64,000 bases of DNA, taken from IMG/VR virus record IMGVR_UViG_3300025018_000136, positions 1 to 64,000 of that record; one strand, given 5' to 3'. The notes beneath the pieces are model-generated. The model did not search any database. It was not told the DNA's origin and was given only the letters and a program-made list of their open reading frames with translations. Of this stretch, positions 1 to 64,000 are shown one piece after another. Position numbers and translations under genes: made by a program. Origin of the DNA: a virus (Duplodnaviria > Caudoviricetes). How positions within the stretch are numbered: position 1 is the stretch's first letter; every line of letters begins with the position of its first letter.

Positions 1-49
1 GTGTAAAAATATTAATGATATTAAAAAGATGTTTAATTGGTGAAATATT

Positions 50-367
50 ATGGAAGGAACAATAGATGAGATAGAAAAATTTATTGAGGAAGAACTTGAT
101 AAGGTTATTACTCAAGAAGATAAGATTGACGATAGCGTTGAAGAGCACCTTGGAGAGATGGGCTGGTTGTGGACTCAAGTGAGAGAAAAACTTGAGAAAG
201 ATAAAGTCTGTTTTAATTGTAAAAAGCACGTAGAGTTTTCTGTAGAGAACCCTGTTAATGTAGTTGAAGCAACCAAAGTAGACCCTGGAGTTATTGCTTT
301 TGTTAGTTTGTGTTCTAAGTGTATGGAAAAGATACAAAAAGAACAAAAAACCACAAAGCTTAAATAG
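50..367 (+). CDS. Hypothetical zinc-binding protein
   Basis: CFNC...CSKC cysteine pairs; acidic N-terminus. Confidence 0.55.
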   Translation: MEGTIDEIEKFIEEELDKVITQEDKIDDSVEEHLGEMGWLWTQVREKLEKDKVCFNCKKHVEFSVENPVNVVEATKVDPGVIAFVSLCSKCMEKIQKEQKTTKLK

Positions 368-388
368 TAGAAGAACTATTAATACATC
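351..388 (+). promoter_or_regulatory. Archaeal BRE/TATA-like promoter, probably leaderless, for the ORF at 389
   Basis: ccacaaagcTTAAATAgtagaa about 29 nt upstream of the ATG at 389; matches a motif recurring through the window. Confidence 0.5.
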
Positions 389-1216
389 ATGGTATTTAGG
401 AAGAACGATATTCCCCACAATAAAAGAGAAGACATACAGGACAAAGAAGTTGTAGCTTTATACAAAAAGGGGTTATCATCTAATGACATAGGAAAGAAAT
501 TTTCGTGTTCTGGAACTAATATTTTGAATATACTTAAAAGAAACAATGTAAAAATTAGAAATACTGGGTATACAAAACTTGTTCTGCAAAGAAAGAACGA
601 GAAAAAAATAATAAAACAGTATTTGTCTGGTAAATCTGCATATCAAATAGGAGTGGCTGTTAATTTAAGCGAAGGAACAATAAGAAAAATTCTTAGAGAA
701 AACAACATCGAAATAAGAGATATATCGGAAGCATTATCTGTAAGAAATTATAAACACATAGAAGACACTAAAAGATTTCTAAGCAATAGAATGTCTGACG
801 GTGGTGCTATAATAGCTATGAAAGGCAATTCTTCTATAAACACTAAACCAATGAGGGTGTTTGAAAAAATACTCGAAAATAATAAAGTAGAATTTGAGAA
901 AGAGTTTGTAATTGAAAACAAAAGTTATGATTTCTTTATAAAACCGAATATTCTTATAGAGATAGATGGTGATTATTGGCATGGAAATCCTTCTGTTTAT
1001 AAAAAGTCTGAACTTAATAACATACAAAAAAGAAAAAAGCGTATAGACAAACAAAAAAATTCTATAGCAGATAAAAATGGATATCTATTGTTTAGAATAT
1101 GGGGTTCAGATTTAAAACGATATTATAAACTTATAGATATGAAGAGAAAACCGAGGAATAAAAATGGAAAAAGAACTAACACCAATTCCTTCATTGATTT
1201 TGAAGGAAACATTTAA
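389..1216 (+). CDS. Free-standing homing-type endonuclease (HTH repeats + Vsr/DUF559-like nuclease)
   Basis: Two HTH-like repeats, then YDFFIKPNILIEIDGDYWHG and LFRIW. Confidence 0.7.
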   Translation: MVFRKNDIPHNKREDIQDKEVVALYKKGLSSNDIGKKFSCSGTNILNILKRNNVKIRNTGYTKLVLQRKNEKKIIKQYLSGKSAYQIGVAVNLSEGTIRKILRENNIEIRDISEALSVRNYKHIEDTKRFLSNRMSDGGAIIAMKGNSSINTKPMRVFEKILENNKVEFEKEFVIENKSYDFFIKPNILIEIDGDYWHGNPSVYKKSELNNIQKRKKRIDKQKNSIADKNGYLLFRIWGSDLKRYYKLIDMKRKPRNKNGKRTNTNSFIDFEGNI

Positions 1217-1709
1217 ACTGTCTGACCCAGCAAAGAAGATTACACTTCTAACATCTAGACCGATGAAAGAAGGCGAAAGTGAATACGGAAAATGGTATTT
1301 GTGGAAAGTTGCTGTAGAAGACGCAGTTGTTAAATGGAAAGAAGGAAACAAAATAGAAAAAGGATATACAGGAGAAGCATTTATGTTTCCATCAAGCGAT
1401 TATATGAATGATACTATGCTTGAGATTACTGGCGGGGAAGAAGAGGATGTTGAAATTTCTATTAAGAAAGAAGCAGAAGAAACGAAGAAAGGTCTACGAA
1501 GTAGATATGTACTTGAAAAACTTTCTGCAGGTGGAGTCCCAGAGTCTTCATTTACTCCTACAGAGTCTGCCCTTATTAACGATGCAAAAATTGCTAAAAA
1601 GAGTGGTATGGAAGTAAGTGAGAAAGCCTTTATTATCCTATCTCAAGAAGATGATTATGAAGGAAAAATTAATGCAGAACGAGCTAAAGAACTATATAAA
1701 TTCTTGTGA
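1164..1709 (+). CDS. Putative OB-fold ssDNA-binding-like protein
   Basis: SEYGKWYLWKV beta-rich aromatic pattern, acidic composition, replication-module context. Confidence 0.4.
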   Translation: MEKELTPIPSLILKETFKLSDPAKKITLLTSRPMKEGESEYGKWYLWKVAVEDAVVKWKEGNKIEKGYTGEAFMFPSSDYMNDTMLEITGGEEEDVEISIKKEAEETKKGLRSRYVLEKLSAGGVPESSFTPTESALINDAKIAKKSGMEVSEKAFIILSQEDDYEGKINAERAKELYKFL

Positions 1710-1714
1710 TTAAT

Positions 1715-2035
1715 ATGTCTTTAGCTGCCGAAATTAAGAAACTAAAAGAGAATCCTTGTATAGTTAAGGCTGGAAAGGATTTTCATAAAGGAGCTTTAAT
1801 TGGGCATGTTTCTAACGGTGGTGGAGTGGTTGAACTGGGGGATGGTTATGCCCTCAGATTCACCGCTCTAAATGATAAGTTTGTTCACATTCAGTTACTG
1901 GACTATGGTAAGAATATTCCTGTAAAAACACAATCTTGGCAAAAGACTAAACAGGTTGTTGCGAAAGAGAACAAACCAGAATTTGAATTTGGTGTTGAAG
2001 GTGGGGAAGAACAAAAACGAGAAAACTTATTCTAA
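1715..2035 (+). CDS. Hypothetical protein
   Basis: Tightly packed ORF; ATG at 1715 follows a GTGAT ribosome-binding-like sequence. Confidence 0.55.
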   Translation: MSLAAEIKKLKENPCIVKAGKDFHKGALIGHVSNGGGVVELGDGYALRFTALNDKFVHIQLLDYGKNIPVKTQSWQKTKQVVAKENKPEFEFGVEGGEEQKRENLF

Positions 2036-2561
2036 AATCTATACAAAGGTTGGTGATGCTGGGTATTCTAAGAATTTTAATGGTGTTAATATTCCTAAAG
2101 GCCATGAAGATTTAGAATTGTTGGGGCAGATAGATGAAATTCAGGTCTCAATTGATTTGGTTAGACATATTTTCAAACGAGAATATATGACTGGTTTTTC
2201 CCAAAATGACACTTTGGAAGAATACGAACTTATTGAAGAGATACAGAAACATTTGTGGGACTTAGCAGGTAGAATATCTGGTATGCAAGCAACCACCTTA
2301 TATGATATAAAAGAATCATCAATTATAGATTTAGAAGAATATATTGATTCTTGTGAGATTGACTTATATTCTTTTGTAAGATTTGGGGATGAGTTAGCTA
2401 TTGCTATAAATGAAGCACGTGTTAGGGTTAGACGATTTGAAAGAACTATGTTTAATAGATTTGCAGCTCCGTGGAGAACCGCTGTAGTTTGTAAATATAT
2501 TAATAGGTTAGGCGATTTCTTGTTTGCGTTATCATATGTACTGGAAAGGAATGACACATGA
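1956..2561 (+). CDS. pduO: ATP:cob(I)alamin adenosyltransferase, PduO type (start uncertain)
   Basis: KIYTKVGDAG, GQIDE, ARVRVRRFER and YINRLGDFLF match PduO motifs. Confidence 0.8.
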   Translation: MLRKRTNQNLNLVLKVGKNKNEKTYSKIYTKVGDAGYSKNFNGVNIPKGHEDLELLGQIDEIQVSIDLVRHIFKREYMTGFSQNDTLEEYELIEEIQKHLWDLAGRISGMQATTLYDIKESSIIDLEEYIDSCEIDLYSFVRFGDELAIAINEARVRVRRFERTMFNRFAAPWRTAVVCKYINRLGDFLFALSYVLERNDT

Positions 2562-2989
2562 ATACGGAAATAGAAACGTGGAAATTAATACTTGAAAATT
2601 GTTTTCCTATGGTGCGTGTAGAGTATAGGGTTGGTTGTTTCCATTTAACATTTGGCGTCCCAGAAAAATATAGTTCTTTTTCTGTAACATTATCAATGCT
2701 TGAGAGTGTAGAAGATTTAGATATTTTATTTATTACTTTGGATGACCAAATGAATCACTCTATTAAAAGATTAATTAGTGAAATGTTTGTAGAAAAATAT
2801 AAAGAATCTCCTTATTTTACAACACTAATGAATGGAACACTAGCAAGAATAGTAGGAGACATATGTGTCGAACCCAACAAACCAATAGTATTATTGCATC
2901 CTTTAGATTATATGTCTTTAATACACCACGATACTACAGTTATTGATAGGTTAGATTCTTGGAAGGAGAGGTATAAAAATGATAAATAA
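2558..2989 (+). CDS. Hypothetical protein
   Basis: ATGA overlap with pduO; 143 aa ORF. Confidence 0.55.
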   Translation: MNTEIETWKLILENCFPMVRVEYRVGCFHLTFGVPEKYSSFSVTLSMLESVEDLDILFITLDDQMNHSIKRLISEMFVEKYKESPYFTTLMNGTLARIVGDICVEPNKPIVLLHPLDYMSLIHHDTTVIDRLDSWKERYKNDK

Positions 2990-4118
2990 AGATGAATTCT
3001 TATTTCATAATCTTGTAGTTGCTGAGTTCAGTAGAAAATTGTTAGATAGCGTATTTACAGAAGACAACATAGTAAGTAAGAAAAAGGCAATACTTATTAA
3101 AGGCGATAAACCTCAAAAGATTTATGGTTATTATATGGAAAAGAATAAGAAATCATATTTTCTAATTGATGAACTTGTTGATAAACTTCCTTTTAAAATA
3201 ACAAAATCTGTAGAAACAGATTATAAAGGAGACGTATTTGATATGATTACTCACGTGTTTCCAATAACTATTCCTGCAGAACAAAGAATGTCTTTTAGAG
3301 AACTTGTTCTCAATACGCCATCGTTTACACATACTAATCCTAAACACTATTTACTTTATAAGATACTCAGTCTTGCAGCCTATGTTGATAGGTTAAACGC
3401 AAGAATTAGTACAGAAGCTGGGTTTGGAAAAGACAGCACAATAGACATTATTAAACAACTTGTTAATAGCACGTCTAATATTTATGGTGCTACATTTGCC
3501 AAATTAGAATATAACCTAACAAATAGGTTATTGTGTCTCAATGAAATGGGCAACTTAAAAACAGATGAGAAATTCAATATGCAAGAATACCTTCTTGCCG
3601 TAGGAGCCTATCGTAATTATTATGAGAAAAGAACTCGTAAAACAAATACAACCCAAGAGACATATGATGTTAGTGATACAAGTCTACTTATACTTTATAA
3701 TCTACCTGAATATTATCGTGATAAGGCGCAAGAATACTTTGACCAGATGTTTACACCTGCGGTCATAGACAGATTCATACCGTTCGTATTTGACGGGAGA
3801 TTGGCTACTAAGTTTCAAGATTTACTTGACCCCTACGAAGTATTAGACACCCATGAAGATAAAATTAAAGATATTATAGCTACACTTGAATTCTATAAAG
3901 TTAATAAATTAACAGAACTTAAATATGAAATACCAGAAGAAATAGACTTTGGAAACAAGGAACGTTATGATAGAACTTTTTGTATTCTTGCAAAATATGT
4001 TGCAGAATTTTCAGAATCAGAAGAAGAGTTTAAAGATTTAATTCTTGAACTTTATAAATGTTATAAAAATTATGACACTCTTATTGAGACAGAAAAGGTT
4101 GTAGATGAACTTAAATGA
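2979..4118 (+). CDS. MCM-like AAA+ ATPase, candidate replicative helicase
   Basis: Walker A-like TEAGFGKDS, Walker B-like LLCLNE, arginine-finger-like AVIDRF. Confidence 0.55.
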   Translation: MINKDEFLFHNLVVAEFSRKLLDSVFTEDNIVSKKKAILIKGDKPQKIYGYYMEKNKKSYFLIDELVDKLPFKITKSVETDYKGDVFDMITHVFPITIPAEQRMSFRELVLNTPSFTHTNPKHYLLYKILSLAAYVDRLNARISTEAGFGKDSTIDIIKQLVNSTSNIYGATFAKLEYNLTNRLLCLNEMGNLKTDEKFNMQEYLLAVGAYRNYYEKRTRKTNTTQETYDVSDTSLLILYNLPEYYRDKAQEYFDQMFTPAVIDRFIPFVFDGRLATKFQDLLDPYEVLDTHEDKIKDIIATLEFYKVNKLTELKYEIPEEIDFGNKERYDRTFCILAKYVAEFSESEEEFKDLILELYKCYKNYDTLIETEKVVDELK

Positions 4119-4483
4119 CTAGAAGAAACAGCAAACATGACAGCACTTTAGACTTGTTGGTTGATAGATTACTTGAATACGGATATGAAGGTATTCAAAC
4201 AAAGCTTGATTATAGTAAACGGGGAGTGCTTGGAGAGTTTGATATATATTTACATAGAGGCTCACAACATAGATATTATGAAGTAAAGAGTACTTATAGT
4301 AGAAAGAATAAAAAGAAAGCAGAGTGGCAAGCTTATAGGGCTAGTATTGCTTTCCCAAATAGAAATTGGAGATTTATTTTAGTTACACCAGATAAGGTTG
4401 AACGTATAGAACCAATTCCTCATCCAGAATATTATAAAAAATGGTGTGTTTACAGAAGAAGGATTGAACGAGAGGTATATTAA
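4115..4483 (+). CDS. PD-(D/E)xK nuclease
   Basis: GEFDIY...YYEVKS motif. Confidence 0.6.
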   Translation: MTRRNSKHDSTLDLLVDRLLEYGYEGIQTKLDYSKRGVLGEFDIYLHRGSQHRYYEVKSTYSRKNKKKAEWQAYRASIAFPNRNWRFILVTPDKVERIEPIPHPEYYKKWCVYRRRIEREVY

Positions 4484-6232
4484 ATGGAAAACGAATTATC
4501 AACACTCAAAGGTGTGGGTCCTACTACACTTGAGAAGTTAGAAACAGCAGGTATAAGTACATTGATGGCATTGGCTACAAGTTCTCCTGCAGAAGTTAGT
4601 TCTGTCGCGGGACTTAGTGAAAATGCTGCACGTAAGCTTATAAAACAAGCACGAGAAGGTCTTAGCTTAGGTTTCGAAAAAGCCAAAGAGTTTGCAAAGA
4701 AGAGAGATATTGTTGAAAAGATAAGTGTTGGTTGTGCTCCTTTTGATGAGATGTTGGGTGGAGGCTTTGAAAGCGGTGCTATTACAGAAGTATATGGTCA
4801 ATTTGGTTGTCTGTCCGGAGACACTATTATAAGAACCAGTAGACATGAAAAAGGACATAAACATCGTATAGATTGGATATATAAGCAATTCCACGAAAGA
4901 GAATCTTTAAATGAACACTTTAGATGGGATTTAGAAACACCAACATATATTCGTTCTTATAACGGAACAAACATCGGAAGACATCCAATAGAAGATGTGG
5001 TTTATAGTGGAGAAAAACAAGTTTATGAACTCGTTCTTGACAACGAATATAAATTAAAAGCTACTCCTGAACATAAAATTATGACTGATAGTGGATGGAT
5101 AGAAGTGCAAAATTTAACATCTGAACACTCTGTCATGTGCGATACACCAAACACTCGCAAAAACACACAAGGTCATAAAACAAACACACTTAGAGATTTT
5201 TATCTTTATGACGCTAAACACCACCCAAAGTGTAAAAAAAGTGGACATAAAGGGATTTCAATCCATAGAGCCATCTATGAAGCGTGTATAAATAACATAA
5301 CTATATCTGAATACGTGAAAATTGTTTATTCAGAACCAGATAAAGCACAGAAATTAAAATATGTAGACACGAATACATATGCAATACACCACAAAGACGG
5401 CAATCATTATAACAACGATATAGAAAACCTTGAGTTAGTTACACACGAAGAACATGTTAAAATTCATGGCTCAGAGTTGTATTCAAACTTCAATCAAGGA
5501 GTTCCAGAGTTTGTTAAAGTGAAGAGTGTTACAAAACTTGGTATAGAAAAAACATATGATATTGTGTGTGCAGAACCGTTCCATAATTTCAACGCTAATG
5601 AAATGATAGTGCATAACTCAGGCAAGACTCAACTATCGCATTTACTTGTTGTTAGAGCCCTTATAGAAAATCCCAATAATAAAGCAATATTCTTAGATAC
5701 AGAGAACACATTTAGGGATGATAGAATTATTGATTTTGCAGAAGCAAATGGATTAGACCCAGATGAAGCACTTGACAGAATATTTGTTGCAAGAGCTTAT
5801 AATTCTGACCACCAACAACTTTTGGTTGATGAAATTGAAAAGATGTTGCAACAAGACCAAACATTTAGGGTTATAGTTGTAGATAGTTTAACTTCTCATT
5901 TTAGGGCAGAATTTATTGGTAGAGGAACACTTGCCAGTAGACAACAACATCTTAATAAGCATATGCACCAGTTACTTAGATTAGCAGACCTTTATAATAT
6001 GGTTGTACTTTGTTCTAATCAGGTTATGAGTGCTCCTGATAGTTTTTATGGAGACCCTACAAAACCTATAGGCGGTCATATAGTTGGGCACAATTCCACT
6101 TTTCGTATTTATATGAGACCTGGAAAAGAAGGAAGTATTTATGCTAAGCTTGTGGACAGTCCGAATCTTCCTCAAACTGATTGTAACTTCTGGGTTACTA
6201 AAGATGGGTTTGCGGATGTGAAGCCAAAATGA
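4484..6232 (+). CDS. radA: Archaeal-type RadA recombinase with an intein
   Basis: N-terminal HhH (LKGVGPTT), ITEVYGQFG/SGKTQ, LDTENTFR, VVDSLTSHFRAEFIGRG, PIGGHIVGH. Confidence 0.95.
   Translation: MENELSTLKGVGPTTLEKLETAGISTLMALATSSPAEVSSVAGLSENAARKLIKQAREGLSLGFEKAKEFAKKRDIVEKISVGCAPFDEMLGGGFESGAITEVYGQFGCLSGDTIIRTSRHEKGHKHRIDWIYKQFHERESLNEHFRWDLETPTYIRSYNGTNIGRHPIEDVVYSGEKQVYELVLDNEYKLKATPEHKIMTDSGWIEVQNLTSEHSVMCDTPNTRKNTQGHKTNTLRDFYLYDAKHHPKCKKSGHKGISIHRAIYEACINNITISEYVKIVYSEPDKAQKLKYVDTNTYAIHHKDGNHYNNDIENLELVTHEEHVKIHGSELYSNFNQGVPEFVKVKSVTKLGIEKTYDIVCAEPFHNFNANEMIVHNSGKTQLSHLLVVRALIENPNNKAIFLDTENTFRDDRIIDFAEANGLDPDEALDRIFVARAYNSDHQQLLVDEIEKMLQQDQTFRVIVVDSLTSHFRAEFIGRGTLASRQQHLNKHMHQLLRLADLYNMVVLCSNQVMSAPDSFYGDPTKPIGGHIVGHNSTFRIYMRPGKEGSIYAKLVDSPNLPQTDCNFWVTKDGFADVKPK
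4808..5617 (+). mobile_element. RadA intein (270 aa) carrying an HNH endonuclease, inserted in Walker A
   Basis: CLSGDT...MIVHN followed by Ser; internal IHHKDGNHYNNDIENLELVTHEEH. Confidence 0.9.
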
Positions 6233-6414
6233 ACCTTGCTACTACAACAAGTATAGGTATATTTTTAATTTTTTTCTTTTTTGGTTTTGCTTCACTGTTA
6301 ATAATTATGTCAATGTTGTTCATATCAATATTTAAAGAATTCCCAAGTTTTGTTATAGTTGTTTTAATATTCTTTTTATGTTTAAGTATTATTGGTTGTT
6401 GTGGTAGAAAATGA
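6229..6414 (+). CDS. Small membrane protein (two TM segments)
   Basis: Almost entirely hydrophobic; ATGA overlaps at both ends. Confidence 0.55.
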   Translation: MNLATTTSIGIFLIFFFFGFASLLIIMSMLFISIFKEFPSFVIVVLIFFLCLSIIGCCGRK

Positions 6415-6569
6415 AAAAATGTAGAGTGTGTAAAAGCGCATGTATTTCTGATTGTGTACCTACAGATATTTGTCCTAAGTGTGCTAAGAAACCACAATAC
6501 GTATTAACTGCAGAGTGGCAGGAAACCACACTTAAGAAATATGGTATTAAGAGGAATAAAAATGATTGA
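6411..6569 (+). CDS. Small Cys-rich (zinc finger) protein, 52 aa, not in ORF track
   Basis: MKKCRVCKSACISDCVPTDICPKC; overlaps both neighbours. Confidence 0.55.
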   Translation: MKKCRVCKSACISDCVPTDICPKCAKKPQYVLTAEWQETTLKKYGIKRNKND

Positions 6570-6750
6570 TATAGATGATGAGAAAACAAAAGAACTCGAT
6601 AAGTGGTTGGCAGATGCACCTGACTGGTTGATTATTGATGAACCAATAGATGTTTTTATGGAACAAAAAACAATGCAAGTGTTTGGTAGTAGAGTCCCTA
6701 GAGTATTACAAGGTCCTTATAGGGTTACAATTAACGGAAGGTTTTACTAA
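6562..6750 (+). CDS. Hypothetical protein
   Basis: In-frame ATG at 6562 after GAGG; TAATG coupling to next gene. Confidence 0.5.
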   Translation: MIDIDDEKTKELDKWLADAPDWLIIDEPIDVFMEQKTMQVFGSRVPRVLQGPYRVTINGRFY

Positions 6751-7031
6751 TGAAATGTTTAAAATTTGATGAGAGTAAAGTAGACCTAAGTAAGACGGCT
6801 ACTTGGAATATATGGATGCAATTTGGTGTAGATGTTGAGAAACTAACTGAGGAGTTTAGAGTAGAAGAACATTATATGCCTAATGAAGTGCAGAATGAAC
6901 TTATAGATTATATGAGTAAAAACTACAAGAAACTAAAACAATATAAAAGAAATAAAAAGATGTTTGAAGACCATGTGGCTTGGGAATATCTAAACTACTT
7001 TCCTACGTCTGTTGATAAAGATGGCATTTAA
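6750..7031 (+). CDS. Hypothetical protein
   Basis: 93 aa ORF coupled to upstream stop. Confidence 0.55.
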   Translation: MKCLKFDESKVDLSKTATWNIWMQFGVDVEKLTEEFRVEEHYMPNEVQNELIDYMSKNYKKLKQYKRNKKMFEDHVAWEYLNYFPTSVDKDGI

Positions 7032-7112
7032 ACAACAAAAAAACCTTGAAAGATTGTTTTTATTAGAAATAATTGGCGCTAACCAATATATGATTTTAAT
7101 GAAGGTGTTATA

Positions 7113-7217
7113 ATGTCAAAACCAAAACCAATTAAAGTAGTAGGTTGGAAATGTGACAACTGTCACGAATTTTACAATACATACGATGAAGCATATGAGT
7201 GTTGCCCAGATGATTGA
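7113..7217 (+). CDS. Micro zinc-finger protein, 34 aa
   Basis: WKCDNCHEFY...YECC; AAGGTG RBS; ATGATTGA overlap with next ORF. Confidence 0.5.
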   Translation: MSKPKPIKVVGWKCDNCHEFYNTYDEAYECCPDD

Positions 7218-7314
7218 AATAAATGATAATGATGTCTGCGGCGTGTGCGGCGCATATTGGTCTGGAAATGTTTGTTGTAATGGGCATCCTAGAACGGTGA
7301 TACACAATGATTGA
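7210..7314 (+). CDS. Micro Cys-rich protein, 34 aa
   Basis: VCGVCG...VCCNGH; ATGATTGA overlap with the MazG start. Confidence 0.5.
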   Translation: MIEINDNDVCGVCGAYWSGNVCCNGHPRTVIHND

Positions 7315-7582
7315 GATACTACATAAAGCAATAAACACTTATGGCGAAGATAAACAACTACTCATGCTAGTTGAAGAAATGGCAGAACTGTTAGTTGCAA
7401 TAACCCATAAACTTAGGGGAAGAGTAGAAGTAGAATACATTACAGAAGAAATAGCTGATGTTTATATAATGCTTGAACAAGCAAAGATTATATTTGGTAT
7501 ATCATCTGACGATATAAATGAGCAGATTGATTTTAAAATTAAACGATTGGAAAAACGAATGGGTGAAGATAAAAATGAATAA
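7307..7582 (+). CDS. mazG: MazG-like nucleotide pyrophosphohydrolase
   Basis: VEEMAEL...EEIADV (ExxE/ExxD) motifs. Confidence 0.8.
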   Translation: MIEILHKAINTYGEDKQLLMLVEEMAELLVAITHKLRGRVEVEYITEEIADVYIMLEQAKIIFGISSDDINEQIDFKIKRLEKRMGEDKNE

Positions 7583-8285
7583 AATAGATGCAACACTACT
7601 TAGAGATTTTATTAAGAAGGCAAGTTTAAACGGCAGTATAATGTCAATCAACATGAATTTTGAAGAAGATGGATTACATTCATCTGTGAGAGATTTTACA
7701 TATGTTGCACTAACAAACGTGTTTATTAAAAGAGAATCTTTTGCTGAATATCAAGCTATCGGTGAGATTTTTATTAAGAACACCTTGGATTTTATGAAGT
7801 ATCTTAAGTCTTTTCCTGGAAATGTGAACATTGTTATTGATGATACCTACAACATGACATTATCAAACGATGATAGGGAAATTAATGTTCTTCTTGGTTC
7901 AGATATTATTTGTGATAATGTAAACAGAAATGGTTCGCCTTTAATCACTTTTGAAGCAGAATTTGATGTTAAGAAGACTTTCTTAAAAAAAGCGATTGAA
8001 GATATGAGTACTATAAAGATTAAATCTGTAACAATAACTAAAAACGCAGATGAAGTAAAACTTGAAGTTGGTGTGTTTGGAGAATCTGATTACTTTATTA
8101 ATAAAGATGAAACTGAGCATACAGCAGAAGCATCTGTAAAGATAGGTTCTCATATTATAGACCTATTTAATTCTTTAGATAATAATTGTAGGATGTCTGT
8201 AATTACTGATGGGCCTCTTATGGTAGTAGAAGATAACGAAGCAATGGACTTCAGTTGTTTTATTGCTCCTATTATAGAGGAATAA
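7575..8285 (+). CDS. pcn: PCNA-like DNA sliding clamp
   Basis: About 236 aa; NFEEDGLHSSVRDFTYVALTNVFI and C-terminal FIAPII follow the PCNA pattern; RFC nearby. Confidence 0.8.
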   Translation: MNKIDATLLRDFIKKASLNGSIMSINMNFEEDGLHSSVRDFTYVALTNVFIKRESFAEYQAIGEIFIKNTLDFMKYLKSFPGNVNIVIDDTYNMTLSNDDREINVLLGSDIICDNVNRNGSPLITFEAEFDVKKTFLKKAIEDMSTIKIKSVTITKNADEVKLEVGVFGESDYFINKDETEHTAEASVKIGSHIIDLFNSLDNNCRMSVITDGPLMVVEDNEAMDFSCFIAPIIEE

Positions 8286-8288
8286 ATT

Positions 8289-8411
8289 ATGAGCAGACCT
8301 CTCTGCCCTTTTTGTTATGATGGTAAAATCGTTCATGATAAGAATGATAAAAACATCCTTTTTTGCGATAGATGTCTTAAGAACGTAAGAATAGGAATAT
8401 TTGGTGATTAA
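8289..8411 (+). CDS. Small zinc-ribbon protein, 40 aa
   Basis: CPFC...CDRC; exactly fills the PCNA-IMPDH gap. Confidence 0.6.
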   Translation: MSRPLCPFCYDGKIVHDKNDKNILFCDRCLKNVRIGIFGD

Positions 8412-9434
8412 ATGGAACAAGGATTAACATATGATGATGTACTTATTATTCCAGGTAAGAGTATTATAAATTCTAGAAAAAAAGTAAATGTAAGAACGAA
8501 CGTAGCTGGGTTCAATATTGTTCCAGTAATTGCTTCTAATATGGAAAGCGTAGTAAATACTGACACAATAATTAAATTAGATTCATATCATGCTACTGGA
8601 GTTCTTCATAGATTTAAGGGAAATCAAGAAAGATTAAATGATATCATAACTCTAGGCAAAGCAGCTGTATATCCTATTTTAACTTCTGTTGGAATGGAAG
8701 ATTCTATAGAATTTGTTACTGAGCTTTGTATGGCTGGGGCCCATGGTCTTGTTCTGGATGTGGCTCACGCTCACTCAGAACCTGTTATGTCTTTTATAGA
8801 AAAGGTATTAGAGCCAGTAAAACAGACTACTAATGTATCTGTGATTGTTGGAAATATTGCTACAAAGGATGCAGCTGAGGATTTATCAAGATATGGTATA
8901 GACGCTTTTAAAGTTGGTATAGGCCCTGGAGCAGCATGCACAACAAGAATTAAAACTGGTTGCGGATATCCTCAACTTTCTGCTATTATGGAAATTTTTG
9001 AAGTTGCTAAAAGACATGGAATATCTATCATAGCAGATGGTGGAATTAATAATCCAGGGGATGTTGCGAAAGCAATTGTTGCTGGAGCAGATGCTGTAAT
9101 GATTGGTAAACAATTAGCTTATACTTATGACAACACAGCAAGTGATGTGGAAACTCCTAAAAAATTTGAAGGAGTATTTAAAGAGAAAAGATATTTCGGT
9201 AGTGCTAGTAGTGAGAACAAATATAAAGGGAGCAAATATATAGAAGGACAAGCAGGATATTTTAGGATGTTTCCAGAAGACCCTAAAATAGGAGATAGGA
9301 TTACTGAATATATTCACGCGTTGCAATCTGCTTGTAGTTATATTGGCGCAGAAAAAGTTTCAGATATGATAGGACTAAAAAGGTTCATTCAGATTACAGA
9401 TAACGGGACAAGAGAAAATAACGTGAGGTTTTAA
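8412..9434 (+). CDS. IMP dehydrogenase / GMP reductase family protein, no CBS domains
   Basis: LTYDDVLIIP, LDVAHAHS, KVGIGPGAACTTRIKTG, IADGGI. Confidence 0.9.
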   Translation: MEQGLTYDDVLIIPGKSIINSRKKVNVRTNVAGFNIVPVIASNMESVVNTDTIIKLDSYHATGVLHRFKGNQERLNDIITLGKAAVYPILTSVGMEDSIEFVTELCMAGAHGLVLDVAHAHSEPVMSFIEKVLEPVKQTTNVSVIVGNIATKDAAEDLSRYGIDAFKVGIGPGAACTTRIKTGCGYPQLSAIMEIFEVAKRHGISIIADGGINNPGDVAKAIVAGADAVMIGKQLAYTYDNTASDVETPKKFEGVFKEKRYFGSASSENKYKGSKYIEGQAGYFRMFPEDPKIGDRITEYIHALQSACSYIGAEKVSDMIGLKRFIQITDNGTRENNVRF

Positions 9435-9435
9435 T

Positions 9436-9690
9436 ATGGCTGTATTTTGTGGTTCAGATTCAATACCAACAGATGAAGAAATAAGAGAACGTTATGACAA
9501 TTTTAGAAATCTTATAATAGAAAGACATGGTGGAACTGTATCAGTATCTTATAGAACACCGTGTGAAATATGTGGTAAATATCATAGATTTGGGTCTAAG
9601 GCTCAGAAAAGATGTAATTTGATAATTGTTTGTTCTGTAGTATCTACATTTAAAGAAGTGGAGGATGAACAATATAAGTTTTATATGTGA
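9436..9690 (+). CDS. Hypothetical protein with a zinc-finger-like motif
   Basis: CEICGKYH...C. Confidence 0.5.
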   Translation: MAVFCGSDSIPTDEEIRERYDNFRNLIIERHGGTVSVSYRTPCEICGKYHRFGSKAQKRCNLIIVCSVVSTFKEVEDEQYKFYM

Positions 9691-10084
9691 ATGTGGAATA
9701 GAATTTTTTGATTGTGATAAGGTAGATAAAACATGGGTTGAGGATGGTTCTATGGATTCTGTTAGTCTATTAGATGTCTACCGCTGTCCAAAATGTTTTA
9801 AGGTTATGAATATGAGCTTTGAAGAAGACTATGCGGATGTGTGGGATGAAGAAAAAGGTATGTTCAGATGCGAAAATCACGGGTTGTACTTGTATGATGA
9901 GGGTTGGATGCATACGTGCAAGCTCGGGTGTGTTTATACTCACCGTCATGAGGATGTTCACAACCACTATCTTGATAAACAACTTGTTAGAGAAGCAATC
10001 ATTGAAGAATGCGACGTTCACTGTAGAGAGTGCGAGTTACCCGAAGAGATTAAAGAACGATTATTAAAGAGGTTGAAATTATGA
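9665..10084 (+). CDS. Cys/His-rich hypothetical protein
   Basis: Several CxC/CxxC/CxxH clusters. Confidence 0.55.
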   Translation: MNNISFICECGIEFFDCDKVDKTWVEDGSMDSVSLLDVYRCPKCFKVMNMSFEEDYADVWDEEKGMFRCENHGLYLYDEGWMHTCKLGCVYTHRHEDVHNHYLDKQLVREAIIEECDVHCRECELPEEIKERLLKRLKL

Positions 10085-10992
10085 ATGTTCCATTTATAGA
10101 GAAATATAGACCAACAGAATTAGACGATGTTATAGGTATAAATAAAGATACGTATGAAAATATTATTTCTTCACCTATGGATATGCCAAACCTATTGTTC
10201 TATGGAACACAAGGAACAGGCAAGACAACATTAGCTAAGATATTACTATCCAGATTGTCGCCAGTTGATTTTATTAGGATTAATGGCTCTGATTCTACCG
10301 GTGTAGATACAGTAAGAGATAAAGTATTTAACTTTATGACATCAAAAAGTAGTATTGATGGTAAACCTAAGATTATTTGGATTGAAGAGTTTGACTTTAT
10401 GAGTGCTAGTGCCTTTGCAGCGCTAAGGTCTATGATAGAACAGTATATGAAAAACGCAAGATTCATATGCACAGCAAATTATATTAATAAAATTCCTGAG
10501 CCTATACAAAGTAGGTTTTCATGTGTAGAATTTAAGAAACCATCAACTCTAAAAATCTTCCCTAGAATTAAACAGATTGTTGAGGCTGAGAAGATAGAAA
10601 TTGATGATGATACGCTTACAGAGCTTATAAGTTCCAATAATGGAGATATTAGAGCTTGTATTAATACACTACAAAATTTATCAGCTGAAGGGTCTAGGAT
10701 TACAAAAGAGAAACTTTTAAATAGGAGAAGTGCTATAAGTATTATACACAAACATTTGCTAGATGGCAACTGGTCTGCTATTAGGTTGGAAGTTCCAACC
10801 TTGAATCCGGATTACAATAAAGTATTGGTTGATTTAGACAACCTATTCTTTAATTCAGACTTGACGATTTCTAAAAAAGCAGACTTGAATGACATTCTGG
10901 CTCAAGGGCAGGTTGAGATGGCATTTTCGTTTGATAAAGATATTTGTTTTTCAGCAATAGCCAGTAGGCTCATAAGAGCACTTAAAAAATAA
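10081..10992 (+). CDS. rfcS: Replication factor C small subunit (clamp loader)
   Basis: PFIEKYRP, GTQGTGKTT, INGSD, IQSRF, GDIRACINTLQ. Confidence 0.9.
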   Translation: MNVPFIEKYRPTELDDVIGINKDTYENIISSPMDMPNLLFYGTQGTGKTTLAKILLSRLSPVDFIRINGSDSTGVDTVRDKVFNFMTSKSSIDGKPKIIWIEEFDFMSASAFAALRSMIEQYMKNARFICTANYINKIPEPIQSRFSCVEFKKPSTLKIFPRIKQIVEAEKIEIDDDTLTELISSNNGDIRACINTLQNLSAEGSRITKEKLLNRRSAISIIHKHLLDGNWSAIRLEVPTLNPDYNKVLVDLDNLFFNSDLTISKKADLNDILAQGQVEMAFSFDKDICFSAIASRLIRALKK

Positions 10993-11014
10993 AACGCAGA
11001 ATTAGAGGTAAAAA

Positions 11015-14000
11015 ATGACTACAGTATTTAATGAGAATGGTGCAAAAAGTATTTACTTTACTTTAACAGAGGATTTTGTTAATAAATATAAATGGAAACA
11101 ACCTAATTGGGGGCCTATAGGATATGTCACATATAAAAGAACCTACGCAAGGACTATGTCTAATGGAAAAAGTGAGGAGTATTGGAATACCATTCAGCGT
11201 GTCGTTGAGGGAATATTTACTATTCAGAAGCGTTATTGTTATATAAACAAGCTGCCCTGGAATCAATCTAAGGCACAAAAGAGTGCTCAAAGAATGTTTG
11301 AGTTGATGTGGGACTTTAAATTCACTCCACCAGGTCGTGGATTGTGGATGATGGGAACTGAAGCCATGTATGATAAAGGCAGTGCAGCTCTTATGAATTG
11401 TTTTAGTGGCGACACAGAATTTTATACAGATAAAGGCACAGTTAGATTTGAAGACGTTGTTGGAAATACTGTAAATGTACTAACAAAAGATAGAGAATTT
11501 AAACCAGCAGAAGTTAAAAGTTTTGGAAAACAAAAACTACAACGAACAGTATTTAAACCAGTTGGTTTAAGAAGTAATCATAGAATAGATTATGAAGTTA
11601 CAAAAGACCATAGGTGGATTCTTTCTAATGGAGAAGAAACAACATCCCTAAAAGTTGGAGATAGAGTGCGTTCAACTGTCAAACCATACGATTTCCACAC
11701 AGATATACAAGAAAAAGAGTATAAAAATGGAATTGTTCACGGATTAATGTTTGGAGATGGGTGGAAACACACATACTACCCACATAGATTTATGATTAGA
11801 TTATGCGGAGAAAAGAATTCTGCAGAAAACATAAAAATACTCACTGAGCATCCTGGGTTTATCAGTTCTACTAATCCACCATCATGTGATGGAGATTCTG
11901 TTGTAACAATAATTACAGAAGATATAGATATGAAACAGTTACCATATGATACGTCAATAGAGTATCAAATAGGGTTCGTTGATGGGTGGTTAAAAGCAGA
12001 TTCATGGTTAACTCCAAGCGGAAGCACATCACTCAACACTCAGAATTCAGAAGCTGCAGAATGGTTTATTAAGAATGCTAACATTCTAAATTACAATATT
12101 ACTGGTCATACATTGGATGAACGAGAAACTAATTATGGTAAAAGAAAAAACCCATTACACAGAATACTTCTTACAAAAGAAGATGTAGAATTTGTTGTAG
12201 AATCCATAATAGATGAAGGAAAAATAGAAGAAGTTTATTGTGTAGTAGAACCAGAAACACATACTTTCACTCTTGCTGGAGGACTTCCAACAGGAAATTG
12301 TGCTTTTGCAAGTACAGAAAACATTAATATTGATTTTGCTCAACCATTTATTTTTATGATGGATATGAGTATGCTTGGAGTTGGTGTTGGAAGCGACACC
12401 AGAGGAGCAGGAAAAATAACTATTAAACAACCAAAATTTGATGAAGAAGTTCATGTTGTTCCTGATACACGTGAAGGATGGGTTGATTTGTTAAAAAGAC
12501 TTCTTAATGCTTTTGTTGGTAAAGATACTTTACCTAAATCAGTAGACTACTCACTTGTTCGCCCAGCAGGCGAAATAATTAAGGGTTTCGGTGGTGTGGC
12601 TTCTGGGCCTGGGCCTCTTATTGAGATGTATGAGTCAATCGAGAACCTCTTGAACCTCAGGATTGGTCAAAAGATTACGACAACAGACATTGTAGATATA
12701 CATAACCTAATAGGTAGATGTGTCGTATCTGGAAATATTAGGCGCAGTGCTCAGATTATGTTTGGAGATTATGATGACCAAGCATTCCTTGATTTAAAGA
12801 ACCCAGATGTTAGTAAAGAAGAACTTATGCATCATAGGTGGGCTAGTAATAATTCTGTTTTTGTAAAGCCTGGAGATGATTATTCTAAAGTTGCAGAACT
12901 TACTGCTAAGAATGGAGAGCCAGGATATCTTTGGCTAGATAATAGTAAACAGTATTCTCGTATGAACGGAATAGTTGATAACAAAGATTATCGTGTGATG
13001 GGAACAAATCCTTCAATGCCTGCTGGAACATTGGTGTGTACGACAAAAGGAATATACCCTATAGAAAAATTAGAAGGACAAAAATTCTATGTTAAAAGTA
13101 TAGATGGTTCTATTTCTACAGCTGAATGTTTTAAATCTAAGAACGATAAAGAATTAATAGAAATAGAATTTAATAAAGGGATAAGTGTTAAATGTACAGA
13201 AGAACATCGGTGGCCTATCTACAAAGCACAAAAAAGTGAAGGAACACTAATAAAAACTTATGCTAAAGATTTGGTTGTTGGAGATTTAATTCCGCTATCA
13301 AGAAACGAACCACCTAGAATTACAGATGGAAACAACGACTTAACAATAGATGATGGATTCTTTTTAGGATATTTGCTTGGCGATGGTTGGATTTCTACAA
13401 GAAAATCTGAAAACAATGTTGGAGAAAAGGTGTTGGGTTTTACATTTGGAAAAGATTCTCTTCACTTATCAGATAAAATTCTAAATACGTTAAACGAATT
13501 TGGTAGTAAATGCAATGTAACTATCAACGATAAGGGATATGGAAATATACAAACATCAAACCAATCTGTTATAAAGAAAATAGAAGAAACGTACGGATGG
13601 TGTGGAAAAGACAAGATACCGACAAGTGTGTGGACTTCAAATGATAGATTTATACATGGATTTATAGATGGATTATTAAGTAGTGATGGTTGTGTTAGTA
13701 AAAACACCATAATTTTAGTAACATCAAGAAAGAATTTAGCTAAAGAATTCACAAAATTAATATCTTTTTTTGGTATAAAAAGCTCAATATTAGAAACAAC
13801 AACTACTGGAAACTTTCCAAATAAGAAAGATTATGATAAAACATACACGGTTTATAGAATTAAATTTTCAGGAACACAATTTTTAATGAGTGGATTGACT
13901 ATATCACATAAAGAGAAACAGAACATAAAAAAGGGTTCCTATATACAAAAGTCTAATACTATAAAAAATATTAAACGCATACCAAATGAAGATGTTTGGG

Positions 14001-14950
14001 ATATAACAGTTTACGATGACACTCACGTATTTCCATGTGAATATGTATATACAGGAAATTGCGGAGAGCAACCATTGGAAAATATGGAAATGTGTAACCT
14101 TGTAGAGACTTATCCTGGAAAACACGACACTTTAGCTGAATGGATTGAGACGCTCAAATACGCATATCTATATGCTAAAACAGTGACTTTATTGCCATCG
14201 CATAATGAGATTAGTAATGCTGTAATGATGAGAAATAGACGTATTGGTTGTAGTATGAGTGGTATCACACAAGCGTTTACTAAGTTTGGTAGAAGAGCAA
14301 TGCTTGAAGCTTCAGATAAAGGATATAATAAGATACAAGATTGGGATAAAAAATATTCTGATTGGCTTTGTATTCCTAGAAGTATTAAAGTTACAAGTAT
14401 TAAGCCAAGCGGAACTGTTAGTTTGCTTGGAGGAGTAACTCCAGGAGTCCACTATCCTGTTAGCGAATATTATATTAGAAATATTAGATTTCAAGAAGGG
14501 ACACCTCTATTAGATAAGCTTAGAGAATCTGGCTACAAAGTAGAAAAAGATTCTTATAGTCTTAATACTTGGGTTGTTAGTTTTCCAGTTAAAGAAGAGT
14601 TCTTCGATAGAGCTGTTACAGAAGTATCTATTTGGGAACAACTAGAAAATGCTGCCCAGATTCAAGAATATTGGGCTGACAATCAAGTGAGTGTGACAGT
14701 TAGTTTTAAACCAGAAGAAGCAGAACAAATAAAATATGCTCTTGAAATGTATGAGAGTAGATTGAAAAGTGTTAGTTTCTTACCTCACAAAGAGCATGGT
14801 TATGTTCAAGCACCATATATTCCTATTACAAAAGAAGAATATGAAAAGATGAATAAAGAAATTAGTGATGTTCGCGTCAAAGACAACGTCCACGACCAAG
14901 TTGAGAAATTTTGTGACGGAGATACTTGTCTTGTTGAGATTAAAAAATGA
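11015..14950 (+). CDS. nrdJ: Class II (AdoCbl-dependent) ribonucleotide reductase with two inteins
   Basis: PPGRGLW, SGNIRRSA, GTNP/CGEQ, TSIKPSGTVS, C-terminal CDGDTC. Confidence 0.93.
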   Translation: MTTVFNENGAKSIYFTLTEDFVNKYKWKQPNWGPIGYVTYKRTYARTMSNGKSEEYWNTIQRVVEGIFTIQKRYCYINKLPWNQSKAQKSAQRMFELMWDFKFTPPGRGLWMMGTEAMYDKGSAALMNCFSGDTEFYTDKGTVRFEDVVGNTVNVLTKDREFKPAEVKSFGKQKLQRTVFKPVGLRSNHRIDYEVTKDHRWILSNGEETTSLKVGDRVRSTVKPYDFHTDIQEKEYKNGIVHGLMFGDGWKHTYYPHRFMIRLCGEKNSAENIKILTEHPGFISSTNPPSCDGDSVVTIITEDIDMKQLPYDTSIEYQIGFVDGWLKADSWLTPSGSTSLNTQNSEAAEWFIKNANILNYNITGHTLDERETNYGKRKNPLHRILLTKEDVEFVVESIIDEGKIEEVYCVVEPETHTFTLAGGLPTGNCAFASTENINIDFAQPFIFMMDMSMLGVGVGSDTRGAGKITIKQPKFDEEVHVVPDTREGWVDLLKRLLNAFVGKDTLPKSVDYSLVRPAGEIIKGFGGVASGPGPLIEMYESIENLLNLRIGQKITTTDIVDIHNLIGRCVVSGNIRRSAQIMFGDYDDQAFLDLKNPDVSKEELMHHRWASNNSVFVKPGDDYSKVAELTAKNGEPGYLWLDNSKQYSRMNGIVDNKDYRVMGTNPSMPAGTLVCTTKGIYPIEKLEGQKFYVKSIDGSISTAECFKSKNDKELIEIEFNKGISVKCTEEHRWPIYKAQKSEGTLIKTYAKDLVVGDLIPLSRNEPPRITDGNNDLTIDDGFFLGYLLGDGWISTRKSENNVGEKVLGFTFGKDSLHLSDKILNTLNEFGSKCNVTINDKGYGNIQTSNQSVIKKIEETYGWCGKDKIPTSVWTSNDRFIHGFIDGLLSSDGCVSKNTIILVTSRKNLAKEFTKLISFFGIKSSILETTTTGNFPNKKDYDKTYTVYRIKFSGTQFLMSGLTISHKEKQNIKKGSYIQKSNTIKNIKRIPNEDVWDITVYDDTHVFPCEYVYTGNCGEQPLENMEMCNLVETYPGKHDTLAEWIETLKYAYLYAKTVTLLPSHNEISNAVMMRNRRIGCSMSGITQAFTKFGRRAMLEASDKGYNKIQDWDKKYSDWLCIPRSIKVTSIKPSGTVSLLGGVTPGVHYPVSEYYIRNIRFQEGTPLLDKLRESGYKVEKDSYSLNTWVVSFPVKEEFFDRAVTEVSIWEQLENAAQIQEYWADNQVSVTVSFKPEEAEQIKYALEMYESRLKSVSFLPHKEHGYVQAPYIPITKEEYEKMNKEISDVRVKDNVHDQVEKFCDGDTCLVEIKK
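11399..12298 (+). mobile_element. RNR intein 1 (300 aa, LAGLIDADG)
   Basis: CFSGDT...PTGN followed by Cys; GLMFGDG and GWLKADS motifs. Confidence 0.9.
13013..14059 (+). mobile_element. RNR intein 2 (349 aa, Ser-initiated, LAGLIDADG) at the thiyl-radical Cys
   Basis: GTNP|SMPAGT...YTGN|CGEQ; GYLLGDG and GLLSSDG motifs. Confidence 0.9.
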
Positions 14951-15327
14951 GAATAGCGATTATAGGAAGTAGAGAATATCCAGATAAGGATAAAGTTATT
15001 AGGTTGCTCGATTATTTTGTTGAGCAATATGATGATTTTATTCTTGTTACTGGTGGCGCTAGAGGAGTAGATACTTGGGCAATTGATTATTGCGGAGATA
15101 ATAATATAGATGTTGAAATTATTAGACCACTAAACCCAAACAAAAAAATAGATTATTTGTTTAGGAACGTGGAGATAATTACTAAAGCGGATTTAATAGC
15201 GGCTTTTTGGGATGGTAAAAGTAGTGGTACAAAATTCGTTATAGATTATGCTGTTGGAAGAGGTAATAAGGAGTTGATGGTGTATGAAACTGATATGGAT
15301 AATGGCGGCGTTGATTCTGTTTACTAG
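14947..15327 (+). CDS. SLOG / DUF2493 (YspA-like) nucleotide-binding protein
   Basis: IAIIGSR, VTGGARGVD, AFWDGKSSGT. Confidence 0.75.
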   Translation: MRIAIIGSREYPDKDKVIRLLDYFVEQYDDFILVTGGARGVDTWAIDYCGDNNIDVEIIRPLNPNKKIDYLFRNVEIITKADLIAAFWDGKSSGTKFVIDYAVGRGNKELMVYETDMDNGGVDSVY

Positions 15328-15502
15328 TTGTGTACCAATAGGTAAAGAAGAACACAGTTTCTTTATCGACAACTATACAGATTGTAAATATAAATGTATG
15401 AATGATTATACTAATTACAATTGTTCAAAATACGTTTATGAATGGGTGGAAGTAAATAAGACAGGTAATTGTACATGTAGTGTTGGTGGGTGTTTAATAT
15501 GA
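15284..15502 (+). CDS. Small secreted or lipoprotein-like Cys-rich protein
   Basis: Hydrophobic leader ending LFTSC; multiple Cys. Confidence 0.5.
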   Translation: MKLIWIMAALILFTSCVPIGKEEHSFFIDNYTDCKYKCMNDYTNYNCSKYVYEWVEVNKTGNCTCSVGGCLI

Positions 15503-16461
15503 GTGATGTGTGGAAAGAATTTCTAAAACCAGTAAAGATTAATAAAGACCAACGGACGAAGATTCTTGCTGGTAAAGCTGGTTCTCATGCTGGAAAAGTT
15601 AAATTAATAAGTATCTTTGGTAAGATTCCAGACACTATCTGGGATGTTAAACATACAGAAAAACTTGACATGGGAGAAAGAACTCAACAAAAAGTTTCTA
15701 CTGAGCATCGTAATGATACGCTTAAGACTTTTGATAATTCTACAAGAAATCAGAATGTTAGATGGAAAGGTGCTATAAGTATTTTCCCTAAAGGAATACT
15801 AGACCAGTTACTTGATTTCTACACTGAAAGAGGGGATGTATTCTTTGACCCTTTCGCAGGACACAATTCTAGAATGGAAGCTTCTTTTAGAAAAGGACGA
15901 CATTATATTGGTTATGATTGTAGTCATGATTTTATGGAATTTAATAGGGAAGTAGCCTCAAAACTTCTTAAAGACAACCCAGAAAAGATGACAATTAAGT
16001 TACATGAGAAAGATAGTAGACTTATTGATGACCCAGACAACAGTATAGATTTCATTTTTAGTTCTCCTCCTTACTGGAATATTGAATGGTATGGAGATGA
16101 AAAGGAACAGCTTGGAAATCTTTCATATGAAGATTTTATGAAAGACATTACAGACATCTATGCTCAATGCTATCGTGTTCTTAAGCCTGGAAAATTCTGC
16201 ATCATTAATGTTAATGACTTCAGAAAGGGGGGAGAATACTATAGTTATCACGTTGATACTGTTAACGCTTTAAAAAGCGTTGGTTTCAAACAATACGATA
16301 TGGTTATTATGAAGTATGCTAATGCTATGCGTAAGAGTTTTCCAAACCAGATTTGGGAAGAGAAGCTCATGCCAAAAAGTATAGAATACATTATAGTTAT
16401 GTATAAGCCACCAGAAGGACCTCATAGCGCGGTTTATCCATTCACACCAAAAGAAAAATGA
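15499..16461 (+). CDS. DNA amino-methyltransferase (m6A/m4C)
   Basis: DPFAGH SAM-binding motif followed by FSSPPYW catalytic motif. Confidence 0.85.
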   Translation: MSDVWKEFLKPVKINKDQRTKILAGKAGSHAGKVKLISIFGKIPDTIWDVKHTEKLDMGERTQQKVSTEHRNDTLKTFDNSTRNQNVRWKGAISIFPKGILDQLLDFYTERGDVFFDPFAGHNSRMEASFRKGRHYIGYDCSHDFMEFNREVASKLLKDNPEKMTIKLHEKDSRLIDDPDNSIDFIFSSPPYWNIEWYGDEKEQLGNLSYEDFMKDITDIYAQCYRVLKPGKFCIINVNDFRKGGEYYSYHVDTVNALKSVGFKQYDMVIMKYANAMRKSFPNQIWEEKLMPKSIEYIIVMYKPPEGPHSAVYPFTPKEK

Positions 16462-17090
16462 TAAAGAATGAAGATTATAGGGAAACTGTAAAACATCTTG
16501 GTGAAGTAGATTACGTATTCACTGTGCCACCAGATTTTGATGAACTTGGTCTTAATCCAAAAACTCAATTAAAAGATTATTATGAGTTCATATACGAATT
16601 ATTATATCATATGACTAATTGTTCAGACTTAATAACCATTGCTATCACTGATAGGAAATTTGATGGCGGAATAATTCCTAAGCATATGGTTATCATGGAA
16701 CATATGATTGAACATTTTAAATGGAAATTGTTGTCCCATAAGATTTGGCATAAAAGCCCTAAACGAAATCTTTATAGATTAAATTATACTCATATAATGA
16801 CTTTTTATTGGGGTGAAAAACCAAAACAAACACATCATAATCTTTATGAGTATGATGTTTATATAGATAAAGAAGACAAGTTCCACAAATATCCATATGG
16901 TATAGCTTTAGGCGTTGTTGATAAACTTATTAAGAATTTTCAAGAAGTAGAAGTAGTTTATGACCCATTTATGGGAAGTGGAACTACTGCTGTAGCATGT
17001 GTAATGAATGGAAAACGTTATGTGGGCAGCGAGATTAATAAAGAATATTTTGATTTATCTCAAGCAAGATTAAAACAACAGGTGATATAA
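16458..17090 (+). CDS. MTase-fold protein (beta order) with atypical TVPPD motif
   Basis: DYVFTVPPD in place of SPPY; VYDPFMGSGTT. Confidence 0.7.
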   Translation: MIKNEDYRETVKHLGEVDYVFTVPPDFDELGLNPKTQLKDYYEFIYELLYHMTNCSDLITIAITDRKFDGGIIPKHMVIMEHMIEHFKWKLLSHKIWHKSPKRNLYRLNYTHIMTFYWGEKPKQTHHNLYEYDVYIDKEDKFHKYPYGIALGVVDKLIKNFQEVEVVYDPFMGSGTTAVACVMNGKRYVGSEINKEYFDLSQARLKQQVI

Positions 17091-17094
17091 ATTG

Positions 17095-17502
17095 ATGAAA
17101 ACAGTTGCAGTAAGTGGATATTTTGACCCTCTTCATGTAGGACATCTAGAATACTTTAAGCTGGCAAAACAACTTGGCGATAGACTTGTAGTAATTGTGA
17201 ATAATGATGAACAAGCAAAACTTAAGAAAGGTAAATCTTTTATGTCTGAAGAAGATAGAGTTGCAATTATTAAAGAACTTAAAGTAGTAGACGAAGTGTT
17301 TTTATCTATTGACGACGATTCTTCTGTTTGTAAGTCTTTAACTTTTATACACCCTGAAGTTTTTGCTAATGGGGGAGATAGAAAGAATCACGAAGTTCCA
17401 GAAACACAGGTGTGCAGAGAATTAAATATTGTTATAGTTGATGGTCTCGGAGAAAAAATAAGAAGTAGTTCTGAGATTATCGGAGAAATTAAAAATGAAT
17501 AA
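17095..17502 (+). CDS. HxGH cytidylyl/adenylyltransferase (glycerol-3-P cytidylyltransferase / RfaE / RibL-like)
   Basis: SGYFDPLHVGH, ANGGDR, RSSS. Confidence 0.85.
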   Translation: MKTVAVSGYFDPLHVGHLEYFKLAKQLGDRLVVIVNNDEQAKLKKGKSFMSEEDRVAIIKELKVVDEVFLSIDDDSSVCKSLTFIHPEVFANGGDRKNHEVPETQVCRELNIVIVDGLGEKIRSSSEIIGEIKNE

Positions 17503-17935
17503 ACTTTTTTATATAATTGGAATTGTTGTTTTACTCTCTTTGATGTTTGTTTTTGCATATGATTTCACCATTGTAAATGAAGGGAATGGTTGGTATTCAT
17601 TCCCAGAAGGGAGCAATGTAACAGTTAATGGAGATAGCGTTGATAACTTCATATTTAGCGGAAGTATATGCGCATACGAATATAATAATGTTAGTTATGA
17701 GTGTATGATTGATGCATGGGATGAAATTGTTGTAACTATACCTACAAACTATACATATCTTGTTACAAATCAACTAATAGGAGACTTGATTGGTGAATAT
17801 TGGGATAATTGTGAAAATTGGGGCGTATCACAATTTATTTATTGGTTTAACACGCATTATTATAAAGCAGATATTAACAGCGATGGTTTTTGGAATCTAA
17901 TTGATGTTGGTATGTATGCTCAAAACTACATGTAA
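17495..17935 (+). CDS. Secreted protein with a C-terminal dockerin/EF-hand-like motif
   Basis: Signal peptide; ADINSDGFWNLID. Confidence 0.5.
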   Translation: MNKLFYIIGIVVLLSLMFVFAYDFTIVNEGNGWYSFPEGSNVTVNGDSVDNFIFSGSICAYEYNNVSYECMIDAWDEIVVTIPTNYTYLVTNQLIGDLIGEYWDNCENWGVSQFIYWFNTHYYKADINSDGFWNLIDVGMYAQNYM

Positions 17936-17943
17936 GATATAAA

Positions 17944-18243
17944 ATGGCAAAAACACTAGTAGAAATTTGTAATGCTGAATGGGAAGTTAGAGAGATAAAA
18001 TCTGACACCATAAAACAAAGGATGGGATATGAATGTGACGCCTATACAGATTATGATAACCAAAGAATTTATCTAGCTAGGGAGTTACATCCTCATAGAA
18101 AAGGAGTAGCACTAACTCATGAATTTGGGCACGTTATTCTTGATTTTATTGGAGTTCCAGATGAGCAACACGAAGACCTTATTCGAAAGGTAGAACATTC
18201 ATTATATCAATTAGTTCAACAATTTCCAGAGGTTTATAAATGA
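17944..18243 (+). CDS. HExxH metallopeptidase-like protein (ImmA/IrrE-like)
   Basis: IYL...LTHEFGH. Confidence 0.6.
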   Translation: MAKTLVEICNAEWEVREIKSDTIKQRMGYECDAYTDYDNQRIYLARELHPHRKGVALTHEFGHVILDFIGVPDEQHEDLIRKVEHSLYQLVQQFPEVYK

Positions 18244-18623
18244 ATCTATTAGACCATTTTAAAGCTGTACAAAAAGGTGCTCGCCCACCAGAAGAATTCC
18301 TTCTACAGTTATATAAATGGTTTTCTTCTAAAGAGGGAAATATAGAGGCTATGCAGAAGATAAATAAGAGATTTATGTACGGTAATCGAAACATTTATAT
18401 AACAGAACTTGCATTAAATATAAGTGTAAAGGGTTTTATGCGCTTCCCTAAAAAGCCCAACGAGGGATTGCCAATGTTTTTTCTAGAAGATGCAGCAAAA
18501 CTATATGGTTGGACAATTAGGGAGTTAAAGCAAAATTTTTCTGTTATAGATTTAGAACAACTTAAGATAGAAGTATCTAAACAGTTCGGCTATAGCAAGA
18601 GTGAAATAAAACAACTTCACTAA
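18240..18623 (+). CDS. Hypothetical protein, possible T4 gp62-like clamp-loader small subunit
   Basis: Size and FMRFPKK...KLYGWTIRE pattern; RFC small subunit elsewhere has no obvious large partner; weak resemblance only. Confidence 0.3.
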   Translation: MNLLDHFKAVQKGARPPEEFLLQLYKWFSSKEGNIEAMQKINKRFMYGNRNIYITELALNISVKGFMRFPKKPNEGLPMFFLEDAAKLYGWTIRELKQNFSVIDLEQLKIEVSKQFGYSKSEIKQLH

Positions 18624-18641
18624 TAGACTGCAGGGGTTATA

Positions 18642-20534
18642 ATGGCGAAAAAAGAAGAAAAGACACTCGAAGAACAAGTTTTTGACGAAATTAAAAGATT
18701 AGGACTTAGTCCCACAGAAGCTAAGAAAGTATTAGGCCAACTACAGGGCACAAATCCAAGAAAATATCATGGTAAGAAAATTAATGGTAATAGTAAGACA
18801 AGTAGGTTTGGTGTACTTAGCGACCAACATATGGGGCATCATAATTATAGAGGCGACGTATTAAGGGATGCGGCAAACTATTGGTCTAAGTCAGGTATTG
18901 ATTTTATATTATTCCCAGGAGATACTATTGAAGGTATGAGTAATAGAGATGGTCACATTTATGAACTTGATTATATAGGTGTTAGTGCTCAGATGGATTT
19001 TTTTGGAAAAGAGATGGAGCAATTAAAAGATTGGAATGTATATGCCATTGAAGCACAAGATAGTCATGGTGGTTGGGCTCATAATAAGGCTAATCAAGGA
19101 TTAAATATTGGCGAAGAACTTGAAAGACGTGCTGACAATTATCATTTCTTAGGTTATGATGAACAAGACCTTATGGTCGATAACATTGCATTAAGACTTA
19201 GACACCCTGGTGGAGGAACAGCTTACGCGTTATGTTTTGATGATAAGACAGAAATATTAAGTGAGAATGGGTGGAAATTATTCAAGGAATTATCACCACA
19301 AGAAAAAGTAGCAACATTAAACCTCAAAAATGACGAGTTTGAATGGCAAACACCAACAGAATATACTGACGAACACTATAATGGAGAAATGTTGCATTTT
19401 AACAGTAGAACTGTAGATTTGTTAGTGACACCAAACCATAGAATGTTAGTAAGAAAATATCCAAATAATTTATTACAATCAAGAAGTAAAATATTAACTT
19501 ATCCAACAAAATCACACAGAAGAATATCTTTTGATTGGGTGTTTAAAGAAGCAAAAGAATTAGTTAATGCTAAACGACAAGAATGGCAAATGAAAAGAAC
19601 TTCTTCTAAATGGAATGGTGAACTAACCGAATTTATAGATATTCCAGAGAGAAAAGTTAAAAAATTTGGAAAAAGACAGTCTCCGAGAATTGAAAGAATT
19701 CACATTGATGATGTTGCCGAATTAATTGCTTGGTATGTGACAGAAGGATATATAAGAGATTCACTTATAGAAATAGCTCAACACAAAAAAATAAATCCAC
19801 ATAATTATTCAGAAATACTTGATATGTGGAGAAGAATAGGACTTACTCCCAAAGAAGATAAAAATAAACAACACATTAAAACATATTCTCTAGAGTTGGC
19901 AGAATGGCTTGTTTCAGAATGTGGCTCTGGAAGTAAAAACAAACATCTTCCAAAATGGTTAAAGAATCAACCACAGGACGTCCTGAGAGTAATATTTGAT
20001 ACTATGGTGAAAGGAGATGGTTGGAGTGGTTCTCAAATAGGCTATAGAAGTATCAGTAGACAACTATTAGATGACTTCACAGAAATATCTTTGAAGCTTG
20101 GTTATGCTGTCTCGACAAATAAAGATTCGGTAAGTGTTTCAGAGAAACAAGTTTTACCAACCATTAATAAAAAACCAGAAGTGATAGAATATACTGGAAG
20201 GGTTTACTGTGTTAGCGTTCCGAACACCACACTCATGGTGAGACGAAATGGTAAAGCTATATGGTCTGGTAACAGTTATAAAATGCAAAAATATTTAGAA
20301 AGTTTAGCAGGTGGAGAGAAACCAAATGCAGTATTCCAAGGTCATTTCCACAAAGCAAATTACATGTTTTATAGGAATATACATGCAATTGATGCTGGTG
20401 CATTACAAGACCAGAGCCAATTCATGAAAAAGAAAGGAAGTCCTTCAAATGTTGGATTCTGGACAGTTGAGATGGAATACGATAAGAAGGGCATAACTAG
20501 GTTTAAACCCGAGTTTACAGCCTACTACGATTAA
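18642..20534 (+). CDS. Calcineurin-like metallophosphoesterase with an intein
   Basis: SDQH, PGDTIEG, RHPG, GHFH. Confidence 0.85.
   Translation: MAKKEEKTLEEQVFDEIKRLGLSPTEAKKVLGQLQGTNPRKYHGKKINGNSKTSRFGVLSDQHMGHHNYRGDVLRDAANYWSKSGIDFILFPGDTIEGMSNRDGHIYELDYIGVSAQMDFFGKEMEQLKDWNVYAIEAQDSHGGWAHNKANQGLNIGEELERRADNYHFLGYDEQDLMVDNIALRLRHPGGGTAYALCFDDKTEILSENGWKLFKELSPQEKVATLNLKNDEFEWQTPTEYTDEHYNGEMLHFNSRTVDLLVTPNHRMLVRKYPNNLLQSRSKILTYPTKSHRRISFDWVFKEAKELVNAKRQEWQMKRTSSKWNGELTEFIDIPERKVKKFGKRQSPRIERIHIDDVAELIAWYVTEGYIRDSLIEIAQHKKINPHNYSEILDMWRRIGLTPKEDKNKQHIKTYSLELAEWLVSECGSGSKNKHLPKWLKNQPQDVLRVIFDTMVKGDGWSGSQIGYRSISRQLLDDFTEISLKLGYAVSTNKDSVSVSEKQVLPTINKKPEVIEYTGRVYCVSVPNTTLMVRRNGKAIWSGNSYKMQKYLESLAGGEKPNAVFQGHFHKANYMFYRNIHAIDAGALQDQSQFMKKKGSPSNVGFWTVEMEYDKKGITRFKPEFTAYYD
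19233..20273 (+). mobile_element. Metallophosphoesterase intein (347 aa, LAGLIDADG-like)
   Basis: AYAL|CFDDKT...WSGN|SYK; AWYVTEG and TMVKGDG motifs. Confidence 0.88.
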
Positions 20535-20558
20535 TTTAAACATTATGGTGATGTACTA

Positions 20559-23500
20559 GTGTATTTGGTGGAGTCTAAGGAAAACGAGAAGAATACGGAT
20601 ATATTCGTTTTTGGTCGAAACGAACGTGGTGAGAAGCAGGTTAAAAAAATAACTAACTTCTTTCCGTACTTCTACGTTTCCGAGGACTCCACTGTTCCTT
20701 CTGATTATAGGATAACTAAAATAGAAAAAGGCCACAAAAGTATTCTTGGAGAACCTTTAAAGAAAATATATTGTAGAAAACAAGGAGATATAGGACAACT
20801 TCGTGAAAGGTTCACAAAGCATTATGAAGCAGATATTCCAGTCACTCAAAGATATATAGTTGATGAAGTAGGAGAAATAGACCCTTATAAATTAAAAACT
20901 TTATATCTAGATATAGAACTGAATACAAAGGTTGATTTTCCAGATATGTTAGACCCAGACCAAGAGGTTGTATGTATATCATTTATTGATGATTTTACAA
21001 ATAAACCATATACAATCCTTTATAAACCAAAAGACCACGACATTATTCCTAAACCAACACCAAATCTTAGGATAGTAAACAGTGAAGAAGCTTTACTAGC
21101 AGCTACAATAAATTATATCAAAGACTCAGACCCAGACATTATAAGTGGTTGGAATTGTTTAGATAAAGATACACACATACACACACTAAACGGATTAAAA
21201 ACTCTCGATAATATTTCTGTAGGAGATATTTTGGAGAATGGAGATTCCGTATTAAAAAAAGCGCATAGTAAAAAAAGAGTTGTTGAATTTGGTAGCAACT
21301 TTGGCATTATACGAACCTCTAAAGACCACAAATTCTTGGTTGTTGATACACCATATAAATATAAATCATTGCTAGCATTGAAAAAAGAGAAAGGAGAATT
21401 CAAAAAAGTAGAAAATGTTAAAAAAGGATTCTTAAAATTAGAATATGATACGAATAAAAACAAAGATACGGACATATCAGACTTTGATTTGTATTTGTTG
21501 GGCATAATATATTCTGATGGAACAATTGGAAGGAATAGAATAAGCGTGTATAATAATAATATTGATATAATAAATCGTATTTATAAAAATAGAGAAGAAA
21601 ATGATGCATCTGTTATTACTACAGATAAAAGACACACAAACACAACCTTCAGAATAACAGTAAAACGAAAAAATATTAAAAATCTAGATATAGTTTATAA
21701 TGGATATAAAAAAGAACTTAATATAGAAAAACTATCAACTCTTTCACCAAGACAATTTGCTGTATTTTGTTCCGGTCTTATTGATGGAGATGGTAGTTAT
21801 TCAATGATTCAGGTAAACCAAGAGACATCATATAAAGAAACTAATGGTTTTCACAATCTATTAATATCAAACGGAATTATAGGGTCTAGACACAAAACTA
21901 CTGGGCAATATAGTAATAGATTTCATATAATATCCGTAGAAAACGATGATGTTCTATCAGCACTAGAAAATAATGTTATAAACTCATATAAAATAAAAAA
22001 AATTAAGAAATCAACAAAATTAAACAGAAGTACTAAAATACCAAAATATTTTATAGACCGCAAAGAGAAAACAATATATACGTATATAACTACCAATAAT
22101 ATAACAGATGACTATGCAGATATGGTAGATATAGAAACTACATCACATACGTTTAAGACACCATTTATTACACATAACTGCGACCATTTCGACCTAGTTT
22201 ATCTTATAAGACGTATGGGTAAACTTGGAATAGAATATGGGGAAATGTCACCAATGTGGGGAGTTTATATTGATGAAAAGTTTGAAGATGTTACTATTAA
22301 AGGACGTGTAGTTCTAGATATGATGAAAGCTTACATGTATTTCAGAGGCATCTCAAATCAAGGACGTGCTGAATCTTATTCGTTAGAGTTTACTGCCCAA
22401 GACGTTTTAGGGCGTGGAAAGATTGAACATTTAGAATCTTTCTACGACATGTGGGTTAATTATCCAGACAAGTTAGTAGAATATAACGTACGCGACGTTG
22501 TATTAGTTAATGAGATTAATAGGGAGTTGGAGATTATAGATTTCTTTAACTCTATTAGGTCAAAAGCTTGTACGCAACTTAAAAACATATATCAAACAAC
22601 AGCTCTTATTGATGGATTACTATTAAACAGAACAAAGGGTAAAATGGTTTTACCAAGTAAGAACTTTGTTGGTGGAGATAAATATACAGGAGCATATGTA
22701 TTTGAACCAAAACCTGGGGTGTATAATAATATACTTGCGTTAGACGTAAAAGGCATGTATCCTAATATTATTAAAACATTTAATATGGGGTATGAAACTT
22801 TCAACAAAGAAGGTTCAATAAAAATTACGAAAGACATAGCATTTGATGACGGCATAGGTTTAATATCGGAAACAATTAGAGATTTACAAGAAGAACGTGC
22901 TCATTATAAAAGTATTATGAAAAAAACTAAAGATAAAAGAGAGTGGAAAGTTGCTCACTTTAGACAGTACGCAGTAAAAGTTCTTATGAACAGTATTTAT
23001 GGATATCTAGGTTTTCCAAAGGCAAGACTTTATAAAAAAGAAGTTGCTTTTGCAGTTACTCATATGGGGCAAAAACTTATTAAATGGACTCAAAAATTCT
23101 TAATAGACAAAGGATACGACATTGTTTATGGTGATACTGATAGCGTCTATGTTCAATCTAAGAAGAATACTAAAGTGTCAATGCTTATAGAAGGGAATAA
23201 ATTGGTTCAAGAAATCAATGAATCTTATAAAGAGTTCTCTTCTAGTTATGGAGCTAAAGATTGTACTTTAGAGATGGAGTTTGAAAAAGTTTTTAAATCG
23301 ATTATTTTTGTTGAAAAACGTGGAGGAAATGGTGGTGCAAAGAAGAAGTACGCATATATTCCTTTATGGATTGATGGTAAAGATGTAGATGGTAGTGTTG
23401 AATACACAGGTTTTGATACAGTACGCTCAGACATACCAAGAATAGCAAGAGAAGTACAAAAGAATGTTATTGAGATGATTCTTAACGGTGGTAGGAGACA

Positions 23501-23906
23501 AGACATTGAAAATTATATAGTTAGTATTGATAAGAAGATTAAAGCCAAAGAAATTCCAGATGAAGAAATAGGATTTCCAAAAGGCTTAAGTTCTCATCTT
23601 GAAGAATATAAACAAGCAAACCCGGCAGTAACTGGCGCGTTATATTCAAATAAATATCTTGGAACTAGGTTTACTAAAGGTAGCAAACCAAAATGGATAT
23701 ATGTTAGGTCTGTACCAACAGGTTATCCACCAACACATGTCATAGCTTATGATGAATTCATACCTGAAGGGTTTACTGTAGATTATAAAACACTTAATGA
23801 TAAAATATTTAAGATGAAATTAGAATCAATTTTTAAAGCGGCTGGTTTCGGAGAGTTCCCAGACGTGGATTCAAACAACTCAAAACTTAGCGCATGGGGA
23901 TTATAA
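20559..23906 (+). CDS. polB: Family B DNA polymerase with an intein (GTG start)
   Basis: LDIE exonuclease I motif, DVKGMYP, KVLMNSIYG, YGDTDS. Confidence 0.95.
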   Translation: MYLVESKENEKNTDIFVFGRNERGEKQVKKITNFFPYFYVSEDSTVPSDYRITKIEKGHKSILGEPLKKIYCRKQGDIGQLRERFTKHYEADIPVTQRYIVDEVGEIDPYKLKTLYLDIELNTKVDFPDMLDPDQEVVCISFIDDFTNKPYTILYKPKDHDIIPKPTPNLRIVNSEEALLAATINYIKDSDPDIISGWNCLDKDTHIHTLNGLKTLDNISVGDILENGDSVLKKAHSKKRVVEFGSNFGIIRTSKDHKFLVVDTPYKYKSLLALKKEKGEFKKVENVKKGFLKLEYDTNKNKDTDISDFDLYLLGIIYSDGTIGRNRISVYNNNIDIINRIYKNREENDASVITTDKRHTNTTFRITVKRKNIKNLDIVYNGYKKELNIEKLSTLSPRQFAVFCSGLIDGDGSYSMIQVNQETSYKETNGFHNLLISNGIIGSRHKTTGQYSNRFHIISVENDDVLSALENNVINSYKIKKIKKSTKLNRSTKIPKYFIDRKEKTIYTYITTNNITDDYADMVDIETTSHTFKTPFITHNCDHFDLVYLIRRMGKLGIEYGEMSPMWGVYIDEKFEDVTIKGRVVLDMMKAYMYFRGISNQGRAESYSLEFTAQDVLGRGKIEHLESFYDMWVNYPDKLVEYNVRDVVLVNEINRELEIIDFFNSIRSKACTQLKNIYQTTALIDGLLLNRTKGKMVLPSKNFVGGDKYTGAYVFEPKPGVYNNILALDVKGMYPNIIKTFNMGYETFNKEGSIKITKDIAFDDGIGLISETIRDLQEERAHYKSIMKKTKDKREWKVAHFRQYAVKVLMNSIYGYLGFPKARLYKKEVAFAVTHMGQKLIKWTQKFLIDKGYDIVYGDTDSVYVQSKKNTKVSMLIEGNKLVQEINESYKEFSSSYGAKDCTLEMEFEKVFKSIIFVEKRGGNGGAKKKYAYIPLWIDGKDVDGSVEYTGFDTVRSDIPRIAREVQKNVIEMILNGGRRQDIENYIVSIDKKIKAKEIPDEEIGFPKGLSSHLEEYKQANPAVTGALYSNKYLGTRFTKGSKPKWIYVRSVPTGYPPTHVIAYDEFIPEGFTVDYKTLNDKIFKMKLESIFKAAGFGEFPDVDSNNSKLSAWGL
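21156..22178 (+). mobile_element. PolB intein (341 aa) in the exonuclease II motif
   Basis: SGWN|CLDKDT...ITHN|CDHFD; GIIYSDG and GLIDGDG motifs. Confidence 0.9.
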
Positions 23907-24964
23907 TGAGACAATTAGAAACTATAAAGGACTTTTGTGCAGGAGCAACGTATTATCTTGTTAAATTCGATAGGACAGAAGATGGAGATTTTGGTAAGAT
24001 TCTAAGTAAAGATGAATTACTAGAAGTAGATATTACTAAACATGAAGTTCATAGAAGCATTGAGTATGTTAATTATGATAGATTATTCGTGTTTGATTTA
24101 AAACCAAAAGAAGAACAACTAGTTGAGAATCCAATGCAACTATTACTTTCTTGTTTAGAAGAAGCTAAAGTGATAGAAATGGTGTATCCAAATATTTTCA
24201 GATGGGTCTATGATGGTCTTAGTATAAAAGCTTATGCTATTATACCAAGTGGAGACCCAAAACAACACTCAACTATTACAAGATATGGCGGAACAGAAAT
24301 GTTTATGAAAATTCTAAAACAACATTTAGAAAACATTTCTAAGATGAGAAAAGGTATGACTCCTGATTATAATTTTTTAAACTCAGATTTTAGAATAGAT
24401 GATACAGAAATATCCATTGGCTCAGTAAATCAATATACTAAACTTTACTCAGTTGGAATAACTACTAAGATGTCTTTTAAAGAGATTATACAAAAAAGTG
24501 CTAACTGCACCCAGACTTGGCAACCACTAAACAAGCTCAAAATGAAATATTGGGCTAAAGAGATTAATCCTGATTTTATTACAGAAGCAAAACATATAAA
24601 ACTCAAGAAAACACTTGCTATAGATGAAAAAATTATAGCTAAATATCCTCAACCAATTCGCGCGTTAATGGCTCTTAAGCATAAAGGTAATTATAACAGA
24701 TTCTTAATAGCTAGATTTTTGCTATCTGTTCATAAACCTCAAGATGCTAAATTTATGTATTATTCTGTACTAGGAGATGAAGAGTTAGAACACGTACAAG
24801 GTGGTAATTGTAGTACACAGTGGAATTTTATACAGAACAACATGAAGAGATATGGTTGTCCTACAAATCAGGAGTTAAAGAATTTTATAGATAAAGATAC
24901 TTATAAGCTTTCACACCCTTTAGAGGAGATACAAGAACTTATTGGTGAGAAAGATGATGAATAA
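23906..24964 (+). CDS. Primase-like protein: degenerate AEP (PriS-like) fused to a PriL/PriX-like C-terminal domain
   Basis: FVFDLK, IGSVNQYTKLYSVGI, YPQPIRAL...NRFLIARFL...RYGCP; TAATG-coupled to polB. Confidence 0.5.
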   Translation: MRQLETIKDFCAGATYYLVKFDRTEDGDFGKILSKDELLEVDITKHEVHRSIEYVNYDRLFVFDLKPKEEQLVENPMQLLLSCLEEAKVIEMVYPNIFRWVYDGLSIKAYAIIPSGDPKQHSTITRYGGTEMFMKILKQHLENISKMRKGMTPDYNFLNSDFRIDDTEISIGSVNQYTKLYSVGITTKMSFKEIIQKSANCTQTWQPLNKLKMKYWAKEINPDFITEAKHIKLKKTLAIDEKIIAKYPQPIRALMALKHKGNYNRFLIARFLLSVHKPQDAKFMYYSVLGDEELEHVQGGNCSTQWNFIQNNMKRYGCPTNQELKNFIDKDTYKLSHPLEEIQELIGEKDDE

Positions 24965-25175
24965 ACCAGAATTAGAGGCTCTCATTGATAGTCTTAAAAA
25001 AGACAATAATAATTTAATGAGACAAGCAAAAGATATGCGGACGCTCGCAGAGTCTGCAGGCAGTGAAACTGCAAAATGGAAACATCAAGCTTTAAGACAA
25101 GAAGAAGAGATTTTAAAGTTAAAAAGTGAATTGTCAAGATATGAGGAGAAGAAAAATGGAAAAAAACCTAAGTGA
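24954..25175 (+). CDS. Coiled-coil hypothetical protein
   Basis: Heptad pattern. Confidence 0.55.
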   Translation: MMNKPELEALIDSLKKDNNNLMRQAKDMRTLAESAGSETAKWKHQALRQEEEILKLKSELSRYEEKKNGKKPK

Positions 25176-26304
25176 AGCTCAAGAACGAATATTGCTTGTT
25201 CTTGGAGATGGAGAAAAGTATACTTATGAAGAATTGGCTGAGGCTACTGGTCTTAGTTATGACGGTGTTAGAGGTCGTGTTTCTGAGCTTAAACAGCGCG
25301 GAATAAATATACAACGTCTAAAAGAAGGAAAGAACACGGTGTTAATGATGGAACATAAGAAAATTACAACTAGAAAACTAAAGAAACCAGTTACTTATGG
25401 TGACTTAGTATCTAAAAGGATGCAAAGTCTAGAAGACTTTTATGGTATTACTGAATTTCTAAATGAACTTAGAGATATTAAGAAACCAAAAAAGAAAGTT
25501 ACTAAACGAATATCAGAAGGAACTGCTGCTGTGCTCGCCCTATCTGATTTGCATTTTGGTGAGATTATAAAAGACCAATCTGGTAAAGTAGTATTTGATA
25601 CAAGTAAGGCATACGAAAGGATTGAGAATTTGACTCAAGAAGTATTACAAACACTTACTGATAATGAGATTACAGAGATTTATCTTATGATGCTTGGAGA
25701 TATGGTTGATGGAGATTCTATTTATAAGAATCACTTATTCTACGTTGAAAAGGCTGCAGTAGAACAAGTTAAAGATGTTGTTTCTGCACTTACAGGTATG
25801 ATTAAAACGTTTACAGAATATGGTATATATGTTAATGTTCATGCTGTTCGTGGAAACCACGGAATCACAAACTATAAAAACTTAGAAATGGATAACTGGG
25901 ATAATGTAGTTTATGACATGATTGATTTAACCTTCTCAGAGGATGAGCTTGTTAATGTTAACCATTACCAGACTGATGAGGCTAAAGTTCCTGTAATGGA
26001 TAGACATATTGTCCTTTATCATGGAGATAACCTTGGAGACCAGATTAAGACAGCTTCTGGTCTTAAATCGTTTAGAGGTATCTGTGGTAAACATAAACTT
26101 TATGATGGAGACATCATAATGGTTGGGCACTTACATCAATTTGGTGTAGAATATGACCAAGGAAAGATGCTTATTAGAAATGGAAGTATTACCGATACTT
26201 CTGAATATGCGTTTAAACTAAACATGTATTCTGAACCATGCCAAGTGCTTTTAATAATTAATGTAGATGAACAATACCCAATTATTATTCCTGCAGAGGT
26301 GTGA
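25156..26304 (+). CDS. wHTH + calcineurin-like metallophosphoesterase
   Basis: N-terminal HTH (TYEELAEATGLS...RVSELK); SDLH, GDMVDG, GNHG, HGD, GHLH. Confidence 0.85.
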   Translation: MEKNLSEAQERILLVLGDGEKYTYEELAEATGLSYDGVRGRVSELKQRGINIQRLKEGKNTVLMMEHKKITTRKLKKPVTYGDLVSKRMQSLEDFYGITEFLNELRDIKKPKKKVTKRISEGTAAVLALSDLHFGEIIKDQSGKVVFDTSKAYERIENLTQEVLQTLTDNEITEIYLMMLGDMVDGDSIYKNHLFYVEKAAVEQVKDVVSALTGMIKTFTEYGIYVNVHAVRGNHGITNYKNLEMDNWDNVVYDMIDLTFSEDELVNVNHYQTDEAKVPVMDRHIVLYHGDNLGDQIKTASGLKSFRGICGKHKLYDGDIIMVGHLHQFGVEYDQGKMLIRNGSITDTSEYAFKLNMYSEPCQVLLIINVDEQYPIIIPAEV

Positions 26305-26588
26305 ATATGGATTTGATTAGTTTTGGGCTTGGATTCGGAGCAGGAGCATTCATATCGTATACTATTATGCAATTTAAGTATTTAAATAGTAAAATTAATT
26401 TGGTTGCTGATAATATAGACTCGTTTCCTACACCAGAAGAGATGGCTAAAAAAGTTTTGCAAGTAAAGTTACCTATGTCTGAATTGCCAGAAGATTTAAA
26501 ACAACAATTAGATGAGATGGCAGCAAAATATAAGCCAGCTACTCCTCTTACTCCTAAAGAAATAAAAGATATGGGGTATCTAGGATAA
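26301..26588 (+). CDS. Membrane-anchored hypothetical protein
   Basis: N-terminal GLGFGAGAF TM segment. Confidence 0.55.
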   Translation: MNMDLISFGLGFGAGAFISYTIMQFKYLNSKINLVADNIDSFPTPEEMAKKVLQVKLPMSELPEDLKQQLDEMAAKYKPATPLTPKEIKDMGYLG

Positions 26589-26815
26589 TGGCAATAAGAA
26601 AGAAGACGAAAGTAATTAGGAACTGGGAAGACTTGATAAACTACATTGAAAAGATTAACCCACACCAGAACACAATAATTTTATCTGGTTGGATAAACAA
26701 GCTTGATGGTTTTACAGGAGAGACTGAAATAGACACTTTAATATTTAATCTAACTCCTGTAAAAGTATTACAAGATGTAAACAATGGCAAGTACGACAAG
26801 AAGCAGAAAAAATAA
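26588..26815 (+). CDS. Hypothetical protein
   Basis: TAATG coupling. Confidence 0.5.
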   Translation: MAIRKKTKVIRNWEDLINYIEKINPHQNTIILSGWINKLDGFTGETEIDTLIFNLTPVKVLQDVNNGKYDKKQKK

Positions 26816-26844
26816 GGGGCTCTTTTGTTGTGATAGGTGTTCAA

Positions 26845-27192
26845 ATGAATACAAGAAGTCGTAAACAAAAAGGTTCAAAATTACAAAATCTTTTAGCTGA
26901 AAAACTCAGAGAAAAGTTTAAACTAGACGAAGGTCTAGAACGTTTTGACGGAGATATACAGCCAAAGATGATGGGCGGTGCAGGTGTAGATATAGTTCTA
27001 TCTCCTTACGCTAAGAAGATTATACCTTATGATTTTGAATGCAAAAACCAAGAATCTTGGTCTATACCTAATTGGTGGCAACAAGCTGTAGCTAACACTA
27101 GAGAAGGGCGTAAGCCTGCACTAGTGATTAGCAAGAATAGGCATGAACCACTCGTTATTATACGACTTGAAGACTTCTTAGAAACGCTGTAA
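26845..27192 (+). CDS. Holliday junction resolvase-like PD-(D/E)xK nuclease
   Basis: SRKQKG, GVDI, FECKNQE, PALVI. Confidence 0.75.
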   Translation: MNTRSRKQKGSKLQNLLAEKLREKFKLDEGLERFDGDIQPKMMGGAGVDIVLSPYAKKIIPYDFECKNQESWSIPNWWQQAVANTREGRKPALVISKNRHEPLVIIRLEDFLETL

Positions 27193-27200
27193 ATAAAGAA

Positions 27201-27241
27201 TTCTAAGGTTATAGCTCAAGGAACGAGTTTTAACCCTAGAA
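27201..27241. other. 41-nt imperfect hairpin
   Basis: TTCTAAGGTTA...TAACCCTAGAA outer arms (one mismatch); AGCTC/GAGTT inner stem. Confidence 0.55.
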
Positions 27242-27242
27242 A

Positions 27243-27285
27243 AACCGAAAGTTTTATATAGTAGAACTAACATATATAGTATGAT
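27243..27285 (+). promoter_or_regulatory. BRE/TATA promoter of the S-layer-like gene
   Basis: aaccgaaagtTTTATATAgtagaa. Confidence 0.65.
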
Positions 27286-27398
27286 ATCACGAAAATAGAG
27301 TGTTTTGTGTGATAATTAATATTCAACCATAAAGGCTTTTTTCTACGTCATTTTATTAGACTGTAGACTTAGGAAGCCAAGTTGGAGGGAAAAACAAA

Positions 27399-28964
27399 AT
27401 GGATAAAACAAAGATACTTGTTGGAGCTTTAACTCTTGCAGTTGCTTTAGCCGTAGTTTTTGCTGTTGGCATGTTCAATAGAATGAACGACGATGAAGTA
27501 AATGCTGTTCTAGCTGAACAAAAAGTACTTGTTCAAGAGGAGTATAAAGCTTCACTAGACAGTGCTAAAGAGTTGTTTCGACAAGAAATAGACGCAAAAG
27601 TAGCGGATTACGAAAGTAAGCTTTCCGAAAAGGAAACAGATATTGCCGCTAAAGCTGAAGAGATTGACGCATTGAACGCAGAAATTGCTGCGCTCGATGA
27701 TGAGGTTACTCAGCTACAAGAACCAGCAGTAGATGAATTCGTTGGTTACACCTTTGATGGAGTCGCTTTTGATGGCAACTTTGAAGGTACAATTGACAAC
27801 GGAGACCTTGCTAAACTGTTAGAAGACGAAATTCGATACGATGGCGAAAATTATGATTTTGAGGAAGTCCTATATCTTAGCGAAGACCTCTTGCCATTGT
27901 TAAATCTAGAAGGATTCGATGGTGCAGTTGGCCTTGGTATCACATCAGATAATGCAATCATCTACAAGTATGTTTTCGACGACCTAATCGTTGTTGATGG
28001 AAGTGAAGAGGAATTAGACATTACTTTCCTTGGAGCACCACTAACTATTATTGATTTCGACGGAAGCGAACTTACATATAGAACATCTGCAGAGCTTGCA
28101 GGCAGTACTGGAGACTCATTTGAAGTTGAGGGTAAAACTGTAACTATTATTGCTGTTAGTGATAATTCAGCTCTTATTGATGTTGATGGTGTTGCTAAAG
28201 CTGTAGACGAAGGAAACGCACGAACTATTAATGGTGTGCGTGTAGAAGTTAATGAGGTTTTCACTTCAGACTTCTCAGATTATACATACGTTAAATTCTT
28301 TGTTGGCGACGAAATTTCAGAGACTGTTGAGACAGGTGATGAATATACAGCCGATGATAGATATGAGTGGATTGTAGAATCTGACGCTATCGGTGTAGCA
28401 CTTGTAGAGCAGTATGACGACGAAGATGAAGCATTTAAAGTTGGAGATAGCATCTCTCTACCAAACGATTACGTAACGTTTAAGTTTGGTGAAGTCCTTG
28501 GACTCGATTATGAAGATGTTAAATTCAAGATTTCTGGAAATGACCTTGATGTTTCCTTTACAGGAGATATTGAGATTAATGGAAAGAGAATAGATGATGC
28601 AAAGTTTAGTGTCGACCTAGATACTCTTGAGTACGAATACAAATATAAGGACGATAAATTTGTAGAATCAGACTTTAGTTTGATTAAGTTTGTCTTCGAC
28701 GACCGCAGTGACTTTGATTTCTCAGTTGCTGGTGGAGAAGTTTCACTCTCTGGTGATAAAGACTACGTTTTCGCATACAGTGGAAACGAGTTTGTTGAAT
28801 CACTTGCTGATGCAACTAATATGAACGAAGATGACCACTATCTATTAGTTAATGGAGACTTGCTTTACAAGTCATCTGTGAACGAAGACGATGGCTACAA
28901 AGAGGTTGAGTTTGGACTTGTCAAAGACCTTGGCGACGTTGAAGCACAACTATTCGTTTATTAG
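27399..28964 (+). CDS. S-layer-like surface protein (N-terminal membrane anchor, coiled-coil stalk, acidic beta-rich S-layer domains)
   Basis: ITFLG, GKTVTIIAVS...IDVDG...TINGVRV, GDSISLPNDY resemble archaeal (DPANN/Methanococcales-type) S-layer proteins; GGAGG RBS. Confidence 0.65.
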   Translation: MDKTKILVGALTLAVALAVVFAVGMFNRMNDDEVNAVLAEQKVLVQEEYKASLDSAKELFRQEIDAKVADYESKLSEKETDIAAKAEEIDALNAEIAALDDEVTQLQEPAVDEFVGYTFDGVAFDGNFEGTIDNGDLAKLLEDEIRYDGENYDFEEVLYLSEDLLPLLNLEGFDGAVGLGITSDNAIIYKYVFDDLIVVDGSEEELDITFLGAPLTIIDFDGSELTYRTSAELAGSTGDSFEVEGKTVTIIAVSDNSALIDVDGVAKAVDEGNARTINGVRVEVNEVFTSDFSDYTYVKFFVGDEISETVETGDEYTADDRYEWIVESDAIGVALVEQYDDEDEAFKVGDSISLPNDYVTFKFGEVLGLDYEDVKFKISGNDLDVSFTGDIEINGKRIDDAKFSVDLDTLEYEYKYKDDKFVESDFSLIKFVFDDRSDFDFSVAGGEVSLSGDKDYVFAYSGNEFVESLADATNMNEDDHYLLVNGDLLYKSSVNEDDGYKEVEFGLVKDLGDVEAQLFVY

Positions 28965-29002
28965 GGGAGTAATCCCCGCTTTTTTCTTTTTTTTCTTTTT
29001 TT
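28964..29002 (+). terminator. GNRA hairpin plus long T tract
   Basis: GGGGA-GTAA-TCCCC followed by a T-rich run. Confidence 0.7.
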
Positions 29003-29013
29003 AATGAAGATGT

Positions 29014-29454
29014 ATGGAAAATTATATATACTTAATTATAATATTTGTTGTTAATATTTTAATCATAATAGTTACAAGAAAACACAGCACAATGGTTGCT
29101 GGATTGGATATTACGCTGACTGGATGTTTCTTATCTGGTTATTGGTTAAACTTTTCTTCTGGTGTATTAATATCCTTATTATTTATGATTAGTAGTTATG
29201 TCGCATTAATAGATATTACCCCAACAATGTTAATAACTATCCCAGTATCATTTATAGTTTTTATATGTGGAACGCTTACAGCCTCAACGAACATACCAAT
29301 AATGGTAGGAGTCATAATTGGGTTATTATTATATAGTCTTATATCAGACTTGTTAATTTTCAAGGTTTTTGGAACAGAAGACGTGTTCTTAATAATGTTT
29401 TCTGATATTAAAATGTTTGTAAGTAACATATTATTTTTTAGAATATTTTGGTGA
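29014..29454 (+). CDS. Polytopic membrane protein
   Basis: Four to five hydrophobic segments. Confidence 0.6.
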   Translation: MENYIYLIIIFVVNILIIIVTRKHSTMVAGLDITLTGCFLSGYWLNFSSGVLISLLFMISSYVALIDITPTMLITIPVSFIVFICGTLTASTNIPIMVGVIIGLLLYSLISDLLIFKVFGTEDVFLIMFSDIKMFVSNILFFRIFW

Positions 29455-29460
29455 GAAAAA

Positions 29461-29577
29461 ATGAACGAAAGAATGATGAAGTATCTTAATGATATAGTTG
29501 CTGTTCTTAAACAGATTATTAATGATGATAATCTTACTTCTGAAGATAAAGTAAGGCTTATAGGGATGATATTATGA
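29461..29577 (+). CDS. Small hypothetical protein, 38 aa
   Basis: ATG after GGTGAG; ATGA overlap with next ORF. Confidence 0.4.
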   Translation: MNERMMKYLNDIVAVLKQIINDDNLTSEDKVRLIGMIL

Positions 29578-29765
29578 GTTTTACATTTTCTGTTTTGTTT
29601 AGGGATAATTCTACACACAAAAAGAACAAATGGACACATCTTTTTTCTACATACGAAAAAAACTGGAAGGAAGATACAATAAGTTATTATAACAACAGCG
29701 AATATTTGTTTTCGCAAACTTTTCCAACATTTCTTGGAAGAGTTTATAAGTTTTTTAAAAGGTGA
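29574..29765 (+). CDS. Hypothetical protein
   Basis: Overlap-coupled ORF. Confidence 0.45.
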   Translation: MSFTFSVLFRDNSTHKKNKWTHLFSTYEKNWKEDTISYYNNSEYLFSQTFPTFLGRVYKFFKR

Positions 29766-29770
29766 ACAAA

Positions 29771-30052
29771 ATGGATTTAGAAAAAATCACACAAGATGAA
29801 TTTGAAGTTGTGCTGGACGAAAACGTATCTGCGTCAGAAGAGAGAACAAGGATGCTTAGACATGTTAAACAGTTGCGTGGTTATAATTTACACCACCACA
29901 AAGATTCTGTAGAATTCTTTTATGATAGGGATAACGATTTGTATGTTATGAGAGCACGTGGTATGAAAACTACTTTTAAACCAGACTCTCCAAAAGAAAC
30001 TTGGAAAGAGAGCTATATTCGTTATCAGAACGAAAATCCACATGCTCGTTAA
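29771..30052 (+). CDS. Hypothetical protein
   Basis: AGGTGA RBS; last + strand gene before the convergent junction. Confidence 0.55.
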   Translation: MDLEKITQDEFEVVLDENVSASEERTRMLRHVKQLRGYNLHHHKDSVEFFYDRDNDLYVMRARGMKTTFKPDSPKETWKESYIRYQNENPHAR

Positions 30053-30158
30053 ACGCATATAAGCGCGATTTAACAAGACTTTTTCTTAGCTTAGTAAAGT
30101 ACTATAGAATTAAAAAAGTAGCTAGGAACGCAACGGATTGCGTCCTAGTGTACTTTGT

Positions 30159-30428
30159 TTATTGTAATGCTGCTCTTCTCTTTGTAAACTGACTATAAAT
30201 CCAGTCTGCAACAGCAATAACAATTCCAGATACGATTGTAATCGCCTGGTCTAGGTCAGCAATTTGTACTCCAATAGCTATAATAGCTATAGGTGTTCCA
30301 AGGGAGACCACAGTTGTCATTAATCGTTTCCATTCAGGCCAATCGATGATTCCATCGATAAATGCGTTTTCTATCCACCCAAGGACTCCACGCAAAAGTG
30401 GAAACAACAGTGCTATATATTCGTTCAT
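30159..30428 (-). CDS. Holin-like membrane protein
   Basis: Multiple TM segments; distal end of the late operon. Confidence 0.45.
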   Translation of the reverse strand: MNEYIALLFPLLRGVLGWIENAFIDGIIDWPEWKRLMTTVVSLGTPIAIIAIGVQIADLDQAITIVSGIVIAVADWIYSQFTKRRAALQ

Positions 30429-30721
30429 TTTTTATCACCCGTGTCTTTTAGACTACATCTCATTATGTTTAGTAGTCCTAAAATAAATATGAATTTTGGT
30501 ATTATTTTAAAATAAAAAGTGTGAAAGACTTCTGGTTTAATTACTATTAAAAAAGAAGATAGTGCCTCTATAAATATTGTAGTAATAAGTGCTGCTGCAC
30601 TACCAACAATAATATTTCTATTTGAATTAAAATAAGAGTACCAATAGAGAAATGAAACTATTAAGGACACACTTATCAGTGTTATTGACAAACTATACGA
30701 TACTAAATGTTCCGATATCAT
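30425..30721 (-). CDS. Membrane protein (three TM segments)
   Basis: Hydrophobic segments. Confidence 0.55.
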   Translation of the reverse strand: MISEHLVSYSLSITLISVSLIVSFLYWYSYFNSNRNIIVGSAAALITTIFIEALSSFLIVIKPEVFHTFYFKIIPKFIFILGLLNIMRCSLKDTGDKK

Positions 30722-30723
30722 TT

Positions 30724-31002
30724 TTATATAACAAACCTCGAAAATACTTCTACCGCCTTTTCACCCAATGCAAGTAAAGCTAATACAGCTATTAACGCTA
30801 TGATTAGTTTATAAAACTTACCAGACATAAGTTTCAACAAAACCATTACTTCTCTATTATGTAATATATTCTGGTCATTCATCTGCAATATGTTATCTGT
30901 CATCTTATCTAGCTTTGAAGCTACATCAACCGTCAATTTGGCGTTCATTTTCGAAAGTTCTTTATATATTTCTATTGCTTCTCTATCTTCCACTATAATC
31001 AC
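30724..31002 (-). CDS. Coiled-coil + C-terminal TM protein (lysis-cassette-like)
   Basis: Helical N-terminus; LIIALIAVLALLALG. Confidence 0.45.
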   Translation of the reverse strand: MIIVEDREAIEIYKELSKMNAKLTVDVASKLDKMTDNILQMNDQNILHNREVMVLLKLMSGKFYKLIIALIAVLALLALGEKAVEVFSRFVI

Positions 31003-34000
31003 TTGTAAAGTAAAGTTACACTTTCATATGTAGGAGACGTTGCTGAAGTAGTGCTTCTATGAAGCTCCATTCTAAATCCAAAGCTACTACCAGTATTCGT
31101 GAATGTGTGAACCTCTCCTGGCGTGTAAGTCTCCCAATTGCTACCACCATCAGCAGTAACCGTATATATATCATTATCTATTAAAAGGTTTGAATAAGTT
31201 CTGAACTCGCACTGAGACACAACTTTATCAGTAATTCTAAAATCAGAAGTTGCTGTGCCAACAGTAGCTGCTGAGACCAACTTAAGTCTTCCACTAACTT
31301 CTTCTGTATTAAGATGAGTCATAATTGATGGGTCTTCGTCAAAATAGACTGTATAACTATTTTCCATTGAATTAATATTAGATATTGTGTCTCCAATCTC
31401 GTCTGGGTTAAGTTTCTCTACAAAGATATCGGATATACCAACGTTCTTCTTAGATATTTCTACAGATGTTGTAAACCCACTGTTACTTAAATTATGAGTA
31501 AATGATTGAACCCTGTTATATCCAGTTATACCACAATTAGCAACTGTTACAGATATAAGTTCTCCTGGGTTAAGAGTAGATAAACCATACGATGTAACTT
31601 GGCCACTGAAAACATCTTCTATTCCTTTAGCTAGTTCAAAGTCTGCTTTATCTTGAACCTCGTCTGTTGTAGTAAGGTCTCCATCAGTAATTATAAGGTC
31701 TTTAATCCACAAATCTGCTTGTGATGCGTCATCATTTTCAGATTTAAGCAATATAATGTTGTCCGATTCTTGTTTACCATAAACAAACACTCTGTTTGAA
31801 ATTGCTGTGTTGTCTTTACCATAACTATTTACACCAATAAGGTTAGAACCATAAGATATAGATTCATCATTGTTTATTACATCGTCTTGTGTAAAAGTTC
31901 TAAGATACCACTGCTCACCTTCATCAAAATACCACATATAACAGTCTAAGCCAGCACGTTTAAATATGTCTGTTATTACAGTCCATGCTTTTTTATGCTG
32001 ATATGAAATATTAATAAGCTCTGTTGGATAATCTGTAACAGATGTAGACCAACTAATTAAACCAGTCCCAGGATTATAAGTAGCTTCAGCCCACTCATCT
32101 CCATCCCAGAAAACCATAATAATGTCTGGAAAATCATTATATAGAATTTTTCCAACTGATTCTGCTGCAGTGGCTGCAACATGTGCTCCAGTAATAGTCT
32201 TATCAATAAGCTCTGGATAATCACGCCCATCTATATCTATATAGAATCCACTAGACATATCTGCTCCATAAGATACATTATCAATGTAACCTTTAAATAA
32301 TAATTGAGCAAGTGTATTTAAGCTAGCATAACGAATAGCGTTTCCTTCATTATATAAAACACTTACCTCGTTTTCACTCAATACTCTATTAGTCCAAAGT
32401 GCAATCTCGTCTATCTGAGAAGAAAGCCCATAAGAATAAGTCGTAGGAGAACCTATATATTTAAACGTTAAATCTGCTACCATCATCTCGCCAAAACTAT
32501 TAATGTGAGAACCATCAATATATAAGTTAACGTTTGCTGAAGTTTGTTCATTATAAAGATTACTATAAAGAGTTGTTATCTCATCATCTGTCAACGCTTT
32601 ATCAAAAACCATAATATCATCTATTAATCCGTTGAAATAATTACCTGACACATATCTCCCAACATAGAAATTTAGATTAGTTGCTGAAGGAATATCTGTT
32701 CGAATGCTAGTATTTGTTTTATGTTTTATACCATTAACATATCCTATTAATTCATCGTTTGTTTTACTAACAGTAAACGCAATATGAACCCATTCTCCAA
32801 GATAATCATCTATGCCTACAGTGTCGCTAAGAGGATAAAAAGTGTCCCCACCAGTCCCATATAATCTAGCATGCCATCTAGAACCAAGAGAATAATTTAA
32901 AAGTTCCCATTTTGTAGTATTAGCAACAATTCTACTATCTACAGAAGGAGCAATTGATGCTTTAACCCATAAAGCTACAGTAAATTCATCATTATCAACA
33001 TCTTCAAAACTAGAAGTTGAAAGATACGACGTAGAACCATTAAAGCTCATACAAGAATTTACAGAATTAAATCTGTTAGTACCATCAGTTGCGTTAGTAT
33101 TGGTTAAAGAACCCCCATAACTACTAAAATCATCAATAGTTGTAGATAAATCGTTATAAGAAAACGGATAATAACATCTTAAAGTAGCATCTGTCATATC
33201 CCAAGGAGTAGTTGTTGTTAATACAACATGATGCCAGGCAGTATCATTAAGTGTATCACTATCACCTATAGATACTATAGCATTATTAACATCTGGCTCT
33301 ATTCTAATATCGTTCCCGCTATCTATCTCAAAATGCCTATTGAAAGAATTTGGCGCATAATTAAAAATAGTTTCATGCTTACCCTCTTCGCCACGTTTAA
33401 TCCAGAAAGATATTGTAGAACCATTTTTATTAATAACAACATAATCAGTTAATTCTACATATGAATTAAAATAACCATTAATATTATATTTTTGGCCTAA
33501 CATATCTAAACTAGAAACTATCTTTCCAGTTGTATTATACGGAATAGTCATTCTATGATTATTTGTTATAGTGTATAATTTGCTAACTTCAGAGTCTGTT
33601 AACATAGATTTCACAAAGAATACGTCATCTATGTAACCCTCAAAAGTAGAAGGTGCAATATGATTAGAAGTAATATTTCCACCAATTTCAGCATTTCCTG
33701 CTCCATTACAAGTTTTAAAATCTGGATACAACACATTTGTTCCTTCTAAAACTCCATCTGCGTATACATAAATTCTTTTAGATATTCTTATATCATCATT
33801 ACCGTCATTATAAATCTGTAATATCTCATCGTCTGTCAGTGCCCTAGCCCAAATAGCAACATCGTCAATAGCTCCATCCATAAGATTAGTTGTAGAATCA
33901 TATGCTCCTATGTTTAAAGTTGTGCTTGTAGTAGCGTTTCCTCCAGTAACAGTAGTTGTTAATGTTTGTTTAACACCATTAATAAATAGTTCAACGTCTC

Positions 34001-36527
34001 CAACAACTCTAGTAGATGTGGTTGTTACTACATTTGTTCTTGCTACAACATGATACCATGTGCCTGTAGTTATTGTGCCTACAGAATAATATCTTCTTCC
34101 AGCAGTAGAACCCTGAGCTTCAACTCTTATTCTTCCATCTGTTTGAACATCAAACGTATGATATCCGTTATAAGAAGTTATTGTTCTAACGCTACTTAAA
34201 TTATCAACCTTAATCCAAGCAGAAGTTGTTTGTATATCTCTACTGTTTACACCGCTAAAACTAGTTTTCTGAAGATACTGATTTACACCATCTAAAACAA
34301 CAGCATTACTAAATTTACCGCTAGTATAAGTAGGACTATTATATTCAGTCATATCGTTGCTTCCGTATTCATCACCAGCGTCACTTTCCATCCAATAAAC
34401 TGATACTAAATCTGTAAATAAAGATTCTTGTGCGCCGAATACACCAACAACTTGATGCCACTCATTATCGGATAAATTAGTAGTACCTAAAACAGTTACG
34501 TCTTGGCCTGTTATTCTATCTTCTACGTGCCAACTAGCATATCCTGTTGTTACAGCAACAACAAATTGATAATTATCATTGTTATCAGTAGCGTTTCCGT
34601 TATCAGACTTATATATAAATGTTCTGCCTGCAGTGTCTGTTTTAATCCATGCACCAATAGTGAACGACATATCATCAACTGGACTAAGTCCTCCATCAGT
34701 ATTATCTAAAATAATATTGTTCTTAATGCCGTCAAAATAATAACATTTGTTTAAACTACCAAATCTATCTGTTGCAAGTTGAGCAGAATCTATATTTATG
34801 TTCTCTGTACCAGAACCGCTATTATAAGCTCTGGCTATATCACCGGAATTAAGTATACCATCATAAATTCTAAGGTCATCTATTGAGCCATCAAAAAAGT
34901 CACTAGGAGTAGCTGTGTCCCACTCTTGCCCAACAACAAACAAATCAGTGTTTGCAACTGTTACAGTTGTAGATAAATCAGTATCTACAGAATTACCATC
35001 AACGAAAAGTTCCCAGTCACCAGCACTATGGTCATAAGTAAAACCAACATGATGCCATTGGTCATCTCTAAGATTAGTAGAACCAGTAACTATTGGTGTA
35101 GAAACATTTTGAACTGAAATATAACCAGAAGTATTAATAAAAAACAATATTCTATTTGTTACTCCTGAAGAATCACTAACTCCTAGAATCATATCGTTTC
35201 CAGAACCAGAAGAGTTCGCTTTAATCCACGTAAAACATGACATATCAGAAGCTGCCAGCTCATCAGCAATATCACCATAAACATTTTTTACTACGCGCGC
35301 ATAACCATCTACAGGTTCTCCCCATGTAATAACTGCTGTGTTTGCGTCTGTTATTGATATATCTGTTGGCTCTATTCTATGGTGACTATTATCAAAACAA
35401 GCTATAAGAGGATATTCATCATTTAAAGAATGTGTAATATTCCACGTTGTACTAGAAGTGCCATTAGTATAAGTATAATCACCAGTTCTAAAACTAACGA
35501 TAGCATATCCTGACTGAGAACTATCAAAAGTAAGGGTTCTTATATCTGCGCTAGTATAATTATCAGTTAATGGTTCAATAACATATCCATTTAAATCATA
35601 TACTGTAACTATTGGTCTAGAAACATCAAAGTTGTGACTTATAGTCCAAGTTGTACTACTAATTGTTTGCGTATGTAAATAATCTTCAGCAACACTAGTC
35701 CTAAGAATTCTGACGTATCCTGTTGTTGCCTCTCCAAACTCTAGATAAAGAGAGTTCTCATCAAGTGCACGTGCAACTTCTGGCTGAATAATATTTCCAG
35801 AATCATCAAAACATTCAAAGTTTACATATTTAAAATTAAGATTGTGATTAACGAACCACGTAATACTACTTGTAAACGCATATAGGTGAATACTGGACGT
35901 ATCTGATGGATTAAGTTCTATATAATCTGTACTACCATCAAACTCAAATGCATCATTAATTTTACCAGTAACGTTTAACTCATTAGTATTATTCTGAGAA
36001 AGACCATCGAACCCATTAGCACTAGTATCAGTAACCGTCTTAGAATCTGTATTATCATTCATTCTATATTGGGCTACTAGGTTTGTTGAAAGAGTACCAT
36101 TATGAGATGGAGTATAACTCACATCGTTAGCATTACCATTAAACCCGTAAACTGCCTCTGCTCTAATCTGAAAAGTGCCATTGTTTCCTGAAATCTCATC
36201 AATAATATAATTACCACTATCACATTTATAATAGTGGTCAAGACCAGTTAAAAAATTAATATCTTGAGGAACACGATATCCTCCATAGATTGACACCAGT
36301 TCGCCGCCACCAAATGTGTTTAAAAACTCACCATTACTATTAGTAACCCTAAGATTAAATCTACCAAGACTATCAGTCACAGATTTAACAACTTGACCAC
36401 TAATCACATTGTTATCACTAGTAGTACTGCTCTGAGAATCCATAATTGTATGTACAACATCAGAATCATCTTTTATTTGAACCCTAAAGCTTGGACGGGC
36501 AGCATCAGTCTCAGTCAACGAAGTCAT
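30999..36527 (-). CDS. Tail hub/tip protein with a large insertion of LamG (ConA-like) domains
   Basis: Hub-like N-terminus resumes at LFKGYIDNV; WHHV/WHQV/WYHV/WVHI and DGxIDD LamG motifs; follows Dit and TMP. Confidence 0.75.
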   Translation of the reverse strand: MTSLTETDAARPSFRVQIKDDSDVVHTIMDSQSSTTSDNNVISGQVVKSVTDSLGRFNLRVTNSNGEFLNTFGGGELVSIYGGYRVPQDINFLTGLDHYYKCDSGNYIIDEISGNNGTFQIRAEAVYGFNGNANDVSYTPSHNGTLSTNLVAQYRMNDNTDSKTVTDTSANGFDGLSQNNTNELNVTGKINDAFEFDGSTDYIELNPSDTSSIHLYAFTSSITWFVNHNLNFKYVNFECFDDSGNIIQPEVARALDENSLYLEFGEATTGYVRILRTSVAEDYLHTQTISSTTWTISHNFDVSRPIVTVYDLNGYVIEPLTDNYTSADIRTLTFDSSQSGYAIVSFRTGDYTYTNGTSSTTWNITHSLNDEYPLIACFDNSHHRIEPTDISITDANTAVITWGEPVDGYARVVKNVYGDIADELAASDMSCFTWIKANSSGSGNDMILGVSDSSGVTNRILFFINTSGYISVQNVSTPIVTGSTNLRDDQWHHVGFTYDHSAGDWELFVDGNSVDTDLSTTVTVANTDLFVVGQEWDTATPSDFFDGSIDDLRIYDGILNSGDIARAYNSGSGTENINIDSAQLATDRFGSLNKCYYFDGIKNNIILDNTDGGLSPVDDMSFTIGAWIKTDTAGRTFIYKSDNGNATDNNDNYQFVVAVTTGYASWHVEDRITGQDVTVLGTTNLSDNEWHQVVGVFGAQESLFTDLVSVYWMESDAGDEYGSNDMTEYNSPTYTSGKFSNAVVLDGVNQYLQKTSFSGVNSRDIQTTSAWIKVDNLSSVRTITSYNGYHTFDVQTDGRIRVEAQGSTAGRRYYSVGTITTGTWYHVVARTNVVTTTSTRVVGDVELFINGVKQTLTTTVTGGNATTSTTLNIGAYDSTTNLMDGAIDDVAIWARALTDDEILQIYNDGNDDIRISKRIYVYADGVLEGTNVLYPDFKTCNGAGNAEIGGNITSNHIAPSTFEGYIDDVFFVKSMLTDSEVSKLYTITNNHRMTIPYNTTGKIVSSLDMLGQKYNINGYFNSYVELTDYVVINKNGSTISFWIKRGEEGKHETIFNYAPNSFNRHFEIDSGNDIRIEPDVNNAIVSIGDSDTLNDTAWHHVVLTTTTPWDMTDATLRCYYPFSYNDLSTTIDDFSSYGGSLTNTNATDGTNRFNSVNSCMSFNGSTSYLSTSSFEDVDNDEFTVALWVKASIAPSVDSRIVANTTKWELLNYSLGSRWHARLYGTGGDTFYPLSDTVGIDDYLGEWVHIAFTVSKTNDELIGYVNGIKHKTNTSIRTDIPSATNLNFYVGRYVSGNYFNGLIDDIMVFDKALTDDEITTLYSNLYNEQTSANVNLYIDGSHINSFGEMMVADLTFKYIGSPTTYSYGLSSQIDEIALWTNRVLSENEVSVLYNEGNAIRYASLNTLAQLLFKGYIDNVSYGADMSSGFYIDIDGRDYPELIDKTITGAHVAATAAESVGKILYNDFPDIIMVFWDGDEWAEATYNPGTGLISWSTSVTDYPTELINISYQHKKAWTVITDIFKRAGLDCYMWYFDEGEQWYLRTFTQDDVINNDESISYGSNLIGVNSYGKDNTAISNRVFVYGKQESDNIILLKSENDDASQADLWIKDLIITDGDLTTTDEVQDKADFELAKGIEDVFSGQVTSYGLSTLNPGELISVTVANCGITGYNRVQSFTHNLSNSGFTTSVEISKKNVGISDIFVEKLNPDEIGDTISNINSMENSYTVYFDEDPSIMTHLNTEEVSGRLKLVSAATVGTATSDFRITDKVVSQCEFRTYSNLLIDNDIYTVTADGGSNWETYTPGEVHTFTNTGSSFGFRMELHRSTTSATSPTYESVTLLYK

Positions 36528-36529
36528 AA

Positions 36530-38359
36530 TTATTCACACACCATGCATATACCATTTATTGAAGGATAACCAGTTGTAGGACTTGAATCTTTAGGATTAA
36601 GTCTCACAAGTAATTGTGTAGGAGAATATTCAAAAGTTGAAAAACTACTCATTGTAGTTCCGTCATTTGCATTAAGCCAACCAGTGTCCTCTTGGTCTAT
36701 ATATTTATCAACATAAATGTTGTCAACCCAGCAAGTACTAGTTCTTCCACCAGAGTAATACTCCCAACCAATGATTTCTATTCTAAGAGTAGCAGAAGAT
36801 TTTCTTGAAGATGCTGTAACATCTCCACTTCCTGTAGTCCAAGAAGAATCATTTTGTGTAGCACCAGAACCAGCAGTCTTAGTCCTAGTATAAACAACAT
36901 CATCATCTATATATATATTAAGCTGCACACTACCGTTTGTAGTATTTAACCAATTAGACACATGAATCTTATTCCAACCTCTAGTATCTACTATCTGGTC
37001 AGCATGAACGTATGCACCTTCATTGTTAGACTGACTAGATTCAGCTGTTTTAAAAGACCACGTACCGTCTTCTGCAGCATCACTAGAACGTGTATAAGAA
37101 GACCAACTACCACTAATAGAAACATCCCACTCATCACCTAGAGCGTTTTCAAAACTATAATTCTCTATTTCTGTAGTTAAAGTACTATTAGTTGTTGATA
37201 AAATTCTATAATCGACACTGATACCTTCTTCCCAATCTTCTACTTTATAAGCAAGAAGACTAGCACCTATACCAGAAGGTACCCTATTAGCTGGAATATC
37301 GTGGGTAATTATAGTTGAAGGATTTTCTGTAGCTGCAGTAAAATCTGGAATACCATAAGTAGCATAATAACTGTTTGTATAATAACTATAATCTGAAGAA
37401 GGACTACCATCTGGGTTAGAAAAAACCCAAGATATTGCTCCTTTAGTTAATATTATTGCATAAGCATATCTAACACCATAATTACTATCAGTTCTACTTG
37501 GTCTTAATTCTAATTCACATGTTGCTGGATTAGTTATTTGGTCAGAAGATGTATCTATTCCTGTCTCATCACTTACTGGTTGTCCAGTATAATTTAGATT
37601 AGTACTGCTTGGCATTTCCCACTGAACGTACGGATTATAACTATCAGTATATCCGTTAAGATAAGACCAACTATCAACTAAATTATCAGACGTGTTCTCA
37701 AAAGTACCAGTATATCTAAACACAGGCTCAGAATAACCTATTGACTCTTTACCATAAAGATATGCCAAATGACATCTTCTACCAACATCATCTGTAACAG
37801 ATGTCTTCATAGCAGTAATATCTGGACATTTAAGAACAGCAGGATTAGTACCATTAGTACCATAAAACAGGGTTTTTATAATTTGAGCATGTCTAACATC
37901 ATACGTACCAGTACTACAATAAACAACCCATTTACCAATGTCAAATTCAACAGCTGTACAATTATTAATATTGAAAACGCTTTCTGAAACTGCTGTAGCC
38001 TCAATAATAACATATGGCATAGTTAAATCTATAGCTTTATATTTGTCAGTATCAAAATCTGCATTTGTATTTATAGTATCTACAGTTCCAAATCTTCCAT
38101 CTGTATCAGTATATGCCTCAACATAAAAATCATTTCCGTTACTGAACGTTATTGCTCTATCAATAGACTGATTAATAGTGTTTATTCCTTCAACTTTAAA
38201 CGCTATGCCTGAATCCATTGGAGAACTAACTTCTTTGATAATACTGTTTGCATCCTGGAATTTAAGATTATCACTGGCCGCATCAATAAACATACTGTCA
38301 TCTACTGCGGAACCAACTCCTATTTGTGAAAAAACTTTTGAACCAGATACTTTTACCAT
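36530..38359 (-). CDS. Virion tail-associated protein, paralog 3 (RBP-like)
   Basis: Shares N- and C-terminal modules with the two upstream genes. Confidence 0.6.
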   Translation of the reverse strand: MVKVSGSKVFSQIGVGSAVDDSMFIDAASDNLKFQDANSIIKEVSSPMDSGIAFKVEGINTINQSIDRAITFSNGNDFYVEAYTDTDGRFGTVDTINTNADFDTDKYKAIDLTMPYVIIEATAVSESVFNINNCTAVEFDIGKWVVYCSTGTYDVRHAQIIKTLFYGTNGTNPAVLKCPDITAMKTSVTDDVGRRCHLAYLYGKESIGYSEPVFRYTGTFENTSDNLVDSWSYLNGYTDSYNPYVQWEMPSSTNLNYTGQPVSDETGIDTSSDQITNPATCELELRPSRTDSNYGVRYAYAIILTKGAISWVFSNPDGSPSSDYSYYTNSYYATYGIPDFTAATENPSTIITHDIPANRVPSGIGASLLAYKVEDWEEGISVDYRILSTTNSTLTTEIENYSFENALGDEWDVSISGSWSSYTRSSDAAEDGTWSFKTAESSQSNNEGAYVHADQIVDTRGWNKIHVSNWLNTTNGSVQLNIYIDDDVVYTRTKTAGSGATQNDSSWTTGSGDVTASSRKSSATLRIEIIGWEYYSGGRTSTCWVDNIYVDKYIDQEDTGWLNANDGTTMSSFSTFEYSPTQLLVRLNPKDSSPTTGYPSINGICMVCE

Positions 38360-39450
38360 TATTCAGTATACACCCATATTCCTTCTATTGCAGGATATCC
38401 ATAAGTTGCTGTAGTCCCAGGAGTATCAAGTTTAACAAGAACCTTAGTAGGTTCACTGGTTAAAGCTGTATATCCAGTAACTTCTTCTGAACCAATCCAC
38501 CCACTATCTTCACCAGCATTAGCAATTTTATATTGAACTGTATCACCAGTCTCCCAATTCGTATCATTAATAAACGCAACACCAAAACCAGATGAAGGAG
38601 TAGCATTAAATGTTCCACTATCGACATCGTGTGTTATATAACAATCTCCAGCAACAGTGTCTGTGGAATAGCTAAATATACTTACACGTAACTCGTGCCC
38701 GGATGCTTCAAGATAACTAGCTGCATAAAACAACAATCTTATACCTTGCACACTGGCATTTAAGTATACTGTGCCACCACTATAAATAAATACGCCACTA
38801 CTAGAAAAAAGGGTTTGTACATCACTCCACGTTGAACCATCATATGTTTGCAATATTACACGATTAGTTCCACTATATCCAATTCTATTAATATCCATAT
38901 AAAAATTAACAGAAACATACTGTATGGTTTTAGCACTAAAAGTAGTTCCAAAAGCTATTGTATTAGCCTGAAGCTGAGTATTTGTAGGAGCACAAGTAGC
39001 ATATGTAGAGGTATCATTATCATACCCATTTGAAGCATTAGTCCACGTAACAATTGCAGCATGAGGAGTATCGCCAGAAGATTCGTTATTTGTTATATTA
39101 CGCAAATAACCTATTCTATCTGTTTCTCCATCAGTATCACAATATGCAAAAAAAGAATTAGCTAAGTCTATAGTATTGTATAAACCATTAGAGTCTGTGT
39201 ATAATTCAGAAAAACCATCCTTATCATCTGCAGAAAAATCTACTGTCCTATCTTTCATTTGTCTAATTCTATTAAGACCTGATAAAGTTAATAGTTTGTT
39301 CTGAGATAGTTGTTTTTCTATTTTTAATATGTTTGAATTAGAATCTACAAATTTTATCTTGTTATCACTAGAATCAAGAAATACTGAATTATCTTCAGCT
39401 GCAGTACTTGATATACCATTAAACAGTAATGACCCTTGTGTCTTAACCAT
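38359..39450 (-). CDS. Virion tail-associated protein, paralog 2 (RBP-like)
   Basis: MVKTQGS start; LQTYDGSTWS discoidin-like core. Confidence 0.6.
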   Translation of the reverse strand: MVKTQGSLLFNGISSTAAEDNSVFLDSSDNKIKFVDSNSNILKIEKQLSQNKLLTLSGLNRIRQMKDRTVDFSADDKDGFSELYTDSNGLYNTIDLANSFFAYCDTDGETDRIGYLRNITNNESSGDTPHAAIVTWTNASNGYDNDTSTYATCAPTNTQLQANTIAFGTTFSAKTIQYVSVNFYMDINRIGYSGTNRVILQTYDGSTWSDVQTLFSSSGVFIYSGGTVYLNASVQGIRLLFYAASYLEASGHELRVSIFSYSTDTVAGDCYITHDVDSGTFNATPSSGFGVAFINDTNWETGDTVQYKIANAGEDSGWIGSEEVTGYTALTSEPTKVLVKLDTPGTTATYGYPAIEGIWVYTE

Positions 39451-39452
39451 TT

Positions 39453-40511
39453 TTATTCGGCGTAACACCACACCCCCAATAGACTAGGACTTCCAGAAAC
39501 AGGGCTTCCTGATGGGTCAAGTTTTAAAATCAACGTCTCAGGCTCACCATTACTAAAAGCAGTAAAAGATGTAAAATCATCTATATTTAACCAACCACTA
39601 TCATCGCCACCAGTATTAGTTAATTTGTATTGTATAGAATCTCCACTAGTAAATAAATCTGAAACAGTTGTAGCAAAAGCTTTAGATATAGAGGATGAAA
39701 ATGTTCCAGTGGGAATATTGTTATAAATATAGCTGTCTTCTGTTTTTGAAGAATATTCTAAAGAATATACGTAACAATAATTACTAGTACCGCTACCAGC
39801 AGCATTCATATCAAAATATAACCTTATTCCTTGCACACTAGCATCAATGTTTATTACCCTCTCAATATCATCTGAGTGTGTTCCTAAATAATTTTGATTT
39901 ACAAGAGTGGTGTGGTTTGACCATGTACTACCATTATATGTTTGTAAATAGATATGTACGCTTGTATTACCAACGCTTTCATGACTATAATAAAAAAATT
40001 TTGTAAACACTTTACCTATTGTCCGTGCACTAAACGTTTTACCTATCTCAAAATCAGCTATACTTTCAGAAATACTTTTACTAGCATAAGTAGTTGTATC
40101 TCCATCAAACGCATTCGCATAATTTGTAAATGAGTCTGGGTCATGGTTAGTATCTCCGCTAGGAAGACTATTACCACCCTTCCAAATATTTAAATTAATT
40201 GCATCATAATAAGAATCAGAAGTGTCTCTATCAAAAGTGTTAAATCTTCCGTTTGTATCAGTATACGCTTCTAAATAACCTTTAGTTCCAGAGGCATCAA
40301 CTGCAATAGCCTTATCATAGGCTTGTCTAATAAGATTTTTTCCAACAAGACTAAAAGAAGTACTAACTGGCAAAGCATTTGAGAGTAAAGATATTCCTGT
40401 TCCGTTCTTAAATTTAAGAACGTTATCACTAGAATCTACAAATATTGAATTAGTTTCAGCATTAGCAGAATCCATACTAAGTAATTCTTTAGCTCCGTAA
40501 ATTTTAACCAT
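39453..40511 (-). CDS. Virion tail-associated protein, paralog 1 (RBP-like)
   Basis: MVKIYGA start; LQTYNGSTWS discoidin-like core. Confidence 0.6.
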   Translation of the reverse strand: MVKIYGAKELLSMDSANAETNSIFVDSSDNVLKFKNGTGISLLSNALPVSTSFSLVGKNLIRQAYDKAIAVDASGTKGYLEAYTDTNGRFNTFDRDTSDSYYDAINLNIWKGGNSLPSGDTNHDPDSFTNYANAFDGDTTTYASKSISESIADFEIGKTFSARTIGKVFTKFFYYSHESVGNTSVHIYLQTYNGSTWSNHTTLVNQNYLGTHSDDIERVINIDASVQGIRLYFDMNAAGSGTSNYCYVYSLEYSSKTEDSYIYNNIPTGTFSSSISKAFATTVSDLFTSGDSIQYKLTNTGGDDSGWLNIDDFTSFTAFSNGEPETLILKLDPSGSPVSGSPSLLGVWCYAE

Positions 40512-40519
40512 TTTGTCAC

Positions 40520-40888
40520 CTATTGTTGCACTACTTCCATAGTGTAATGATATATCGAACCAGCGTCCGACTGTGAATCTGTAAATGTAATAGAACCAGG
40601 GACTACATAATAAGTACCATCATGGATTCCATCTGTATATGTGTGTGTTCCAGCACTATTAAGAGCTTCAACAGAAGCACGATTAGTTGCTAATTCTGTC
40701 CTGTTTGCTCCTGTAATTATACCAGATAATCTTATTCTCCACTGATTAGAAGCAAGCCCCATAACATTAAGTTCAACTAACGTTTTACCTATAACTTGTT
40801 TCTGAGTCTTCTGCTCTTTTGTTGGAGTCATATCTGTAATATAAAGAGTTGTAGAATCTATAGTGATAGTATCATTGTAGTTAGCCGT
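40520..40888 (-). CDS. Distal tail (Dit)-like protein, probable ACG start
   Basis: Frame stays open upstream of the ORF-track ATG to ACG-GCT-AAC after a G-rich RBS; lies just after the TMP. Confidence 0.5.
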   Translation of the reverse strand, partial: TANYNDTITIDSTTLYITDMTPTKEQKTQKQVIGKTLVELNVMGLASNQWRIRLSGIITGANRTELATNRASVEALNSAGTHTYTDGIHDGTYYVVPGSITFTDSQSDAGSIYHYTMEVVQQ

Positions 40889-40889
40889 G

Positions 40890-41186
40890 TTAATCCCCCC
40901 TCTCTAGATGCCTATGAATGTCTTCGTCATCATGGTATTTAAGGCATAATGTTATACCGTTGTCTATATGTTTATAAGTTGAATCGCTCATTTTTTGTCG
41001 TGCTTCTTCTGAAATAACATCTTTTTTATTCTTATTCCAAGGAATGCTTCCTTTCTTTGACTCGCTTATTTTCTTTTTAATTCCGCCACTCAATTTTACC
41101 CCTTTTCTTGAGCTTGTCTTGCCTAATTTAACCAATCGTATCTTAAGCTTGGTTTCATCTGAGTGTTTGTATCCTTTAGGCGGCAT
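40890..41186 (-). pseudogene. Degenerate NUMOD3-HNH homing endonuclease remnant
   Basis: HSDETK and IPWNK NUMOD3 motifs, then only the C-terminal half of an HNH (DNGITLCLKYH). Confidence 0.55.
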
Positions 41187-41187
41187 C

Positions 41188-44100
41188 TTATTGTGTCCTC
41201 AATTGTCTTTTAATTTCCATCACAAACTCGTTAGCAAAACTACTTGGGTTACCATTAGCACCATTGATAGTTATGTTTCCAATAGATATTGATTGGCCTC
41301 CACCATTTCCAAGAGGACCTTCACCATTAAATCCCATAATAGTGTCATTCTGCGCAAATTCTATATATTTTCCATCGTTTGTTAAAAGGAAATCCTTAGG
41401 TGTATATCTTGTTATCTTATATTCCTTTCCGCCAAGTCCTGTTTGAGTTGTTGTTGATGCGTTATATTGAGACCTATCAAAAGAACTACCAGATGCACCG
41501 CTAGAACTTCTTCCTATAGCATTAGAATAAGAGAGAGCATTGCTAGCAAGATTTGCATACTTAGTACTAAGAGTATCTATCTGGGGTATTAGTTTATTAA
41601 CTTCAGCCTCTTCAAATCTCATAGCATAAGAAATTTGCTCATGAGCGTCTCTCTGTTGGTCTAAAATTTCTTTTAAATCGTCATATTCTTGCTGTTGAGT
41701 TTTAATTTTACGCTCCAATCTATCTCTCTGATTCCACTCACCACCAAGAGAACTTATAATTGACTCAGCAGAACTAGCTGTACCATTCTTTCTATCCTCA
41801 TCAATCTGAATAGCATTCTGCACCTGATTATGCATATTTCCAAAATATACGTCTTGAGCAAGTTGTAATCTACGAAGATTAGTTTCAGCCTCAGTTTGAC
41901 CACCACCAGTGTCCATAGCTGAACTACTAAGTAATAATGTTTGATGCGCTTGAACAGCACTAGTTGTGTTCTTAGCAAGTTCATTTCCTTCAACTATTAA
42001 AGCACGAATATGCTCCCTTACAGTTGTCTGCCAAGCTTCAAAAGCAGTCTGAGATGTAGTTGCTGCATTAGTCACATTATCTATAGCTGTAACAACCCCA
42101 CTATAAGCGTCTCCAGTGTTACCTACAGCTGCTGCAATAAATGCCTGAGCATCTGATACCCCAAGAGCTTCAAGTTCTTGTTTCTTAATAACTAATTCTT
42201 GTTGTTGAATAACTCTTGAAAATGCAGTTTCCATCTTAAAATTCATAGATGTAAGTCTTTTAATCTCATCAGTAGTAGAAGCTAAATCTTTCTTATATTT
42301 ATCTAATACTTTTGCTACACCTTCTATTGCAAAATTAGTCTCATCCATAGCAAGACTAAGTAATGTAAGCGTGTCTTTATAATTATTAGTTCGTTCAGTA
42401 ACATCATTCAACCTATCGAGATATTTCTCCATAGCCTGTAACGTGACAGAACCAAATTGGTCTGATATAGATTCTTGAACATCTGAAAGTTCCGACGTAG
42501 CAGCTATAAGACGTTCTAGATTTCCAGATGCCAAAGCAGAATCATATTCTTCATATGCGCTTTTTAAATCCTGTAAAGCTTCTTGATTATTCTTATATTT
42601 ATCTTGTGCTTTAGTTTGATTTAATAGCTCGTTTCTTTCTACTTCATTCATCGCAGAAAGAGCATCTATTAACTGTTGAATATAAATAGCGGTTAAACCT
42701 ATATCATTATTTGTATCCTTTAATAATTTTGATTGGTACTCTAATATCTCATTATATTGGTTGCCATAGATTGTTCCTGACGCTAAAGCTTCATCTAAAT
42801 GTTTCATAGAATTTGTATAAGCTTTCATTTCATCATTATTATTTAAAATAAGATTCCACGAATCAGTCCATCCTTTCTTAGCTTTACCCCAAAAACCAGC
42901 ACTCTCACTAGCCAAATCTTTTATTATAGATTTATTTTCTTCAGCAATATTCTTATTTGTTCTAAAAGCTATATATGCCTCAGCCATTAAAGAATTACCA
43001 GAGCGCATCTCTTCATTTACATTCTTAAGATTAATATAATAATCATCTGCTCCGTTTGCTAAAGTAATAAGAGCGTTACCACCAATTCTACCAGCTGCAT
43101 CAAATGCTGCTGATGATTTTTCTACAGAACTACTCATTCTATTAAGACCATCAATTACTCTCTGGAACGCAACATCAGCATTATTCTCCAATTCATTCCT
43201 AAAAGACTCAACTGACATTCCTGCAATATCTGCAAATTCTTCAACATTGGAAGACATTCTTAAAAATAAATTGCGCAACCTAGTACCAGCACGTTCTGCA
43301 CTCATACCAGCGTCAACCATAGTTGCTATACCAGCAGCACTTGTCTCAAAAGAAATTCCTAACACTTCTGCTTGTGCTCCAACTCTAGTAAGACCACCAA
43401 TAAGGTTACCAACTGTTGCTGCTGTAGTGTTCTCTAATTTGTTCAATGAACTAGCTAGTAAAAACGTACTTTCAATTGGAAGATTAAATGCATTAGTAAT
43501 CTTAGCAAAATTAGTTGCAACATCTTCAGCTGTCATATCAGTAACGAAACTTATAATAGAGATTGCTTGAGTAAATCTAGCAATATCTTCTGTCCCTCTA
43601 ATTCCCATCTGCCCAGCTACTTTAGCAATCTTAGCAAGTTCATCTGCGGCTACAGGAATAGTTCTAGCCATACTATAAAATTGAGATGAAAGACTTTCTG
43701 CCTCAGCCTGACTAAGACCTGCAGTCTTAGTAACGCCAACCATAGCTTCTTCCATCTTCTCATATTCACCTATAAGCATTTGGATTGGCTTATAAATAAT
43801 ATACATAGCAGCACCAATTGCTGTAGCTGCGAAAGCTATGTTTACCATAGACCAACGAAGGTTATTAAGAGCCCTATTCATCTTATTAAGTGCAGGATAA
43901 GCTGTTTCCCATTGGCCAGTAGTAAGTTTTTGCCAATGAGACATCTTTTCCTGTGCGCGAATATTAGATGTAAGTTGTTTAGAATGTTTCTCTGTATATC
44001 CTGCAGCTACAAGCATACCTTGTGCTTGTTTAGAAGTTGTAGATTGTAAGCGCTGTGTAACCCCAGTAAGTTTATTTGTCTGCGATACAGCTACTCCAGT

Positions 44101-44337
44101 AACTTTATTGTTCTTATCACGAAGAATAGAATACTTATTAATTATTTTAGCAGACTTATCTTCTTCTTTAGAAAGTTTCTGAACAGCCTTCTCAGCTTTA
44201 GTAGAGGAAATTACTCCTTTATCATTAGCTTGAGCTGCTTTCTGTGTCTTATTAATATAGTCGTCTAAAGCTTTTGTGGCAGCCTTTTCATTCTTTGTTT
44301 CAAAGTTTGTAACTATATTTATTCTGTGGTCTGACAT
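41188..44337 (-). CDS. Tape measure protein (TP901-like core)
   Basis: 1049 aa, Ala-rich helical; AMVGVTKTAGLS...ELAKIAKVAGQMGIRG; follows the tail chaperone. Confidence 0.9.
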   Translation of the reverse strand: MSDHRINIVTNFETKNEKAATKALDDYINKTQKAAQANDKGVISSTKAEKAVQKLSKEEDKSAKIINKYSILRDKNNKVTGVAVSQTNKLTGVTQRLQSTTSKQAQGMLVAAGYTEKHSKQLTSNIRAQEKMSHWQKLTTGQWETAYPALNKMNRALNNLRWSMVNIAFAATAIGAAMYIIYKPIQMLIGEYEKMEEAMVGVTKTAGLSQAEAESLSSQFYSMARTIPVAADELAKIAKVAGQMGIRGTEDIARFTQAISIISFVTDMTAEDVATNFAKITNAFNLPIESTFLLASSLNKLENTTAATVGNLIGGLTRVGAQAEVLGISFETSAAGIATMVDAGMSAERAGTRLRNLFLRMSSNVEEFADIAGMSVESFRNELENNADVAFQRVIDGLNRMSSSVEKSSAAFDAAGRIGGNALITLANGADDYYINLKNVNEEMRSGNSLMAEAYIAFRTNKNIAEENKSIIKDLASESAGFWGKAKKGWTDSWNLILNNNDEMKAYTNSMKHLDEALASGTIYGNQYNEILEYQSKLLKDTNNDIGLTAIYIQQLIDALSAMNEVERNELLNQTKAQDKYKNNQEALQDLKSAYEEYDSALASGNLERLIAATSELSDVQESISDQFGSVTLQAMEKYLDRLNDVTERTNNYKDTLTLLSLAMDETNFAIEGVAKVLDKYKKDLASTTDEIKRLTSMNFKMETAFSRVIQQQELVIKKQELEALGVSDAQAFIAAAVGNTGDAYSGVVTAIDNVTNAATTSQTAFEAWQTTVREHIRALIVEGNELAKNTTSAVQAHQTLLLSSSAMDTGGGQTEAETNLRRLQLAQDVYFGNMHNQVQNAIQIDEDRKNGTASSAESIISSLGGEWNQRDRLERKIKTQQQEYDDLKEILDQQRDAHEQISYAMRFEEAEVNKLIPQIDTLSTKYANLASNALSYSNAIGRSSSGASGSSFDRSQYNASTTTQTGLGGKEYKITRYTPKDFLLTNDGKYIEFAQNDTIMGFNGEGPLGNGGGQSISIGNITINGANGNPSSFANEFVMEIKRQLRTQ

Positions 44338-44519
44338 TATTTACGTCCTTTACTATTTTTGGCGTTTCTAGCCAAGTTCTCTTGCTTTCTGTTCCAAGCA
44401 CGAATCAAATGGTTTATTTCCCCATATGTTAATGCTCCAATGTTGAACAAATTGTATCCCATTTCATGCAAAAAAAGAAGTAAGTCTGCTTCATAACGTT
44501 CTTTCTTTGCTTTAACTAG
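44337..44519 (-). CDS. -1 frameshift extension of the tail assembly chaperone (gpGT-like)
   Basis: Open -1 frame (KLVKAKKERYE...KGRK*) ends in a TAATG overlap with the TMP start. Confidence 0.75.
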   Translation of the reverse strand, partial: LVKAKKERYEADLLLFLHEMGYNLFNIGALTYGEINHLIRAWNRKQENLARNAKNSKGRK

Positions 44520-44899
44520 TTTTTTGCGAATTCATCCTCTGCTTTGTTCATACCAGACTTTTTACCACCAGAGGTATCAAGACCACTATTAACAAGTATA
44601 GTATTCACAATTGCTGACAACATATGTGGTTTTATATGTGGCAACTCTTCTGGAAGATATTTTGGTTCTACACAATATTGTTTCACAATATCTCCATCTA
44701 TATCTTTCTCGTCTTTATTTCCAAGTTGAGAAAATATTTTCTTAATGTCTCCCCTTGGTATTGGAATAGCTACAATAGTTTCTCCCTTCAACATAAGTTG
44801 ATTATCGTCATCTAAATCAATCTCTAATTCCCATTCTTGTGGAATAAGATTTCCTTCAGAATCTCTCTCATATAATGTATCTCCTTTTTTCAATACCAT
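44516..44899 (-). CDS. Tail assembly chaperone (gpG-like)
   Basis: Lies between tube and TMP; ends GCA AAA AAC TAG. Confidence 0.75.
   Translation of the reverse strand: MVLKKGDTLYERDSEGNLIPQEWELEIDLDDDNQLMLKGETIVAIPIPRGDIKKIFSQLGNKDEKDIDGDIVKQYCVEPKYLPEELPHIKPHMLSAIVNTILVNSGLDTSGGKKSGMNKAEDEFAKN
44519..44525 (-). other. Slippery heptamer A AAA AAC
   Basis: X XXY YYZ pattern immediately before the chaperone stop. Confidence 0.75.
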
Positions 44900-44922
44900 T
44901 CTTTCATCACCTTGTTTTTATT

Positions 44923-45147
44923 TTAACTTTGCATTGCTGGGGGTGTCTTTCCTCCGCCAGAAGGTGTTTGAGTAACACTTTCAGTAGAAATTTTTCTTGC
45001 GGTACCGTTTCCTTTAACTACTTTAGATATTCCTGCTATTGAAGGTGTAACTTTGGCTTTTGTTCCAGTGTTTTTACCAATAATAGCTGTTGAAACTCCA
45101 ACAGAACTATTTCCTGCAAATGCTTTTAGTTGATTTGGTTTTTTCAT
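44923..45147 (-). CDS. Small basic G/S/T/K-rich protein
   Basis: 74 aa ORF between tube and chaperone. Confidence 0.45.
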   Translation of the reverse strand: MKKPNQLKAFAGNSSVGVSTAIIGKNTGTKAKVTPSIAGISKVVKGNGTARKISTESVTQTPSGGGKTPPAMQS

Positions 45148-45187
45148 TTTTCATTTCCCCATAATTAAAAAAAATTAAAAAAATAAT

Positions 45188-46279
45188 TTACTTATATGAT
45201 GCGTCTGAATCAACAACATAAATCTTTGCAGATTCTACGAATACGCCAATAGATTGGCTAACGATGTCTTCTGGAGAACCAGAAATATTCATAGTGTCAA
45301 ATTTTGTGTTGTTAAGTACAACTCTCATCCAGTCATCTGTAGCAGTTTTACTTCCAGATATAACCCCACTTCTTACGAAATCGAGAACAACTTGGTATGA
45401 AGTAAAAGTGTTCTGAGGTTCTGTAGCACCAGTAGCGCCTAGGAACATCTCATATTGGCTCTTGTCTTCAAAATGAACTGTTAAGTTAGACTCATATTCA
45501 CGCCCTTTAGGAATAAGACTCTTAAGTGAGCGAATATTGTCTGTAGCACTACAAGTACCAGACACATACCAATTTGCTTCTAGGTTGTTATTAACGCTAA
45601 AATCAAAGCTGTTAACTTTACAAAGTCTAGAACCAGAATCAATTGCTGTATACGCAGTAATAGCTCCAGTTGTAGCATAAACTACTCCTTGATAAAAGAC
45701 GTATGGGTCAACAGTTAACTCACTAACGCTTTCTGCTGCTGCTGTACTAATAGTTACACTCTTTCCAATCCAATCGACAGAAGTCATAACTGGTTCATCA
45801 ACAGAACCACTAATAGTCATACTGTTTACTCTACAACCATCATAAATTCTCTTTAGGTTGTAAGTTCCTGGGTTTCCACCGTCTTCATCATCTGTAAATT
45901 CTAATGTAAAACTTGGAAAACTATTTGTTTGAGGTGCAGCTGCACTGCCCATAACGTGTAGATACGTTGCTTTACTTGCATCATGATATCTTGGGCCTAT
46001 ATCTACTCCTGCAGTAGTACCACTATCTTCTCCAATTGCCTGTCTAATCATTGAACCGCCCTGTAAGTAATAATCGAAGCTTCCAGAAACTTCAAACTTA
46101 CCAGGAACAATGTTACTAAAATCTCTGCTTCCGCCCATAGTTCTAATCTTAATAAGGTTGTTTGTCTCAGTTGGGTTAACCGTCTGAACAAGTCCAATTG
46201 ATTGATTTGCGGGCATAGCAGAACCATAGTTTGTTTCATTTGCGAAATACAAACTTTGTTTATATCCTGTATTTACCAT
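45188..46279 (-). CDS. Major tail tube protein
   Basis: YxxETxYG N-terminus, GKFEVSGSFDYY, PSFTLE, GCRVNSMTISG. Confidence 0.8.
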   Translation of the reverse strand: MVNTGYKQSLYFANETNYGSAMPANQSIGLVQTVNPTETNNLIKIRTMGGSRDFSNIVPGKFEVSGSFDYYLQGGSMIRQAIGEDSGTTAGVDIGPRYHDASKATYLHVMGSAAAPQTNSFPSFTLEFTDDEDGGNPGTYNLKRIYDGCRVNSMTISGSVDEPVMTSVDWIGKSVTISTAAAESVSELTVDPYVFYQGVVYATTGAITAYTAIDSGSRLCKVNSFDFSVNNNLEANWYVSGTCSATDNIRSLKSLIPKGREYESNLTVHFEDKSQYEMFLGATGATEPQNTFTSYQVVLDFVRSGVISGSKTATDDWMRVVLNNTKFDTMNISGSPEDIVSQSIGVFVESAKIYVVDSDASYK

Positions 46280-46524
46280 TTTATATCCTCTCTATCTGTT
46301 TTTTCATCGTCAAGTGATTCTTCTGTAGGTTCTTCATTAACCACTTTTTTTACTTTTTTCTCTTCTTGTGATTTTACTTCAGAAAAATCTATATTTCTTA
46401 AAATTCTACCTGCTGTAAAGTCATCTAATTCTTTAACATCTCCCTTTTTCCAGTCATTAAAAATTGCATTCCCTACTTTAATTCTGCACGGAGAGATGTC
46501 TCCATTATAAATAATTTTCTTCAT
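46273..46524 (-). CDS. Small virion-module protein
   Basis: AAGGTGA RBS before ATG at 46524. Confidence 0.5.
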   Translation of the reverse strand: MKKIIYNGDISPCRIKVGNAIFNDWKKGDVKELDDFTAGRILRNIDFSEVKSQEEKKVKKVVNEEPTEESLDDEKTDREDIKW

Positions 46525-46537
46525 AATATTTTCACCT

Positions 46538-46930
46538 TTACTTAAATGCCATTGAAAATTCTTCATCTGCTATAATTGGCACTTGTTGCGCGGCAAGTAG
46601 TGCACCAGCAGCCATAAAGTGATATCCAGGCCAATGTTTTTTGTTTCTCAATGTATGCCCTTGGTCTACCCATATTAGATATGGAGTTTCTGCATATACA
46701 TACCCAATATATCCAGTTGCATGTTTAACTGGAGATTTAACAACAAAACTATTAATAATCATACTTGTTGGATGTTTACTTTTTCTTTTACTTCTGTAAT
46801 TTTTAATCGCTTCATCTTTTGCTACTTCACAAACACGACTAACAGTATTCATAGCTGGTCTATCTATACTAGCAAGAGCATTACTTAAAGCGATTCTATT
46901 GAAATCTATACTTACTGTGACACTTACCAT
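46538..46930 (-). CDS. HK97 gp10-like tail completion protein
   Basis: YLIWVDQGH...GYHFMAAG pattern. Confidence 0.65.
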   Translation of the reverse strand: MVSVTVSIDFNRIALSNALASIDRPAMNTVSRVCEVAKDEAIKNYRSKRKSKHPTSMIINSFVVKSPVKHATGYIGYVYAETPYLIWVDQGHTLRNKKHWPGYHFMAAGALLAAQQVPIIADEEFSMAFK

Positions 46931-47406
46931 TAACAACCCACATTATAATATTTAACTGATATTGTAACATTCGCATAATGAAGCTGAGTTTCAGGGTCAT
47001 ATTCAACAGGGCTTGTAGAAACAGCCTTATATCCTTTTATACCATCAGAAACTTTATCAGGCATCTTTGACTTAAGAGTATTCTTTATTCTACCAAGATA
47101 ATAATCTACCAATTGGTCATTTTTATATACAGTTCCACCTACTGTAAGTTTAAAATTATTTTTAGAAAAAAACCAAACATTTAAGAGTAAAACTTCTTCT
47201 TCTGTAAAGTTTGACCCAATAGTAATTGGTTCAATAATATTATCAAATTTCTTTATTTGAATTCGTGGATATTTAGCACCAGCATCAGGCTCATCAGTAA
47301 ATACCCAGAGTCCGTTTCTAGAATTTCCACCAGCAGTTACATATGGGTCTATTAAGTTATCCCTTAATGTGTCACGAACTGCGTTGATAGCATCGATTAG
47401 TTCCAT
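46930..47406 (-). CDS. Tail terminator-like protein
   Basis: YPRIQI, YDPETQLH..VTISVKY; neck/tail position. Confidence 0.6.
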   Translation of the reverse strand: MELIDAINAVRDTLRDNLIDPYVTAGGNSRNGLWVFTDEPDAGAKYPRIQIKKFDNIIEPITIGSNFTEEEVLLLNVWFFSKNNFKLTVGGTVYKNDQLVDYYLGRIKNTLKSKMPDKVSDGIKGYKAVSTSPVEYDPETQLHYANVTISVKYYNVGC

Positions 47407-47993
47407 AAAAGCGCACCACATCCTTTATTTTTTATATCGCTCTCCCACATAACTATTACATCAAATCCTTTGTTTTTAAGGTATGAAATCTTCTTTTTAT
47501 CTTTTTCAATTTTCTCTGGCAAACTATGCCAATAATTGCCAAGTACTTCTATTATTATATTATCTTCTGGAAGCCAAAAATCTGCTATGCCATATTTATA
47601 TTTAAATTGTTTTACATACAAAATGTTATTGAATAAAAGATAATTTTCTACCATTCGTTCTGGTTTCGTGTCTTCAGTTATTAAACCTCTCTTTTTTTGT
47701 TTAATTGAAGCTTCTCTTATCTTCTCTATTGACTTCTCACTATGCTTTTTTCCTAAAAAAGGTTTTCTACATTTAGGAGAACAAAAACATTTTTTTGTTT
47801 CTGTGCTGTTAAATGTTTTTCTTTCAAACATTTCTTCACATGTAGGACAAACAAAAGAATTAATTTTAGCATGGTTAGAATTTACACAAATATCTGTGCC
47901 AGACCAATTTTCAGATTGCCATTTATAAATGCAAGAACGTGAGCAAAAAGACTTATTAGTGGTATGTTTACCACAAAAGTTACATTTATTCAT
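47397..47993 (-). CDS. Free-standing endonuclease (Zn fingers + NUMOD3 + Vsr/DUF559-like)
   Basis: CxxC motifs, HSEKSIEKIR, ADFWLP...IIEVLGNYWH. Confidence 0.75.
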   Translation of the reverse strand: MNKCNFCGKHTTNKSFCSRSCIYKWQSENWSGTDICVNSNHAKINSFVCPTCEEMFERKTFNSTETKKCFCSPKCRKPFLGKKHSEKSIEKIREASIKQKKRGLITEDTKPERMVENYLLFNNILYVKQFKYKYGIADFWLPEDNIIIEVLGNYWHSLPEKIEKDKKKISYLKNKGFDVIVMWESDIKNKGCGALLWN

Positions 47994-48055
47994 AGTTGTG
48001 CCCCTTGGCGACCTAAAAAGGTTCTTAGAGAATTTCCCCTTGGAAACCCACTTAC

Positions 48056-48096
48056 TTTTATATATGGCACTTCTAGTATATAAACCTTTCGGTTTT
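48056..48096 (-). promoter_or_regulatory. BRE/TATA promoter upstream of the endonuclease gene
   Basis: Reverse complement reads aaaaccgaaaggTTTATATActagaa. Confidence 0.65.
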
Positions 48097-48104
48097 GTTA
48101 AGAA

Positions 48105-48272
48105 TTAGCTGGTCATTTTGGGCTCTTTGCCCGTAGAACCATCAGGCCCTCTCTTGTTTGTATCTATTGTATAATCAACTGCAACTGCACGTTTGATTTC
48201 ATCTTTAGTTACACCAAGTCTTTGTTGGTCTGCAGTGCCCTTCTTAGGGGCTTTTTTCTTTTCTATAGCCAT
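48105..48272 (-). CDS. Small basic protein, 55 aa, not in ORF track
   Basis: MAIEKKKAPKK...; AGGTGA RBS. Confidence 0.5.
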   Translation of the reverse strand: MAIEKKKAPKKGTADQQRLGVTKDEIKRAVAVDYTIDTNKRGPDGSTGKEPKMTS

Positions 48273-48294
48273 ATTTTTAATCACCTTTATTCAC

Positions 48295-49179
48295 CTAACT
48301 CCAACCATAACTACCAATATAGGCATTTCTGTCGTGGTCTTGTCTTATATGTTTACGATTTACACCATAAACTTTATCATAATATTTAACATCTGAACTT
48401 AATTGGACAGAAACCCTATCAGAAAGTATTTTCTCTACCATATTAAGTCTATCTGTAATAGTCTGAAGTTCTTTGCTAGTTTCTCCACCACTCGTAAAAT
48501 CAAGCTTCTCAAGAAGAGCTTTACAAGTTCTATAAATAGAAAGCTTATTAAATAAACCTGGGACATACTGAGCTTCCAATTCATCGTTTGTATCAAGTGT
48601 TATACCACTAGAACCAACCGGAAGAATACGAACCATACCATATTTAGCATTAACTTTATACCCATCCTCTAAGAAAAGTTCAGTTTTTGTTGTAGTGCCA
48701 TAGAAAACTCTATCCACTCTATAAATATTCTCTTCACCAAGATAATAAGTGTCCTGAATAGTATCATCAATCTTATTAATATATGACCAAGTTGCAGCTA
48801 AAGGTTGTCCATATTCATAATAAATGAATTCATCAGTATCTGAAATCTGGTCGAAAATCTCGTCATCTGTCCATCTACCAACAGTATCAATAACTCTTTT
48901 AATCTCTGCTACAGTGCAAAGCCTAACATTTTCTTCTGCAGAAATTGGTGTAGAATAATCAGACCATGCTCCGCCAGCATTATCATAGAATCTTAATCTA
49001 TACCAATGTGTTTTTGAACCATCTGGGTCAGTATAAGAAGTTACTGCCCCACTACTTCCAACATATGATGACGCTGTAATTAAAACAGTATAATTACCAT
49101 AAAGAGTAACTGCACGACTAACTTCATGCTCTATAATATCTGTTGTGCTCGGTGATTGCCAATGAATAGTTTGTGCCAT
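48295..49179 (-). CDS. Head-tail adaptor-like protein with an N-terminal Fn3-like domain
   Basis: WYRLRFYD...WSDYS domain, then LCTVAEIK adaptor-like start. Confidence 0.6.
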   Translation of the reverse strand: MAQTIHWQSPSTTDIIEHEVSRAVTLYGNYTVLITASSYVGSSGAVTSYTDPDGSKTHWYRLRFYDNAGGAWSDYSTPISAEENVRLCTVAEIKRVIDTVGRWTDDEIFDQISDTDEFIYYEYGQPLAATWSYINKIDDTIQDTYYLGEENIYRVDRVFYGTTTKTELFLEDGYKVNAKYGMVRILPVGSSGITLDTNDELEAQYVPGLFNKLSIYRTCKALLEKLDFTSGGETSKELQTITDRLNMVEKILSDRVSVQLSSDVKYYDKVYGVNRKHIRQDHDRNAYIGSYGWS

Positions 49180-49190
49180 TTTTATACCTA

Positions 49191-49233
49191 TATTTATATA
49201 TTGTTCTTCTAGTATTTAAATCTTTTGGTTTTT
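49191..49233 (-). promoter_or_regulatory. BRE/TATA promoter of the neck-tail operon
   Basis: Reverse complement reads aaaccaaaagaTTTAAATActagaa. Confidence 0.6.
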
Positions 49234-49521
49234 TAATCTTCCTATAATTACAGGCGTTTCAACTTCATCACTTATAATGGTAATATTCTCAGTTTCTATG
49301 TCTGAAACGCTAATTATTTGTGTTCTTTCTGGAACAGTAGTAACACTCATTAAAGTATCACCAAAACCAGAAGCAGACTTTATTATTGGTATTTCTGGAG
49401 AAGAAACACTAGACATAACTATTAAAGGACCAGTATAAGTATTAAACTGTGTTTCTGGATTTATAAATCCATAAATAGAGTTACCATATACACCAACACC
49501 ATAATATGCAGATATGGTCAT
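49216..49521 (-). CDS. Hypothetical virion protein
   Basis: YGVGVYGNSIYG motif. Confidence 0.5.
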   Translation of the reverse strand: MTISAYYGVGVYGNSIYGFINPETQFNTYTGPLIVMSSVSSPEIPIIKSASGFGDTLMSVTTVPERTQIISVSDIETENITIISDEVETPVIIGRLKNQKI

Positions 49522-50285
49522 ATTCCATTCACCTTACTAATACTAGTTATTGCTATACCATTAATCTTTGAAGGAGCGATGCCATTAAACTTACCATTCC
49601 AACTAGTTGGTTCTCCCCCACTGAAAGGGTAAGATAAACCAACACCACTGTTGTACAAGTCAGCAATATCATATGTTGACAATGTTCTTGACCAAGTAGA
49701 AACCTCATCAATCAAACCATCATAAGACCTTGTTGCCGTAAAAGAATTAGAATAACTGCCAAGATAAGCTTGGAAACTGCCAAAACCATTAAAAGTAGTT
49801 GCCTGACTACCAACCTCAGTATTGTTGATATAAGTCTTCACTGTTGCCCCATCATAAGTAATTACTAGATGATAGAAGCTTGTGGTGTCATACCCGTTAA
49901 CATCAAATATTAATTGGGCACTCCCAGAACCATTCTTCACATAACCATTAATTCTTCCAGTAGGGCTGTTGTACGTCACAACATAAAAAGCATAAGAAGC
50001 AGTGCTTGCTGTATGAAAACAGAAAACTAAATCACTATCCACAAGAGGATAAGTCGTTGTTTTAATCCACATACTAACAGACCAATTAGTGTTGCTGGTA
50101 AAGTGAGAGTTAGAAGCCCCAAGAGCGATATAGTCTCCTGAACCGAACTCATAAGCTCCACCAATCTTTCCGCTAGCGTTATAGGAAGCCCCACTTATTG
50201 TTCCGTGAAGACTGCCAACACTAGAGTTAAAACTACCATCAGAATCAGCCTTATAATAAGCTGTTAAACCAGTAGTTTCTACCAA
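49518..50285 (-). CDS. LamG / ConA-like domain protein
   Basis: GKIGGAYEF, WSVSMWIK, YHLVITYDG, DGLIDEV. Confidence 0.8.
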   Translation of the reverse strand: MVETTGLTAYYKADSDGSFNSSVGSLHGTISGASYNASGKIGGAYEFGSGDYIALGASNSHFTSNTNWSVSMWIKTTTYPLVDSDLVFCFHTASTASYAFYVVTYNSPTGRINGYVKNGSGSAQLIFDVNGYDTTSFYHLVITYDGATVKTYINNTEVGSQATTFNGFGSFQAYLGSYSNSFTATRSYDGLIDEVSTWSRTLSTYDIADLYNSGVGLSYPFSGGEPTSWNGKFNGIAPSKINGIAITSISKVNGI

Positions 50286-50287
50286 TC

Positions 50288-51856
50288 TTATGCCACCTCT
50301 ACGTATGATTTATCAGGGTCTACGAACAACTGAGTGGTGCTTAAAGCATAACCAACAATCCTCACTATTGAAGTGCTCGTACTAGGGGCGGTAGTTGTTA
50401 TCGCTCCAGCAGTCTCACTAAGATAATAAGTTGCCCCAGCAGTCAAACCAGAAGTTGTATAAACACCGTGTGTCAGGATTGTGTTTGTTGAAACATAAAT
50501 TCCAAGCATCCCATTAGCAGTGCTCTCAGCACTAGCATCTGCTTGAACCCAGTTCGTACCATTAAAACGAGCAATATTCCCTGCTGAAAGACCACTAGGA
50601 CTGATACTCTCAAGAATCATCCCTTTAGCGTTCCAAGATAAGTTTCCGCCAAGCTGAGGAGTAGTGTCCTCAACAACATTGCTTATCTGGTCAGTGACCC
50701 CCACTTTAAGAGTGTTAGCGGCAACATCAGTTGCAATATCAATACCGTCAACAGTTCCAGAAACAGTTATGTTGCCAGTAACGTCAAAACCTGTGCTTGT
50801 AAATCTTGAAACTTCATTGCCTAAAGAACTAACAGCTACAATTCCACTTGAAGGACTCCAAAAACCAGTTGTTGTCCAATAACCTGAAGGCGAACTAAAA
50901 AATGTATAACCAGGAGCTGCTTCTGTTCCTTTCATAATGCCTATTCTTCCACCATCCATATAAGCTATTTCTACACCGCTACTTTGGAAAGAGAAAAAAT
51001 TATTATTAACACCACCTGTTTGGTTAAGCACTAAAGCATCACCACCAGTAGTGACATTTAAATCACCTGTTATCTCAAGATTACCGGACTCATCAATAGT
51101 AAACACGGGGTCTCCGGCACTATCAGATATTTCAAAATAATAAGTTGCTGAATCATTTCTAACAACTCTAAAATTCATGTCAGCAGGGGTGTTATTATAA
51201 TAACTTCTCATAGACCAATAAGGACTGTTAACTGTTCCTCCAGTGTCGGAAGGGTTAATTAACAAACTATTATCATCAGCGTTCGCAGTGTAAGTAAGAT
51301 ATTTATTAGAACTATTATAAGTTAGACTTGATGTTCCTTCTATGGTTCCATCACCAGTCCAAACAGCTATCTGGTTATCAGCAGGCGTACCTACCTTAAC
51401 AACGTCTCCACCACCACCTGCTGTGTATTGAGGGATGTTAAGTGTTGCTCCAACAAGAGTGGCTGCTCCACTAGTACCAGTAGTTGTCAACGTAATGTTA
51501 TCTTGTTTACCACTTAAGTCTTGGTCACCAGTATTTGTCCCAGAAAGATTAGAAAGTTTTATTATATCTCCAGAAGTCACAAATTTATTAGTAGTACTTG
51601 TATCATCAATATCGTCAGCATCTAATTGGTGAGGATTTCCAGTTGTTATTACTGAATGTGAATAAGCCGCATCCCAGTTAGTATTAGTAACATTTTGAAG
51701 TACTCTAGAATCAGTAATAACAGAAGTATCTCCTATTTCTAATGCAAGAGTATTAATCCTGTAAGTACCGTCCTCTATATATTCTTTCACTGAATTATAG
51801 TCATTTGCTACTATGGCATCTACTAAATCAGTTTTTGTTGTTATTGGTGCTGGCAT
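50288..51856 (-). CDS. Fibre-like virion protein
   Basis: G/T/S-rich repeats; C-terminal GLTAGATYYLS...VGYALS domain. Confidence 0.55.
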   Translation of the reverse strand: MPAPITTKTDLVDAIVANDYNSVKEYIEDGTYRINTLALEIGDTSVITDSRVLQNVTNTNWDAAYSHSVITTGNPHQLDADDIDDTSTTNKFVTSGDIIKLSNLSGTNTGDQDLSGKQDNITLTTTGTSGAATLVGATLNIPQYTAGGGGDVVKVGTPADNQIAVWTGDGTIEGTSSLTYNSSNKYLTYTANADDNSLLINPSDTGGTVNSPYWSMRSYYNNTPADMNFRVVRNDSATYYFEISDSAGDPVFTIDESGNLEITGDLNVTTGGDALVLNQTGGVNNNFFSFQSSGVEIAYMDGGRIGIMKGTEAAPGYTFFSSPSGYWTTTGFWSPSSGIVAVSSLGNEVSRFTSTGFDVTGNITVSGTVDGIDIATDVAANTLKVGVTDQISNVVEDTTPQLGGNLSWNAKGMILESISPSGLSAGNIARFNGTNWVQADASAESTANGMLGIYVSTNTILTHGVYTTSGLTAGATYYLSETAGAITTTAPSTSTSIVRIVGYALSTTQLFVDPDKSYVEVA

Positions 51857-51858
51857 AT

Positions 51859-52008
51859 TTAAGTATCCTCAATTTCTTTCTCTACATCTTGTGTTTTATT
51901 GTTTTTAAATCTTCCACCACAATAGTAACAAATACCATAAGACCCATAGTCTATGGCAGCTGTGCGTTTGCACGATGCACAAATCGTATATCTTTCATAG
52001 CTTACCAT
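51859..52008 (-). CDS. Small zinc-finger protein with its own promoter
   Basis: CASC...CYYC; ATG at 52008 about 30 nt after a TATA motif. Confidence 0.5.
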   Translation of the reverse strand: MVSYERYTICASCKRTAAIDYGSYGICYYCGGRFKNNKTQDVEKEIEDT

Positions 52009-52009
52009 A

Positions 52010-52052
52010 TATTTATATATGATTGTTCTTATATTTAAATCTTTTGGTTTTT
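52010..52052 (-). promoter_or_regulatory. BRE/TATA promoter (leaderless)
   Basis: Reverse complement reads aaaccaaaagaTTTAAATAtaagaa. Confidence 0.6.
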
Positions 52053-52158
52053 CTATGTTGTACATATACTAACATTATAATATGCAGCTGCTGGTGCAGC
52101 ATGGGTAATACTTAAATAAGCAGCATAACCGCCCCATACTCGTAAGCTCTGCTTATTT

Positions 52159-52704
52159 TCAATTTGTGCACACTCCTGCAAAAGTATAAACTGTTCCGTC
52201 ACTCGTGATAATCTCAACATAAGGCTTATTAGAAGCACTATCTTGACTATAAATTCCTGTGTAACGAGGAGAAGTAGTATAAGTCGTTCCTTCTCGCTCA
52301 TCAAGAATCTTCAACCAAAGAGTACCCGACAAATCAATATTGTTCTTATCAATAGTGTAAGAAACATAAGCCCCGTTAGTGCTCAAATCAACACCCGTAT
52401 CCTCAATATGAGCTGCAGTACTAAGCCAATCAGCCTCAGTTGCGTCAACAGTAGTACCCCAATTAGAATCAGTGCTAATGGCACTTTTAAGAGTACTAAT
52501 GTCAACTCCACCGGCTTGCTGATAATGAGGATAAACGTACAGCTTGACACTCGTAATGTCCCCCAAAGATAACCCTGTCCCGCTGAGGTCAAACCTCATA
52601 TAAGCCCTCGTACTATGATAAGTATCAAGAGGGTCACCTGGTGTGTAGTAACTACCAACAGTAAAATATGTGTTTGTTGCTCCTTTAGCAAGATAAGTAG
52701 CCAT
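52159..52704 (-). CDS. DNRLRE/CBM96-like carbohydrate-binding domain protein
   Basis: RAYMRFDLS...SVKLYVY...YSQDSASNKPYVEI. Confidence 0.55.
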   Translation of the reverse strand: MATYLAKGATNTYFTVGSYYTPGDPLDTYHSTRAYMRFDLSGTGLSLGDITSVKLYVYPHYQQAGGVDISTLKSAISTDSNWGTTVDATEADWLSTAAHIEDTGVDLSTNGAYVSYTIDKNNIDLSGTLWLKILDEREGTTYTTSPRYTGIYSQDSASNKPYVEIITSDGTVYTFAGVCTN

Positions 52705-52808
52705 TTTTAATCATCAGCCCTGACGTTCTGGGGGGTCACCAGTAAAAACCGTCTGAGTCTGTGTGATACTGCAATCACTACTATGACCGTAAACTATCGT
52801 TGAAGCCA

Positions 52809-54098
52809 TTATGCGTACCTCCATTCAATATGTATAAGAGCCTTAGTTATTGCCACGTTAGGCTCAGCCGTGAACTCTAAGTACAAAACCTTATCTGCCG
52901 CAACACTGCCGGCCGTTATTGTGCTGTCGTCTAAAACACCGCTGCTCGTGCTGAAACTATTAATAGTGGTTGCTCCTGTGAAGCTCGTCATGTCACTCGC
53001 CCACTTAACATTACCCGATAACTCATAAGAAGAGCTATCAGTCTTAGCAACAACTCTCGTCACAACAATAGCCGAGCTCGTGAAACCAAAAACGTACTTA
53101 GAATCATTATTGTACAAACCATTAGGGTTTGCAAGACCTATATCGTACTGGTGCAATTGACCCACGATGACCGAATCATCATCAACAGTCACAGTTCCTG
53201 CCGTTACGTCGCCAGTAGTGTTTAAATTATTACTTCCGAGCGCTACTGTCCCGCTTGCTGGGCTGAGTTTTAAATCTCCTGCTCCAGTGTATATTTCCCC
53301 ATCAGTTTTGTTGTGCTGCATACCAATATGATGGGTTAGAGTAGTATCATTAGCGCAAACATGAAGTTGAGGGTCAACAATGCCAGCATTAGTTGTTTGA
53401 GTAGGAGCACTTTCTCCTCTTACCCTCACAATCCCCGTACACTCGGCAGCCCCTGCCGTGTGAGTATAAAACTCCATCACACCATCATCGGTGCTCCCAC
53501 CGTTAACAAAACGAATGCCCGCACTGCTTTGACCGCCCAACATCAAGAACTTGTTATCAGCAACCAAAGGAGTGCACATAAAATAAAGAATTTTCCCACC
53601 ACTACCGGTGTTGTCAGTAACATCAATACTCGCACCCCATTGATAAACAGAACTATTCAAACCTAAATACAAGTTACTCTCAGTTATTGAAGGATAAACA
53701 GGATTAGGATTACGAAATCTTATTCTGCCTGTTGCCGATTCACTTATCTCAACACCACTTGGGAGAGTGAAAGTCTGAGCCGCCACGTCGTGACTTCCAA
53801 CATCAACATCACCAGTCGCGCCAGAATAAGGAACATAGATAAGTTCATTGCCAGCAACAGTCCAATCAGTTCCAGTCCAAATAATTTCGTCTCCTTCCTG
53901 AAATGATTGCCCAGTATTTGTTTTAGAAACATCGTTGTCAGTCACATCTGCTGCAATTTTATAGAACCAACCATTCTGAACTTCAGAACTAGTTGGAAAA
54001 TCATCATTAGAATCAATAGAACCAACAAACTGCAATGGACTAGTAAGAGAAATTTTGTAATCTAAATTACCAGTAAAAGGATTGTAAGTAAAACCCAT
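52809..54098 (-). CDS. Fibre/adhesin-like virion protein
   Basis: MGFTYNPFTG start; YVPYSGATGDVDVG fibre-like motif. Confidence 0.55.
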   Translation of the reverse strand: MGFTYNPFTGNLDYKISLTSPLQFVGSIDSNDDFPTSSEVQNGWFYKIAADVTDNDVSKTNTGQSFQEGDEIIWTGTDWTVAGNELIYVPYSGATGDVDVGSHDVAAQTFTLPSGVEISESATGRIRFRNPNPVYPSITESNLYLGLNSSVYQWGASIDVTDNTGSGGKILYFMCTPLVADNKFLMLGGQSSAGIRFVNGGSTDDGVMEFYTHTAGAAECTGIVRVRGESAPTQTTNAGIVDPQLHVCANDTTLTHHIGMQHNKTDGEIYTGAGDLKLSPASGTVALGSNNLNTTGDVTAGTVTVDDDSVIVGQLHQYDIGLANPNGLYNNDSKYVFGFTSSAIVVTRVVAKTDSSSYELSGNVKWASDMTSFTGATTINSFSTSSGVLDDSTITAGSVAADKVLYLEFTAEPNVAITKALIHIEWRYA

Positions 54099-54355
54099 TA
54101 TGATTTTGTAACGGTACTAAGGCTACTTTTACCAGAATCTGTATAGACAAGAGTAATTGTACCAGTAGTAGTCCCGCCACTACCTCCCGTTTTAAAAATA
54201 TAAACCTCAGTAGTTGTGTTTGGATAGGTAATAGTAACATAGTCATATTCAAAATTAATCATACCACTACTAACTATGTTTGTGTCTATACTGCCATCAG
54301 CATTGACTTTCATCTGCTGAGACATATTTTTTCTGTCTCCTATCTGAACTGCCAT
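54098..54355 (-). CDS. Hypothetical virion protein
   Basis: FEYDYVTITYPNTTTEVY. Confidence 0.5.
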   Translation of the reverse strand: MAVQIGDRKNMSQQMKVNADGSIDTNIVSSGMINFEYDYVTITYPNTTTEVYIFKTGGSGGTTTGTITLVYTDSGKSSLSTVTKS

Positions 54356-54357
54356 TT

Positions 54358-54717
54358 TTAAATTGTGTCGTCTTCTCTGACACCTTCTCTCTGAATATCT
54401 TGAGGATTTGTTTCTTCATCCTGTATTAATGAAATGTCTATTAAGTTTCCTTCTGTTTTTTTCTCTTCAACAGTAGAAACAATGTCTCCTTTAGCATCTG
54501 GAATCCTAAAATTAAGCTTCATAGCTCCAGTAAACATTTTATCAGAAAAAAATGCTTGAGGATTTGTTATACTGTCTTTCATAACAGTAGTCTTAATAAT
54601 TACACCATCAAACAAGAATTGTAAATCAATAAAAGAATCGCCTTCAAAATAATATATTCTGCTATTTGAAGCTAATCTCTTAAAATCTTCAAATCCTACT
54701 GATAGTGGCTGTGTCAT
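54358..54717 (-). CDS. Hypothetical protein
   Basis: 119 aa ORF in the late operon. Confidence 0.5.
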   Translation of the reverse strand: MTQPLSVGFEDFKRLASNSRIYYFEGDSFIDLQFLFDGVIIKTTVMKDSITNPQAFFSDKMFTGAMKLNFRIPDAKGDIVSTVEEKKTEGNLIDISLIQDEETNPQDIQREGVREDDTI

Positions 54718-54719
54718 TT

Positions 54720-54890
54720 TTAAGGTCTACCAACAAAAATTATAATTGACTTTACTGTAAAATCAAATTGCCCAGAAACTACATTCTGTGGTTTTGCATT
54801 AACCCTATTAAGTTCTGCGTTAACAGCATCTACGCTACCAACAATGTAATACCAATTACCATTATATCCTGTACCAACTAAAGCTCCCAT
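54720..54890 (-). CDS. Small hypothetical protein, 56 aa, not in ORF track
   Basis: MGALVGTGYNG...; GAGGTA RBS. Confidence 0.5.
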   Translation of the reverse strand: MGALVGTGYNGNWYYIVGSVDAVNAELNRVNAKPQNVVSGQFDFTVKSIIIFVGRP

Positions 54891-54988
54891 ATTATTTACC
54901 TCTACTAAAAAGTTTTTTTATCTTGTAAAATATGTTCTTAAATGAACATTTATTATATTTTAATTCCGTTCTAACGGTTTCTTTTGTT

Positions 54989-56146
54989 TTAGCCACGTCT
55001 CTCGACCTCTCTTGCACTAATATTAAAAACATCCTCTCCTGTACCCATTTCAGTAGATAATTTATCTATGTGACCAAACTCTTGTTTTCTACCGTCTTTC
55101 TTTGATTCTGATAATGCCATCATATATCTAAGTTTTGAATTCTCGTGGTTGTAAAACTCTGAACGTTCTCTAGCAGTACTTACAACTTTGTTATAAAACT
55201 CCTCATCAGTGTTAAGTTTCACAACCAACTCTCTTGCTTTCTTTATATCGTATGGGTCTATAGTTGTAAACGGATACAATAAAGGAGATGATTGTGTTCT
55301 ACTAGAACCAATATATGCTACCCCCAAAGCCGCTGCATCAACTGTAGCTCTGCTATAACTATGATATGTGAAAGGGTCATAAACAATCTTACTTTCTCTC
55401 ATCTGGTCACAAAACTGAAAATAGTTTGTTCCAGCCATAACATAATCATACAGAGGAGTTGTCGCGTGGAATCGTTGGTCTTGATTCTTATCATAACCAA
55501 TCAATCTAGTCGTCAAACCATGACCTCTTATAGCCAAAGATGGGACAAAGGTTCTGTTATCATATCTACGCCAAATAGCTGTTATTATATCTTTTCTCTG
55601 TTTAGGAGCTAAAGATTTTAATCTTCTAATATCTGCTGGATGAGGTATTACAAAACATTTACGTCCTACCATTTCTGAAAGGGCTGTTGTCTGATAATAT
55701 TCTGTGCCAAATAACATATCTGCATATGCTATTTCTCTGGACATAGTTGTTGGGAACTGAAATGCATTCTCCCAAATCTCTGTCGTATAATCATTGTTTA
55801 CTACTAATAATGTCTTACTATCTTCTCCGATTTTTGCTCTTATATCACCTATAAGATGCATATCTTGTGAAGATAAATTTACTTGCACGATATCGTAGTC
55901 ATTATAATCTTTTATGTCACGAGGACGTTTAACGTCTCCTTTAAAAACGTTAATCCATTGGTATAAACCAGTTCTTGTTAGTTCTTCTTCCAACAGTTGT
56001 CTATGAATATAATTTGTAACCAATAAATATTTAACATCTTTACTTGGTTTTCCAAACAATTCTTGACTAATTTCTTCTATTAGGTCTTCTGTTGGTTTCT
56101 GAAGTTCAGTCTCATCTACTTTTCTTTCTTTTTGATTTTCCGCCAT
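54989..56146 (-). CDS. GT-B-fold glycosyltransferase-like protein
   Basis: KIVYDPFTYHSYSRATVDAAALGVAYIGS resembles the GT4 C-terminal motif; LNTDEEFYNKV. Confidence 0.6.
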   Translation of the reverse strand: MAENQKERKVDETELQKPTEDLIEEISQELFGKPSKDVKYLLVTNYIHRQLLEEELTRTGLYQWINVFKGDVKRPRDIKDYNDYDIVQVNLSSQDMHLIGDIRAKIGEDSKTLLVVNNDYTTEIWENAFQFPTTMSREIAYADMLFGTEYYQTTALSEMVGRKCFVIPHPADIRRLKSLAPKQRKDIITAIWRRYDNRTFVPSLAIRGHGLTTRLIGYDKNQDQRFHATTPLYDYVMAGTNYFQFCDQMRESKIVYDPFTYHSYSRATVDAAALGVAYIGSSRTQSSPLLYPFTTIDPYDIKKARELVVKLNTDEEFYNKVVSTARERSEFYNHENSKLRYMMALSESKKDGRKQEFGHIDKLSTEMGTGEDVFNISAREVERRG

Positions 56147-56251
56147 TTACTACACCTACATGTGATTTGATTATATTATAACTAGCAATATCTAAGTAAT
56201 ATCGTACTTCTTCGATTAAGTTATTGCTCATTTGATTTTTTCACCTATTAT

Positions 56252-56275
56252 AAAAAAATAAAGGGGCGAAGCCCC
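56252..56275 (-). terminator. Hairpin plus U tract after the capsid-proximal genes
   Basis: Reverse complement reads GGGGC-TTC-GCCCC TTTATTTTTTT. Confidence 0.65.
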
Positions 56276-56284
56276 AAATTATAT

Positions 56285-56539
56285 TTAAGTTGCTGTACCC
56301 AAAGGTGCGCCAACGTTTGCAAATGCACCACTAGTTCCTACTGGAGCTGAGTCGCTTGCACACACTCTGTTAGCAGTGCCAACAAAGATGTAGATTGGAC
56401 TTCCACCTTTTGCTACAGGATAGAGTTTCAAATAAGGAGCTGCTTTTGTTCCTTGGTTGTCTTCATCCTTGATAACAACATGTTTTGCTTCCACTTGAGG
56501 AAGACTTATTTTTCCGTTTCGTAGACTGTATCGTCCCAT
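56285..56539 (-). CDS. Small protein downstream of the MCP (possible decoration protein)
   Basis: Position; GAGGTAA RBS. Confidence 0.45.
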   Translation of the reverse strand: MGRYSLRNGKISLPQVEAKHVVIKDEDNQGTKAAPYLKLYPVAKGGSPIYIFVGTANRVCASDSAPVGTSGAFANVGAPLGTAT

Positions 56540-56575
56540 TTTCTTTTACCTCATTTAACGTTACTAAAAGTAACA

Positions 56576-56589
56576 GGGGATTGCTCCCC
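56576..56589 (-). other. GNRA hairpin after the MCP
   Basis: Reverse complement reads GGGGA-GCAA-TCCCC. Confidence 0.55.
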
Positions 56590-56613
56590 CATTAAATTAG
56601 TAAAAAACTAAGC

Positions 56614-57621
56614 TTATGCGTCAGTAAACAAACCAAGGCAGATTGCTTTTGCATTAATAACAGTCATCTTATACCAAGCGTCCAAGAGAACTTTGTGGAT
56701 TCTCTCATCGTCTTCAGTAACGACTTTTACCTTTGCTTTTTCTTTCCACACAATACCTGCTGCAGCGCTTGGGTCAATCATGTATGCAAAGTGTCCTGCC
56801 GCTCCGAAGTTAACAGCTGCGTCACCTGTAACAAGAGTTGACACTTCAATCATGCAACCAATGTACTCTTCAATGACTCCTTTTCGGACCACACTAGGTG
56901 AACCAAATTCTGATGCATTGGTAAACTGGCTTGATTTCAAAAGCTGCTTAAACTGAGTAGGGTGCAAGAAAAGCACTGCCTCTCCAGGTCGCTTTCCGAA
57001 ATCCATGCTCTGAAGTCGGATTTTCATATCAACAACTTTGTCAACGTCAATGACGTCTCCAGCTGCCAAGTTTCCGTCTCCGGTTGCAACGGCTGTGTTG
57101 TCTGCAACAGTACTACCACCATAAATGGTTCCTGCTCCAGTCGTAGCGTTAACAGTTGCTCCTTCAAGAACTGAGTTTGCATCAGTCTCAAGGGTGTTCA
57201 AATACTGTCGAACGAGCTGCTTGTGAGCCATTTCGATTACACTAACACGAGTTGCTGAAGCAGTCTCAAATGAGATGCTACATCCACCAAGCTTAACATC
57301 TGCCGATGTAAGGCTAACTGTGATGTTGTCAGCAGTGTCGAACTTAGTCATAACACGTGCAACGCCTTCTTTGTCTGCTGTTCGTCCGCCCATAAGGTTG
57401 ATATCTCCAATCTTAGGGATGACAATCGTGACGTCATTATTTCCCATTAAGTCGTTAAACTCAAGGAAATATTTTGATAGAACACGGTCAGGTTGTGCGT
57501 CAAACACAATTCTGTCGCTCCAAGTTGAGCCCATAATACTGCCGATTCCGCCAGTTTGGGAACCCCAACTTGAACTACCAATCATTGTAACTCCACTATC
57601 GAGTTGTTCTGGTGTTTTCAT
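56614..57621 (-). CDS. Major capsid protein (HK97 fold)
   Basis: Follows portal-protease-scaffold; VIPKIG, LFLHPTQF, GVIEEYIGCMIEVS. Confidence 0.85.
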   Translation of the reverse strand: MKTPEQLDSGVTMIGSSSWGSQTGGIGSIMGSTWSDRIVFDAQPDRVLSKYFLEFNDLMGNNDVTIVIPKIGDINLMGGRTADKEGVARVMTKFDTADNITVSLTSADVKLGGCSISFETASATRVSVIEMAHKQLVRQYLNTLETDANSVLEGATVNATTGAGTIYGGSTVADNTAVATGDGNLAAGDVIDVDKVVDMKIRLQSMDFGKRPGEAVLFLHPTQFKQLLKSSQFTNASEFGSPSVVRKGVIEEYIGCMIEVSTLVTGDAAVNFGAAGHFAYMIDPSAAAGIVWKEKAKVKVVTEDDERIHKVLLDAWYKMTVINAKAICLGLFTDA

Positions 57622-57638
57622 TTTTCTAAAACCTCTAT

Positions 57639-58433
57639 TTACATATATTGTATCTTGCTGTTTCTATGGTCTCGCTCTTGCTCTCCTGCCATTTTTTGCA
57701 GTAATCCAGCGAAGAACTGTTCCTTATTATCAGCCTTGACTTCTTCTTTCTTTACTTCTACCTTTACAGGTTCCACATTACTTTCTGCTATTTCAGCTCC
57801 TTGTGAAGGACTAGTAACTTCCTCTGCAGGACTTGCTTCATCTGCTTTATCAATTGCTGCGTCAACAATTTTTTCAAACTCATCAAGTGTTTCGTCGTCT
57901 TTCTCAGAAAGCTGTTCAACAGATTTAAGTTGTCCAAGCTTCTTGAACTTAGCTGAAAGTTGCTCTAATCGCTCAAGCTTTTGCTTTTCTGCGATAGCTT
58001 TTTCAGCTTCAACATAGCGTGAAAGTTTCTCTTCAAACTCAGCCCTTTCAGACTTAAGTTCTTTAAGTTCTTTCGAAAGCTGTTCTTTAAGTGCTGAAAG
58101 GTCTTTGTTTTTTGCATAAAGCGCAACAAGTTCCTCTCGAACTTCTTTAATTACAGCTAATTCTTCTTTTGTTTCTTTTGCCTCTTTCTTAAGCTTCTCA
58201 GCTTCATCAACAGGTTCTTCGTCCTCTGAAAGTTTTTCTTTAACTTTCTCAAGAACTGATTTCTTCTTAGGTGTCTCAGAGACCGTTTCCTTCTCAACAA
58301 CAGGTTCTTTAGGTTCCTCAATCTTTTCCTCAGAAACCTTTTCAAGTTGCATCTTAGGATTAACGTCCCTAAACAACTGTTCTTTTTCAATCTCCATCTT
58401 TTGCTCCTCCGAAGAGTTTATTTTTTCTTTCAT
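57639..58433 (-). CDS. Capsid scaffolding protein
   Basis: E/K-rich coiled coil directly upstream of the MCP. Confidence 0.7.
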   Translation of the reverse strand: MKEKINSSEEQKMEIEKEQLFRDVNPKMQLEKVSEEKIEEPKEPVVEKETVSETPKKKSVLEKVKEKLSEDEEPVDEAEKLKKEAKETKEELAVIKEVREELVALYAKNKDLSALKEQLSKELKELKSERAEFEEKLSRYVEAEKAIAEKQKLERLEQLSAKFKKLGQLKSVEQLSEKDDETLDEFEKIVDAAIDKADEASPAEEVTSPSQGAEIAESNVEPVKVEVKKEEVKADNKEQFFAGLLQKMAGEQERDHRNSKIQYM

Positions 58434-58441
58434 AATCGTTT

Positions 58442-58711
58442 TTACCCTCTCATATTACCAAGCCAACTATCAACCATAAAATTAATACGGTCTCTATGAG
58501 TAACTTCCCCAACATTCATTTCCTTGTCCAAATTCTTTTTAAGGACACTATTAGCTGCTTGAAAAGCTCTTCCCTCTGCCTGCTTGGCGTCTTTTGATTC
58601 TCGTAATACCTTTGCATACACACTATTAAAAACATGCATCCACTGGCGTTGTTTGGTTTGAGAGTATTTCTTTACATGTTCAGGTAAAGAATCGACTGAA
58701 TCGTAAGGCAT
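58442..58711 (-). CDS. chaB: ChaB family protein
   Basis: MPYDSVDSLPEHVK...QRQWMHVFNSVY...AANSV. Confidence 0.8.
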   Translation of the reverse strand: MPYDSVDSLPEHVKKYSQTKQRQWMHVFNSVYAKVLRESKDAKQAEGRAFQAANSVLKKNLDKEMNVGEVTHRDRINFMVDSWLGNMRG

Positions 58712-59316
58712 TATGCATCAACCTCTATAAAATTTCCACTTACTGCTCCATCCATTACAAGAGATAACTCTTTAAATGCAAGGTCTATACCGACAATACC
58801 ATATTTATCATCTGGAACTCCCTCAGAGAATACAGTTACGCTAACCTCTTTAATAGCTCCATCTAAAATATTTCTTGCGAAAGTCTCATCATTAATATGC
58901 CCCCACCATCTAATACCTTTAATCTTATCATCATACTTAATCTTATCAACCATACCAATAACTGTTGATGCTTCATTATCTCTATGGTCAAGCATTAAAG
59001 GAAATTTAGAGTTAATAGGATTAACAGATGCTTTTGCTAATTCATCTGCGGTATAAAACTTTTTCTTTGGTCGTCCTTCATATAAGAACACACCACGAAC
59101 CTTAAGCGGTAATATAAATTTGTCAGACAATTGTTCCGCATATTCAATTGTGCTAGAGAACACTTCCTCTGAAGGTGTTTCTCTTTGTGTTTTGTAATAG
59201 TCGTTAATTACATTAATTCTCATAAGTTTTTCCTCATCAGAGTACTTAAATCTCATAAGAGATAAATAATTATCAACTCTACGCAAAACTTCTTCTGTTC
59301 TGTTTTCTTCATTCAT
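58711..59316 (-). CDS. Prohead protease
   Basis: PLMLDH...IG, EVSV, FKELSLV. Confidence 0.75.
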   Translation of the reverse strand: MNEENRTEEVLRRVDNYLSLMRFKYSDEEKLMRINVINDYYKTQRETPSEEVFSSTIEYAEQLSDKFILPLKVRGVFLYEGRPKKKFYTADELAKASVNPINSKFPLMLDHRDNEASTVIGMVDKIKYDDKIKGIRWWGHINDETFARNILDGAIKEVSVTVFSEGVPDDKYGIVGIDLAFKELSLVMDGAVSGNFIEVDA

Positions 59317-59624
59317 TTTTCATCAAGTCTGTCATAATTTTCGTGCGGTATCAAGACAGCGATTCTATCATGTAATTCTTTTATTACTGGTTTCTTTAAC
59401 CATTTATTTCCGGTTAAATTGAACTTGTGAAGTAACACGTGTGCTAGGACAAGTTCATCCTGAGATAGGGACTCAACATCCATATCTTGTGTGATAAATA
59501 GGCCCGAAGCAGGCGGCCTGCCCACTCCGGACGGCGGTGATGTAGGTGAGACAAGCTCGGATTTCTCCGAACTAATCAGCATGTCAAGTTTATATAACAA
59601 TCTGTTGTAATTAGATGAATCCAT
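59313..59624 (-). CDS. Hypothetical protein
   Basis: Overlap-coupled ORF in the head module. Confidence 0.5.
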   Translation of the reverse strand: MDSSNYNRLLYKLDMLISSEKSELVSPTSPPSGVGRPPASGLFITQDMDVESLSQDELVLAHVLLHKFNLTGNKWLKKPVIKELHDRIAVLIPHENYDRLDEK

Positions 59625-60150
59625 TTTTACACATCATATCAAGACATTTATTTATATCTGACAAAATGTCTTTGTCTGAGAATCTAAACACGATATAATT
59701 ATTTTTTTCTAACCACATCGTTTGTTTTATATCTCGTTTTTTATCTTTTTCTCTATTATGCCAATATAATCCATCACATTCAATGATTGTGTTTGTTTCC
59801 GGTAGCCAAAAATCAGCAACCCCTAGCTTATAATGATATTGTTTTACGTAAAGTATACCTCTAAACAAAAGATTATTCTTCATTATTCTTTCTATAGATG
59901 TTTCTTTTGTTGGCATACGTCCTTCTTTCATTTGTTTTAATGTGGCCTCTCTGAGTTTTTGTTTTTGATATTCACTCATCTTTTTACCAGAACGGTAATT
60001 TGATATCTTCTTTCTAGTTTTTTCGTTTTGTGAATGACCACAATTGTTTCTCAATTTTTGTTTAGTACTTTCTGGCATACCATTAGCAAACTGTCTAAGC
60101 GCAGCCTCTCTTAACTTCCTTTTGGTTTCCTTCGAATGCGCACGTACCAT
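59611..60150 (-). CDS. Free-standing endonuclease (NUMOD3 + Vsr/DUF559-like)
   Basis: HSKETKRKLR repeats; ADFWLP...IIECDGLYWH. Confidence 0.8.
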   Translation of the reverse strand: MVRAHSKETKRKLREAALRQFANGMPESTKQKLRNNCGHSQNEKTRKKISNYRSGKKMSEYQKQKLREATLKQMKEGRMPTKETSIERIMKNNLLFRGILYVKQYHYKLGVADFWLPETNTIIECDGLYWHNREKDKKRDIKQTMWLEKNNYIVFRFSDKDILSDINKCLDMMCKNGFI

Positions 60151-60166
60151 TTTTAATCTTACTCAT

Positions 60167-62830
60167 TCATTTTGAGTTAGCCTTTACTTCGGAGAAAGTA
60201 CTAGTTTTCATTGCTTTCTTTTCTCCTTTTTGACTACCAGCTGGGCTATTTTCAGTAGCAGGATGCCAAGTTTGCATATCTGACTTCTTCATATCTGTCT
60301 GAATATCAGACGGTTTCTGAATAATTCCAGGTCCTTCCAAACCAATCATATTTCTTGCTTCTTCTCTACTGATAAGACCAGCTTGGAATAATTCCATCGC
60401 TGCTTGAGCTGTACCGGCTGCATCTTCTGCGATATCTTCAAATACCAACTTTGGAGGTTTAAACCCTGCAAGATAAGCATATTCTTTAAAGATTTTGTTC
60501 ATAAAATCTTCAATATATCGCTGGTTGCTTCTTATCAATGAATAAAAATGCCTTGTTAAAACTATTCCTTCTGCCCTGTTACTTCCTCCGTCTGACGCTC
60601 CAAGTAAAACTGATTTTGGAACACCAAAAGTAGCAACAACAGCATTCAAAAAATAGTCTGCATAATCGCTAAAATTCTGTTGGCCTGGAGATAACATTTC
60701 AAGTTTCATTCCATCAGGAATAAATACTTGCTCCTGCCCACTTATTCTTCCCAGCACTTGTCCCCACTGTGCAATTTGGTGCGGAGATTTTGTATTTGCA
60801 GTTCCAACAATAAGAGGGTTTGCTGTTTTAATAGCTGCCTCAGCTGCTGAAAACTCCATATTCATAAGTCTTACAATAGTATTGTATCCTGGTTGAATTG
60901 TACTTATTCCTGTAAATTCGTCTCCAAGAGTATTAAATCGTAAATGTTCAATATTTTCTTTAGGCACTATACGTTTTTGTTCTTTGCCTTCAGAATCAAT
61001 GTAGTACTGTGTGTAACTTTTTGGCTCTTTATCTGGGCCTAAAATTATCTTTCCGGTTTTATCATCTTTAGTAAATTCAAGAGTTAATGGGTGAACATGT
61101 TTTAATTTAAGAATCTTATTCTTTTTCTTGTTGTATATTTTCTCATCAAAACCATCACCAGCAATGTCTGTATTATGATGTAAAAGTCCACCAACACCAG
61201 CTACAAATCTATGATTTTCTGTAGCTATATCATAAACATAATCATCATAAAATTCTTTTCTAATTTCTTCAATAATGCCGTCTTGTTTTCTTTTTGTTAA
61301 ATAATCTAAATGATTATCTTTTAAAAATACAAATTCTGAATTTTCTAAATCATATATTTTCTGTCGTTCGTATTTTGATGGTATATTATTTAAACTACGA
61401 TAATATGAAATGGTTCTTCGTGGAATTTCTGTAATTAAAGAAATTTCATCATCTGATAATGATTCTTTTTTATCATACTCTGATTTCATAATTGAATTTA
61501 ATTGTTCTAATTTTCCATTGATGTGTTTATCTTCAAAAGAATCTCTAATTCTAATTAAATAAACGTTTTCTCTATTTTTGATAGTTGTTAACGAAATGCT
61601 TTTACCAAGCATTTTAACAATATATTCTATACCAGCAATCAATGAAAATGAATCTGTAGCGTAAGATGAATTCCTCCAAGATGTATATTTTGCGCCATCT
61701 CCGGCCCAATATCCTTCCATAAACGATTCCATAGTTGTTTTTGAAGAATTCAAAATTGATTGGGGAACTCTTTTAAATCTATTTGGTGTATAACATTTAT
61801 TTAAAAACCAATTAAACCATTCTTCATTTTTAATAGTTGAGAAAGAAACGTGTCCAATATCATTATACCAATATGTTTTTGCGTTTTTATCAATGTTTTC
61901 TTTTATAATTAATTCTGACTTTTCTAAAAATTTTCTGTTTTTATTAGTAATTTTCCACTGCTTACCCGTTTTATATGTGCCAGCAGTTCCATCTGCTACA
62001 AAAAACCCGCATAACCACGCCATATCATCAGATATTTCTTTCCAAATATCGTGATTAAGACTGTTATCTATAATATCTACCACATCTATATTAGTTCCAA
62101 TCTTTAAATCTTTAGAATGAACTTCGTTTCCATTAGACATTAATGAGTGGTCGTGTGTGACTTTAGCAAGACCTGTTCCTGTATTAATTTTATAAATATC
62201 TTCTTTTATTTTGTGTCTGAAAACATATTTAATTTTTTTCCAACCTTCATCTGTCATAACTTGTAAATCTCTAATTTCTTGTGTAGAATATCTTCCAATA
62301 TTTGACGAATCCTCTTTATCTTTATAAAGTTCTGACATTTCAATTATATCAATAGAATCATCTGGATATTTAATCAGTATAGGAGTATCTTTTGTCACGC
62401 TATTAACTGATAACTGCCAGAAGAAGTTATTTCCTCCACTATTCTCAATTAATTCTTCACAAGCTTTAATACCAATTTGGTCTTCTCCAAAAACTTTATA
62501 CCCTTTATAAATTAGTGTGTCTGCTCTAACATTAACTGCTCTAGCAACAAACTGATTTGTGAGATACAAATTAAGAAGTTGTTTGACTGTCTTTCTGACA
62601 TTATTATTCATAGAATTGCCAGATTCTTTTGATGTCTCACTTAAAGCTATTGCGCTTGGGTTAGTAAATGAAGCCTTAAGAGCATCATCGCTTTGTTTTT
62701 TAAGAATGTCCTTTGCAGCTGCCATCTGTTCTTTAGAAGCCTGAGCCGCAACATTTAGTTCTCTAACCAACCTTTCATCATCACCTTTAGAAAAAGGGTC
62801 AATATCTACCTTATCAATTTCATTAACCAT
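60167..62830 (-). CDS. Portal protein with an intein
   Basis: RAVNVRAD, DIAGDGF, HVHP, IEHLRF..GDEFTGIS, VATFGVPKSVL. Confidence 0.85.
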   Translation of the reverse strand: MVNEIDKVDIDPFSKGDDERLVRELNVAAQASKEQMAAAKDILKKQSDDALKASFTNPSAIALSETSKESGNSMNNNVRKTVKQLLNLYLTNQFVARAVNVRADTLIYKGYKVFGEDQIGIKACEELIENSGGNNFFWQLSVNSVTKDTPILIKYPDDSIDIIEMSELYKDKEDSSNIGRYSTQEIRDLQVMTDEGWKKIKYVFRHKIKEDIYKINTGTGLAKVTHDHSLMSNGNEVHSKDLKIGTNIDVVDIIDNSLNHDIWKEISDDMAWLCGFFVADGTAGTYKTGKQWKITNKNRKFLEKSELIIKENIDKNAKTYWYNDIGHVSFSTIKNEEWFNWFLNKCYTPNRFKRVPQSILNSSKTTMESFMEGYWAGDGAKYTSWRNSSYATDSFSLIAGIEYIVKMLGKSISLTTIKNRENVYLIRIRDSFEDKHINGKLEQLNSIMKSEYDKKESLSDDEISLITEIPRRTISYYRSLNNIPSKYERQKIYDLENSEFVFLKDNHLDYLTKRKQDGIIEEIRKEFYDDYVYDIATENHRFVAGVGGLLHHNTDIAGDGFDEKIYNKKKNKILKLKHVHPLTLEFTKDDKTGKIILGPDKEPKSYTQYYIDSEGKEQKRIVPKENIEHLRFNTLGDEFTGISTIQPGYNTIVRLMNMEFSAAEAAIKTANPLIVGTANTKSPHQIAQWGQVLGRISGQEQVFIPDGMKLEMLSPGQQNFSDYADYFLNAVVATFGVPKSVLLGASDGGSNRAEGIVLTRHFYSLIRSNQRYIEDFMNKIFKEYAYLAGFKPPKLVFEDIAEDAAGTAQAAMELFQAGLISREEARNMIGLEGPGIIQKPSDIQTDMKKSDMQTWHPATENSPAGSQKGEKKAMKTSTFSEVKANSK
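61172..62401 (-). mobile_element. Portal intein (410 aa, Ser-initiated, Thr at +1, LAGLIDADG)
   Basis: SVN|SVTKDT...LHHN|TDIAG; GFFVADG and GYWAGDG motifs. Confidence 0.88.
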
Positions 62831-62892
62831 CTTATATGCCGCACATTTGTTTGATATAGTTTTTTAGAATTTTACTATATCATTTGATATAC

Positions 62893-62985
62893 ATTTATAT
62901 ATGACAGTTCTACTATTTAAATCTTTCGGTTTTAATGGTAAAAAAACAAACATTTATATAGTAGAAGTGACTATTATATAGTAAC
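62893..62985. promoter_or_regulatory. Back-to-back BRE/TATA promoters (portal operon versus rightward genes)
   Basis: Minus: aaaaccgaaagaTTTAAATAgtagaa; plus: aaacaaacaTTTATATAgtagaa. Confidence 0.65.
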
Positions 62986-63006
62986 AAGTACTTGGAGGTA
63001 CTAAAA

Positions 63007-63120
63007 ATGTTAAAAACAATAAAGATTAAGGGAGACACACATACAAGACTATTAGAGATTGGAAAAAAAGGAGAATCATTCGATACTCTGTTGAATAGGT
63101 TAATGGAAAATGTTAAGTAG
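63007..63120 (+). CDS. Small RHH/antitoxin-like DNA-binding protein, 37 aa
   Basis: KTIKIKGDTHTRL...GESFDTLLNRL; GGAGG RBS. Confidence 0.6.
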   Translation: MLKTIKIKGDTHTRLLEIGKKGESFDTLLNRLMENVK

Positions 63121-63523
63121 AAAATTCATAAAAAAGAAATGTTTTGTTTGTGGTGAAATATTTGATGCTAAAAATGAAGAACAATTGTTGTGTTCTATAG
63201 ATTGTTCAAAACAATTCAAATTACGTAGAAGCTACAAAGACTGCCATAGTTGCGGAACAACAAAAAATAATTCTGACAAATATTGTCAATCATGTAGAGG
63301 AATAACAAGAAATATTAGTAAACTACGATTTGAGATTCTGAAAAGATATAATTTTACATGCCAATATTGTGGAAGAAAAGTAAAAGATGTTATAAAACTG
63401 AATGTAGACCACATCATACCATATAGCATGGGTGGATTATCAACACCAAGTAATCTTATTACGTCTTGTTTTGATTGTAATATTGGAAAATCTAACAATT
63501 TGTTGGAAAATAAGATGAAATAA
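63110..63523 (+). CDS. HNH endonuclease with zinc fingers
   Basis: CQYCG...VDHIIP...GG...NLITSCFDCN. Confidence 0.85.
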   Translation: MLSRKFIKKKCFVCGEIFDAKNEEQLLCSIDCSKQFKLRRSYKDCHSCGTTKNNSDKYCQSCRGITRNISKLRFEILKRYNFTCQYCGRKVKDVIKLNVDHIIPYSMGGLSTPSNLITSCFDCNIGKSNNLLENKMK

Positions 63524-63652
63524 CCGAAAAGTTTATATATTAGAAGTTGCATTACTATAATATGAGCTTAAAGATGAACAAAACCAGGAGCGAAGTTCGC
63601 CCCTAGAACAAACAAAAGCTTTAAATATTAAAAGATACATAAGTGATATAAT
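63520..63652 (+). promoter_or_regulatory. Two tandem BRE/TATA-like promoters
   Basis: aaccgaaaagTTTATATAttagaa and aacaaaagcTTTAAATAttaaaa. Confidence 0.5.
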
Positions 63653-64000
63653 ATGGAAGGATTTTATTTATCATATCGAACTATTGATGCAAAAAGTAAT
63701 ACGTTGTTAAACCACTCTTTGTATGGTAGATTGGTATACAGAAATTACAAAGGTAAGCGTTACGCTTCTTATGTTTCTGGAATGTTGCATAATATTCCAT
63801 TTTCAAGAATAAAGAATTCTACTGTTTTTTTAAAAACTCTGGACGGTATAGATTTAGAAATGTTAAAAATCTTTGGTGATGCAACTATTGAACGTGGTTT
63901 TCTTGAAAAATGTGAATTTGAAACAGCAGAAGAACACTGGAAAAAAATAGTTAACGAAAAAGGCTTGGTGATGAAATATGGCAGAAACAAGAAAAGGTAA
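63653..64000 (+). CDS. Hypothetical protein
   Basis: 115 aa ORF about 30 nt after a TATA motif. Confidence 0.55.
   Translation: MEGFYLSYRTIDAKSNTLLNHSLYGRLVYRNYKGKRYASYVSGMLHNIPFSRIKNSTVFLKTLDGIDLEMLKIFGDATIERGFLEKCEFETAEEHWKKIVNEKGLVMKYGRNKKR

Follow-up and report, generated by a model that had tools for sequence, protein, structure and literature searches.

A membrane-anchored S-layer-like protein encoded by a tailed virus of archaeal type

Introduction

The S-layer is the only wall of most archaea, the first structure met by a virus and the last barrier on its exit. How tailed archaeal viruses handle S-layers is largely unknown. The question raised by the present locus is what such a virus would do with a protein that resembles the subunits of this wall. 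The locus lies at positions 27,201–29,454 of a 64,000-nucleotide window, i.e., the whole stretch of DNA that was analysed. It was described in the initial annotation as a virus-encoded S-layer-like protein in an insulated expression cassette, which could remodel or cloak the host cell surface.

The window belongs to an IMG/VR record from groundwater, and the genome is that of an archaeal-type tailed virus. It carries genes for RadA, PolB, RFC and RNR, as well as for an IMPDH/GMP-reductase family protein, together with the virion genes for the portal, the tape-measure protein, the tail tube and the capsid protein. No tRNA genes were found in it. A magrovirus-like assignment with a marine group II host was dropped in view of the groundwater habitat and of the DPANN relatives. 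A bacterial host, hinted at by the lipobox of some family members, was dropped as well in view of the replication genes, the promoter and the archaeal origin of every cellular homolog. A capsid search of 401 DPANN genomes returned three distant homologs only, too weak to name the host.

No earlier description of virus- or phage-encoded S-layer proteins turned up in the literature searched, which covered sources other than subscription journals. The terms “virus-encoded,” “mimic,” “DPANN” and “superinfection” are all absent from a 2026 review on S-layers and virus specificity. The layout described below, with a membrane anchor and a stalk replacing the S-layer anchor domain, was likewise not found described in the literature searched.

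Layout of the Protein

The coding sequence and the three parts of its product, hereafter P0001, are the following:

27399..28964, + strand: coding sequence of the viral S-layer-like protein P0001, 521 residues (open reading frame; homolog matches)
27399..27482, + strand: N-terminal membrane anchor, residues 1–28 (hydrophobic window, family comparison, model helix 2–28)
27489..27716, + strand: long helical stalk, residues 31–106 (model helix, pLDDT 75–93; heptad scan)
27732..28961, + strand: all-beta ectodomain, residues 112–521, 410 residues (hhalign, BLASTP, model)

Open reading frame, composition and model agree on the acidic 521-residue protein with an N-terminal hydrophobic anchor that was initially proposed. 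P0001 is indeed very acidic (24.2% D+E for 7.1% K+R) and has no cysteine. Its hydrophobic segment extends over residues ~6–25, preceded by MDKTK, and is predicted to be a signal-anchor without cysteine, i.e., a plain transmembrane helix. The AlphaFold2 model (pLDDT 92.4) consists of a helix at residues 2–28 and another at 31–106, with strands only from 117 to 520; the ectodomain modelled alone reaches a pLDDT of 96.5. The coiled coil of about 80 residues mentioned in the initial annotation holds in part: a 76-residue helix of ~11 nm is present, but the heptad scan finds clean heptads only over residues ~66–106, roughly half of its length. Comparison of P0001 with Pfam and PHROGs gave coiled-coil noise only (DUF4407 below cut-off; “hol-like chemotaxis”), the PHROG matches being weak, of coiled-coil type, with E-values of 4e-4 and worse.

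A Dedicated Expression Cassette

The gene is framed by signals that can be read on the same strand, and is followed by a separate operon:

27201..27241, + strand: hairpin that separates the promoter from the PDDEXK nuclease gene (RNA fold -15.1 kcal/mol, z -4.5)
27245..27261, + strand: archaeal-type promoter, BRE-like CCGAAAG followed by the TATA box TTTTATATA (read from the sequence)
27285..27398, + strand: 5′ leader of ~110 nt including GGAGG (transcription start placed from the TATA position)
28964..29003, + strand: terminator, made of the hairpin GGGGA-GTAA-TCCCC and of three T runs after it (sequence, RNA fold)
29014..29454, + strand: 146-residue hydrophobic open reading frame, which opens a small operon downstream and is outside the cassette

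All the elements announced for this cassette could be located. None of 200 shuffled sequences was as stable as the upstream hairpin, which follows the PDDEXK nuclease gene and probably terminates the preceding unit or insulates the cassette. An AAAAAC(C)GAAA-N-TATA block is kept upstream of the orthologs in relatives L001 and L004. The leader is predicted to fold at -27.8 kcal/mol (z -3.7 versus shuffles), and its GGAGG ribosome-binding site lies at 27384–27388, 10 nt 5′ of the ATG. A hairpin followed by a T run recurs in relatives L001, L002 and L004, with different letters in the stem. A generic BRE/TATA pattern scan of the 64-kb window was uninformative, and the pattern missed this gene’s own promoter; and a sigma-70 promoter scan is not applicable to archaea.

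Promoter, long leader, ribosome-binding site and terminator are all kept among the viral relatives, and they parallel the signals of cellular S-layer genes. In cellular DPANN S-layer genes, CGAAA..TTTATAAA is found 132–223 nt 5′ of the ATG, and the S_layer_C genes share the same type of cassette, with BRE/TATA, long leader, GGAGG and T-run terminator.

The cassette was initially placed outside both the replication and the virion operons. This has to be revised: the gene is the final unit of the + strand replication arm, a site that is kept among relatives. Opposite this slot is the end of the tail-fibre arm, with a fibre protein that shows seven Laminin_G_3 matches. The 146-residue product encoded downstream has no Pfam or PHROG match, and no counterpart of its gene is found 3′ of the ortholog in relative locus L001.

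Homology to Cellular DPANN S-Layer Proteins

The S-layer-like identity of P0001, first suggested by a few motifs, is now established by BLASTP, HMM and profile–profile comparisons, in addition to the fold. The cellular homologs are ~700-residue Pfam S_layer_C proteins from Woesearchaeota, Aenigmatarchaeota and Nanoarchaeia genomes, which bears out the DPANN link that had been suspected. A match of ~640–830 residues is present in 69 of the 401 DPANN genomes. By BLASTP, P0001 is 32% identical to the cellular protein P0033 over 270 residues (E 5e-37), and phmmer matches to PF05124-carrying proteins range from E 1e-30 to 7e-22. The HMM of the viral family matches 11 S-layer-type DPANN open reading frames with E-values of 1e-62 to 1e-85, mostly over the whole ectodomain; its matches as a whole range from 1e-62 to 1e-126. 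In the profile–profile comparison, ectodomain residues 119–521 align with residues 100–573 of cellular S_layer_C over 392 columns (hhalign probability 100, E 2.3e-69). The motifs noticed initially (ITFLG, KTVTII...IDVDG...TINGVRV and SLPNDY) all lie inside this aligned block, of which FLG, VDG, T(V/I)NG and LPN are conserved columns. The cellular DPANN S_layer_C proteins are themselves putative S-layer proteins, by family assignment; according to a 2023 preprint, no S-layer protein had been determined for any DPANN archaeon.

The viral and cellular forms differ in their anchor. PF05124 was detected in all six cellular homologs scanned; it has no match in P0001 (E<=0.1), nor in 63 members of the viral family (E<=0.001). 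The cellular profile matches 9fsa at E 3.4e-10. The viral profile retrieves nothing real by sequence among solved structures, 9fsa not being found at E<=1. The 9FSA structure is the dimeric anchor domain of the Methanococcus voltae S-layer protein, made of residues 24–75 and 484–576 (PMC11410804). The viral ectodomain corresponds to what lies between the N- and C-terminal parts of this anchor domain in M. voltae. The split domain itself is lacking in the viral protein, a membrane anchor and a stalk being found instead.

The N-termini differ accordingly in kind. A ..GAT(L/I)xGA.. motif is present in 10 of 14 cellular forms, mostly followed by a DYPxPF mature start, and P0001 has neither a cleavable-type signal peptide nor DYPxPF, only a plain hydrophobic segment and then a helix. 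The initial statement that the layout differs from that of the host proteins is upheld: these combine a cleavable-looking signal peptide with a split anchor domain, whereas P0001 starts with a membrane anchor that leads into a stalk. Compared with PF05124 proteins of the Methanococcus voltae/vannielii type and of DPANN archaea, the central part is homologous, both forms are acidic and all-beta, and FLG, VDG, TVNG and LPN are shared. In contrast, the viral form is virus-encoded, is devoid of the split anchor domain and does not exceed 36% identity to any cellular protein found (range over the homologs 27–36%).

Fold Comparison

The structural comparison of the AlphaFold model by Foldseek supports an S-layer fold, the Methanosarcina DUF1608 domain being the only match above background. 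This best match (3u2g/3u2h) has a Foldseek E-value of 3.3e-6 and a probability of 1.00. Both P0001 models align with 3u2g/3u2h over 213–218 residues, with Z-scores of 9.0–9.3 and an rmsd of 5.9–7.4 Å. For the ectodomain model, 216 of 256 residues are aligned in the comparison with 3u2h, and this is the sole match with Z>=8 among 48,161 chains. The DUF1608 domain of Methanosarcina acetivorans MA0829 (PDB 3U2G/3U2H, PF07752) shares with P0001 an arrangement of beta-sandwiches in two subdomains. It differs in that it leaves another ~190 residues of the viral ectodomain uncovered and that the likeness has no counterpart at the sequence level. PF07752 matches the control genome of M. acetivorans but has no match at E<=10 anywhere in the virus record. 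No credible match was found among the viral structures of BFVD. SymProFold predictions of the Methanococcus, Pyrococcus and Thermococcus S-layer proteins have a domain arrangement analogous to that of the Methanosarcina crystal structure (PMC11410804).

A Widespread Viral Family

Searching for relatives required an exhaustive phmmer comparison, by which at least 553 cluster representatives match P0001 at E<=1e-3; a word-indexed search gave two relatives only, and genome contigs searched with one family alignment gave no matches. The gene is thus present in related viral genomes. The nine contexts inspected are all viral, with the same genome position and the same gene order at 25–50% protein identity. 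The view of a one-off insulated insert has to be abandoned in favour of a fixed place in a large virus group, though one close relative deviates. In this relative, whose capsid protein is 79% identical and which has terminal repeats, the same slot is occupied by a 235-residue acidic lipoprotein unrelated to P0001.

Most of the 152 members examined have in common the succession of anchor, stalk and ectodomain, with a median linker of 91 residues in the family. The hydrophobic N-terminal segment is present in 145 of the 152, and is followed in ~60 of them (about 40%) by a lipobox, e.g., LTGC. Some viral members, one of them in a viral context, retain a host-type signal peptide (IKK..GATLTG) with C replacing the A of the host.

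On the FastTree phylogeny, which has many open forks, viral and cellular sequences interleave. P0001 belongs to a 21-member clade that is entirely of viral type, this type being assigned by length for members without an inspected context. N-glycosylation sequons are weakly depleted in the viral forms (observed/expected 0.81 versus 0.92, for sequences that are not independent), and P0001 has none. Taken with the lipoprotein swap, the facing fibre arm and the interleaved tree, this weak depletion suggests that the content of the slot is accessory and surface-facing in character.

Proposed Function

We give about even chances to the reading in which P0001 is a self-anchored viral S-layer subunit, displayed on the infected cell, which joins or replaces the S-layer and most likely alters the surface presented to virions. 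Its ~400-residue beta-rich module is homologous to the outer lattice (“canopy”) part of the Methanococcus-type and DPANN S_layer_C proteins. The gene would be transcribed as a strongly signalled unit of its own. The protein would then be exported, its N-terminus staying in the membrane of the infected cell, presumably a DPANN archaeon, a host pointed to indirectly. The canopy module would stand at the level of the host S-layer, which it would join or replace. The likeliest purpose would be superinfection exclusion, or preventing progeny from binding again, through the altered surface shown to other virions.

Homology, domain swap, viral location, conserved cassette and wide distribution are observed; the export of P0001, its topology, its co-assembly with the lattice of the host and its purpose are what we infer. 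Export is hinted at by the hydrophobic N-terminus, by the lipobox of the relatives that carry one and by the host-type signal peptide of others. Tethering on the infected cell, with P0001 joining or replacing the S-layer, is probable. Co-assembly with the present-day host lattice looks uncertain, because of the low identity to cellular homologs and of the all-viral-type clade. Superinfection exclusion appears as the most likely purpose, help in virus release being its main rival.

Two known systems are instructive in this respect. SlaB, the S-layer stalk subunit of Sulfolobales, likewise combines a membrane anchor, a coiled-coil stalk and beta domains above the membrane. However, its anchor is C-terminal, it is a separate subunit holding SlaA, and P0001 showed no match to it in sequence or in fold. 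The superinfection-exclusion proteins T5 Llp, phi80/N15 Cor and TP-J34 Ltp are small membrane- or lipid-anchored phage proteins that bind the receptor or block DNA entry. P0001 resembles them in general layout and position only, as a putative anchored, extracytoplasmic protein that has its own expression unit, lies near the tail-fibre genes and can be replaced between close relatives. Unlike them, it is a 521-residue copy of a host wall protein, and its comparison with such lipoproteins among PHROGs revealed no sequence relation beyond noise.

A widespread viral gene that clearly descends from the lattice part of such a wall protein, but has its own tether, offers a handle on the interplay between virus and wall in uncultivated ultra-small archaea, and could mark the hosts of these viruses indirectly. 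It also provides a natural “minimal” S-layer module, which could be expressed in tractable Methanococcus strains having the same protein family. A bolder generalisation, which we hold as tentative and rather doubtful, is that a large group of tailed DPANN viruses routinely carries a self-anchored copy of the S-layer lattice module, which takes the place of the host wall or co-assembles with it and is swapped back and forth with host genes. If copies do co-assemble and are exchanged with host genes, viruses would be manipulators of S-layers as well as a reservoir for their evolution.

Alternative Readings

Help in virus release is an unlikely explanation of P0001, though the main rival. A tethered subunit lacking the anchor domain would join the lattice late and faultily, weakening the S-layer so that holin-type membrane damage bursts the cell, in what would be an S-layer equivalent of the spanin or endolysin step. 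The gene always adjoins a region of small membrane proteins, which in relatives also includes a Phage_holin_3_3 protein or transglutaminase-like proteases. The P0001 gene nevertheless has a promoter of its own and belongs to the strand of the replication arm, outside the putative lysis genes, and the relatives’ transglutaminase-like protease is absent here, since the Transglut_core profile has no match in this virus genome. The N-terminal anchor followed by a long helix recalls the layout of i-spanins, but no spanin or lysis PHROG was matched beyond coiled-coil noise. Spanins have an outer-membrane lipoprotein partner in the lysis cassette; the likely hosts here are archaea, in which an outer membrane is usually missing. 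The very wide distribution of the family in this virus group would suit a role in release, as would the fact that the mechanism by which tailed archaeal viruses breach the S-layer is not known (PMC12596118). The gene is not indispensable, however, because the close relative with terminal repeats has none.

It is still less probable that the virus supplies an anchored S-layer subunit for the upkeep of the envelope, keeping a small host intact, or re-purposes this envelope by altering the attachment of the DPANN cell to its partner, as envisaged initially. The many host-like genes of the virus (RNR, IMPDH/GMP-reductase family protein, RadA, RFC) and expression signals like those of host S-layer genes are consistent with this, a support that is purely circumstantial. 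The low identity to any cellular protein speaks against simple replacement, and the other lipoprotein in the slot of the close relative against a general need for upkeep.

A role as a virion or entry protein, i.e., a tail or envelope component related to class II fusion proteins that would bind or fuse with the host surface, is very improbable. Residues 229–305 form one 77-residue sandwich that matches domain I of class II fusion proteins and of archaeal Fsx1, but with Z-scores of 6–7, which are at background level, and the Methanosarcina DUF1608 S-layer fold itself is already known to show this resemblance (PMC5744192). P0001 does not have the three-domain layout of these proteins, and its anchor is N-terminal where theirs is C-terminal. 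A P0041-type sister group, found in another virus-like contig, does combine a signal peptide with a C-terminal membrane anchor. The P0001 gene, however, is part of the replication arm, and the virions of tailed viruses are devoid of a membrane.

Finally, an artefact, in which part of a host S-layer gene would have entered the viral contig by misassembly, is hardly credible despite the homology to host genes, because contigs from other runs cross the gene ends and distant relatives keep the gene order, the architecture being moreover unlike every cellular form seen. Near-identical low-depth contigs from three other groundwater runs span the promoter and start (27270–27524) and the stop and terminator (28478–29294 and 28911–29161).

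Homology to cellular S-layer proteins and replacement of their anchor domain

P0001, the 521-aa product of the + strand ORF 27399-28964, had been proposed from its motifs to be S-layer-like, and homology to the S-layer proteins of DPANN archaea is now seen by sequence, profile–profile comparison and fold. PF05124 (S_layer_C) scores above cut-off in three homologs of different layout (P0033, P0059 and P0116), the first sharing 32% identity with P0001 over 270 residues (E 5e-37). Relatives of P0033-type proteins occur in Woesearchaeota, Aenigmatarchaeota and Nanoarchaeia genomes, one of them on the same contig as an enolase gene. Query residues 112-391 find a match in 69 of the 401 genomes of that DPANN phylum, mostly one each and mostly in open frames of 640-830 aa; PF05124 is present in all six cellular proteins scanned. 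Matches of the viral family profile to cellular proteins mostly span the whole ectodomain (residues 112-521 of P0001), and profile–profile alignment pairs viral 119-521 with cellular 100-573 (probability 100, E 2.3e-69).

The chain is acidic (24% D+E) and devoid of Cys. Its AlphaFold2 model (63 relatives used, pLDDT 92.4) predicts a helix at 2-28, a single helix at 31-106 and only strands over 117-520, in line with the N-terminal anchor, helical stalk and beta-rich part described initially. In models of both the full chain and the ectodomain (pLDDT 96.5 for the latter alone), the best hit is the Methanosarcina DUF1608 structure, which alone exceeds background (Foldseek probability 1.00, Z 9.0-9.3, 213-218 residues aligned). 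This agrees with the SymProFold models of Methanococcus, Pyrococcus and Thermococcus S-layer proteins, whose domain arrangement is analogous to the Methanosarcina crystal structure (PMC11410804).

In the cellular proteins, PF05124 covers both chain ends (e.g. 38-673 onto profile 2-174), and the virus-homologous segment lies between its two parts. Their profile matches PDB 9FSA (E 3.4e-10), a structure of residues 24-75 and 484-576 from the S-layer protein of M. voltae (Buhlheller et al. 2024, PMC11410804). The viral protein thus corresponds to the insert between both anchor halves, and its membrane anchor and stalk stand in for the split anchor domain; the initial annotation had contrasted this layout with the signal-peptide layout of typical host proteins. 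Since the insert both leaves from and returns to the anchor domain in the host protein, the stalk would hold this canopy module in the same orientation as in the host wall.

A sister group (P0041, P0078, P0095, P0137 and P0146; about 690 aa) shares the canopy module, with HMM E values of about 1e-90 to 1e-103, in another layout. Its members have a signal peptide, their linker is rich in Pro/Thr, their membrane anchor is C-terminal and their tail is rich in Lys; they nearly lack N-glycosylation sequons. One of the loci (L011:5615-7693) lies on a separate virus-like contig among small co-directional ORFs, where an HNH gene and a weak match to a head protein also occur.

The expression cassette

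All the expression signals listed initially were found:

27201-27241, +, hairpin (z -4.5)
27245-27261, +, promoter CCGAAAG / TTTTATATA
10 nt upstream of ATG, +, GGAGG ribosome-binding site
3' of the stop codon, +, terminator, GGGGA-GTAA-TCCCC hairpin and T runs

The promoter block is kept upstream of orthologs with protein identity of just 50% and 32%, and a hairpin with T run, of differing stem letters, follows four orthologs; these recurrences in diverged genes indicate that the signals are not due to chance. The inferred 5' leader (27285-27400) folds far beyond shuffled sequences (z -3.7), with the GGAGG site partly paired in the best fold, which may affect translation control or mRNA stability. 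A misassembly is unlikely, because independent contigs from three other sequencing runs span both ends of the gene; they differ by two conservative changes, V192I and I331V.

The virus and the conserved slot

The IMG/VR virus record containing the window is 77 kb long, and the genes of the window form two converging arms, that of the + strand extending to about 30 kb:

+ strand arm, RadA (intein)
+ strand arm, RFC-like clamp loader
+ strand arm, ribonucleotide reductase, B12-type (intein)
+ strand arm, DNA polymerase, family B
+ strand arm, methylases
+ strand arm, Metallophos nuclease and PDDEXK nuclease
29014-30052, +, small operon of four ORFs (146, about 38, 63 and 96 aa), stops and starts overlapping or a few bases apart
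30159-31002, -, small operon of three ORFs (89, 98 and 92 aa)
30999-36527, - strand arm, tail protein, 1842 aa, seven Laminin_G_3 matches
minus-strand arm, capsid protein, tail tube and tape-measure protein
minus-strand arm, portal (intein)

From the gene content of both arms, the source is a tailed virus with a replication set of archaeal type. Near-identical DNA was found in aquifer and groundwater metagenomes only, and the host is presumably a DPANN archaeon, judging solely from homolog distribution and habitat. The numerous lectin-type modules of the tail protein, which also has pentaxin-like and sialidase N-terminal-like matches, would suit a glycan or S-layer receptor. The inteins of RadA, ribonucleotide reductase and portal (4484-6232, 11015-14950 and 60167-62830) carry homing-endonuclease domains; in the related genome G408, an intein lies in the DNA polymerase.

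An exhaustive phmmer search with P0001 gave 553 cluster representatives at E<=1e-3, 370 of them also reaching E<=1e-10; almost all are 470-560 aa long. Very high acidity is common to all 152 members examined, a hydrophobic N-terminal segment to 145, and about 60 have a lipobox (e.g. LTGC) after it. The viral-type label was checked by genomic context for nine members (L001, L002, L004, L005/L006, the P0040 contig, L047 and four IMG/VR records found via the capsid protein), and each proved to lie on a virus-like contig. Where the flank suffices, the ortholog closes the replication arm and the same small genes lie upstream (PDDEXK nuclease, often Metallophos or RNase H-like nuclease); it faces the end of the tail-fibre arm. 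G408 (L066; 111 kb, direct terminal repeats, capsid protein 79% identical) has no P0001 homolog; its slot holds an unrelated acidic lipoprotein of 235 aa (L066:14379-15086, lipobox LLAGC), with the same small genes upstream and facing the tail-protein gene. The slot therefore looks like a conserved site for an exported, anchored protein with an exchangeable outer part.

Two viral-type members lie on short contigs binned as DPANN (L042:80-1738 in G221, 552 aa with lipobox; L045:3788-5230 in G305, 480 aa with signal-anchor). These may be viral contigs that entered the bins, or proviruses, and could point to hosts.

A literature phrase search for viral, virus-, phage- or prophage-encoded S-layers found no paper, and neither DPANN and groundwater virus papers nor a 2026 S-layer/virus review mention such a gene. 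The protein family and fold were already known; the novelty lies in the viral location, in the tether that takes the place of the anchor, and in how broad the family is.

Signs of descent from host genes and of exchange with them

In about a tenth of the viral-type members the signal peptide still follows the host pattern (IKK..G.GA..GATLTG), with Cys at the host's Ala position, a change predicted to convert a signal-peptidase I site to a lipobox; one such gene sits in viral context. The viral cassette follows the same plan as cellular S-layer genes, which have CGAAA..TTTATAAA 132-223 nt upstream of ATG (implying leaders of 105-195 nt, as with the viral one); their ribosome-binding site is GGAGGTG, and T runs form their terminators. 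In a quick FastTree phylogeny on 398 shared columns, with many open forks, cellular and viral-type rows are intermixed and starred branches require at least two label changes, which suggests multiple virus–host exchanges. In this comparison with DPANN genes, of the kind called for initially, the P0001 clade (21 rows) is viral-type only.

Predicted function

The anchor or lipobox, the extreme acidity and the S-layer ancestry argue for display of P0001 outside the membrane, and high expression would be expected of a gene that forms a unit of its own with strong signals. P0001 has no N-glycosylation sequon; observed/expected sequons are 0.81 in viral versus 0.92 in cellular proteins (p 0.01, the sequences not being independent), and 39 of 129 viral members have none versus 1 of 14 cellular ones. 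This mild deficit, the exchangeable slot by the tail-fibre genes and the interleaving with host genes argue for a predicted role at the virus–surface interface. Superinfection exclusion or receptor masking ranks first, as a tentative proposal.

A helper role in release comes second and is rather doubtful. Small membrane proteins separate the ortholog from the tail-fibre arm, joined in some relatives by a holin-family protein or a transglutaminase-like protease. In the window, both small operons lie between the P0001 and tail protein genes; hydrophobic character is apparent in the ORF of 146 aa and in all three on the minus strand, five scanned ORFs gave no Pfam or PHROG match, and these operons provide candidate holin-like genes. 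Envelope upkeep or altered partner attachment is placed third. A virion or fusion role is unlikely; the second-tier fold matches, to domain I of class II fusion proteins (Z 6-7), repeat a likeness that an earlier paper (PMC5744192) noted for the S-layer fold of Methanosarcina.
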